Shown: positions 1 through 64,000 of the stretch, piece by piece
Layout of the letters: each line of letters opens with the position of its first letter
How positions within the stretch are numbered: the stretch's first letter is position 1
Assembly (NCBI GenBank): GCA_964016885.1
Contig: OZ024740.1
Span: forward strand, 288,858,001 to 288,922,000
Source: Eledone cirrhosa
Lineage: Eukaryota
DNA length: 64,000 nucleotides
Direction of reading: 5' to 3'
Program-made: the position numbers and the translations under genes
The notes under the pieces: model-generated
What the model was told of the DNA's origin: nothing
The model's database searches: none
Seen by the model: only the letters and a program-made list of their open reading frames with translations

Positions 1-43
<43 letters not shown>

Positions 44-520
44 TAAATGTGTGTGTGTGTGTTTGTATATATATATATATATATATATGAGTATATTTTT
101 TTATTCATTCATGTTCTGCTTATTAAAACATTTTTTTTTAAGTCTTAAGTTTTCAGGCTTAATGTCTGTGTGGCTTAAAATGTTCACCTCGCTAGCACAT
201 CTTTCTGGGCTGGATCCCAATTCTGTGCACTTTCACTGAGTCTCTTCTGCCATACCCTCAAGTTGACTAATGTCTTTAAGAGAAAATTGGATGGAAAGAA
301 ACTTTGCAGAAGCACATCATCATCATCATCGTCGTCATCAGCAGCATTTATTAATGATGATGATGATGGTGATGTGCTTCCACACAGTTTCTTTCCCTCG
401 AATTTCCCCCATGTGTATGTAGGTCAATAAGGGATTGCCAATAGATAAAAGCATCAAATAAAAATACCTTGTGTTACTTATTCCCTTCAAGTAATATAAG
501 GAATGTTAGTGGAATGATCA

Positions 521-552
<32 letters not shown>

Positions 553-826
553 CATACATACCAAGGTATTTGATAAAGATTGGTGCAATAAGTACCAAAT
601 ACTGATAACCAATTTATTCATCAAAAGCATTGAACCACTGGCATGGTCTGAGTTCAGTGATTACAGACCAAAACAATTGGTAGACTCTGTTCTGAGGCCA
701 TGTTTACTTGAAACATGGAATGAAATGCCACAGCATATTTGAACTCATTAACTGGTAATCCAATATCACTCAACCCTCATGCCTCTTTCTATTTATTTAT
801 GTGTGTTTGTGTCACATATATATTTA

Positions 827-875
<49 letters not shown>

Positions 876-1410
876 TTTATATATATATATATGTATATTT
901 TATATATATGTGTGTGTGTAGCTGTGTGGATAAGAAGTTTGCTTTACAACTATATGGTTCCAATTTCCGTCCCACTATACAGCACCCTTGATACAGTACT
1001 TTTCAACTTCAGCTTCTTGTTGGTTAATGCTTCCTGGGTAGAATTTGTATACATCTATGTGTATGTATGTATGTGTCTATGTTTATGTACATCAGTGAAT
1101 CGAGTTGTGTTCCTTTATGTCAGAAGGTAACTTACCCATACAATAAATAGAGATCAGTAAAATAAATACCAGACTGAAATAAGTACTAGGGTGGTGTTAA
1201 TATAATCGATTAAAATCTTTGAAGGAGGTGTCCCAGCATGGCAACAGACCAATGACTGAAGCCATTAAAAGAATAAAAGGAGATATGTATAAAGTATGTA
1301 TTTATATAATGAACATTAATGGACTTTTACATTATATTTACTGACTGATGACTAGAGAGATTTATTATAGAGCAGTCTGTACTTGAACCAAGAACTATTT
1401 TGTTTTTCAG

Positions 1411-1467
1411 AACAGACAGATTTGCCACAACAGATGTCCACTGAAGAATCACAGAGCAAAACAGAAG
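1411..1467 (+). CDS. Internal coding exon of unidentified + strand gene ((E)QTDLPQQMSTEESQSKTE)
   Basis: ttttgtttttcag acceptor, AAG|gtgatt donor, 57 bp, phase 1/1, open frame; splices in frame to the 4199 exon. Confidence 0.65.
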
Positions 1468-1759
1468 GTGATTTGAACATGTGAATTTATTTTTATCGAC
1501 ATGTTGTTTTTAATTTTGGTTTTGTTGCTGTTGTGATTTGATCAGTACTATACATATATATGCTCTAAGTTATCACATTCTACAAATATATATATACATA
1601 GGGAAAGTTAAATGAAATATACACTCAATTAACATACATACATACTTACACATGCCCACACATGTATAATATTCCAGCTTTACTCTTCTTACCATAAAGC
1701 TAAGGAATTTGATTAAAACAGTCTGTACAGAATGTGTGTAAATGTTAATGAAATGAGCA

Positions 1760-1818
<59 letters not shown>

Positions 1819-1852
1819 TTGTGTGTATATATATGTGTGTGAATATATACGA

Positions 1853-2188
1853 GGCACATAGCTTAGTGGTTAGAGCATTGGCCTTGCAATCAAATGGTTG
1901 TGAGTTCAATTCTCAGACCGGGTGATGTGTTGTTTCCTTGAGCAAGACACTTTATTTCACATTGCTCTAGTTTACTCAGCTGTAGAAATGAGATGATAGG
2001 GACTGGGGTCCATATCATTCCACTGCAAAGTGGTCATGGAGGTGCCACGGCAAAAAAGCACCCAGCACTCATTGTAAATGAGGTTGGTGTTAGGCAAAGC
2101 ATCCAGCTGTAGAAATCAAGCCAGAATCAGTTCCCGTATGAGCAAGACAAGCAGGGAAAAGCGGACGTAAAAATGATGATGATGATGA
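1853..2188 (+). mobile_element. tRNA-derived SINE with (TGA)n tail
   Basis: A/B box-like head (tagcttagtggttagagc...gagttcaattctc); near-identical copy on - strand at 51436-51775. Confidence 0.85.
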
Positions 2189-2631
2189 TATATAAAGAGA
2201 GAGAGAGAGATGTAGCATTATAGAAAGCAGTGTTTTAGAAGTCTACAACAATGGAGATAGAATGTTAGATGTTAAAAACAACAATAAGAAGACTATTGGA
2301 AATATTTAATTAAATGTTTGTGTTTTGAGGAGTAAAATTCTCCTTGTTAAAAAAATGGTTAAGGAAACTAAGTCAGAGCATGAGACCCTCTGTGGCCTTA
2401 TACTCCATGTGATTCTGCTTAATGTTCTGTTGAATGCATTCTTTCATTAATGTACCCCTCATATACACTCTTTGTCACTGATCTTCAGTGAAATATCATT
2501 AAAACCATCACCAGTTTTCTGAACACACACACACACACACACATATATACATACACACACACAATATACACATATATATTATTGATGGCACACTTTCTCT
2601 CTCTAGTGGGTTACCTTTTCAACATAGTGTG

Positions 2632-2664
<33 letters not shown>

Positions 2665-2691
2665 ATATATATAGATGGAATAGATATATAC

Positions 2692-2822
<131 letters not shown>

Positions 2823-3031
2823 CATATATACGATATTAACAAATGGAAACTATATTTATAAAACCATATTTATTTCATTATACATATTTCAAGGATACCA
2901 AGTCAAACCATGGTATGCCTTCATCAGACAAAATACAATATATATCAGTTTTATAAATAAGCATTGACGTACCCTTTCAAAATGCGACCATTACTTTTGG
3001 AGGACATATATATACATACATATATATATAC

Positions 3032-3098
<67 letters not shown>

Positions 3099-3099
3099 G

Positions 3100-3650
3100 A
3101 ATATTTAAACAAATTTTTAAAAGACCTTAAAAGTTATTAAAAAATATTTATACGAGATAAGTATATTTAAAAAAAAAAAATAAGTAATTTTTACATATAG
3201 GAAATATTTTGGAAGTAGAAGATAATAAATAATGAAAAAGAAAGATTTAAGAAGTAGAAAATAAAAATAAAAATAAAGAATTAAAAAAACCTTAAAAAAT
3301 ATTAAAATTAAAGTTAAAATTAAAATTTAAAAATTTTAGGATCATATATGTATATAATTTAAGTAATTTTAATAAGTGAAGTTATAAGAAGTGAAAATAT
3401 AGCAAACAATATATGGAAATAAGTAGAAATATTATAAGTGTAATTATAATTTATATATAGTTCTAAATGTTGAATTTAGGTGATGTTTACAAGAACTAAA
3501 TAAATTTGTACGTATATTAATAGAGTTCTTACATTTAAGTATGAAGAAAATTTCCTCAACACATAATTTGCAAAATCTAGATAAAGCATGGTTGCCCTTG
3601 AAATATATATAATAAAATAAATATGGTTTTATAATTATAGTTTCCATTTA
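3100..3650 (-). mobile_element. AT-rich Penelope-like 3' fragment (GIY-YIG C-terminus)
   Basis: ORF 3444-3647 CKLCVEE...NIRTNLFSSCKH parallels CNLCSEE...NKKDELVTACKH of ORF 28175-28594. Confidence 0.55.
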
Positions 3651-3744
3651 TTTAATATCATGGAATATTTACTCCAGTAACTTGTTGAGTGCTCTAAATC
3701 AGTTATAAACATTTATGTTTGTCGGAATCCCAACAAATTAAATA

Positions 3745-4185
<441 letters not shown>

Positions 4186-4198
4186 AACACAATTCCAG

Positions 4199-7100
4199 AA
4201 CCTGGCAGCTTCGTGGAACCTCTCTACAAGTCACCTGGCGATGTTAACTATGATGGTGGTGATACTAATTATGACGTTGGTGGTGATGGCGCTAATGCTC
4301 CTGGTGATGTTGGCCATGCTACCTATGATGTAGGCCATGCTGCTGCTGATGTTTCTGATGCCACTTACAACAGTGGTAATGCTACTTACAATGTCTGTGA
4401 TACTACTAGCAATGTTAGCGATACTATTACTAGTGGTGGTGATGCTACTCCCTATGGTGGTGGTGATGCTACTGCCTATAGTGGTGGTGTTGCTACTCCC
4501 TATGGTGGTGGTGATGCTACTGCCTATAGTGGTGGTGATGCTACTCCCTATAGTGGTGGTGATGCTACTGCCTATAGTGGTGGTGTTGCTACTCCCTATG
4601 GTGGTGGTGATGCTACTGCCTATAGTGGTGGTGATGCTACTCCCTATAGTGGTGATGCTACTCCCTATAGTGGTGGTGATACTACTGCCTATAGTGGTGG
4701 TGATGCTACTCCCTATGGTGGTGGTGATGCTACTGCCTATAGTGGTGGTGATGCTACTCCCTATAGTGGTGGTGATGCTACTCCCTATGGTGGTGGTGAT
4801 GCTACTCCCTATAGTGGTGGTGATGCTACTCCCTATAGAGGTGGTGATACTACTCCCTATAGTGGTGGTGATGCTACTCCCTATAGTGGTGGTGATGCTA
4901 CTCCCTATAGTGGTGGTGATGCTACTCCCTATAGTGGTGGTGATGCTACTCCCTATAGTGGTGGTGATCCTACTCCCTATAGTGGTGGTGATGCTACTGC
5001 CTATAGTGGTGGTGATGCTACTGCCTATAGTGGTGGTGATGCTACTGCCTATAGTGGTGGTGATGCTACTCCCTATAGTGGTGGTGATGCTACTGCCTAT
5101 AGTGGTGGTGATGCTACTGCCTATAGTGGTGGTGATGCTACTCCCTATAGTGGTGGTGATGTTACTCCCTATAGTGGTGGTGATGCTACTGCCTATGGTG
5201 GTGGTGATGCTACTGCCTATAGTGGTGGTGATGCTACTCCCTATAGTGGTGGTGATGCTACTCCCTATAGTGGTGGTGATGCTACTCCCTGTGGTGGTGG
5301 TGATACTACTGCCTATGGAGGTGGTGATACTACTGCCTATAGTGGTGATAATACTGCCTATGGTGGTGGTGATGCTACTGCCTATGGTGGTGGTGATGCT
5401 ACTGCCTATAGTGGTGGTGATGCTACTCTCTATAGTGGTGGTGATGCTACTGCCTATAGTGGTGGTGATGCTACTGCCTATGGTGGTGGTGATGCTACTA
5501 TCTATGGTGGTGGTGATGCTACTCCCTATAGTGGTGGTGATGCTACTCCCTATAGTGGTGGTGATGCTACTCCCTATAGTGGTGGTGATACTACTGCCTA
5601 TAGTGGTGGTGATGCTACTGCCTATAGTGGTGGTGTTGCTACTCCCTATAGTGGTGGTGATGCTACTGCCTATGGTGGTGGTGATGCTACTCCCTATGGT
5701 GGTGGTGATGCTACTGCCTATGGTGGTGGTGATGCTACTCCCTATGGTGGTGGTGATGCTACTGCCTATAGTGGTGGTGATGCTACTGCCTATAGAGGTG
5801 GTGATGCTACTCCCTATAGAGGTGGTGATGCTACTCCCTATAGTGGTGGTGATGCTACTCCCTATAGAGGTGGTGATACTACTCCCTATAGTGGTGGTGA
5901 TGCTACTGCTTATAGTGGTGGTGATGCTACTGCCTATGGTGGTGGTGATGCTACTGCTTATAGTGGTGTTGATACTACTCCCTATAGTGGTGGTGTTGCT
6001 ACTGCCTATGGTGGTGATGCTACTGCCTATAGTGGTGGTGATGCTACTCCCTATAGTGGTGGTGATGCTACTGCCTATAGTGGTGGTGATGCTACTCCCT
6101 ATAGTGGTGGTGATGCTACTCCCTATAGTGGTGGTGATGCTACTGCCTATGGTGGTGGTGATGTTACTGCCTATGGTAGTGGTGATGCTACTGCCTATAG
6201 TGGTGGTGATGCTACTGCCTATAGTGGTGGTGATGCTACTGCCTATAGTGGTGGTGATGCTACTGCCTATGGTGGTGGTGATGTTACTGCCTATAGTGGT
6301 GGTGATGCTACTGCCTATAGTGGTGGTGATGCTACTGCCTATAGTGGTGGTGATGCTACTGCCTATGGTGGTGGTGATGTTACTGCCTATAGTGGTGGTG
6401 ATGCTACTGCCTATAGTGGTGGTGATGCTACTCCCTGTGGTGGTGGTGATGCTACTCCCTGTGGTGGTGGTGATACTACTGCCTATGGAGGTGGTGATAC
6501 TACTGCCTATAGTGGTGGTGATGCTACTGCCTATGGTGGTGGTGATGCTACTGCCTATAGTGGTGGTGATGCTACTCCCTGTGGTGGTGGTGATACTACT
6601 GCCTATGGAGGTGGTGATACTACTGCCTATAGTGGTGATAATACTGCCTATGGTGGTGATTCTACTCCCTATGTTGGTGAAGCTATTGCCAATGTTAGTG
6701 ATTCTACTCCCTATGGTGACACTACTACCTGTGGTGGTGATGCTACTGCCTATGGTGGTGATACTATTACTTATGGTGGTGATAATACTGCTTATGGTGG
6801 TGGTGATGCTACTGCTTATGGTGGTGATGGTACTGCCTATGGAAGTCATGGTACTGCCTATGGTGGTGGTGAAGCTACTTATTATGGCAGTGATGCTAAC
6901 TATAAGGTTGGTGATGCTACTACCAATGTCGGTGATGCTACTTATGGTAGTGATGCTAATTACAATGTTAACAATACTACCTACTATGGTGGTGATGCTA
7001 CTTATGAAGATGGTGATGCTACCACTTATGATGTTGGTGGCACTATTTATGATGACAATGCTGGTGCAACTACTTACTATGTTGACGATGCTACTTATGA

Positions 7101-7285
7101 TGGTGGAAATGCTACTTGTGACGGTGGGAATGCTACATATGATGGTGGAAATGCCAATTATGATATCTGTGATGCTAATGATGATGATATTGGTGATGAG
7201 GATGGAGCCATTGAATACTATGATGCCACCCAAGGATTTGATGGTATTCCTCTGTCAGAAGCTGCTGAAGGTGAAAATCTGAAAG
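4199..7285 (+). CDS. Giant repeat exon encoding Gly/Asp/Tyr-rich GGDAT(A/P)Y(S/G) octapeptide array
   Basis: ccag|AA CCT phase-1 entry; open frame ~1030 codons; phase-1 donor at 7285 (alternative 7270); indels are multiples of 3; acceptor pyrimidine tract is weak. Confidence 0.6.
4435..6660 (+). repeat. 24-bp (occasionally 21-bp) minisatellite GGTGGTGATGCTACT(G/C)CCTATAGT
   Basis: Direct tandem repeats, about 90 units. Confidence 0.95.
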
Positions 7286-9344
7286 GTTTGCTAAGTTGCC
7301 ACAACCTATATTTTTGCCAGGCATCAATCAATTTACGCTACTGGCCTAGCTGCAACGTAAAATTTCAATGAGTTACTAGCTACTTGTTGCCTTTACCATT
7401 GGGGACCTCACTATGAGTCTTAGACAGATATGTCAATTATATATGAGCTTTGATGGCTATGAGGTTAAGAGACTGAACTACTGACCTGACAGTTAGTAGC
7501 TCAAACTTTAAAGTCTATGCTCATTGTTTGGTGCTCATGGTAAGGTAACTAATCAAACTTGCTTCTGTGTGATTGAGTGAACAAGAAGAAAAAGAAAAAA
7601 AAATAGGCTTAACTCCCTACAAAATTAGTGAGTGATTAGTAATAAGGAATAACAAAAATCCTGCTGTGAAAACGTTTGCTAATCTCACCTATGAAATAAT
7701 GGATATAAAATTGATCCATAAAAGGTGGGGGTAGGGATTTTTTAAATGATGCTTTATTAAATGCTTCGTGCAATTCAGACTTTGGCATTATTTAGCTTTG
7801 CTGATCTTGCAGTGTTCCTTTTGAACCAAAGCTACATGCAATCACACACACACACACAACACATGCATACACATACATACGTACATATACAATACACATT
7901 CATGCATAACACCACACATACATATACAACACACACATGTGCACACTAACACATACAAGATGTTACTCCTTTAATTTTAGTATCACTTATAATATAGATC
8001 CCTTTGACAAACTTTTCTGAGAGTTTAATTAATGAAATTTGTATTAACACACTTGTACTTATATTAATATTACCCCAACACCACCCAGAACAAAAGGCAA
8101 AAATAACCTTGATGGTGTATGCAATCTCAGAGCATACAGAAATATTGATTTCTACTATAGGCACAAGGCCAGCAATTTGTGGAGAGGGGAAAGTCGATTA
8201 AATTGACCCCAGTGCATTACTGGTGCTTTATTTTATCGACCCCATAAGGATGAAAGGTGGAATTTGAACTCATTACGGGATAAACTGTAGATTTCACAAT
8301 TTTTAGAAGGCCTGCAAAATTCATGGGTATATGACTAAAATATTTCAAGGTGTCAGTTATATAACATTAAAGCCATATGTCCTTTTTTTATATTTATATG
8401 GGCTAGTTTTTCTGACCTGTAGAGTTTTCAGTTCATATCTTCTGCAAATGTTTTGTTGTGTGCCTTGGCCAAATAATACATCATGCTTATGGATGCAGAA
8501 TGGTTTAGAAGTCCACTTCCCAATCATTATGTAGCAAGTCTGATCCCACTCTGTGGCATCTTGGGCGAGTGCCATTTACAGCCTCAGGTCAACCCATGTT
8601 TTGTCAATGGAATTGGATAGACAGGTGTTTGGAAACCTATCGGATAGACTGTACCTGTAATTTAAAGGATCAGAATTATATTAAGAGTGCACATGTCTGT
8701 GGAATACTCAGCCACTTGTATGTTAACTCATGGGCAGGATGATCCATGGATTGAACATCTTTGAAACCAATCATATTATAGATACTATTTAGAGAGTATT
8801 TATAGTCACTAATTGTTAGTCTATTTTAGGGTTAAACAATCTTTACTTCACATTTATCTACTGACTTTTCACACCTATATCTTTGAATATGCAATATTAT
8901 ATTCAGCAAATACAAAAAGTGGGAGAAACAAAAAAGGTCAGAAAAAATCAACCAATCAGAACAGTTGTAACATTAATATCCACTCCAACTTACTGCAATT
9001 AGTTGTATAACTTCTTTCAATTGGTTAAAAACAGACTGCATTATATTCAATAGTTTCAATATTTCTCTACCAGAGTCTCATATTACTGCCACCCACTAAA
9101 CACAAGCATTCTGCCACTGACAAAGCCTTCAAATGTCGTTTTTATATATTTACGTTTCTTTCTTTTATATATGTATTTTTTTTTTATTTAATTTCGCTTC
9201 TAGTTTGTCCTTGTTGATTATTTTTGTTTCTATTTTTAAAGAAATTGTTTTAATTGAAGGACTTTTGTTGTATATCTTGAAACTGCTTTTAGCAATGCTT
9301 ATGAAAAAGGACAAACAAAATTATTATTATTATTATTATTATTA

Positions 9345-9560
9345 TTCAGTGGTTTGGCATTATCAGTAGAGGGCTGGACGCCATGCTTTGCAGCATAGAG
9401 TTACGGCCCTTTGTGATCTGAGTTCAAATCCCGCCGAGGTTAGCTTTGCTTTTCATCCTTACGGGGTCGATAAAATAAAGCATCAGTAACATACTGGGGT
9501 CGATTTAATCGACTTTCCCCTCCCCCAAATATAAGAAACCATTGTTATTATTATTATTAT
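9345..9560 (+). mobile_element. tRNA-derived SINE (family with ttcatccttacggggtcgataaa core)
   Basis: Same family on - strand at about 8150-8280, 24015-24115, 32010-32190, 37022-37205, 44022-44138, 57065-57170 and 59395-59578. Confidence 0.8.
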
Positions 9561-9951
9561 CATTTTAATCCATGCAGTGTATCTTAATTATCTTGCAAGT
9601 AGCTTGCTTAAAATACTTTAATATCTTTGCTTTTTATCCATCCACTGCTATATAAATGTGTGTGTATATATATATGTATGCACATGTCTATAGACATATA
9701 TATATATATACACTCATTGAGTATTGTATTGTACTAATATATAATTTGTTTCATAGATCTATATTCTATATTATTGAAATACAGTAAACTGTTTACTTTT
9801 TCTGCTTCAGTCCTAACAAAAATGCTTTTAATTTCTGAATAGGGGTGGAGAAGAGATGTATGAAATATATTGGGTGTTTATTCAGATTTTTTCCCAAAGG
9901 GAAACAAATATCTTTGGTTTATTGAGGTGTTCAAAAGAAATACATACATAC

Positions 9952-12840
<2,889 letters not shown>

Positions 12841-13628
12841 AGTAATATTAAATGTGAAGACTAAAATCCAAAGGATTATATATATATATATAAATATAAA
12901 AGCCATAGAGCAAATATTTATTATAAGAACAGATTAAAGTTTAAGCCAGGAATTGCTGCTTTCAGAAGATCCCGTTAAGGGTGAAAGCAGCAATTCTTTG
13001 CTTAAACTTTAATTTGTTCTTATAATAAATATTTACTCTACAGCTTTTATATTTATGTATATCTTATATTTATATATATGTATGTGTATATATGTGTGTG
13101 TATATATGTGTATGTGTGTATATAAATATATATGTGTGTGTGCGTGTAAAATTTACCTCAAATAGAAATCAGTAGCTAGAAGAGTGTTGGCTCACGGAAG
13201 TGATAGGAAGAAAGGAGAAAAGGTATAAAATGGATGAGATGGGATCACACAAACATAAATACTGTTGTAAGTAGATTTATGTATGAGGTGGAAGGGGGGA
13301 AAGAGGAAGATACTGAAATAAGGAAAAGAATAGAAATATGTTCCTCTCTCCCTTTGTCATGACACTTGGCAAAGAACAACTCCCATTACTAACCAAGGAC
13401 ATGAGCATTATATATTATGATGTTTGTGTGTACTTGTTGGTTTTATCAAATAGGAGAAAAAGTACTTATAGTAGAGTGGAGCCTGTTATTCTCTAGTTTC
13501 CCCATTTATTCCACCAACAATATATTGGTCAACTCATGACCATAGTAGAATACATTTATCCATGGTCTTGGGAAGTCGAATCATGTGTGCATGTACATTA
13601 TTTATAACCATATCCTTTGACCTGTTAA

Positions 13629-13800
13629 CCCTTTAGCATTTAAACCGGCCATAACTGGCTGCTCATACTTATGTTAAGGCATTGTTCTCAAAATAAATAT
13701 TAAAATTTCATAGATTCGATATTATGTGAGATAATTATGTGAGGTAAAGCCTTTACAGTGAAAATACAATAGTAAATAATGTAATGTAAATTCTAAAGGG
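13629..13800. mobile_element. piggyBac-type MITE
   Basis: TTAA TSDs (13625-28, 13801-04) and CCCTTTAG/CTAAAGGG TIRs; sibling at 58997-59187. Confidence 0.85.
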
Positions 13801-14023
13801 TTAAACATCTGTTCTCCACCTTGAAACACTTGCAATGTAACTTCTCAAACTAACAACCTCTATCCCTTCCTACATTTCTCTCTAATAATCTCAATTGGCT
13901 GAGTCTTTATAATTAATATGTTCATGCTGCATTCATGTCTAATGTGCTTCATATATCATTTCTGTTTTTTTTCTCTTTGTTTTCTTTTCCCCCCTTGCCT
14001 TTTATCTGCTTCCGTTTCTCAAG

Positions 14024-14084
14024 AACGACGAGATTCCGATGTGGCGCCTGATGCCGAAACTGATGACACTGCCCAAGCTACCAG
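14024..14084 (+). CDS. Internal coding exon ((E)RRDSDVAPDAETDDTAQAT)
   Basis: Long polypyrimidine tract + aag acceptor, CAG|gtaaca donor, phase 1 in / phase 2 out. Confidence 0.75.
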
Positions 14085-15752
14085 GTAACAGCGTTGATTG
14101 ACCACAGTTTAGAACATTAGTTGGGTGGGGACAAGGTTTTGTTATCTTTCACTGATGCTGTTTCTGTGTTATATTGTAGCAGCAGAAAAATGTCTTGTTA
14201 CAACTTCAACTGTTAGGTACACTATTACAATACATGACACCATATTATCACTACAGTAGTACTCAATAACACCTAACACTTCACTCCTGCATCAGAAGTA
14301 CTCTGTACTAGTACTACTACTATTACATCAGCACATGACACTTTGCTACCACTACACCCTCATATATATATATGTCGACCTTCATCAAATCGGACTGAGG
14401 AAACAATGTTTCAATTGGTCTTTCCAATTGCTAATACTACTTACCGGTCAAAAATCCAGGCAGAAGGAGCAACGTGAAATAAAGTGTCTTGCTCAAGGAT
14501 ATAATGCATTGCTCGGTCCAGGAATCAAACTCACAACCTCATGATTGCAAATCCAATTCTCTAACCATTCAGCCACATGCCATATATATATGTGTATATG
14601 TATATATATTTGTGTTGAATGCCTGGCTAAGGTTGTTGTTCAAAACACTCCGCGGAGCCCTTGCAGGTCCCCAGATCAAGACAGCCCTGAAGGATATTAA
14701 TAACAACGCCATAAAACAAGACAACCTCACTAATGTTGGTGCCATGACAAAATATATCCAGTAAAATGGTTGATAATAGGAAGGACATCCAGCTCTAGAA
14801 AGTTCGTCAAAATGGAATGTATTTGGGTGAGCTGTGGTCCCTGATTCACTTAGGACAGTAACTCCAATTAATTTAGGACTTGGTCTATAACAACCTGTCC
14901 AACCAGTGATGGCATGTAAAAACTCACATAAAATGGTGATGAGGATTTCAATGTCCAAAGTCAGACACCAATGTGAACAGTTCTAGGATGTTGATCCCTA
15001 TATTGTTTCTGAGGCATGGCTAACTATTTGTTTATTTCAGATCAGCAGTCTGTTAAGGAGCTCATTCTTCATTAGATTTAATATTATGTTTTCTGGATAT
15101 GTTCTCTCCTCTGTTCTCCCAACTAATCTAACTTAGGCGGAACATCCTGCCTATTTTGTAAATTTTAAGAATTCACTAGAAAGAATTAAAATTGTTACAA
15201 ATTCTTGAAATATTTCAACTCAAAGATTTATGGTTATATTAATGAGATTTTTTTTTTTGTCTTTTTTTTTTTTTTCAAATTTGATCAATTCTAGAATTGC
15301 TCTTGTTATCATCACAATTCTTTATCCATTAATCCAGTTGCTTTATTTCTTGTAAAATTATGCCATTATTACCTTGACAACCAAACTACTTATATTATCT
15401 TTTGCAAGACAAAAATTTAACTGTCTGCATGTCTGCAAAGCCAATTGCTCCTTTAAAGAATCATGCGGCAATCTAGCACTGAAATTTAGCATGAAAGTTA
15501 CTAACAAACAATTACATGTATATATATATATATATATGGTTTGATTAATATTGCTATAAAAGCTCTATCATTGGATATCTGGTTAAAATGAAAGAGATTT
15601 ATGTGAGGAAAATGTGAATTAGCCAATGTCTAACTTATAGACAGGCTATTTGTTTATCCTGTAGGACTGACCATACATGTATTCTGTCACATCTTTTGCT
15701 CTTTGCTATTCATTGCTTCATTGGGAATTTTGATTTGGTTCTTCTTCTTTAG

Positions 15753-15954
15753 CCTAATGATGAAGAAAGAAATTCACAAAAAGACGTGCATGCGAGATGG
15801 ACGTGAAGAAACATTTATCCAAGAAGAGTCTCGTGTGGAACAACAGAATGAAACACCAGAAGAATTGCGTGAAAGCATGCAGCAAATTATCGACCAGTTT
15901 ATGCAAACTCCAAGTGAATTCGACCAACGACAGTGCTTGGAAGACGATGTCTAA
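15753..15954 (+). CDS. Terminal coding exon (SLMMKKEIHKKTCMRDGREETFIQEESRVEQQNETPEELRESMQQIIDQFM...EDDV*); possibly an ankyrin-like C-terminus (unverified recollection)
   Basis: cttcttctttag acceptor; phase 2 matches preceding exon (AG|C = Ser); stop TAA ends at 15954; protein-like composition. Confidence 0.75.
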
Positions 15955-18896
15955 CTTCCAGTACTGTTGTGTTCTAGCAATTTACTCCATCCTTAATAAA
16001 CATCTCTCTTCCCTCTCTCTCTCTTATACCAATGAAGACATCTCTGGATCTCCTTATTACTTACCCCATTTCCTCTATCTCTGCTGCTTAGACTGCAAAT
16101 GTTTCTTTGCAGACTTCCAATATGCTTTGTGCATCATTCCAAGATAAGTGCAAATCCTCTTTCCTCTATCCCTCCCTTGGTCTCTTTCTCCCTCTTCTTT
16201 CCCATTTTTTTTTTTTTTTTTTTTTTTTTTCATTTTAACAATTGTTTGTTTTGTTTGATATCATCTGAAATCCTTCTTCCTAAACCCCACAAATTTGTCT
16301 CATTCTAGGTATTTTTGCATTTCTTTTAAATTTTTCTTTTGCTAATTGTTTCTGCTCTCACAGAAATATATATATTAGAATAATGCTTTTTTTTTTTTGT
16401 CTGAATAATTTGAAATTTTAAAGAATTGTGTAAGTTTGCTAATCATTTTGTTTTTCTCTTATCTGAAAACTCTTAATATTTATTTATAACTGAATTCTTC
16501 TCTTGCCTTAGTTTACCCAAGTGTATTAAGATTTCTTCAAAATTAACTGGAATCTCAAAGACCTCCCCCCATAGTTCTCTCACTCACTTGGAAGGAAAAC
16601 TCTGAATATTTAAACCTAATGTCCATTATAGCCAATATAGAAGCAACTTTAGTTGATAATTAAAATATCAACTAAAGTTGCTTCTATATTGGCTCCCTTC
16701 TAAGATGTCTAAGATATGCTTGGAATTAAAGAGGCTTTCTGTCCATCAATAAAGGACTTGAACAGTCCTTACTAGTAAATAAGTGACCTTTACTTTCTTC
16801 AAATGACCTGAACTAGTGTTTTTTTTTTTATTATTCATAAAAGCTGGTATAATCCATTATAAATCAAAAATAATTTTGTTTTTAATGTAAATTTCGAATT
16901 GAGTTATTTCATTTTTTTTTTTTTTTTAATGAAAAAGCAACAAAACCTCTTAAAGTTTGCTTCATATTTGCAATAAATAATATGATGTTTGATGAGGAAT
17001 ATAGGTGTAAATTATATAAATTTTGTAAAACCTTAAAACTGATAACTTTTCTACTCGAAACAATAGCAGCCTATTTTAAACCCTGCTGCAATGTGACCTT
17101 ATCTGTGACCTTACCCTTATTCCAAGATTTTCCTTGCTCTTTGACAAAAAAGAAAAAATAATAGTAATAATACAAACCCTATTTAAATCTGAAAGTTTTT
17201 CATGTAATCCTGATGTACAACAAAACTCCTGATACAATGACAATATTTCCAAAGAGGTTTAAACAAAAATAAAACAAAAAAAATATAAACAATAGACAAA
17301 GAAAATGGCAGAACTGTTTCAGAGACATAATTTAAAAGCCAACACTACTTTAAAAGTAAGTATGTGAAAGTCAAGAAAGTGGCCATAAGGAGCCAAAGAC
17401 AAGTTCAGCGAGAAGCCCCTTAGCTGTATAGTATGTCTTCTAGTTTCCTCACTGGAACATTCTCTTGCAGCATTATATATGTTAATAATATTTGAGTAAA
17501 ATATTATTTTATATGCTGCACACTTCTCTATTTTCTCCATCGCTGGCTTTTAACATTTTCTGATGTCAGTCATTATCCAAAACAACACGGCTTGTTCTTA
17601 TGCACAAGCCGATCTCTTTGATTATGTAGATATCAAAGAGAAATATTTCAAGATATATGGATATGAAAATAAAAAAAGGATATATATAATATTAATAATA
17701 ATAAATACTTTTACAGTTAGTTGCTCTATTTGTATGAATGTATGTGTGTGTGTGTGTCTGCAAATGTATGTAAAACAATTCTGAATTTTGAACAACAAAA
17801 CTACAACAGCAAGCACAACAATAATTCCACGCTCTATATGCTAACTAAACTATGCTATCTTGAATCAATATTTTGATGCACTCTAACATTATTTAGTGTT
17901 TCGCTTTACAGCTGCATAAGTTTTCTATTCAATATCATATCTGTTTCATTTCAATACTAAACTATTTAAAGAAATAATTATATATATCTAGAGAAACAGA
18001 ATACTTAATATATCAACAATTCCTAAAGGCAATCAAACCTTCAAAATAAGGATCTAATTGGCTACAATACAAGCTATGTCTCTTTTTTTTTTCGCTAAGC
18101 TATTTTCCCTGACCACTTCTCTGTTTAATTCAGACCTGCCTGAATGTCACTTATGCTTAATGTAATAATCTCAAGCTATCTTTATAGACATACTCCTCCT
18201 TCTCTCTTTGCCCCCTTTCTCTCTCTCTCCCTCTCTCTCTCTCTGAGACTGCAAACTTTCTAATGCACTCTGGGAATAAAGGCTCTGTATTTTCTCACTC
18301 TTAATTACTAGGTTTGTAATGTTTGTGGAGATGTGAATTTTTTCTTGTCAAAAAGAAATAATATTGATAATGATAAAAAATATTAATAAAAATATATAAA
18401 ACAGCTTCCATAAGTCTCATTGTGTTGTTTGTTGTCTTTTGTATGTGGTTATTACAATTGTTGCAATATTGTCTATAAATTGTAGAAAGAATAGATGAAA
18501 CCATTCTGAAATGGTTATACAATGTGAAGGGCTGTAGTTAGCAGTGTTTTTCTTGTGATCTGGTCCCCTTTGTGAGCTAACAAAGATTGTCATTTTATGA
18601 ACCACCAGGAGGACCTGAAAAGAGTACTGTAAGTTAATGAAACATTTGTCAATTACACACACACATACATAATCAAACAGTTAATATATGCTGACATACC
18701 CAATGACTGGTGAAGCAATATAAATTGTTATAAAGGAAAAGGTAATGCTCTAGAAAGGAACAACTTTTATGTGGAACAGAACGTCGAGAGTCTCAATGTG
18801 AGAAGACATGATTATTTAGAGAAAAGCAATGAAGAATGACATGATGCTGAATGAAAATAAAAGTAATATATATAAACATACACACACCGACCATAA

Positions 18897-20506
18897 TTAA
18901 ATATGGAATGATACGCGATGGGCCCCCTCCACCGCCCTGGCTGTCAGAATGGAGAAGGTGTTTCCCTGGAGGACAGCAACGGAGATGCGCTGGAAAAGCC
19001 TCTCCAACTCGCGGGGCTCACATCTGTGGCTGGCCAGCTCAGCGCCTATGGTGGTGAGTAGGGAGGTAGACCTAGGGCCAAGGACACCAGAAGTCTCCAC
19101 TGCCAGGGGTACGACCGCAAACCTGTCGGAAAGCGACCGGTATTTGAGGAGTTTAGCCTCCTCAGCCCGACGTGCAGCAGAACCCGGGTTAATCGCAGAC
19201 TGCACCAGGCTGCGGCTGCAGAATGTGTCGGTGCAACTGGCATCCAAGACGAGGGGTTTGCCAACGCGGAACGGGAAGATGGTCATGCCATCTCCTTGGT
19301 CCAGCCCCACCAGCTCGAGCTGGGAAGGGAAGCCTGCAGCGTCCAAGCCATGCTTTATGACCTCATTGAGGGCAGCATGGCGTGGAAGGCGGCCAGCACT
19401 GTGTCGACAGGAAAGCGGGTGGAGGCCGAAAGGGTTCAAGGTGGATCCGCAGCGACATTGGTGTGGCTCACAGATCCGGATGCCGAGCCTCAAGGAAATG
19501 CCAATGCGCAGGCTATTATTGTCCAGCTGCATGCCACGGGAGGAGGGCAGGGCATGGAGCCAGGCACCACTGTGAGGGTTGGAGGCCGCATGAAAACAGG
19601 CAAGGCGGTGCTGGTGCGTGAGCCTGTCTGAGGCCAGGCTGCACTGGATGGCATCCCAAGTGCTTTGGGGAGACTTGACGTCAACAGGGGGAGAAGGAGG
19701 AGGGACATCTACTGAGTCCCAGCCAGTCCTATGTCTCACAGGCGGCCTCACGTTCTCTGAACACAGAGGGTTCTATTGTGTTTAGAAGAACCCTGCTGAT
19801 GCGGCACAAGGTTACTGATGAAAGAAACGCCGGCAAAGCCAGTGAGATCGGGGACCAGAGGCCAAGGCCACCATACCTGACAGGTAAAGTGGCCTGTTGC
19901 CATCCAATGTCGTCAAACTTGACGTTGCATATCTCCTCGGATACAAGTATTGAGGTCAACGAGGAGAGATGTGTAACATGGAGCGCTGTGAAGGGTATAG
20001 AGGAGCTTTGGCATGGCAAAGCAGGTCCTCAACAGAAAGAGGGCTGGGTGGCCGTCGATCAAGCCCAGTCGGCTTGTGAGAGTCTAGAGTTGTTGAAGCC
20101 TGGACCTGATGGTGGAGTGGATGGCCGGCGGGTGGATCGGTGACCCGAGGATGAGGACATCCTCTTTGGGGGTCACCTGTACCTGGTGGAGAATGGACCA
20201 CACATCCGAGACGGAGGCTGCAAAGCTCTCAGCATCATGGCTGACATCACCACCTCCGACTTGGCCGATTTCTGCCAGGGCAGGAACCACCGATTGAAGG
20301 TCATGGCAGACCGTCTGTACGGGCCCACCTAACGTAGCATCATCCAGATAGTAAACATTGAGAGGGGCCGTGATACTCCGGGCAATGTGGTCTATACCAA
20401 GGGCAAACAGGAGGAGTCCCAAAGGATCGCCCTGTTGGACCCCAGTGGCTGAAGGTATGACCGTATCAGCAGCAAAGAGCATGCTCAGGGCTCCATATAG
20501 AGGCAT
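18897..20506 (-). mobile_element. 5'-truncated CRE/NeSL-type non-LTR retrotransposon (RT + RLE endonuclease), frameshifted
   Basis: GVQQGDPLG and YYLDD RT motifs; CRCG..HPLSC..RH zinc motif; D..E..KLLKY RLE motif. Confidence 0.85.
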
Positions 20507-20754
20507 AAAATTGATGGAACAAGTTATGAAAGTGGCAGAAAGAATGACAACAAATTACGAACGGAGTAAAATTAAATTAAATGAAATTTTGTTTTGTACC
20601 AAGAAGGGGCACCACAAATGCTCTCTTAGCAAGATAACAAGAAAAGTTCCTAGATAAGTGTAAGCTGTTATATCTAACTTTTGATCTTGAGAAAGCCTTT
20701 GACAGAGTTCCATGATCTTTATTTGGTGGTCCTTAACCCTTTAGCATTTGAGGA

Positions 20755-22672
20755 ACCAGTGGTGCAAGTTAAAGGTAGTAGAAGGCAATCAAAGATATGA
20801 AGACAGGCAAGGCAGCTGGGCCTTCGGAGATAGTTGCTGAGATGTTGAAAGCATCTGGAATGAGGGGTATACTATGGTCACCCGGATAGTAAACCAAGTA
20901 ATACAGAATGGGGTCATACCAAATGACTGGCGTAGCAGCATCATTAACTGCTACAAGGTTAAAGGAGATGCTCTAGATAGGGGAAACTATAGAGGTATTA
21001 AGTTAGTTGACCAGGTCATGTAGGTCACAGAAACAGTTATAGCACTAATCAGAGATCTAGATGAAATGCAGTTTGGGTTTGTGCCAGGTAAAAATACCAC
21101 AGATGCTCTTTTCCTTGTATGACAACTACAGAAGTATCTAGCTAAAAGTAAACCGCTCTACTTAGCTTTTGTTGACTTGGAGAAAGCCTTTGACAGAGTC
21201 TCCTGCTCCATTATCTGGTGGGCCCTTAGAAAACTAGGAGTAGATGAATGGCTTGTGAGAGCTATACAAGCCATGTATAAAGAAACACTCAGCAAGGTTA
21301 GAATTAACAATGAATATAGTGAAGAATTTAGCGTAAAAGTTGCTGTTCATCAAGGCTCTGTCCTTAGCCCCCTCCTGTTTATTATTGCCCTTCAGGCTAT
21401 AACAGAGGAGTTTAAGACTGGCTGCCCATGGGAACTGCCAGAATCAAAAGGCCTTAAAGTTAACTTGTCTAAGACTAAAGTTCTAGTATGTAGAAAGGAA
21501 AATAGGGCACAGGTGCCCTCTGGAAATGGCCATGCTCAGTGTGTAGAAAAGGAGTAGGTACAAATTCCATTTTATGTCCCAAATGCAAACTATGGGTACA
21601 TAAAAGATGTAGTGGGATTACAGGCAAGCTATCTAAGAACGTAGATTTTATGTGGACGATGCTCAGGTGCAATAAGTAGCAAGTGCCCACAGGATACTAG
21701 CTCCTTCTATTGCCCTGATGGTTCTATAGAAATTGTGGACACTTTGCGTTACCTTGGTGGCAAAATCAACAGTGGTGGGGGGGGGGGGGGTGCTCTGAAA
21801 GTACAGGAACCAGAGTCAGAACGGGAAAAAGTTCAGAGAGCTTATTCCGCTGTTGGTCACAAAAGGTTTCTCTCTAAAAATGAAAGGCAGATTGTATGAT
21901 GCCTGTATACGAACAGCAATGTTACACGGCAGTGAGACATGGGCATTATGTGCAGAGGACCTGCGCAGACTGGAAAGGAACGAAGCATGCATGCTCTGTT
22001 GGATGTGTAATAGTAATATACGCGAATGGCAAAACAAAAATGAACTAAGTGAGAAATTAGGAATAAGAGGGTTCAGATGCTGTTTACTTGAGAGAAGACT
22101 ACGTTAGTATGGTCACGTGATGTGCATGAAAGACGACAGCTGTATAAAAAAAGTGCAGGGCGATCAAAATTGATGGAAGTTACCTGGGATGATTTGATAA
22201 ATTCCGACCTTACACACCTGCACCTCTCTAAGGCAATGTCACTGGACCGAGATCTTTGGCACTACGCAGTAATACAGAAGACCTGCCTTGCTTATGTACA
22301 AAGCGAAACCTACAGTCAGTAGGCACCTCTTAACCAAATATACACCCCAACCCACTACCCCTACTCCATCCTCCCACCAACACCACCCTCTCTCTGTAAA
22401 GTTATGTTGGTACCACAACATCCAGTCCAAACTAATGAGGACAAAAAAACACACAGTCCACGCTGTAATGTGGCCATGTAGGTAACAGTAAAAAGCTCCC
22501 AGTCCATACTGTAAATGTGGTGGGTGTTAGGAAGGGCATCCAGCAGTAGAAAACCTTCCAGACAGTCCTATACGAGCGAGACACGGTCACCCAACCAATC
22601 TTGCCTCAAGTGGGACAATTCCCGTCTAACCCATGCTAGCGTAGAAGATAGACGTTAAACAATGATGATGAT
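20755..22672 (+). mobile_element. RTE-clade LINE fragment with (TGA)n tail, inserted within a piggyBac MITE (20737-22824)
   Basis: DLEKAFDRV, HQGSVLSPLLF and LHGSETW motifs; stops and frameshifts. Confidence 0.9.
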
Positions 22673-22828
22673 GTATCTGGCTGCTTATATTTTTGTTAAG
22701 GTGTTATTCTCAAAATAAATATCAAAATCTCGTGGATTCGATATTATGTGAGATAACTATGTGAAATAAAGTGTTTTCCATGAAAATACAATAGTAAATA
22801 TAGAGGAATGTAAATGCTGAAGGGTTAA

Positions 22829-23880
22829 GGCAAGTGAGTGTAGATGATTGGCTTATGAGAGTAGTGCAAGCCATACACTGTGGTGCTGTCAGTAAAATGA
22901 GAGTAGGAAGTAAGTTTAGTGAGGAATTCAATGTGCAAGTTGAATTTCATTTGGACTCAGTTCTCAGCCTACTTCTGTCCTCCAGGACATAACTGAAAGG
23001 TTTAAGACTGGCTGTCTATGAGAATTTCTGTCTGTTAATGATCTGGTTCTTATAGCTGAATCTGTGGAAGAACACGAGAAAAAATTCCTGTTATGGAAAC
23101 AAATCAGATGGGCTCAGCATAAACTTAGCAAAGACCAAAGTTTTATTAAGAGAATGAAACTCTGATCCCATTTGTAAAAAAAAGAGATGGTAGGAACTTA
23201 ATACAATGTAATATGTGGATACACAAAAAGCGTTGTGGGATTGTAGGAGACTAACAGAAAATATAGACTTTGCATGTGACAGATGCACAGGAACAGTGTG
23301 TATAAACCTTTTCTAATCTCAGAAAGGTACTATAGTAGTTGATAGTTTCTGTTATTTAGGTGACTTAATTAGCAGTAGAAGAGGTTGAATAAAAATGGGC
23401 TGGAAAAGTCTGGGGATGCTACTACCTCTATTGACAACAAAAGGCTTCTCTCTACAAAGGAAAGGCTGGCTATAGGATGTAGGGAGTTGCATGGAAGTGA
23501 AACTGTGACAGTAAATTCAGAGGATATGTGAAGGCTAAAAAGGAATTAAAAGAGCATGTTTCAATGGATGTGCAATGTTAATGTACATGGATGATGAAGC
23601 ATGGATGAGGTGAGAAAAAAAAAACTAGGTATAAGAGTAATCAGATGCAGTGTGTAAGAGAAAAGACTGCTGATATGGTTGTGTGATGCACATGAAGGAT
23701 AATCGTTGGGTGAAGAAGTGCCATAAGCTTCCAATGGAAGGAAGCTGTAGTAAAATAAAGCGAAAGATAACCTAGGTGGATGTGAAAACAGATCTCATAA
23801 TGCTTAAGCTCACTGAAGAAATGACAAAAGAACATGCATGGAGAAACCTGTCTCTTCAATACAAGCATGGAAAACCAGAT
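22829..23880 (+). mobile_element. Older degenerate RTE LINE (continues from 20680-20732)
   Basis: Decayed RT motifs contiguous across the TTAA insertion. Confidence 0.7.
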
Positions 23881-24559
23881 GTAAAAAGGAAGGTGAAATA
23901 TATATTCCATTCCTCAAATTTTTGCTTTCTTTAATAAAGTTCTATATTTGAAGCATTTGAGAATAAATAATGACAAATGGTTTCAGCCAAATATCACTTT
24001 AGTAAATAATTGTTGCTACTTTTGGCACAAGGCCAGCAATTATCTCAGTGTATTACTGGTACTTTATTTTATCGACCCCGTAAGGATGAAAGGCAAAGTT
24101 AACCTTGGCAGGATTAATGTTATCTATTTACTAGCAGAAATACCAGCTCCCAAGCAGTTTTCTGATAGTGTAAGTATATGTGTGTGTATGCATGTTTCAT
24201 AATATATCTATTAATGTATACAAATGCATAAAAAGGAACACACATATTTCTGATATGCAAATGATACAAAAATGCACTGACATGTTTCATCTTGCAGATT
24301 ATAATTTAATACACAGTTTATTTTCTATAAAAGCAAAGATGGGATATGATCCAGTAATAAGGAGAGGAATGATTGAAACAGCCTTCGATGGGATTCAAAT
24401 CTGTACCGGATTTCAAACGTTTTTTTTATAGACTCTCAGACACTAATAATTAAAAGACAAAATTTCTTTCATAACTGGAGGGTGATAAAAATGTGCAATG
24501 TTTATATTTGTCATTATTGGTGTAGGTACACTGTGTGTATGTATATGTATATATATATA

Positions 24560-26245
24560 CATGTCCCTCCCAACATAGTCTAATAGTTAGTGACCTCATA
24601 GTCAGGACTAGATGTACTCAACGACAGAAGCGGACTACTTTGAGAAGAAGAATATGGAAGTTGAAGGACCCCACAGCCAGTAACAAATTTAAAAACATAT
24701 TACTTGATGCATTTGACAGTAAGGAAGAGCAATTAGAGATGTACAATATAGAGGAACAGTTTGAATTCTTGAAAGTTAACCTGCTGAAGGTGACAGATCT
24801 ATAGGCAGGAAGAGAGTAACTTGGTGGTGGAACAGTAAGGTGTAGGAGACAAATAAGGCCAAAAAGCAGGCTTGGAAAGTATGGCAGGATTGGGGAAGTA
24901 GAGACTGCTATCAAGTGGATAGGAGAGAAGCTAGGAGACAAGTGTACTTTGCAAGAAGGGAAGCAGAGGATAGAAAGTTCAAGCATGTTCTACAACATGA
25001 GGTGTTCAGGATCGCAAGACAATGTGTCAAGGAAAATCATGATATTGTTGGGGAGAAGTGTGTCCGTAATGATGGTGTACTTGCCCTCACTGATACTGAT
25101 AAGAAGGTAGCTTGGAAGTGTCACTACGAGAGACTATTGAATGAGGAGAATAAATGAGAAAAAGATAGTCTGCCCCAAATCGATATAATAGAGGGACAGG
25201 CAAGGCAGCTGGGCCTTTGGGGATAGTTGTTGAGATGTTGAAAGCATCTGGAATGGTGGGACATACTATTGTCACCCGGATTGTAAACCAATACAGAATG
25301 GGGTCATAACAAATGACTGGCGTAGCAGCATCATTAACTGCTACAAGGGTAAAGGAGATGCTCTAGATAGGGGAAACTATAGAGGCATTAAGTTAGTTGA
25401 CCAGGTCATGAAGGTCACAGAAAGAGTTATAGCACAACTAATCAGAGATCTAGATGAAATGCAGTTTGGGTTTGTGCCAGGTAAAAATAACACAGATGCT
25501 CTTTTCCTTGTACGACAACTACAGAAGTATCTAGTTAAAAGTAAACCCCTCTACTTAGCTTTTGTTGACTTTGAGAAAGCTTTTGAGTCCCCTGCTCCCT
25601 TATCTGGTGGGCCCTTAGAAAACTAGGAGTAGATGAATGGCTTGTGAGAGCTATACAAGCCATGTATAAAGAAACAGTCAGTAAGGTTAGAATTAACAAT
25701 GAATATAGTGAAGAATTTAGTGTAAAAGTTGGTATTCATCAAGGCTCTGTCCTTAGCCCCCTCCTGTTTATTATTGCCCTTCAGGCTATAACAGTAGTTT
25801 AAGACCGGCTGCCCATGGGAACTTCTATACGCAGATGATCTAACTCTCATTGCTGAATCTATAACTGAACTAGAAGAAATTCCAAACATGGAAACAGGGC
25901 CTAGAGTCAAAAGGCCTTAAAGTTAACTTATCTAAGACTAAAGTTCTAGTATGTAGAAAGGAAAACGGCACAGGTGCCCTCTGGGAAATGGCCATGCTCA
26001 GTGTGTTGGTAAAAATTCCATTCTATGCCCCAAATGCAAACTATGGGTGTATAAAAGATGTAGTGGGATCACAGGCAAGCTATCTAAGAACGTAGATTTT
26101 ATATGTACCTAATGCTCAGGTGCAATAAGTAGCAAGTGCCCACACGATACTAGCTCCTCCTTCTACTGCCCAGATGGTTCTATAGAAATAGTGGACACTT
26201 TCCGTTACCTGGGTGACAAAATCAGCAGTGCTGGAGGGTGCTGAA
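24560..26245 (+). mobile_element. RTE-clade LINE fragment, close paralog of 20755-22672
   Basis: Near-identical sequence 25270-26240 vs 20880-21800; LLYADDL motif. Confidence 0.9.
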
Positions 26246-26978
26246 GACATGCCATCTGATCTGGCTTGTTTCATAGCAGGAAGACCCATCCACCAGTAGT
26301 CATTTTGGAAGTAAATGTAAGAAATATACTACATAGCAGAGCAGTCTCTCTGCAGTGAATGAGTCAGCTTCACAATCAAATACACACAGCATCACTCCTA
26401 CCCTCTGTAAAGCTGTAGGGGGACAGACTGAGAAAATATTAGGACCCTCTGGTCGTCAAGAACTTGACACCTTTTGAACAGTTGCCACAATGTAGTGCAC
26501 CTGGTATACTTTGTAAATGGGCTTGCAATATAGGATAAAAAGGACTCTCCAGTAAGGTCTAGTACAAAGGTTCTCAATGTGGGGGTGGGGGGGGGGCATA
26601 TGCCTCCCCCTCCCTCCCGGCGGCAGGCGTTTCGGAGCTCCGGCGGGGCCGTTAGAAACTTTGGGGGCGCTGGAAGCCCCTTTAGTTTGGTAAGTTTTAT
26701 AAGTCATATTTGTACGTCTGTGAGACAGCCAGTGTGAATGCACTTGAATGAAGAAAACGAAGAAAATAAATAAAAGAAGCTTGTCAACGAATTTCCTAGG
26801 GAGATAAAAAAAAAAATTTAAAAAAAAAGAAATCAAAGAAAATGAAAATAAGGACGTCAACTTTTACAACAGTTACAAGAACAACTTCAACAGAAATGAC
26901 AACAAAAAGAAACAATGGCGGTGAAAGGTGTGGGTGTATACATATACATACATACGAACATACACACACATGCATACG

Positions 26979-27032
<54 letters not shown>

Positions 27033-27299
27033 CACACAGGTCGGCGTTAGGGTTTGATGAGGTTGAGAACCTGGTCAGCTTTCAGCCAGAGCTGTGGTAT
27101 TTAATCTCCCTAGGTAATAAAAACACATAGATCATATCAACATCTTTACACACTTAAATATAAATGCATGTATATATATACAAGTGTATAAATGCACTCA
27201 CGGGGCTTTGGTCGGCCCGGGTAGTGGGACTGAACCCGGAAATATGTGGTTGGGAAGCAAGCTTCTTGTCACACTACGCATATATATATATATATATAA

Positions 27300-29424
27300 C
27301 AAAGGAAATGTGGTAAGGAACCAGATGGACCATAACGCACCAGAGTACTCAATACTTAGGGTAGTAGAGTGGGAAATAGGAAAAAGTATGACCCCGACGG
27401 CAGAGCTCAAACCGTTTCGACGGCTATTTCTGGACTAAATTAGAATTGTTAGCCTGGTGAATAAATAGCCGAACTTGTCAAGGGGGTACTTCCTTATATG
27501 GGAAGATTGTAGTTGTCAAGAGGATTGGTTAAAATTTGTTGTAAACCCATAAGTCTATCATAGTATTTGGTGGGAGGTAGGGGTGGCTGAACTTGCCTGT
27601 AGAACAATAAGGGATTGAGTGGAGCCGGTCAAGCGTTGAAAGTGATATGTATACAGCAGATTCTAAGGATAGTGTATGAAGTGGGGGAGGGAGGTTATAG
27701 AATAGGTAAATCGAATGAGAGTAGGAGACAATAAAAGATAATAGAAAGAAATAAAAAAAATATATAAAATTAGATAGTGAGAAATGAATAAAAAAAAAAA
27801 CAATGCTATCTTACAATTACAGGTTAATAAGTTGAGAATAGAAAAACTGATACAAAAATAAAAGGGGTTTAACACGTCTGCTATAAGTAGTTAGTAAAAC
27901 GTATTCGGCCAATTCTATCTTAAAATTACAGGGGTGGGGGAACTGATGCTACAGAGGCCCGATGGGCTGCATCGGGGTAGGCGAAAGGGGAAAAGCAGAC
28001 GAGGAAGAAAATAGGGGGTGGAAGGAAGTGATAGGATGAGACAGGGGGAAGAAGAAGACAATGAGGAAAAGAAAAGAAAAGAGATACATCTACCTATGTA
28101 AGCTGGGGTTTCCCCTAACTTATTCGGCAAGTGTGTGTGTGTGTGTGGGGGGGGGGGGGGGTATCAGCCCTTGTCTACACACCCGGGTCGTTATGGGGTT
28201 TGAGGGCGAGGTAAGTCCTACGCAATCTGTGTTTGCATGCGGTTACCAGTTCGTCTTTCTTGTTTAGGAGTTGGTCCTTCGAAAACAGCATTTGTAATGT
28301 TTCCTCCGAGCATAAGTTACACGGACGGCGTCCTCCCGTGTAAGATTTAGCTCTGGACAGTAAGCTCCAAGTGAGATTGTAGGTTATATTATTATCTTGG
28401 AGGTCCCAGATGTGGCCCGAAAGTGTAGTGGCATGTCGCCGGACCGGGTTTTGGAAAGTATGTCGGTGTTGGTAGAGCCGGGTCTTGAAGTCACACGCGG
28501 TTAATCCTATATAAGCTTTGTTGGAGGTGTCCGTCCTCACGTTGCACTGGTAGATCACGTTACGTTCTCGGCATTTGTTGTTGAGGGGGGGCACGTAGAT
28601 CTATCAGGGCAGTTACACCTCCTGGTCGGCTCTCCACTGATGTCTAGGTTATTTCATCCATAGGGGTTGAGTTTTTTGTTGTTTGAAGAGACGATGTTTT
28701 GTGCGAAGTTAGGTGTGGTGTTTTTGTTGATTATGTTGTGGTAGCAGTGTTGTAGTGGGAAGTGTTTTTCGAGGAGTCTAAAGAGGATTTTCCCGATAGG
28801 TGTTTTCCACCTCGGCATTATGGGGAGGATTGAACCACGCTACGTTGCGTGAGTGGCGGTGTCCCCTGCTGGTTCCGCTAAGGGAAGCTGGATAAAAGGA
28901 TATTTCCTCCCGGAAGCCACTCCTCTTGAGGGTCTGGTTGTAATGAGGCGCGTGTTCGTCGAATATCTGCTCATTAGCGGACAAACGAGATATGCGGAGG
29001 GAGATGTTTTTCACCAGGTTATTGGTGATGTTTCTAGGATGGTTAGAGCGGTGGAGGATGTAGTGCAGGTTGTCTTTTGGTTTTCTGTATGGGTAGTACA
29101 GATCATTTTCGAGGTTAAGGGTAACGTCCAGGAAATTGACTCGGGTTAGGGGCGTTTGTAGGGTGATTTTAAATCCCCAGTCCCGGAAGAAGTTGATTAG
29201 TTGTTTACGGACCCGGTCTGTACCATTTGAGGGTAAAGAGCCCATCATCCCGGTACAATCCACCGCCGAATGCAGGAAACATTTCGGTGAATTTAAATAT
29301 TAGGAATAATCCTATAAGATCTGTGACTTCGGCCGAATCCGTCGCGCCCATACTGACGTCGAAGGGGGAGTCAGGGGCTCTCTTTATCCACTTGGAGTTG
29401 TCGAAAAGTAGGACTGTCTATGCT
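27300..29424 (-). mobile_element. Penelope-like element (RT + GIY-YIG), 5' truncated and disrupted
   Basis: FLDVTLNL..YYPYRKP..SNHP..WFNPP; NVIYQC..YIGLT..FKTR..CNLC..E GIY-YIG motif. Confidence 0.9.
27391..27487 (-). ncRNA. Degenerate type I hammerhead ribozyme in Penelope 3' pLTR
   Basis: ACCCC-CTTGACAA-stem II (CGGCTATTT/AAATAGCCG)-GAAACGG..CCGTC-GGGGT; the CUGANGA core is mutated. Confidence 0.55.
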
Positions 29425-29435
29425 CGCCCTTCGAT

Positions 29436-29486
<51 letters not shown>

Positions 29487-29858
29487 TATATACATATACA
29501 TATATATATACATATACATATATATATATATATATACATATATACACATATATATATATACACATATATATATATATACACATATATATATATATATACA
29601 TATCACGATAAATTAACGGAGGCATAGGCCGTCGTTATTCCCTGTAAATAATGTGCTCAAAGGGGAAGAGATCCTGAGCCCTTTAAAATATAATATGTTG
29701 AGAAGGTAACACACCAGAGAGAGATATATAGTGCGTTATCAATAATACAGGGAAAAAACCACCAGTGTATGGAATCTATAACCTATGAAAGGCAGACTAT
29801 AGACACGATAATTAAAAATATAAATAAAAGCGTAAATAAATACCTTTATAACTATATA

Positions 29859-29939
29859 ACACACGTACAAATCCAAAGATATGTTTCACCAAAAAATTTG
29901 TTGAAAGAAATGGTCTAGTCTCGGTTCATCAGCGTGTGT
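29859..29939 (-). ncRNA. Type I hammerhead ribozyme (inverted copy)
   Basis: Reverse complement of 30231-30311. Confidence 0.8.
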
Positions 29940-30230
29940 AAGGCCATACATTTCAGACAACACTAAGAGAATTTTACAATTGACTGTCCAGCTACACGTG
30001 GGAGAGAGAAGTCACAGCGTGTTTAAGGGCAGTGAACCAGTGGCCTCTGAGAGACGAACTGCTAGAAAGGGCAGCCCAAAGCCACTCAGAGAAGTGTGCT
30101 CAACCAAACAAAGATAGGAAAGACTGTTATTAGGAGCGAAATATCACGATAAATTAACGGAGGCATAGGCCGTCGTTATTCCCTGTAAATAATGTGCTCA
30201 AAGGGCAAGAGATCCTGAGCCCTTGGCCTT

Positions 30231-30311
30231 ACACACGCTGATGAACCGAGACTAGACCATTTCTTTCAACAAATTTTTTGGTGAAACATATCTTTGGATT
30301 TGTACGTGTGT
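30231..30311 (+). ncRNA. Type I hammerhead ribozyme
   Basis: Stem I ACACACG/CGTGTGT; CTGATGA; stem II ACCGAGA/TTTTGGT; GAAA; stem III ACATATC-TTTG-GATTTGT; GUA cleavage triplet after 30304. Confidence 0.8.
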
Positions 30312-30486
30312 TATATAGTTATAAAGGTATTTATTTACGCTTTAATTTATATTTTTAATTATCGTGTCTATAGTCTGCCTTTCATAGGTTATAGATTCCA
30401 TACACTGGTGATTTTTTCCCTGTATTATTGATAACGCACTATATATCTCTCTCTGGTGTGTTACCTTCTCAACATATTATATTTTT

Positions 30487-30544
<58 letters not shown>

Positions 30545-31044
30545 CATATATAAGTATGTATGTATACGTACATACATATATGTATACAGACGTACAGTAG
30601 CATGTATATATATATATATACATACAGGCACACATATATATATGCACGTATCAGTTTACCGAACATTTATTATAATGTTCGCTTTGTTCGATTGTAAACA
30701 AACGGACAGCCTGATTTACGCCGTACAGTGTTCAGGCAACCACGTCACCTTTTTGTTCAACACTGACACAGGAACGATGTACTAGTTTCAAGCTTGTTAG
30801 CTATCGTCAGCACCGTATACCTTTCTGCCAGATGGTTGAACGTTCGAAAGTATATACTTTCCTTATGAAAATTAACGGCTGAGTAGCCTAATTTGCATAT
30901 CGAGTGAGTTCAGTCGGCCAGGCGCACAGAAAACGATAAATGGAATAGAATGAAACGAAATTTCATTTCTCACTCTTAGTACTTACTTAAATGTAACTAT
31001 GTATGTATACGTACATACATATATGTATACAGACGTACAGTAGC

Positions 31045-31115
<71 letters not shown>

Positions 31116-31246
31116 CAGGCACACATATATATATGCACGTATCAGTTTACCGAACATTTATTATAATGTTCGCTTTGTTCGTTTGTAAACATTTAAGTAA
31201 GTGCCGTACTAAGAGTGAGAAATGAAATTTCGTTTCATTCTATTCC

Positions 31247-31365
<119 letters not shown>

Positions 31366-31380
31366 CATATATATATATAC

Positions 31381-31429
<49 letters not shown>

Positions 31430-31430
31430 C

Positions 31431-31581
<151 letters not shown>

Positions 31582-32269
31582 TATCCAGGGGGTGTAACTT
31601 GGAGTTACTGCAGGTTCACCCGGGAGAGCATATATATATATATATGCGCAGTGTGACAAGAAGCTTGCTTCCCAACCAAATATTTCCGGGTTCAGTCCCA
31701 CTGCCCGGGCCGACCAAAGCCCTGTGAGTGGATTTGATAGAGCAAAACTAAAAGAAGCCCGTCGTATATATGTATATATGTCTGTGTGGGTCTTTGCGTT
31801 TGTGTTTGCCCTCCCACCAATGCTTGTTGGTTTGTTGACGTCCCCATAACTTACCAAGACAGAAAAAAAGTAAAATATATGTGTGTGTGTGTGTGTGTAG
31901 AAGAGAGGTCTCAAACTCAAGGACACAAAAGGGCTATTACGTCCTCCTGGAGGAGAGGCACAGTGGGCCAAACGTGGTGGTGGGTGAAGATTTTCACCAG
32001 TTATAATCATTTCTACTATAGGAACAAAGCATGCAATTTGGGGTTTAGGGTTCAGTCGATTACATCGATCCTAGTACACAACTGGTACTTAATTCATCGA
32101 CCCCCAAAAGGATGAAAGGCGAACGTAAAAACGGAAGAAGTATTGTTAAGCATTTCGCCAGGTGTTCTAACGATTCCACCAGCTCACCGCCTTATTTTCA
32201 CCAGTTAAAATGCATGTTTGAGCCCCCTGTTGGAGATAGATAGATATATAAATAGATAGATAAATAGAT

Positions 32270-35200
32270 AGATGTTTCTTTATTAGCCACAGGGGCACAA
32301 AGGAAGGGGACAAATACAAAGGGAGAAGTTTACATACAATAAAAATGTGTAAAATGCTATCACAAATATAATTTAAAAATTAATCGATTTTCCCCAATAG
32401 GGGGAGACATTTCATATGGGTAACACATACTCCCGAAAAAATGTGCAACCCTCATCTCCAGGAGTACGAAGAGTTTGTACCCCTTTCCTCTCTTCCTCTT
32501 TTTCCTCAACCTACAGGCTGATATAGAGAGAAGGCCCATTCACTCGGGCCATTCTCGCCACTTTCACCCACCTTTCATAAATCTTGCTGGGATACAGCAC
32601 CTCTCTCTCCATCCTGATTCTTCTTCCAAAGTGGTATTTGAAAAAAAGAATCAGTTGTTGGCCGGAGAGAAAGGTGTCTGACCTCAGCCCTTTTAACTTC
32701 GTCCACCATTCAACCTCTTTCGCCATAGCTATCACACAAAGGAAAACCGCCTCTCCTTCGTTTTTGAAGGAGGGTGGCGGTTTGATCATGACAATGGATT
32801 CGGTGGTCAACCGGATTGGTCCCACCCGCGACAATAGTCGTTCTACATAGCCCCACAGGTCGGTAACGCCCGGGCAGTGTATGAATGCGTGCGCGACGGT
32901 TTCTTCGTCTCGCACGCATCTCGGACAGATCTTTTTCGAAGGGTCTCTTCCCGGGCACCCATGTCTGTAGAGCTTGTCTCAAACTGGTAGAGCTCCTCGG
33001 TAACACTGTCAGGCCAGGGACTTTGGGAAGTTGTCCATCGGTCCCGGGCGGAAGGTCCTACCGAACAGACTGGCCAGTTCGTCTTCCTCTACGCCTAGAG
33101 TTTCTCCGAGCGCGTCGTCGCAATTGCAGCGGATCAACCCTCTATAGAATGACGAAGTGGAGTCTCCACTGATCGCCGACTCCGATCGCCAGAGGGCTGT
33201 GAGCGCCTGAGCACATTCGATGTGCCAGTCGCCCATTTTCCTCGGTCTTTGCTTGACCCAGGACTGCAGCTCGGTCAGCGAGACGAGTCGTGGGAAGGCT
33301 CGCCTCACGAACGGGGCCCACACCGGTTGTCCGGTGATGAATACGTAGAGATGCCGCAGCCTGAGTGCGTGTTTGCGCGGCATCCCCAGCCCTCCGTTGG
33401 AAGGGTGTTGGCAGCAAAGGGATCTTCTCACCAAAGGAGCCCGCTTCTTCCAAAGGAATTGGAAGAGCGCGCGCCCCATTTTGGTGAGCGTTTTGGCTGG
33501 ACAAGGCACGACGGTCAAACGGTAGTAGATGACGGACGCTATAAAAGTGTTCGCCACCTCCGCTCGACCTTTCAAGGATAGTTTGCACTCGGCCCACTTC
33601 TGGGTGAGTGCAAACACCTTGGCCGTCACCTCGTTCCAGTTTTTCTCTACCTGGAGGTCCGGACCAAACCAGACCCCGAGCAGCTTTACCGGTCCTTACG
33701 CCCAGCGTCCGATGACGCCATTGGAAGGCATCGGTTTTCCTCTCCACGATCCGAGTTGCACACCGACGGACTTGTCCCAGTTCAGCTTCGCTCCTGAGAA
33801 CCTTTCGTATTCCTTCAGTAAGATGCCGACTTCCTCGATTTGCGAGGTGCTCGACACCATTACTGTCACGTCGTCGGTGTAGGCCGACGCCGCTTTCTGC
33901 AGTCCCGGTTCTTGAGGGATGCCCTGCAATAGCTCCAACTTTCGCAGTAGTGGCTCGAGAGTCAATACGTACAGAAGGGAGGAGAGAGGGCATCCCTGTC
34001 GGATGGGTCACGTGATGTGGAACGGCTCCGAGAGGTAGCCGTTCACCTTGACCCTTGAGCAGATATTGCTGTTGTTCATTGCAGCAATCCAGCCCCTGAA
34101 CACGGGTCCGAAGCCTGCCGCCTCGAGCACCGCATCCAGGTAACGATGGTCAACCCTATCGAAAGCCTTAGACTGATCCAAGTTGATCAGGGCCCCACCG
34201 AACCGGGTTTACACACTACCCTCTCTATGATGTATCGCATGAGGTGGAGGTTGTCGTGTATGGACCTGGTCGGGATTGCGCATGTCTGCGCTGCTCCCAC
34301 CAGGTTTTCGACGACAAGCTCCAGCCTCTTTGCCAACACCTTGGCCAAAATCTGTAACTCTGTGTTGCCTATGTCATCCCCCTTATTCTCGTCCTTCCTG
34401 ACTAGTGTGACTACGCCCCTGGTCACAGAACTGGGAATTCTCCCGTTCTGCTGCCAGTTGCAGTAGACCGCTTTCAGGAGACCGGAGAACAAGTCCGGCA
34501 TTGCTACGTAAAATTCGTAGGGTAGACCGTAGAGACCTGGAGATTTGCGTTTGCCGCATTGGCTTAGCGCGTATCTCAGCGGCTGAAATCGACTTTTCAC
34601 AGAACTTTTCGATATCCGAGTCGCGGTAGGCCGTCGAGGTATGGACCGAAATCCATATCCGCCGCCCTGCTCGAACAGCTGAGCAAAGTGCCGCTGAAAG
34701 ACCGCGCACATCTGCTTCGACTCACGTATCACGCGTCCGTCTTGGTCCTTCAAAGACCGAATCGTGGACTTGTCGCCTCCGAATCGCCACTTTTCGCCTC
34801 CATCACCCGGGCCCAGCTAACAGCTTTGGCTCCCTCATTACCCAGAGCACGTATTTTGCTTCTGACAACGCAGCCCTCGTGATTTGTGTCGAAGAACTGG
34901 TCCAAAGCCGTTCTAGTTGCTAGCACGCTGGCTACGTTGCCACTTCTAATTGCCTCTTCTACTTTATCTACCAGTTCCTTCTCGGTCCTATTTCTATCTA
35001 ACGCTAATTCTTTACTAAAAACTAACGAGTCTAATCTAACTGCCCTCTTGAGAGAATACCACCATCTGTTGTTGACAATGGCCCCTGTCAAGTGCTGTTT
35101 AACTAAAGTGCTAATCCGTCTACTGTAGGCTTTGCATGTCGGTAACGACAAGTTCACCTTCCAGTAGCCGGGTCCTTGTCTATGGGTTCTATCAAGGTTG

Positions 35201-36850
35201 ACCACGCAGGTCACTAGTTTGTGATCTGAATAGGCAACCATTAACATTTGTGGACAGCTTAACTGTCCTTATTTCTAACTAGAACTCTATCTAGGTCGAT
35301 CTAGATGTTCCGCTGCGATTAGTCCACGCCCACAGTGGCACAGTCGGAAAATCTAGTCGATATCTATCGGCCAGGTCAAATCGGCCGATTAACTGTTTGA
35401 GGCTGTTACACCCCCCCCCCCCCCCTTTATCAGGACATGCTCCCACATAGTCCCAACGTGCATCTAGCGGGACGTTCCCAGAAAAGTCTCTAGACGTTTG
35501 AAGAAGTCTGGCCGCGGAGTTCCGGATGGGACATATGCGGCCACCAGCCTGAAGGCTCCACCTTCACTATCGTCAACGTCTAGGACCACCAGTCGACCCT
35601 CCGGATCCAGTTGTACCGTCTGTGTTACGAGGTCCAGGTGTTTCCGCAACAAAACGGCAACCCCGCCCCCACCTCCCGGCTGACAGAGAGATGCGTAGAT
35701 CTCAAAGCCGTCGAAGATAGGGGCCAGATGTCGCTCGCTGTGGATCCTGGACTTGCAAATGGCTACCACATCCATACTGTGCGACCTGAGGTCGTTTAAG
35801 AGTTTGCCCTGTTTCCAGGGCATCCCCAGGCCGCGTACACTCACACATCCAACTCTTATATTGGCCATGCTGGTGCTGAAAAGTTAAAAGAAGAGGAAAA
35901 GAAATCACTCACCCTTCGTCTCCTGGGGACCAGGCTGCACGATTTCCATGGGGGTGTTGGAGGGGTTGTCTGGGTGGGTGGTGGTTTCCGGCAAGGTGGG
36001 GACGGAGATGTTTAGTGGGGAGGCGGTGTCTGGTGGGATGGGGGTATCTGGGGTGGAGGTGTCTGGGTTGGGAGACATTTGAGAAGGACGCGGTTAAGTG
36101 GTTTCACGCAGGAATTCCCCACATCCTTTTCAAATGTTTCTTTTAGGGACCTATAAGTTTGTATAGGGACCCTAATCAGTTTTAGGTTCAGTTTTTTGTT
36201 ATTTTTAATAGAGTGGGCGAAAGTTTTCCCTTCAGTTTTCACTGAAGGGTTGTTCGTGATGGTCTCCATTAGTATTTTGTTTTCAGTGTTTATGTAAGTG
36301 TAAGTGTCATTTTCTTGTGTTGTGTTTGTTTTTGTCTGTAGTTCTTGTGTGTGCTTTCGTTTTGTTGTAGGTATTTTGTTTTCAGGAGATGAGGATTTTG
36401 TTTGTGATGTTTTTGTTGTTTGTGTTGGTGGTTGTATGTTTGTGGTAGTGTTTGCTGGTTTTTTGTTTTGTGATGTCTTTTCTTTATTATCGAGCGATGG
36501 GGTTCTCCCTCGTCTTCACTGGGTGATGACGAGATAGCCTTATCTGTTGTATCGTTTATGTGATTGGGGAGTTGTTGTGTCTGTATGTGATTTTGAAGTG
36601 GTTTTAGGTGGAGTGAGGTTGGGTGGGACTGTGTTTGTTGTGGTTATTTTTGTGTGTTGGTGTTGTTGTTGTTGTGGTGGTGGTATTGGTGGTTGTGTTA
36701 TTTTGATGGGTGTCGGCAGAAGAGTCTTTTTTTGACTCATTAATTTAGGACAGGAAGCATTCAGGTGACCCCTTCTAAAGCAGTGGTAACATGAAGGCCG
36801 CCTACCCTCAACCGAAAAATTTATGTAGGTGGGCTCGTTTGCACCAGAAC
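32270..36850 (-). mobile_element. Tx1/L1-clade LINE (ORF1 CCHC knuckle, APE, RT, C-terminal zinc finger), disrupted
   Basis: CYHCFRRGHLNASC at about 36750-36792; APE N-terminus 35868; SDHKLV; KSPGLYGLPYEFY; AYTDDV; ETVAHAFIHC; AATAAA + (ATCT)n tail. Confidence 0.9.
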
Positions 36851-37489
36851 TTCAACGCTAGTCCCATTAAATATTTAGACGAGATGTGGTTGTCAGTCAT
36901 TGGTTATGGTTTCTGGCACATTTCAAACAAGAACAAGGAATAAAGACATACCTCAATTTATGTTACAAAAAACATTTTTTATATGTAGGAGCAATTACAA
37001 AATATATACGAATACATTAATTGTTTCTACTTTTGGCACAAGGCCATCAATTATCCCAGTGCATTACTGGTACTTTATTTTATCGACCTCGTAAGGATGA
37101 AAGGCAAAGTCAACCTCGGCGGGATTTGAACTCAGATCGTAAAGGGACGTAACTATGCTGGAAAGCATGGTGTCTGACCCTCTACCGATACTGCCAATCC
37201 ACCGAATACATTAATGCTCCTAGGTTGGGAATATGTTTAAAACGTCAAATACTGCCACATGGTGTTGGTATCATCTCTTGAGCCGCTGCGTGATTATCGC
37301 ACGTCTATTGTCTTCAAGTGTTATTGTCCAAGCCACTGACGTCAGAACTAAGGGCAGTTAATCGACTGTGTAGGCAGTCGACGCTAGATGGCGTGATCTT
37401 CTACAAATACATCACTGGGGGACTTTCCTACTGAAAGTATCCTGTCTTCATCAAAATTGATGAAGCCGCTTTCTCTCTTCATTTATATA

Positions 37490-37559
<70 letters not shown>

Positions 37560-38249
37560 AATGGAAGTACAGCATATTCGAAGCTTGAGCCGCAGCTAAG
37601 CCGACGAATGCATTCAGCAGTGCAGCCAAGCACTCGACAAGGTATAAAACCTCAGAGTAATACCATATATATATATGTATGGCGTTGTAGAAAAGAGCAG
37701 TGGCAATAAACCTGACCTGGCAATAAAAACTGGAGACAAAATTCTTTCTGTACCAAAACCAAGGCACACACACACACACAAGTTTGTGTGTGCGCGTGTG
37801 TGTCTGTGTCTGTGTATCTAGCTATGTATATATATATATATAAGGGATACAAATATTGCTTTCTCCCTGTCACCAAGCTTCTTAATTCATTCGTTGCTAC
37901 TAAGTATTTTATTTTGCTACGAGGTATTTTATTTTGCAAGGTACTATTTTTCCCTTGAGTTTGTGATTTCAGAGAAAGGTAAGAAATTCTTCATATTTTG
38001 CATCTTTTGTATTTTGAGTTTACAGTTTGAATTATAGAATTGTTTATCCAATCAAAATATTAGAACAGCTAACAGTGAAATATAGAATTTAAAAAAAAGC
38101 TTTTTCGACTGAGATCAAGTCTTTGAGAACATTCACGTCTATTTTTCAAAAATATGTAATTTGAAATAGTTTGTTTTTGTTTTGGACTGAAACTTTTTTG
38201 GATTTAATTCGTACGAGTATTTTTTAAAGATATTTTTAAAGATTCTAAC

Positions 38250-39404
38250 ATAACTTGATTTGGCCCATTACGTGCACTGCGACATTCATATTTCTCAACT
38301 TATTATAGCTAAGTCCGTTCAATAACCTTCATTTATCAAAAATGTTCTCGATTACGTGAATGAATTGCGGAAACTATATAGTACATCAGGGAAATTTAAG
38401 CACGCGTATTTATCACAACAGGATGAAGAAAATGAAGTATCGTCACTACGCTCCTTAAAACCTGTGTGCCCTACTCGAAGGCTTACGCGACTTTCTGCAG
38501 TCAAAGCCCTTCTTGACAATTATTCAGATGTCCCTATTTCTTTACAAGAGGCAACAAATGAGTTTGGTACCAACATTGCATCCAGAGCTAATGTTATTCT
38601 TATGTGTCACTCTCCGGGCCAATGTTTTCTTGGATTGCATGTTGTAGTTCCATTACTTCAATTCCTTGAAGGATTGAACAAATCTTTTCAAACTATCACC
38701 TTCAATCTAGGTAGCATGTTGCATGGTGTCAAACTGGTGCAGGAGGAGCTAAAAAATCTACGCAGTGAAGAAAAGTTTCAGCTGTTCAATACAGCAGAAA
38801 AAATGATTTATCAACTCGATATTTCTCCTAAAAGATACCAGGAAGGACATGCGTTAAAATATCAACACTGCACTATTTTGGATCATTACAGAGTGCAGTA
38901 TTTGCAGGTAGTGGATACTGCAATATCAAATTTGAAAGATTATTTTTTTTCACAGGATTTAGCAGATTATAAAAAACTGAGGAATACTTTACTCAATGGA
39001 AATTGTTGTGCTGAAGTGATCATGCACTATCCAGAGCTTGATGAATTTTCTTTAGGAACGAAATATTTTTTTATAGAAATCATCATAGTGGATCATCTCT
39101 CGAGGATCATCTTAAAATATTCAGTGAAATGCAACCAGAAGTCCGTCGCATGTTTCTAAATGTTGAGCAATTGTTCATGCTACTTTTAGTGTTTGCAACC
39201 AGTTCTTGTGAAGCTGAAAGATCTTTTAGCGCTCTGCAGAGACTCAAAACTTGGTTGCGATCGACCATGACTCAGCAAAGGTTGAATCATATTCTAATAT
39301 GCCACGTTCATAGAGATGTTTTGAAAAAGATTAGTTGTGAAGAAGTTGCTAAATTATTTATTGACAGCAATGATGCGAGATATGAAACATTTGGAATGTT
39401 CTAA
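38250..39404 (+). mobile_element. hAT transposase remnant (ZMYM1-like, hAT dimerisation domain)
   Basis: PTR(W)..R and SSCEAERSFSALQRLKTWLRSTMTQQRL motifs; frameshift near 39130. Confidence 0.85.
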
Positions 39405-40367
39405 AAGACAATAAATTTACTTTATATGTTTTATTTTTTGTTTATTTGATATAATAAATACTTTTTAAGCTTATTTTTTTTATATCTGAACTTCATTTGA
39501 ATATATAAAATTTAATTAGCGTAAAATTTTACTTATGTGATAGGGTTCAGGAAAGACACCATAAGTAATACTAAAATGCTCCAACAAATGTTGGTTTGTC
39601 CCCCTCACATTTTTAAGGCAAACGAGGCCCCAGGAAAAGAGCAACATTATTCATGAATTGAATTCACTGACCCGTTCATCACCGTGTTCGGCTTAACTTT
39701 GATACTTCAGCTCATTCTTACTTGACCCCATCTTCTCTTCATTGCATTTCCACATCATTTATTCTATAACTAGGTTGTTGCTATTCCTATATAAACTGAC
39801 TGTTTATACTACGACGAGGTCTTCTATTATAGCCTTGGGCTTAAGGAAGTGCTCGTGTAGTCTTCAACAGTCATCCATTATAATTGCAGCACCATTACAA
39901 GAATATCACAGTGATGCATTAAGGTAAGGGCGATAATTTAAGTAACTCTGACTAATAAGTAATGTCTTAACTTAGTATTATCGTGTCTTATCACTACGTG
40001 CTTAATATATGAATTCCATTTCAAAATAGCACATTACTAGTCATTCTTGCATTAAGTTCTATTGAACTCGTTGCCTCATTGATCTTTTATTGAGTCTGCC
40101 ACCATAATTTCCTCAAGCTAAGTTATTACTGTTCCTACATGAAAGACTAATCTTCATATATAACTTGTCTCGACTTGGTTAATTAATGACAGTATTTGTG
40201 TTTTTCATTGCAGTAGTGTTTATTACAAAGCGTTATTCCAGAACATTACTTGAAACTTTATCATACTTGAACAGGACTCATTATAGTAAGTTCCTTATAC
40301 ATAATTTTATAGGCTTATATAGCCAAATCTTTGCTTGATTTTACCAAACACATTCGATAAACAGAAA

Positions 40368-42032
40368 ATGGCCTCAGCAATAAAGAAAAAATGCAGGCAG
40401 TACAGCGTTGATTACTTACGGTTCGGATTCATCCCATCGCCGTCGAACCACCTGTCACCCATGTGTTTAATTTGCAAGGAGTCCTTTTTGAATGAGGCGA
40501 TGAAGCCATCGCATTTGAGTAGAAACCTGGAAGTGAGGCACCCTGATAAGAGATATAAAGATTTAGCATACTTTCAGTCTCTTAGGGACCAATTTCAGAA
40601 AACAACACTAATTTCTTCTGCCTTTTCAAAAGTTGATAGACTTACAATATTGCCAACATAATCGCAAAGTGTGGCAAGCCCCATTCCTTGGGTGAAACAT
40701 TGGTAGCTCCTGTCATCTTAGCGGTTCTTTCAACAGTACTATCTCAGAACCCGTTAAAGACCTTGAAATGTAACGACTCAATAAGGAGACGCATCAACGA
40801 AATGGCGGGAAATGTTGAACAAAAATTATGCAACATCTTGAAATCGATACAATTTGTTTTGCAACTTGATGAAAGCATACTTCCCTGGAATCAGTCCTTA
40901 CTACTGGGATATGTGCGATTTTTCCACCAAAACGAAATGCACAAAGAGCTTCTCTTCACTTTGAATCTAGCCACAGATACTAAAGGTGCCACCATCTTTG
41001 AATCTGTCAAGGGATACCTCGAAGAAAAAGAGATACCTCTTAACAATATTGTATCATGTGCTACGGACGGCCAACATAAGGGTTTTGTCTCTCTTCTGAA
41101 GAGGGAAGAATCCATCTCTATTTGCAGTTCATTGTCATTCATCGACAACACTTGGCTGCGAAGAAACTCAGCGAGCCACTGAGCAAGTCTTTGCAGGTAG
41201 CCATTGATGTCATCAATTATATCAAACGCCATGCCCTCAATGAACGAATTTTCCGGCAACTGTGCGAAGATAATGACGAAGAATGTCGAGTTGCTCCTTC
41301 ATACTGAAGTGAGGGGTCTTTCAAAGTGCAAGTGCCTTACTCGCTTCTTTGAACTGTTGAGTTTCTTCGAGGATACAACAAAGAACTGTACAAAAAAACC
41401 CTCGATGTGAGGTAAGACTGCGCCTACCTCTTCGACAAAGGCAATAGCCTCATTATGGCTTTGCGGGGGGGAGAAGATCACCTTGTTTAAAGCAAGGAAT
41501 ACTGTGGAAATATTCCTGGCCAAATTGAAAGTCATCGAAAGGAATTTTTTCGATGGGAATTCTATAATTTTCCTAGTGTCACCAATGTTCAAAACATTGT
41601 GAGCGATGACCAACTCCAAATTTATACCGCGCACCACAAGACAACATGAGAGAACGGTTTGTCGACCTTTTGCAGATAGACATCCCAATGTGGATAGCAG
41701 ATCCCTTCATAGCGATTTGGACGTTAAATTTCAGGAAGAATTCATTGAACTTCAAACAGATGAAATTATCAAAATTAGATTTTCCAAAATAGGTGAACCC
41801 CCTTCTTTGGATGCAAGAGAAAATTCAGCGCCGGTTTCCACTCCTACATGCAGAGGCTAAAAGATTTGCTTTGCTTTTTCCTAGCTCATACTTAGTCGAG
41901 AGGGGGTTTGGCGCTGTTTCCAGACTGCATAGTAAGGCTCGCAACCGCTACAATGTGATTTCACGTGGAGATCTCTGGCAACATCTTACGAAAATCCAGC
42001 CCGACGTCGAAGAAGCTCAAGGGTCCCATTGA
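40368..42032 (+). pseudogene. Charlie/Buster (ZBED5/SCAND3-like) transposase pseudogene of the 16 kb hAT
   Basis: KKKCRQYSVDYLRFGF..PMCLIC..NEAMKPS; LQLDES; CATDG; HRQHL; FPSSYLVERGF; multiple frameshifts. Confidence 0.9.
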
Positions 42033-43159
42033 AATGAGGTCGATTTTTTATTTACAGTTGCAGTATGATTGGACTGGAAAACTTACTCATTTGTTGTATA
42101 TATTTTACCGTTTACTAATGACCTCTTACATGGTCTCTAAGCTGAGGGGACATCAAGTTAGATATCAACATTTATTCTGTCCATTTCATTAAAGGGAAAA
42201 ATTGGAAAGCTGAAATAATATAATTGCCACTTTCTTCCAGATAAGAGCACTCTTTGGATAGACAGAGTTGCTCTTGTAGAAATGTTCAAAATAGCTGGTA
42301 ACGTCTGGTGGCAATATAACAAATTCAACTGGTCCTTATTCATAAAAAAAAAGAACATTTATGTTCCTTTTTTTTTTATAATTTATATATATACTTCCTT
42401 TCAAGGAATGTATTTATACTCTCAACTGCCTGCAATGGTATTTTTGGAATATTGTTAATCAATTTATGAGTAATCTACTGATATCAAAATCAGTAGTATA
42501 TTGAAAAATGGAAAAGGGTAGGGGGCGTTTGGCCGAAATGGGTTGAGAACCTTTGGTCTAGTAGATAACCTCTAGTGCTGGGGCCACAAAATGCACTCAA
42601 TATAGTGTAAGGTGGTCATTAAAGGTCTCCAGTTGTAGAAACCACACCAGATATGGAACAGATGAACTTTCTCCAGCCAGTTTAGTATGTGGTTGTAAAA
42701 TATATATACACACTTGAATATATCCAAATTCTCATGTACCATATTTCTGCATTTTGTAAAACATTTGGATTCAGCATTAGCCTGTTGTAATGTTTGAGCC
42801 TACTCCAGAAAATGCAGCAAAATCAATTATTCTTGCTCCCTAGAAAATATCTCCAAGACTGATTTGTTCACAGCTCTTGAATTTTGGTTTTAAACTAGCA
42901 TCACAAGGTTAGCAAAAGCTAGTCTATCATACATATATAGTCGAGTCCTGTTTTATTCATGTTAAACACAGATCCTTTACAAGTATCATATAATTCTTTA
43001 GCATTTACATTACTCTACATATACTATTGTATTTTCACAGTAAAGGCATTATCTCACATAATATCGAATCTATGAAATATTGAGAACAATGCCTTAACAT
43101 CAATAAGTGGTTTGAAGAGAAAGAGGTGAGCGAATTTTGGCCAGATACAGCCGTTTTAA

Positions 43160-44197
43160 CCCTTTAGTGTTCAAACCGCCCGATAAGACCCACACTAAAA
43201 TTAAATACCGTCATCGAAATTAGGCCCTTACCAAGAAAATTAACACTTAATATAGTGAAACGTGTTTTTTTTAACGTTGAAAGTAGAACAGATTTTGTGT
43301 GTATTAACATGGCTTGTGAAAATAGCGATACCGACTTTGAAGGTTTTACACACGACGACATTCAGAATAAACAAGAAACAAACGATAATATTAGTGATTT
43401 ATCTTCAAACGAATCAGATGCTTACATTTCTGAAATTTCATCCGACGAGGATTGTTGTTTTGAAAGTGAAAACGAAGATCTCCAGGCCGCAATAGAAAAA
43501 TACCACACTAATATATGTTCCCGATTTTATTCAAAATACTGGTGCACAACACACATTAGCTCCCGATGCTAAAGCACTGGATTATTTCTTTGTTTTTACC
43601 ACAAACTTTCTTCGAAGTTGTGGCAGAAGAGATTAATCGATATGCCCAACAGATTTCAAATCGAGAAAAACACGATCTGTTTGGCAACCGACAGATGCTG
43701 CGGATTTTTACCGTAAATATTATGTTCGGTATAATACAATTTCCAAGACTGGAATTACTGAACACTGATATAAGGTTTAGTGATTCTTATATATCAAGTA
43801 TTATGCCGAAAACGTATTTAAAATTAAACCACTATCTGCACCTGGTTGATACTTCAAATGCCCGTTAATTTTCACCTGCCCATAAAAGTCAAATGTAACG
43901 AAAAAAAAAAATCTGGTAAAATTATATAATTGTAAATTATTGATATTTAAACATCTGACAAAATTTCAAGCCTGCACATAGAAAATTACAAATAAAATTG
44001 ATAACGATTAACTGAAAATAATTGTTTCTACTTTTGGCACAAGGCCAGCAATTATTCCAGTGTATTACTGGTACTTTATTTTATCGCCCCCGTAAGGATG
44101 AAAGGCAAAGTTAACCTCGGCGGGATTTGAACTCAGAAGTCAACTGAAAATAATGTGAACAGATTAGCATATTTGACAAAATGTGAATGCTAAAGGG
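43160..44197 (+). mobile_element. Internally deleted piggyBac (PGBD4-like) element
   Basis: TTAA-CCCTTTAG...CTAAAGGG-TTAA; acidic N-terminus DFEGF..SSDED; EINRYAQQ..YLHLVD. Confidence 0.8.
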
Positions 44198-44836
44198 TTA
44201 AATGCTCAATACTTTCAGATTCTGAATGTCAGTCTTCCGACTAGATTTTGAAGGGAATCAAAGTTTTGAGCCAATTGTAGACAAGCAGTTCATGTTGGAT
44301 AAGACAAGCATGCAGATGTGCAAAAGTTAATTGAGGAATCTGCAAAATTATCTACAGGAAACTGGCACCTGATCAACTCTGAATGAATGCATAAACCAAA
44401 CAGACTTTATTGCCATCAAGAAACAGGATAAGCGGACACTGCAGTCTTTCCACAATAATATACCTACCATTCAACATAAATTAGTACTAAACAGACAGCT
44501 GTAGGTGTAGAAATACTGCTTGAAGCTTTTGACAAGTAAATTGAGATCTACAACAGAGGACAAATGGGACTTCCTATGGGATAATATGAGGGCTACAGAA
44601 GAGATATATATGACTGAGGTAAGGTTCAACAGATTTAAGAGCCCTTTGTCTCATATGCTCATACACCAATAAACAAAAACGTTATACTTGATCACAAAAC
44701 CAGTCTAAGTTTGTTTATTTCACAACTTAATTGAAATATCCAATAAGGATATTTTAGTTAGAAATATAGTAATGAAAGGGTTTCATTTACAACAAAGCCA
44801 GTTTTAAATATACAGTTTATTCGCACTTTTCACAGT

Positions 44837-44989
44837 TTATTGCCTCTCCTCTGGTTTATTAAAGACATATGTTAAATAACATTTGCCACAGTAGTGCCTG
44901 TCAAAGTGGGAGGCCATAAACACACCAGCTCCACATTCCTCATTGGGACATTCACGGCGCAGACGAGTGATTTTGCCATTTTCATCAAC
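44837..44989 (-). CDS. RPS27A: RPS27A coding exon 4 ([37 protein letters not shown]...ERQ*)
   Basis: ttgcag acceptor; S27a C4 zinc finger; TAA; AATAAA at 44714-44719. Confidence 0.97.
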
Positions 44990-45068
44990 CTGCAACAGAC
45001 AAAACAGTACTTATGAATATTATAGTTAAATGAGTGAAAGATATCAACAAAGAAAGCAGGAAAGCCAT

Positions 45069-45131
45069 TACTCAGAGGATGCTTCAATACAAATCAAGAT
45101 ACTCAGAAGTGTCCCAAGTGGTCATTATCGT
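45069..45131 (-). ncRNA. Divergent SNORD58-like box C/D snoRNA
   Basis: ATAATGA-CCACTTGGGACACTT-CTGA...TGATT...CTGA; about 80 nt upstream of the exon 4 acceptor. Confidence 0.65.
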
Positions 45132-45613
45132 AATCAGCTCCTACACACATTCATTCAAAATTACCAAAATAACATTGACAAGTAGTTTGAAACTGTTTTC
45201 AGTAGCATTCAAATATGCAGGTGCAGACATTGCTTCATAATCATGTATATCACGTGAGTGAATTTGGTGGTAGATGGAAACTAAAGAAATACACCAAATA
45301 TGTTCACATCATGCCCCTTCACGTTTAAAAGCAGTGATGTTTAAGCGCCATATAAAAATTAATTCCTACAGTATAGCACTTTGTAAGTGACAATAAAAGT
45401 AGCAGTAATGAACTGAAAATTTACCTCTCAAACTTTTAGCTATAAATTCCTGACTTTACATTATACAAGCCTGACAACTGATTATTCATTTATACACTTC
45501 TCATAAAATTCGCTTTTACACCATCAGAAATACTAAAATGTAGCAAAATTTGTGATTCTGCCATTGAACATGTAATCAGGTCTTGCTAATTATCAATCAC
45601 TGGTGAGACAATT

Positions 45614-45674
45614 GTCTGTGAATCCCATTAATCTTCATTACTCAGATGAAACAGAAAAAAAACATCATTTCCAA
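45614..45674 (-). pseudogene. Degenerate SNORD126-like copy
   Basis: Guide mutated (TCTGTTTCA) and D box lost. Confidence 0.6.
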
Positions 45675-46367
45675 TGGGCTATGAAGAAACTATAATGTAT
45701 CACCCAAGTCAACAATGATAACTTAGTGAGTAAAAAATATCTATAACTCATTCAGTCTACCTAGCTTAAGTAGATAATGTTAGGTTGTAGCAAAACCTAA
45801 ACAGCTCTTAACTCTAGTACCCACGAAAAAGGAGTATTTAACCCTTTACATTACTCTATATATACTATTGTATTTTTGTGGTAAAGGCTTTATATTACAT
45901 AATTATCTCAATATCAAATCAGAGGTTTTGATTATTTATTTTGAGAACAATACCTAAATGGCAGCAAGTATGAGCAGCCAGCTACAGCATTTGGACTGAA
46001 AGAGGTGAGATAATTCTGGCCCGATTAAATACTGATTTATATCTATTCCCCCCCCCCCCCCCCCCAGCCTGCATGCAGTTATCGATTCCGGAATTAACTA
46101 TTTGTCTGAAGTAGTCCAACAAGTGTGGACATTATACATAAGTCTGACAAGAATTATGACCAATGATTATTCATTCACATACATTCTTTACTATTACCAA
46201 CACCAGAAATACTAAAATGTAGCAAAATTTCATATGGGTTTTATGAGGAAAGGTATAATCAGTAGCTAAGAGGTGATCCTGCCATTGAATATGTAATCAA
46301 GTCTTAATTATCAATCACTGTGGTGAGACAAGAATATTAAAACAATTATTTACAAGTATCAATTATT

Positions 46368-46440
46368 GTCTGTGGATCAGAAACCTATTAGTCTTCATTA
46401 CTCAGATGAAACACGGAAAATAACATCATTTCCAACAGAC
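46368..46440 (-). ncRNA. SNORD126-like box C/D snoRNA copy
   Basis: GTCTGT/ACAGAC stem, ATGATG, TCCGTGTTTCA-T-CTGA antisense to 28S TGAAACACGGA, ATGAAGA, CTGA. Confidence 0.8.
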
Positions 46441-46618
46441 GTTATATACTGGGCTATGAAGAAACTATAATGTACCACCCAAGTCAACAATGATAACTTA
46501 GTGAGTAAAAAATATCTATAACTCATTCAGTCTACCTAGCTTAAGTAGGTAATGTTAGGTTGTAGCAAAACCTAAATAGCTCTTAACTCAACTAACCACT
46601 AAAAAGGAGTGTTTAAAT

Positions 46619-46759
46619 CAGCAATTTCCCAACATTTGTACCCCTATGATACTCTTGGGAACCCCTGCAAAAATTAAATATGTATGCATTAGCTTATTTA
46701 TCAGTGTCTTGCAAAACCCCTAGTAACCTCTTGCAGAATGAGGGTTTCAGAAAACACTG
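46619..46759. mobile_element. Charlie-type MITE (duplicated at 48106-48245)
   Basis: CAGCAATTTCC...GAAAACACTG ends; imperfect 8-bp TSD GTTTAAAT/GTCTAAAT. Confidence 0.7.
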
Positions 46760-47080
46760 GTCTAAATACTGATTCACCCAGGTTGCTTGCAGTTGTTAAA
46801 TCCTGAACTAAGCACTCATTTGAAACAGTCTAACAATTAAATAGAAGTAGAATAGATAGCAAATGCAAACATTTATATACATCTCTTAAAATTCATTTTT
46901 ACTATTATCAACACCAGAAATACTAAAATGTAGCAAAATTTCATATGGTTTTATGAGGAAAGGTATAATCAGTAGCTAAGAAGTGATCCTGCCATTGAAT
47001 ATGTAATCATGTCTTACTAATTATCAATCACTGTGGTGAGACAAGAATATTAAAACAATTATTTACGATTATCAATTATT

Positions 47081-47154
47081 GTCTGTAGATCAGAAACCTA
47101 TTAGTCTTCATTACTCAGATGAAACACGGAAAAAAAACATCATTTCCAACAGAC
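47081..47154 (-). ncRNA. SNORD126-like box C/D snoRNA copy
   Basis: Same boxes, guide and terminal stem. Confidence 0.8.
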
Positions 47155-47854
47155 GTTATATACTGGGCTATGAAGAAACTATAATGTATCACCCAAGTCA
47201 ACAATGATAACTTAGTGAATAAAAAATATCTATAACTCATTCAGTCTGCTTAAGTAGGTAATGTTAGGTTGTAGCAAAACCTAAACAGCTCTTAACTCTA
47301 GTACCCACGAAAAAGGAGTGTTTAACCCTTTACATTACTCTATATATACTATTGTATTTTTGTGGTAAAGGCTTTATATTACATAATTATCTCAATATCA
47401 AATCAGAGATTTTGATTATTTATTTTGAGAACAATACCTAAATGGCAGCAAGTATGAGCAGCCAGCTACAGCATTTGGACTGAAAGAGGTGAGATAATTC
47501 TGACCCGATTAAATACTGATTTATATCTATTCCCCCCCCCCCCCCCCCCCCCAGCCTGCATGCAGTTATCGATTCCGGAATTAACTATTTGTCTGAAGTA
47601 GTCCAACAAGTGTGGACATTATACATAAGTCTGACAAGAATTATGACCAATGATTATTCATTCACATACATTCTTTACTATTACCAACACCAGAAATACT
47701 AAAATGTAGCAAAATTTCATATGGGTTTTATGAGGAAAGGTATAATCAGTAGCTAAGAGGTGATCCTGCCATTGAATATGTAATCAAGTCTTAATTATCA
47801 ATCACTGTGGTGAGACAAGAATATTAAAACAATTATTTACAAGTATCAATTATT

Positions 47855-47927
47855 GTCTGTAGATCAGAAACCTATTAGTCTTCATTACTCAGATGAAACA
47901 CGGAAAAAAACATCATTTCCAACAGAC
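47855..47927 (-). ncRNA. SNORD126-like box C/D snoRNA copy
   Basis: Same boxes, guide and terminal stem. Confidence 0.8.
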
Positions 47928-48566
47928 GTTATATACTGGGCTATGAAGAAACTATAATGTACCACCCAAGTCAACAATGATAACTTAGTGAGTAAAAAAT
48001 ATCTATAACTCATTCAGTCTACCTAGCTTAAGTAGGTAATGTTAGGTTGTAGCAAAACCTAAATAGCTCTTAACTCAACTAATCACTAAAAAGGAGTGTT
48101 TAAATCAGCAATTTCTCAACATTTGTACCCCTGTGATACTCTTGGGAACCCCTGCAAAAATTAATATGTATGCATTAGATTATTTATCAGTGTCTTGCAA
48201 AACCCCTAGTAACCTCTTGCAGAACGAGGGTTCCAGAAAACACTGGTCTAAATACTGATTCACCCAGGTTGCTTGCAGTTGTTAAATCCTGAACTAAGCA
48301 CTCATTTGAAACAGTCTAACAATTAAATAGAAGTAGAATAGATAGCAAGGGCAAACATTTATATACATCTCTTAAAATTCATTTTTACTATCATCAACAT
48401 GAGAAATACTAAAATGTAGCAAAATTTCATATGGTTTTATAAGGAAAGGTATAATCAGTAGCTAAGAAGTGATCCTGCCATTGAATATGTAATCAAGTCT
48501 TACTAATTATCAATCACTGTGGTGAGACAAGAATATTAAAACAATTATTTACAAGTATCAATTATT

Positions 48567-48639
48567 GTCTGTAGATCAGAAACCTATTAGTCTTCATTAC
48601 TCAGATGAAACACGGAAAAAAACATCATTTCCAACAGAC
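48567..48639 (-). ncRNA. SNORD126-like box C/D snoRNA copy
   Basis: Same boxes, guide and terminal stem. Confidence 0.8.
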
Positions 48640-49148
48640 GTTATATACTGGGCTATGAAGAAACTATAATGTATCACCCAAGTCAACAATGATAACATTG
48701 TATAACAGGGGATAAAAGAAAAAAAAAACCCTTAAAATTATGACTTTACCAGCCACAAAGCTATTATATTGAAAACTTCATCCTGTACAGCTCTAAAATC
48801 AAATTAAAAAGTAATCTTTTTTTACTTGACCAGTACAGACTTGCTCTATAACCTAGTGAAAATTGCACAAAATTAATTTGACTATACTAACCCATTTGTT
48901 ACCATATTTTTAATGAAATACACACTGCCTCTGATTTTCAAATAATCTAGAATTTAGAGATGTAGTATAAGCTTTCTCATCATTAAGATATTGTTCAAAA
49001 TGAAACTACAACATCATAAAATCAAAATGGTCTAGTATCATAAGGGTTAAGGTTGTACACTCAATTTGGCTATTCAGGTTATAGGGATTCATATGGTCGT
49101 TTTTGCCATATTAGAACCGAATACTGTACAAGAAATTGAATAAAATTA

Positions 49149-49403
<255 letters not shown>

Positions 49404-49469
49404 TTAAAAGTAAAAATCCAACTTCAACAGAGTGTCTGTAACATAGAAGCATTATTAAATACTACTTAC

Positions 49470-49524
49470 CCTCCTTATCCTGAATTTTTGCTTTGACATT
49501 TTCAATAGTATCACTGGGCTCAAC
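49470..49524 (-). CDS. RPS27A: RPS27A coding exon 2 (VEPSDTIENVKAKIQDKE)
   Basis: Ubiquitin residues 17-35; AG/GT boundaries. Confidence 0.97.
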
Positions 49525-50464
49525 CTAGTGACAAAAAAAAAAAAAACAACACATTTCAGCAATTACTTTCCTAGTTCAGTGGTCAGATTTACACAATTGT
49601 TCTTCCTTAGTATATAAATGTACCCAGCCCACTATAGTGGTAGTGCTGGTGCCATGATAAAATACATCCAATACGAAGAGCATCCAGCAATAGAAATCAT
49701 GCCAGAATGGAATGTATGAGCAAGAAATGGTCAACTGAACACAACAGCTTAACCCATGCAAGCATGAAAAATAAATATAAAATGACCCTTTCAGTGCTAG
49801 TTGATACCACTATGTGACATTTCAAGTGCGAACTAAATATCCACACAAGAAACCTATACATGGCAAGTTTTGGATAAAAATTATCCATCTAGTCATAATT
49901 TGCATATTCTTTAATATTTTATTTTCCAGAAAAGGCCTAATTTTTCTGTACATTTCTCATTGATCAGCTCTAGATTGAGATGAGAAAGAATAATTTTGCA
50001 TGTTTCACACAAGAACTATGGTCATAAACTACTTGGCATATACCAACAATATCCAGATTTACTGAAGAGCAGTACATAATGAAATGGCTGAGAAAAATTA
50101 GACAGTGCATTTGTATCTGTTGTCAGACAATATTATTCTATTCTAAAGCACAACAGGTTCATGGAGGAATGTAACCTAGTTTCAGGACATTTTGTAATTG
50201 AATTTAAGTATTCTTGGGGTCAATTGGAGACAGTTGCTCCTTGCCCCACGATCCTTCTAGGAATGAGGAGGCAAAATATTCAAGTATTCTTTGGATTATT
50301 TGCTTAAATTGCTGCACATAAATAAAGTCCTTATTTCATATACCTAAATTTTCAACACACAGCTGCTAAACAATCAATTCCATCTTAGCATTTGCAACAG
50401 GGGTCAGGGTCAAGTTTAGATAATCAATTAGTCCCTACTGGTATTAAATAAAATGATTGCTTAC

Positions 50465-50512
50465 CTCAAGTGTGATGGTCTTGCCAGTAAGGGTTTTTAC
50501 GAAGATCTGCAT
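50465..50512 (-). CDS. RPS27A: RPS27A coding exon 1 (MQIFVKTLTGKTITLE)
   Basis: ATG at 50512-50510; acceptor tttacag before 50523; donor gtaag. Confidence 0.97.
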
Positions 50513-50930
50513 GCTTGCAACCACTGTAAAATAAAACAAAACTAGCTTAGGCAACCAATATCAAATGGATTATTTATAAATTGAATCTTTGATTTTTATT
50601 TACCTCCTCTGATCAACCCAACCATTGCTGTATTTTATTTTACATTCATATAAATCAATTACAATAATTTTCTATTATATTATTTCAGTGGGTTTAGATT
50701 TCTCTGGAGTTTCTATTTAATCTGGCCTTTGTTAGTCATCATCATTGCCATTTTAACCCAGTTATTCCCTGCTAGCAAGGGTTCAACAGATCTACATAGA
50801 CCAAGCCAGTACTGAAGCAGGCTACTGACTTACAAGGCAGGATAGGGGTCTGTTTCTGAGATAAAATGCTAGAAAAATTGAAGCTAACAACCAAGTGACC
50901 GCTTCAATAATTTAACAGTAGAAAAATTAT

Positions 50931-50996
50931 TACTCAGAATATATAACTTAAGTGCAAATCACAGATTTCAGAAGTGTCCCAAGTGGTCATCACAGC
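50931..50996 (-). ncRNA. SNORD58-like box C/D snoRNA copy
   Basis: GTGATGA-CCACTTGGGACACTT-CTGA-..GTGATT..-CTGA; guide antisense to 28S GGTGTCC(T/C)AAG. Confidence 0.8.
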
Positions 50997-51435
50997 AATA
51001 ATTTTCTACTTCATTTATCAGCTTTACATAATTGTTTTTTTGTTTAACTTTTTTATGCAAACATTACTTTTGCTGGTCTCATCCCTTCATCACTCAAACT
51101 TAGCCCCTCTTGTAACCCATAAGGAAAAGCAGAGACCCACTAGACTAAAAAAAAAAAAAATCTTTGTTATGTCAGAACATCAATTTAATTAAGTGTACAT
51201 TGTCACAGACCCATCATTTGGAGCTTCTAAAGTAAACTGAAACCAGTTCAACAGCCTTTACATCACATTCTTATAGAAAAACTGCACTGAGGGGTTACCT
51301 TCCTCCTGTCCACCCTATTATTGTACATGATTTCGTTTCTACGCATGAGATGACTAGTCATATTTCATGCTTAAAGCCATTTTTTTCATATCATTCGCTG
51401 ATGTAACTACAACAGTTGAACCTAAAACGACTGTA

Positions 51436-51775
51436 TCATCATCATCATTTCATTTTACGTCCACTTTTCCCTGCTTGCAAGGGTGGGACGGGAACTGATT
51501 CTGGCTTGATTTCTACAGCTGGATGCCCTTCCTAACACCAACCTCATTTACAGTGAGTGCTGGGTGCTTTTTTGCTGTGGCACCTCCACGACCACTTTGC
51601 AGTGGAATGATATGAACCCCAGTCCCTATCATCTCATTTCTACAGCTGAGTAAACTGGAGCAATGTGAAATAAAGTGTCTTGCTCAAGGAAACAACACAT
51701 CACGCGGTCTGAGAATTGAACTCACAACCTTTCGATTGCAAGGCCAATGCTCTAACCACTAAGCCATGTGCCCCC
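51436..51775 (-). mobile_element. SINE inserted into one repeat unit
   Basis: Near-identical to 1853-2188; interrupts gactgtatc|aacactaat, which is intact in other units. Confidence 0.85.
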
Positions 51776-51804
51776 ATATCAACACTAATAAATAGGAAAA
51801 TCAT

Positions 51805-51869
51805 TACTCAGAATATATAACTTAGTGCAAATCACAGATTTCAGAAGTGTCCCAAGTGGTCATCACAGC
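51805..51869 (-). ncRNA. SNORD58-like box C/D snoRNA copy
   Basis: Identical boxes and guide. Confidence 0.8.
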
Positions 51870-52326
51870 AATAATTTTCTACTTCATTTATCAGCTTTAC
51901 ATAATTGTTTTTTTTGTTTAACCTTTTCATGCAAATATTACTTTTGCTGGTCTCATCCCTTCATCACTCAGACTTAACTCCTCTTGTAACCCATAAGGAA
52001 AAGCAGAGACCCACTAGACTAAAAAAAAAAATCTTGGTTATGTCAACAATTTAATTAAGTGTACATTGTCACAGACCCATCATTTGGAGCTTCTAAAGTA
52101 AACTGAAACCAGTTCAACAGCCTTTACATCACATTCTTATAGAAAAACTGCACTGAGGGGTTACCTTCCTCCTGTCCACCCTATTATTGTACATGATTTC
52201 GTTTCTACACATGAGATGACTAGTCATATTTCATGCTTAAAGCCATTTTTTCCTATCATTCCCTGATGTAACTACAAAAGTTGAACCTCAAATGACTGTA
52301 TCAACACTAATAAATAGGAAAATCAT

Positions 52327-52391
52327 TACTCAGAATATATAACTTAGTGCAAATCACAGATTTCAGAAGTGTCCCAAGTGGTCATCACAGC
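52327..52391 (-). ncRNA. SNORD58-like box C/D snoRNA copy
   Basis: Identical boxes and guide. Confidence 0.8.
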
Positions 52392-52847
52392 AATAATTTT
52401 CTACTTCATTTATCAGCTTTACATAATTGTTTTTTTTGTTTAACCTTTTCATGCAAATATTACTTTTGCTGGTCTCATCCCTTCATCACTCAGACTTAAC
52501 TCCTCTTGTAACCCATAAGGAAAAGCAGAGACCCACTAGACTAAAAAAAAAAATCTTGGTTATGTCAACAATTTAATTAAGTGTACATTGTCACAGACCC
52601 ATCATTTGGAGCTTCTAAAGTAAACTGAAACCAGTTCAACAGCCTTTACATCACATTCTTATAGAAAAACTGCACTGAGGGGTTACCTTCCTCCTGTCCA
52701 CCCTATTATTGTACATGATTTCGTTTCTACGCATGAGATGACTAGTCATATTTCATGCTTAAAGCCATTTTTTTCCTATCATTCGCTGATGTAACTACAA
52801 AAGTTGAACCTAAAATGACTATCAACACTAATAAATAGGAAAATCAT

Positions 52848-52912
52848 TACTCAGAATATATAACTTAGTGCAAATCACAGATTTCAGAAGTGTCCCAAGT
52901 GGTCATCACAGC
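52848..52912 (-). ncRNA. SNORD58-like box C/D snoRNA copy
   Basis: Identical boxes and guide. Confidence 0.8.
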
Positions 52913-54209
52913 AATAATTTTTCTGCTTTACATAATTGGTTTTTTAATGTTTAACCTTTTAACACAAACATCACTTTTGCTGTAGGTAGCAACAAATTTA
53001 GCTACGCCTACCTAAATGAACAGCTACAGCTGGTCTCATTCAATTTTCACTCAGACTTACTCCTCTTGCAACCCGTAGGCTACTAGTCAAGGCCCACTAG
53101 ACTAAAATAAAAAAAATCTTAGTTCTTATGTGAATATTAATTTATACAAATGTGTTGATTCCCTCAGCTGCCAAGGAAGGTCTCTAAAAGTTGTCAACTT
53201 TTGCTACCCAGGCAATCAAATTAGTAGTGGGGAGGATGCACTAGCTAGGAATAAGTTCAGAGATCTATTACCACTACTAACAACAAAATGCTGTTCTCTC
53301 ACAGAGTGAAGGGTAGACTGTGCAATATTACAAGGCAGTGAAACATGGGCCTTGACTGCAGAAGCTAGAAAGATATGAGTTGATATACTCCAATGGATGT
53401 GCAATGTTAGTGTGGATGAGCAACATAGAATAAACAGAGGGAAAATTTAGCATAAGAGGAATTGGATGTACTGTGCATTGAAGATAGCAGCTGCATAAAG
53501 AAATGCAGAGAAACCCCAGTGGATGGAACCCATGTAAGAAGATGGCATGAGGTGAGGTTATAAAAACTCACCTTAAAAAGCTAAACCTTACAACAGAAAT
53601 GACAGGAAACTGTGAGGGCTGGTGCTATGCAGCCCTGAAGAAGACCAGGTTTGCAACATACACTATTACCTGACCTACCTTCCACTAGCGCTCCCTAACA
53701 GTTATTCTCAACACAACTACTTCAACTTCCCAACATACATTAAAAAACAAAGGGCCAGTAGGACACTTTGTACAAACACACCCGTAGAAATCTTGCCAAA
53801 CAAAGGGTTGAGAGGACCATCAGTTATGCCAAACCTCTCCTGTGGACAAGGTGGAACGCAAGACAGATCCCTTTTCTTCAGTAGACTTGGTCTGTATGGA
53901 CCTGTGCAACCCCTGCTAGCACGGTAAGTGGACGATAAAACGACGATGAGATATTAGGAGTTACTTTCCTCCTGGCCACCCCATTATCATTTTACATGAT
54001 TTCGTTTCTACAAATGGGGTGACTAGTCATATTTCAGGATTAAAGCCTTTTTTTTCATCATTCACCGAAGTGACCCTTAGTAACTACAAAATTTAAAATA
54101 TGACGTCATATTTCATGCTTAAAGCCATTTTTTTTCTATCACTCCCTGATGTAACTACAAAAGTTGAACCTAAAACAACTGCATCAACACTAATAAATAG
54201 GAAAATCAT

Positions 54210-54274
54210 TACTCAGAATATATAACTTAGTGCAAATCACAGATTTCAGAAGTGTCCCAAGTGGTCATCACAGC
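54210..54274 (-). ncRNA. SNORD58-like box C/D snoRNA copy
   Basis: Identical boxes and guide. Confidence 0.8.
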
Positions 54275-54945
54275 AATAATTTTCTACTTCATTTAGCAGC
54301 TTTACATAATAGGCTATATAGCCGGTAAACGTTAAAGGGACGCAACACAGCACTTCACCAACCCCTTCCTTCTGTTGCCTGTATCCGTTGATGTATTTAC
54401 GTTACGAATGGACGACTATAACTAATTTATCTTTTAACAATTGATGGTGAAAATATTTCAAACTGTCTTAACTCATAGTGTCTAACACTCTTACCGGCTA
54501 CATAGCCTCTTCCTTTTTTAATGTTTAACCTTTTCGTGCAAATATTACTTTTGCTGGTCTCATCCCTCAGACGTATCCCCCTTGTAACCCATAAGGAAAA
54601 GCACAGGCCCACTAGACTTTTAAAAAAAAAAAAAAAATTCATCTTGCTAAAGTCAGAACATCAATTTAATTAAATGAGCACATTGTCATTGACCCCATCT
54701 TTTTTAAAATCATTTGGAACTTCTAAAGTAAACTGAAACCAGTTCAACAGCATTTATATCACATTCTTATAGTAAAACTGCACTTGTTAGAGAGGTTACT
54801 TTCCTCCTGTCCACCTTATTAATTTACATGATTTCGTTTGACTAATCACATTTCAGGATTAAAGCCATTTTTTTTCTATCATTCCCTGATGTAACTACAA
54901 AGGTTGAACCTAAAATGACTGTATCAACACTAATAGGAAAATCAT

Positions 54946-55010
54946 TACTCAGAATATATAACTTAGTGCAAATCACAGATTTCAGAAGTGTCCCAAGTGG
55001 TCATCACAGC
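54946..55010 (-). ncRNA. SNORD58-like box C/D snoRNA copy
   Basis: Identical boxes and guide. Confidence 0.8.
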
Positions 55011-55714
55011 AATAATTTTCTATTTCATTTATCAGCTTTACATAATTGTTTTTTTTCATACATACAGGCAAAGAAAATGAACGATAAACCGCAGTGATTT
55101 ACCTCCATGTAAGGCAGTTCAAATTCTTTTTTTTTTTGTTTTTATCACACATCAACATTAGCTAATAAAACTAATGTCATAATAACAGCGTTCGGAATTT
55201 AAAAAAAAATTCAAAAACCGTTTCATGAACTTTTAAAATACATGCGGTAGCCTCTGGCACAGGGTAGTATTCCTTGGCCGAAATAACCCGAAAACTATCC
55301 TCGTACTGGCGTCATAACATGCTCCCTGTATACACTGAGATGTGGTTTGTATTATGAAGGCAACCAGCTGAGGAAGCCATTTCGAAACCGTCATATATGT
55401 AAGCTAGACCTGGCACGGCTGACTAACTCCGATAAACTATTGATTTGGTCTACGACGACCGACTCTAACCCTTATGGACAAAAGCAAACAACCCATTTCC
55501 TTTCTAGGTAAACATTTTGGACACGAACGTGGAATAAAAATAGGCAACTCATCGCTATTTTTTTCCAACGGGACAAAATGTTGCTGAGACGATACCATCC
55601 CCACAACTTTTGCGGGGATGTAGGGGGCATATAGCAGTAGTCTGATTCGATGATACTAGCGTCACAATTAGTTGAAAATATAATTTTACCAAATCAAGAA
55701 TAAAACAAATTTTA

Positions 55715-56830
55715 GTACTTAGTACACACGCAATGGCGGAAAAATTAGTTTAAAGGAGGCACTTTCTCGAAACTAATTGTTGCAACAAAATTTATAAAGA
55801 ACGTCATATATATAAACACATAATAGGTGTCATTGGCAAAAGATCTCAAATGAAAAAATCTTGATTTCACATGTTCCCCAACATCTATATATAGATAGAT
55901 TCAAAAGGGAAGTCAGTGTTGCAAAATATGTACAAATTTTATTTTCATATTACATTTCGATATCGATCATCTCAGGAATACAACCCAAACGAATCTCGTA
56001 ACAGCTTCGAACGGCGCGCCGCCAGTAACTTGTTATACCACACACATACAAGTCAATGAGAAATCCAGAAAATAGATATTTCATTAATGATACACATATC
56101 ACGATGTGTGTGTGATTATTTGAACCGCAAGAATTGAAAACTCAATAACAATGAGTAATCCAAATACTGCAGGTGAAATCATTTAGACCGGTCTTGAAAC
56201 ATCAGAACTCCCTTTTCCTAGCGGAACACGAAATTCTACGCAGACATTTTAGTTACGACCATATTGTTATATTCGATCAGTATCAAATACTTATTTAACG
56301 AGTCCTCCCTAAGGGTGGTATTTTAGGAAGATCTTATTTCTACCAAGTATTCGGACATCGATGATTAAACGTGTCCTTACCTTAAGATGGCAGTATGACG
56401 GAAAATTGACAAAAAACGAACTGACTTAGTAATGTATAGACATTTTATACCCACAAAAATCAATTTCAACAGTGAAAAATACAAATTATTCTCGTTCTTT
56501 ACGACAAGTAATGAATTTATTATTAGCTTAATTTATATGTACACGCAGATTCCATGCTTGAGGAAAGAAATGGACTCCACGTGAAACAATCCCAATAATT
56601 AAAAGATCTCTCTCGCAACGATACGCCGTTTACTTACATATAAAATACATCACTATATAAGTAAAAGATTAAGCCAACGTAAATATATGTAAAATGAACA
56701 TTATTTATCACATTAAAGAGATATCTAAAGCAATTTTTGCTGGAGAAAACTTACCTGCTATGTACAGCAATGGCGAACTCCAATTGAAAGGACGATTGCC
56801 TCGTTTTCAGTAATAACCACGTGATCAAGA
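55715..56830 (-). promoter_or_regulatory. RPS27A: RPS27A promoter / non-coding first exon(s): TCT-like starts, YY1 GCCAT motifs, E-boxes
   Basis: cctttc..cgccattg..CAG|gtaagt (56755-56792); ttttccg..gccatcttAAG|gtaagg (56381-56407); ttttccgccattg (about 55730-55745); CACGTG at 56578 and 56818; locally CpG-rich. Confidence 0.65.
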
Positions 56831-57749
56831 TAGAATTTTTACTCTCGAAACAAAACGTTTATTCTTTGTTTTGCTTTTGTACATTTTGTCCTTCATATCA
56901 TTTTTTTTATTGCTGAATATGTTGCTCCTTTATTTTTTTATATTATTATAAACAATGTTATTTTATTCAGTGGCTTAAAAATAATTCATTCAATACAGTT
57001 CTTAGATACGAAACTGAGGCTGCCAGGATATTTCGCCATAGTAGTCATAAGAACAAAAATAATGGTTTCAGCACAAGGCCAGCAATTTTGGGGTGTGGGA
57101 AAGACGATTTAAACTGAGAACGCAAAAGACCGTAACTCTATATCGCTCTACTGATACTGCCAATCCACCGTAAGAACAAAAATAATATATCACTCAGACT
57201 TACCAGGTAGAATATACTAACATTGCTTGATGTCGGCAGCTCTACAAGCTGGACTCCAGCGTCGAGCAGCCCTTAAAACCAATGTCAGATCTGAGGCGTT
57301 ACAGTGTAGATAGCTAGACTCGGTGAGACCGTGTTACTTGAAGAAGGTTCCCTTAACGCGGTTGGTGAGAGTTATACCTTCTTCTAAAAGGAATATCTCA
57401 TGGATGGATGTTGCCAACATACCATCAGCTTTCCTGTGAGGAACAGTCTGCTGTATAAACTGATTGAGACACCAGTTGACATTAGTGAACGCCCAATCAT
57501 CATCCCCGTTTAACGTCCATTTTTCATACTAAACCAATATATGTTGGAGTCTACAGAGTAGCCTTATAGAAGCAGAAGCCTGGTCTATCTAGAGTTATGA
57601 ACTTGTAGATCATATCTAGTTATTCTATCATCTGCCTATATATTACAGATATGTTTAATCAAGGTTGATTGTAACTAAACAATATCTACAACAACTGGGA
57701 GAAGAAGACTGATGGACAACACAGTCAATAATACTTATATATTTTAAGC

Positions 57750-58370
57750 AATTAAAGACATGAAGATAAGGAAGGCAGTGGGACCATCTGATATGGTAAA
57801 AGCAGCTGGCATTGTAGGATATTATCTAGTCAGATGCATAGCTACTCAATGACTGACAGCAATATCATTGTAAATTGCTAGAATGATGAAGGAGATGCAT
57901 TAGAGAGAAGTAGCTACAGATGCATCAAATTAATCGACCAGGCCATGAAAGTTACTGAGAAGGTTATAACAACTAATTCGGGACAGATTTATGTTAGACG
58001 AGATGCAGTTTGGATTTATGCCAGGAAGGGTTACTAACAATGCTCTCTTTCTGGTGAGACAACTACAGGAGAAGTACTTAGCAAAGAGTAAGCCACTGTA
58101 CCTGGCTTTTGTAGATATGTAGAAGGCCTTTGACAGGGTCCTCTGCTCTGTAATCTGGTGGGTACTTAGAAAGCTAGATGTAGACGAATGGCTTGTAAGG
58201 GCTGTGTAGGCCATGTATAAAGGAGCAACCAGCTGAGTGAGTACAGTGATGAATTTGAAGTGTAGGGCTGTCCTCAGTTCACTTCAGTTTATCATTGCCC
58301 TTGAGACCATCACTAAAGTGTTTAAATCTAGCATGGCATGGGAACTCTTATATGCTGATGACTTATAGCT
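57750..58370 (+). mobile_element. Degenerate RTE LINE fragment
   Basis: Homologous to 20790-21430. Confidence 0.8.
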
Positions 58371-59899
58371 GAAAGATTTTAATTTAAATTGGAAAATGGT
58401 TATATTTCATAGAACTAGACCAGGTTTTGGCCAGGTTGGTAACTAAAGGGTTAATGATACATCCATTAGTGTTGATGGATGTAAAATAATTATACATGTA
58501 AATGATACTGTTTTGCTTTATTCCCACATCAACCTTGTGCAGTATTTATTAAAAAAAAAGAATAAAATATTCATCTATAGGAGCTTTCCATATGATTTCT
58601 TGATAAAGAAATGTTGATGCATTCTAGATGTCAATGTATACTAAAACAACTGAACACACTCATCATTATCATGTTTGAATAATATTAAGAATATTGTTCA
58701 TCGAAAATAGCAGAGAAAAATATATTCATAATACTCTATAAAATATCTTGACATTATATTATAAAAGAATCATACAATTTTCATCAGGCTTGGATAAGAA
58801 AACAAAATAAATTCTGTTCACATAGTTGATCCAGTGTTATTTTAACAGTTACAGTAAGACCTGTTTCTCTACACATGCCCAAAGTTATTTCCTATATTAT
58901 TGAAAGGATTAAAATAATATTAGTCATTGAGTTAATATTGGTTCTTCTTCACCACATATGTATTTTTAATTAGGTATTTAACATTCTCTTACTTAATCCT
59001 TTAGCATTTAAACTGGCCGTTTCCAGCCAGAATTCTCTCACCTCTTTCTGTTAAAACTGGCTGTAACCAGCCACTCACACCAACATTAAGTTATTGTTCT
59101 AAAAAAAAAAATAATATCAAAATCTCATAGAATCGATATTATGTGAAAATATAATAGTAAATATAGAGTAATGTAAATGCTAAAGGGTTAAATATGCTAA
59201 TACTAACCAAACTATTATTGTGCATGTGGATGGCATCTCAGTGTAATTAACATCAGTGATTTATTTTCTTTTAAATATTCTACCTAGTGATTCTCCCATC
59301 ATTACTTCTGCATGTACACTGACATCTATGCTTTGTTGAGGTCTAATAATGCCAAAAGAGTGGTCTTCCATATTTGTTGAATTTATTTAAATAATTGTTT
59401 CTACTTTAGGCACAAGGCCAGCAATTACCCAGTACATTACTGGTACTTTATTTTATCGACCCTGTAAGGATGAAAGGCAAAGTTAACCTCGGCAGGATTT
59501 GAACTCAGATTGTAAAGGGACGTAACTATGCTAGAAAGCATGGCGTCTAACCCTCTACTGATACTGCCAATTCACCGCCATGAATTTATTTAATTGATGA
59601 AATTTTTGAATATTTAAGGATATTGATGAATATTTAAGGATGATAGGCAAAGTCAAGTGATTAAGTTTATGTTGTGTATTCCTAACTAGATAGGTATTTC
59701 TAATTAGGTATTTAATGCTTTTTATGTTAAATATGTTAACATAAACTTTATTTTATTTTTATATATTTTAAGAGAGTAACCCCTTTGCGGGTTTGATAAA
59801 GTACCAGATTTGGTGTGAATAAGACCACCAAAACTGCAACTGCAACATGGTGAGGAAAGCAAAGAAGAACCATACCACATCATCCTTCACACAAATTAA

Positions 59900-62700
59900 C
59901 AAGGGACATGTTCAGGCCTTAGTTAGAGGGGCCTGTTCGAAAAATATATTGCAGTTTCCATTTAATGCCACAAAAACTGGCAATGGGCCTGCGACCTGCC
60001 TTGGAGGTGTGGGATGGACGCACAAAGATTGTGTATCCTGAGACCCCAAAGAAGGTCTGGAAGGGAGAAAACCATGACCCTTGGAACCTGGAACATCACA
60101 ACCCTTACAGGTAAGGAGCAGGAACCAGTGGAGAAGGCTAGATGCTACCGGCTAGATATAGTCTGGGTTTCTTCAGCAAAGTTCCATGGCTCTGATACTC
60201 TAAATTTGGATGGGGGGATGGAAATTCCACTATTCAGGTGTGGCACCAGAAATGACTGTACAGACAGGAGTGAGGATACTTACAAGCCCCCAGCTGTCAG
60301 AATGGTTTATGGACAGGATCCCATTAGGAGGGAGGATTTGCTTCTTGAAGCTTAAACAGGATGATAGGTCTCTGTGTGTGGTGCAAGTTTATGCACCAAA
60401 CAAGGAGTCTGAATACAAGTCCTTCCTTGGTGAAGTCACTGCAACATTAAATGTAGTTAAGCCTGAGCCATATATCTTGATGGGAGACTTCAATGCACAT
60501 GTTGGCACTGACCACTTGACATGGAAAGGAGTGATTGAAAGGAATGACGACCCCAATATAAATACAAATGGAAAGGCCTTATTAAACTTCTGTTCTAGCA
60601 ATGGACTCTCTTTTAGGAACACCTTCTAGCACGGAGACATCCATAAAAATACATGGAATAAGGGGAATTAGGGACAGAGATCAATAATTGATTTTGTTAT
60701 TGACTCTGATCTCTTCAATTCTGTGCTGGATGTACATGTTAAAAGAGGGGCTAAGCTGTCAACTGATTACCATCTAGTTATCTGCAACTTGAGACCACCT
60801 AAAGCCAAATAAGCTCACAAAGCTGACAGGTACAGGGCGACCTAGAGGATAAAATGGGAAGCATTGGTGAATAAGGAAGTCAGGACCAGGTATGCAGATA
60901 CAATTGCATCCAAATTTAGGATGTTGAGACAAAGTGGAGATTGTGCAGCTCAGCAGTTTCTGCTTCAGCTGTTAAATGTTGTGAAAGGCTTGATGTGGCG
61001 ACAGATGGCAGGGGGACGCCTTGGTTCAATCAAGAAATGAAAGATGCCATCCGAATAAAGAATGAGGTCTTCAAAGTTTGGCTTAGAAAGAAGTCCACCT
61101 TCTTGCACTTGTGGTACAAGCAGGCACAAAAAATTGCAGCAGAGACATTAAAGGCATCCAAAGTTACGACATGGGGGGACTTTAGGATTACGCTGGAATC
61201 TGATTTCAGATCAGCAAATAAAGTGTTCTGGTAAACTATTCGCTGATTTCATAAGAAGCTCTCCTCCACACCTGCTATCAAGAACGCATCTGGGGTTCTC
61301 CTCTTCAGAGAGATGCATCTTCACGAGGTGGAGAGAATACTTTGCTGATCTAAAACTGATCCCAACATCTTCTGATGTACACAAGGTGCACCTGTGAGTG
61401 GCGACTAATCTCTCAGAGGCTGTGGTCACAAGAGCAGTTAAAGAGCCCAAATATGGCAAGACCACTGGGGAAGATGAAATCCAGCCCGAGATGTTAAAAG
61501 CCTTAAACAGAGAAGGTATTCTCTGGATGACTTGTGTGTGTGGCTATTGAGAGTGATAAACTCAATTTTTAAAAAGGGAGACTAGAGAGATTGTTCCAAT
61601 TACAGAGGAATCTCCTTGTTAAGTCACCCTGGTAAAGCCTTTGCTAAGAGTCTTGCAAAGAGATGCAAGGAGATTGTCGAATCCAAGTTAACTGATGAAC
61701 AGTGCAGTTTTTGCCCTGGACACAGCACAGCCGACCAAATATTCACACTGGCAGGTCTTTGAGAAATCGCGGAAGTATTGCCAAGAAGTATATTCTTGTT
61801 TCGTCGACCTTGAAAAGCCATATGACCACATTCCTCAAGATCTGCTGTGGACAGTTGTGCAGGAGTATGTGATCGATAGTCTGCTTCTTGCTACCCTGAT
61901 GTCTCTATACAAATGCCCAAGTTTTTGTGTTTGGATAAATGGTGCTAAATCAAAACCATTCAATGTGGGAGTCAGACTCTGCCAAGGGTGTATAATGTCA
62001 CTTCTGCTGTTCATTATTTTCATGAACAGGATTGACATGCTCAGCTGGGTTGGAAGTGGTATCATGACTGGCGGGTGGAGTATAAAATTAGTTGGAATTT
62101 GCAGACGACATAGTGTTACTTAACTCGGCAGAAGACAATCTCCAACTTGCACTTGATACGTTTGATGCCATGGCTGGAATAGTGCACTCTACATGTAAAT
62201 GGAGTTCCACTGAAGCAAGTAGAGAAGTTCAAGTATCTCTGGGCCGTGTTCATGAGTGATCGAAAGCAGGAGGCAGAATTAAGTGTAAGAATTGCAGGAG
62301 CTGGTGCAGTAACGTGCCAGTTTCAACATTCAATAATCAAAAGAAAGGAGGTAGGCATAAAAGCCAAACTCCCTATCCTCAATTCAGTATTTGTGCCAAC
62401 TCTTATTTATAGTCATGAATCTTGGGTAATGACCAAAAGAATACGATCGTAAATACAAGCGGCTGAAATAGGGTACCTCTGAAGGGTCTTTGGAGTAACG
62501 TTATTTGATAGAATGCGTAGCTCAGAGATCAGAGAGTCACTCCAGCTAGAGCTGCTACTTCTCCGAATTGAGAGATCACAGCTCCGATACTATGGGCATG
62601 TGGTTAGAATGTCTCAGGAACAAATCGCTGGACAGATTTTATGGGCAAAACCAACTGGCAGGGAGAAGAACAAGATGATGATGATGATGACCATCATCAT
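59900..62700 (+). mobile_element. Near full-length RTE-clade (Rex3/Expander-like) LINE, disrupted
   Basis: LGTWNI, VYAP, MGDFNAHVG, TDYHLV APE motifs; CFVDLEK and HESWVMT RT motifs; (GAT)n tail. Confidence 0.9.
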
Positions 62701-63377
62701 CATCATCAACAACAACAACAACCAATCTATTCAATTGATAAATTTTCAGCAGAAGGAAATTATAGAACAAATTGTTGTTGCCCCTCATCTTTTTCAAAAT
62801 TTGTATCAAAGTGACTATATTAATAAAAATTTGAAATGGTTAAGAAAGGTCAAGATTGCTGAATTTGCATGTATTAATGTGACACATTAAATATATCAAA
62901 ATGATTAAATCATAGAATATGTCAAGCTAAGCTAAATCAACGGAAACGTCCAAGATGTTAATTCGACCTGCTAAAAATAGCAGCTAAAACTCTCTTGATT
63001 TGTGCTTTATACTCACAAGTTCTGATTTTACTGCGGATTTACCCATGCAAAATATTACACAAACTCACAGGGTTACATTTTGTACTTCTAATGTTTTTAT
63101 TTTCCTTCTCTTTGCATGTTCATTGCTCTTTCTCTCCCACTGTATTTACCTGCCTCTCACATGACTACACTCCTCTCCATGCACTCATAATCTTCTCTCC
63201 CCTTCTCCACTTTCTATCCCTCCCTCTGCTCACCCCTTACTTCGTCCTCATGCACAGCCCACCTATGTCTTTGTTCAACCCGTCGGTGGCCCAATGTTTC
63301 AATCGAACTATCACCGGCAATTACCAATTGCTAAAGTTACCACCACTTTAACCTAGTCCATTCTAAGTGGCGGTGGC

Positions 63378-64000
63378 ATGCGTCGAATGACTAAGAGACC
63401 TGCTTGGTGAAACGACTATGTGACAACCGGTCAGCCTTCGACCTCTCTTTCTCCACCAACTTCGGCACGCACAAGAGGAGCTAACTTGTCTCCACCTACC
63501 CCCTCCTCCTCTTCACCGCAGATTCCGAGCGAATTCAACCCGACCAACCCCACCACCCCTACAACTGTTAACCCAACACCCAACCTCCGCTCTAGTCCCA
63601 CCGTTAGAACCACTGCTGCCTCCTTTACTGACTCACTCTCTCCACTGAATTCCAACGCTGGCCCTCTACTGCCGGCTGCTGCCAGCCCACCACCTGATTG
63701 CACTCTCTGTGCCCGCACTAGCCGGTACTTAAAGACAATTAAATGTTACCTATGCCACGCAAGCTACCACAGAAGCTGTGTCGGCATCACCGAAGCTCAA
63801 GCCGAAAGGCTTCAACAATGGACCTGTCATCGGTGCCACTTCAGCTCTGACATATTCCGTGGGGATGCACAATGCTTCGATGACCAACTCTCTACCGAGG
63901 ACTTTTCCACAGCCCTCCAGGGTTTCTCCAAATCAAAGTTCGTTAACCGGATCCCTAAGGGAGCTCGGAATAGTTTTGCACGAGCCCTCTCTAATTTATT
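63378..64000 (+). mobile_element. 5' part of a CRE-like non-LTR element ORF with PHD finger (runs off window)
   Basis: CTLC..IKCYLCHASYHRSCVGI..WTCHRC (C4HC3) from 63699, then RIPKGAR; one in-frame TGA at 63408. Confidence 0.6.

Follow-up and report, generated by a model that had tools for sequence, protein, structure and literature searches.

Two RPS27A introns of Eledone cirrhosa carry arrays of predicted SNORD58-like and SNORD126-like box C/D methylation guides

The SNORD115 and SNORD116 arrays consist of orphan guides in a non-coding host; each unit carries non-coding exons, and an intron in most cases contains a single snoRNA. Duplication and non-allelic gene conversion are described as having formed these tandem C/D arrays (PMC12429941); more generally, cis-duplication within the host is given as the usual route for C/D genes (PMC8178906), and animal intronic snoRNA clusters and sno-lncRNA loci are reported to place several snoRNAs in one intron (PMC11028025). 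The human 28S modifications Gm4228 and Am1323 are assigned to SNORD58 and SNORD126, respectively (PMC11550049), and SNORD58 (U58; RF00151) is itself reported as multi-copy in one ribosomal protein gene, with four cis copies in amniote RPL17 (PMC2817437).

In the window analysed here (64,000 nucleotides of genomic DNA, whose positions are used throughout), RPS27A, read from the minus strand and the sole match to this gene in the genome, hosts two arrays of box C/D snoRNA copies, one of a SNORD58-like type (A) in its 5'-UTR intron and one of a second type (B) in its last intron. The A type shares with SNORD58 the core of the guide, the register of the D' box and the G predicted as target (Gm4228), and differs from it in its host, in forming six head-to-tail repeats within one intron, in scoring 30.4-30.8 bits against a gathering score of 42, and in a guide G that matches the animal's own 28S. 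The B type has the UCCGUGUUUCA-N-CUGA guide and D' box of SNORD126 (RF01168) in the same register, with the same predicted A; unlike SNORD126, it scores 17.5 bits against a gathering score of 55, is shorter (53 nt from C to D), has the C box AUGAUGU and forms four tandem copies in RPS27A. Compared with animal intronic clusters, the locus stands out by its near-identical C/D copies, six of one type and four of the other, which have predicted rRNA targets and lie in a housekeeping gene; compared with SNORD115 and SNORD116, its arrays are far smaller and consist of canonical rRNA guides in a protein-coding host, whose main mRNA includes no unit exon, the units having acceptor-like sites only. Our preferred reading, to which we give a probability of roughly 0.55, is that these are ordinary methylation guides in two RPS27A arrays that owe their growth to local duplication and homogenisation, accompanied by birth and loss of copies.

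The host structure was read from one spliced contig (run X4), whose joints connect 44989 to 49167, 49384 to 49470 and 49524 to 50465. Because the first of these joins 44989 directly to 49167, the last intron is 44990-49166; it is spliced as one 4177-nt piece in the main mRNA, and the X4 contig includes no main-mRNA exon inside it. Exon-level X4 depth is absent across 50524-55300, and a candidate exon 1 at 55103 was ruled out by an X4 depth of 9.5 in its bin.

44837..44989, minus strand: final coding exon of RPS27A, covering the zinc-finger portion of S27a as far as the stop, from an X4 spliced joint
44990..49166, minus strand: last intron, 4177 nt, carrying A7 and the B array, from the X4 joint skipping 4177 nt and the splice sites
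49167..49384, minus strand: coding exon of RPS27A with the end of ubiquitin and the beginning of S27a, from X4 joints
49470..49524, minus strand: RPS27A coding exon, from X4 joints
50465..50523, minus strand: RPS27A first coding exon (ATG), from an X4 joint
56381..56425, minus strand: candidate non-coding exon 1 (pyrimidine-rich start, AAG/GTAAGG donor), predicted from sequence only

With at least two snoRNA genes in one intron of the main transcript, the locus is an intronic snoRNA cluster, and the view of the initial annotation that several snoRNAs share an intron holds. The copies are as follows.

50934..50993, minus strand: A1, intact SNORD58-like C/D gene with one extra linker base (box/guide pattern, family match)
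51808..51866, minus strand: A2, intact SNORD58-like gene (box/guide pattern, family match)
52330..52388, minus strand: A3, intact SNORD58-like gene with a 10-bp terminal stem (box/guide pattern, family match)
52851..52909, minus strand: A4, intact SNORD58-like gene (box/guide pattern, family match)
54213..54271, minus strand: A5, intact SNORD58-like gene (box/guide pattern, family match)
54949..55007, minus strand: A6, intact SNORD58-like gene (box/guide pattern, family match)
45071..45128, minus strand: A7, diverged SNORD58-like copy with C box ATAATGA (21.1 bits; X1/X2 contig)
45612..45668, minus strand: B1, broken copy, guide base lost and D box deleted (sequence; X1/X2 contig)
46377..46429, minus strand: B2, intact C/D gene with a guide to the A equivalent to Am1323 (boxes and 28S pairing)
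47090..47143, minus strand: B3, intact C/D guide (boxes and 28S pairing)
47864..47916, minus strand: B4, intact C/D guide (boxes and 28S pairing)
48576..48628, minus strand: B5, intact C/D guide, its core better kept than its flanks in organism B, a relative (boxes, 28S pairing, organism B comparison)

All twelve places at which the initial annotation saw seven SNORD58-like and five SNORD126-like copies exist, but only 10/12 copies are intact, and the seventh A copy lies in the last intron, outside the A array. GTGATGA and CTGA boxes occur in six of the seven A copies, the exception being A7, which keeps its guide, D', C' and D boxes and a 5-bp stem, lies 81 nt from the 3' splice site of the last intron and is likely disabled by its altered C box. 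Among the B copies, ATGATGT (one mismatch to RUGAUGA) and CTGA are found in four of five, B1 being damaged. The letters of A7 are identical in the X1/X2 contig 44600-45704, as are those of B1 in the X1/X2 contig. Five of the six intact A copies are identical, so that copy-specific SNP mapping cannot resolve them; only A1, B2 and B3 are distinguishable by sequence. Terminal stems accompany both types: in A homologs the stem is 96.5% paired (n = 17), with 7 cells changed on both sides and 0/500 shuffles reaching this value, and the B copies have a 6-bp outer stem and a short inner one.

A search against Rfam, proposed with the initial annotation as a check, yields 0 matches at gathering score within the window. 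For the A type this fits a wider pattern: in 12 loci of other animals only 1/26 SNORD58 hits reaches 42 bits, so the RF00151 model fits invertebrates poorly, and by these scores the A copies are SNORD58-like rather than formal RF00151 members. The RF01168 match to the B type (E = 0.2) covers a 106-nt stretch on which it ranks fourth by score among 23 weak matches; the B copies would work like SNORD126 without being filed as members, and the likeness may reflect common descent or convergence. B is not U18: a stand-in role for that snoRNA was ruled out when a family search found four U18 copies in RPL4; two pattern searches of the genome, with 0 matches and 10 matches (8 in the control; locus L091 falling within a minisatellite), had revealed no U18. 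For SNORD58, 13 pattern matches include 7 outside the window (4 in the control), and none of the six inspected among these seven has a D' box in register. Outside this locus, the genome appears to contain no further copy of either guide. A search of the A spacer for an H/ACA or other structured RNA gave no convincing fold and no Rfam match.

Both guides had been said to match SNORD58 and SNORD126 targets under the D+5 rule, and complementarity to the species' own 28S, on which that claim had been staked, is present for both types. The A guide forms 11 Watson-Crick pairs and one GU pair, the 11 being kept in 7/7 A copies; the B guide forms 11 Watson-Crick pairs in 4/5 B copies. At least 10 nt of rRNA antisense therefore lie next to D/D' with the target at +5, and the registers match the Rfam consensus guides of SNORD58 and SNORD126. 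The D'+5 position falls on the G of AGGU[G]UCCCAAG for A (target given as the G of AGGUGUCCCAAG), equivalent to Gm4228, and on UUGA[A]ACACGGA for B, the second A of UGAAACACGGA, equivalent to Am1323; the predicted target positions in the own 28S are 4226 and 1084, in a numbering that begins with the Rfam hit in L009, and the target text is identical in 4/4 LSU copies examined. Shuffled guides reach 11 Watson-Crick pairs anywhere in the own LSU in 3/300 trials for A and 15/300 for B. Moreover, the A guide has G at a position where 53/55 homologs, like the Rfam consensus, show A, and the own 28S carries the matching C. The ten intact copies are thus likely to guide 2'-O-methylation of two known 28S sites. 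The A copies are missing the GCGTTAC extra-pairing element present in 48/55 homologs, a weakness that dosage might offset.

The arrays are less regular than the proposed units of ~520 bp and ~710-770 bp with a 1486-bp higher-order repeat. Spacing in the B array agrees (709-777 and 1484-1487 bp), but A spacings are 873, 522, 521, 1362 and 736 bp, so that ~520 bp applies to only two of the five, the others being made by insertions and partial units.

45552..48696, no strand assigned: B array, units of 709-777 bp with a two-unit block duplicated at 1484-1487 bp (unit comparison)
51442..51776, no strand assigned: very high-copy tRNA-related repeat, likely a SINE, inserted in the first A unit (offset of 874 against 522 bp, tRNA hit at 51709-51766, depth)

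The idea that boxes and guide stay nearly invariant while flanks diverge was not upheld as a general description, since flanks are mostly 85-99% alike among units. Intact B units show 2-10 differences over 317-320 sites; A units U1-U3 show 3-16 over 506-520 sites, and U5 shows 43-52 over ~493. Within the A genes 0/70 columns vary, against 18/122 in the near flanks (p = 1.7e-4; a few 3'-edge columns of this count may be misaligned) and 53/408 in the rest of the unit. Purifying selection on the A-type genes appears to be still visible in these columns, with the qualification that recent conversion could mimic selection and that linker bases are also invariant. B genes are no better kept within the genome than their flanks (2/62 against 11/255 columns, p = 0.52); the cross-species comparison, in which records are non-independent, is borderline for the whole gene (4/70 against 53/436, p = 0.077) and gives 1/39 for the interior (p = 0.047). 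B units lie 0.6-3% apart within the genome and 10-15% from the versions in organism B, which has at least three B-unit versions with a better-kept core; this contrast favours homogenisation.

Among other animals (loci L013-L064, metagenome contigs), SNORD58-like genes sit in RPS27A in 26/33 homolog clusters, in the same host and intron positions, with two or three copies per gene and sometimes two or three per intron; several copies share one intron in 3/26 of the RPS27A clusters, and the remaining 23/26 have one per intron. The A type would accordingly be an old resident of RPS27A, and the label lineage-specific in the initial annotation is wrong as regards the host link; amniote SNORD58 is also reported as already multi-copy in RPL17 (PMC2817437). 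In L023 and L024, same-intron copies persist though flank likeness is gone; these loci, in contrast to the window, are without tandem DNA units and have likeness confined to the snoRNA, and most other animals keep GCGTTAC. No B-type guide was found in the RPS27A introns of the other animals sampled. Our searches found no print description of the SNORD58-RPS27A link, on which supplementary snoRNA tables, outside their scope, could bear; PMC3412847 mentions neither RPS27A nor SNORD58, and PMC6962438 counts snoRNA loci only. Among the listed papers on cephalopods and snoRNAs none showed such arrays, and the literature searches yielded no animal case of comparable size.

On the preferred reading, the snoRNA genes would be transcribed with RPS27A, snoRNP proteins would bind the copies on the intron, and the debranched intron would be trimmed to mature guides. 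The 10-bp terminal stem may help the A copies by freeing them from the need for a position near the branch point; long stems are reported to permit splicing-independent assembly (PMC5519232, PMC10234308). If exonucleases alone act in maturation, an intron can yield no more than a single free snoRNA or a single long RNA with snoRNA ends, and several guides would be freed only if the long AU-rich spacers were cut. Since two-end trimming releases just one snoRNA from each intron, the most likely effect of extra copies is to improve the odds of guide capture and to buffer mutations. Signs of birth and death are present in the damaged A7 and B1 and in RPL4 of the same genome, one intron of which stacks two intact and two decayed U18 copies.

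The alternative that survives best, which we nonetheless regard as doubtful, is a selected dosage amplifier in which endonuclease or nested splicing cuts out all intact copies, giving up to ten guides per transcript. It draws on the invariance of the A genes against their flanks, the multi-copy state of SNORD58 within its host in every group sampled (amniote RPL17 with four copies according to PMC2817437, RPS27A of other animals with two or three), the multi-copy B type of organism B, a lost extra-pairing element that could call for more guide, and poly(U)-UAG sites ~315 nt 3' of several A copies; in human, the abundance of a family is also reported to tend to follow how many of its members are expressed (PMC8178906). 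The acceptor-like sites considered for nested splicing lie at 53097, 52536, 52014 and 51140, and a donor at 53060. The survival of old same-intron copies in L023 and L024 suggests that each is really released and used, which counts against the preferred reading. Such release is hypothetical, the one candidate mini-exon bin having a depth of 0.37 against 1353 for the mRNA (X4, whose contigs lose rare forms); decayed copies occur at either end of the arrays as well as in RPL4; and one copy per intron suffices in 23/26 RPS27A clusters of other animals. The dosage claim of the initial annotation is putative: purifying selection on each copy is apparent for the A type, but RPL4 too gains copies and lets them decay, and exonuclease-only maturation would limit what each intron can release. 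Its strongest form seems unlikely: several box C/D snoRNPs freed from one lariat by a route undescribed in animals (an endonuclease acting on the spacers, or nested splicing that uses the poly(U)-UAG site of A units), so that RPS27A would work as a homogenised amplifier, tunable by copy number, with as many as ten guides from each transcript.

It is improbable that the main products are instead sno-lncRNAs, in which the outermost copies would shield the ends of RNAs with six A snoRNPs (~4.1 kb) or four B snoRNPs (~2.3 kb), the spans computed for those copies; such RNAs may still guide methylation or bind proteins. Two snoRNAs per intron are reported to give such RNAs in mammals (PMC11028025, PMC4696412), and with the arrays as seemingly sole guide copies any product must serve methylation if the sites are modified; the same sole status argues that free snoRNAs must be made, and the spacers tolerate repeat insertions and have no conserved element beyond the snoRNAs. 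The B unit contains one more C/D candidate (GTGATTGA...CTGA, 48455-48517), rejected because it shows seven listed differences in organism B and is variable among window copies. Neutral, recent satellite-like amplification, with one working copy per type, the rest passengers and part of the array maybe an assembly mosaic, fits the 3/520 differences between U2 and U3, the 2/319 between B2 and B4, and the B-unit version in X1 and X3 missing from the assembly (repeat pieces differing at 2-4 positions, unique pieces at 0-1), but is very unlikely given higher-order repeat halves 94% alike with indels, identical A genes in units 9-10% apart, multiple copies in organism B too, and junction-spanning contigs (52892-53358, 53791-54212, 45926-46227, 44600-45704) that match without difference, from runs that may be the assembly's own sample.

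In summary, although its constituent parts are of known kinds, the layout breaks the usual animal pattern of one snoRNA per intron, and does so in a housekeeping gene, with all 12 copies missed by Rfam gathering scores. If the copies provide redundancy only, they make a modest case of snoRNA birth-and-death evolution. Since neither guide seems to have copies elsewhere in the genome, the locus would be well suited to a clean test of the way in which multiple C/D snoRNAs are released from a single intron: singly, by cutting, or as a long snoRNA-ended RNA.

Within the 64-kb window, Rfam yields zero matches at gathering level; below it, SNORD58 is matched at seven places, with scores of 30.4-30.8 bits for six of them and 21.1 bits for the seventh. 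These SNORD58-like (A) copies and the guide copies for the Am1323-equivalent site (B) are arranged as follows:

C boxes at 55007, 54271, 52909, 52388, 51866 and 50993, minus strand: six intact A copies, C box GTGATGA
45128, minus strand: A7, located within the last intron at 81 nt from its 3' splice site, C box ATAATGA
48628, 47916, 47143 and 46429, minus strand: four intact B copies, C box ATGATGT
45668, minus strand: B1, a broken B copy with shortened guide and absent D box

The intact A copies share D' (CTGA), C'-like (TGATTT) and D (CTGA) boxes and a long stem; five of the six are identical, and the sixth has one additional linker base. A7 is ~79% similar to them and retains guide and stem. 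A copies are spaced by 873, 522, 521, 1362 and 736 bp and B copies by 709-777 bp, with a duplication at 1484-1487 bp. All 12 places of the initial annotation (7 + 5) were recovered, of which ten are intact, with A7 affected in its C box and B1 in its guide and D box. DNA and pattern searches, which degenerate copies may escape, found no further A or B copies elsewhere in the genome.

A 26-nt stretch (48398-48424 and equivalents) is identical across five B units, including the deleted B1 unit, and attracts extra contigs from sequencing runs X1, X3 and X5. The higher-order duplication also copied a high-copy repeat fragment (45845-46030 and 47329-47510), which has a longer relative at 43000-43900 and similar counterparts in RPL4 introns. 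Elsewhere in the window, a 24-nt unit is repeated about 104 times at 4431-6879 with 89% matches; its length is divisible by three, and the stretch may be a repetitive coding exon. LINE-type elements with disrupted reverse-transcriptase/endonuclease-like frames were recognised by eye at 32500-36900 and 57900-62900.

The host of the array, RPS27A on the minus strand, gave a single match in a search of this 3.0-Gb animal genome. Its four coding exons are joined in a spliced contig of run X4 (depth 1353), with 44990-49166 skipped as one piece; no exon-level depth was seen in X4 over 50524-55300, so that the A array lies within a 5'-UTR intron, and, judged from sequence, exon 1 likely lies from 56381 upward. 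Animal intronic snoRNAs are excised by trimming of the debranched intron and are usually single per intron (PMC11028025), and with long stems C/D assembly can become independent of a near-branch-point position (PMC5519232 and PMC10234308). The intact A copies, with a 10-bp stem, lie about 410-4420 nt from the 3' splice site; damaged A7 is the sole copy at the classic distance, and we infer that it is an older resident made dispensable by the existence of the array.

We give a probability of about 0.55 to the reading that these are canonical guides multiplied within RPS27A through local recombination, each copy being maintained by purifying selection, and that the additional copies would supply redundancy to a greater degree than proportional dosage. 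Cis duplication is common among C/D genes (PMC8178906). On the minus strand, a poly(U)-UAG acceptor-like site occurs in four A units (53097, in a partial unit, 52536, 52014 and 51140); in several, it follows the snoRNA at a distance of ~315 nt on the 3' side. The partial unit also has a consensus donor at 53060, 36 nt past 53097, delimiting a candidate non-coding mini-exon. Such sites are a lead towards true multi-release dosage from the RPS27A introns, a rather unlikely reading; use of these sites or of the mini-exon was not seen in X4. Two snoRNAs in an intron can also give rise to a sno-lncRNA (PMC11028025 and PMC4696412); that the arrays make such products is distinctly improbable.

Targets were assessed in the four LSU rRNA copies of the same genome. 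With 28S AGGU[G]UCCCAAG, the A guide makes 11 Watson-Crick pairs plus one G-U, and intact B guides form 11 pairs with UGA[A]ACACGGA (brackets, D'+5), both targets being present in 4/4 copies. Human Gm4228 is assigned to SNORD58 and Am1323 to SNORD126 (PMC11550049 and PMC9941101). Shuffled guides reached 11 pairs anywhere in LSU in 3/300 (A) and 15/300 (B) trials, so the B duplex by itself is only moderately rare; it gains its weight from having its register in common with the Rfam SNORD126 consensus. At one position the A guide carries G in place of the A of the Rfam SNORD58 consensus and of 53/55 distinct homologs; the 28S of this genome has C there, and the guides of other animals imply a 28S U opposite their A. 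Two GC-richer contigs without RPS27A, L055 and L056, have SNORD58-like guides bearing the window's G, and L055 holds two such copies 139 nt apart. LSU rRNA matches span 5.1 kb in locus L009 versus 6.3 kb in L010-L012, so that some 28S copies are ~1.2 kb longer between both target sites.

Unit flanks, described as diverged in the initial annotation, proved mostly similar in unit alignments. Among the four A copies with alignable near flanks, 0/70 snoRNA columns vary versus 18/122 in flanks (p 1.7e-4; a few edge columns are possibly misaligned); in four whole units (U5 stripped of its insertion; the partial U4 and last copy excluded) the counts are 0/70 versus 53/408 elsewhere. Linker bases are invariant as well, so conversion may contribute to A conservation; gene conversion homogenises tandem C/D arrays (PMC12429941). 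Within the genome, B genes give no selection signal against their flanks (2/62 versus 11/255 columns). Organism B, a relative (run X5), has three different versions over 48395-48501, too many for two alleles, and each of them differs from the window by 11-15%; its B-unit contigs, short and not placeable in the gene, have a summed depth of 65-78 versus 15-16 on single-copy pieces, which hints at about four B copies, although depth does not equal copy number. Across the B snoRNA, one contig of depth 54 differs at 4 of 70 sites, two of them located (48573, stem-keeping; 48617, the first base beyond the duplex), a 30% cut-off having hidden changes private to a single contig; snoRNA versus flanks in organism B reaches borderline significance (p 0.077 over the whole snoRNA, 0.047 for its interior). 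Mutual difference among B units in the window is 0.6-3%, and the array was thus homogenised or re-amplified after the split from organism B.

Contigs of X1 and X2, possibly from the assembly's own sample, agree with unique parts and with several junctions of the array, including the stretch of A7 and B1, at zero differences; a 234-nt B version in X1 and X3 is missing from the assembly, and two repeat pieces differ from it at 4/470 and 2/489 sites. The multi-copy structure is safe, the exact copy number and order are not. That the extra copies are neutral passengers, or the array a partial mosaic, is the least probable reading.

Locus L096 (1242-9100; G000:C4:327.46 Mb), which we take to be RPL4 from its peptide motifs, contains seven U18-type places, four of them intact and three decayed. 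Three, including a decayed one, are single in their own introns; the other four, two intact and two decayed, occupy the same intron. A pair of copies separated by 4.1 kb has 165 nt in common at 97%. Both stacking and decay are therefore not confined to RPS27A. The four U18 genes rule out B as a U18 substitute.

Scanning metagenome contigs with the window's A motif gave 52 loci, 42 of which have RPS27A exons with identical intron positions; by common snoRNA sequence they collapse to 33 clusters, not independent species, 26 with RPS27A exons. The proposal of a lineage-specific arrangement thus fails for the host link; the special feature here is the tandem DNA array. No B-type guide was found within the RPS27A introns of these metagenome loci. 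Three of the 26 RPS27A clusters have two or three copies per intron: L044/L062, where a small duplication that includes remains of an exon is probable, and L023 and L024, in which same-intron copies are alike in the snoRNA only and are thus able to persist. The terminal stem of the homologs covaries, and 48/55 distinct homologs (L013-L064) have GCGTTA(C) 3' of the C' box, preceding the D box. Complementary to 28S GGUAACGC, immediately 5' of the target, it is likely an extra-pairing element; the window copies, with a remnant at most, have lost it. Two of the scanned loci, L038 and L039, have two SNORD58-like copies ~800 nt apart in a non-RPS27A host; its exon resembles RPS9, presumably a third ribosomal protein host of the family.

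For both sites guides are already known, as are cis-duplication and intronic clusters; searches of an open-access library found neither six plus four tandem C/D copies, each set within one intron of a ribosomal protein gene in an animal, nor a SNORD58-RPS27A link. Amniote SNORD58 has four copies in separate RPL17 introns (PMC2817437). Together with the RPS27A clusters, this indicates that residence in RPS27A is old and that the SNORD58 family tends towards a multi-copy state in any host gene it occupies.
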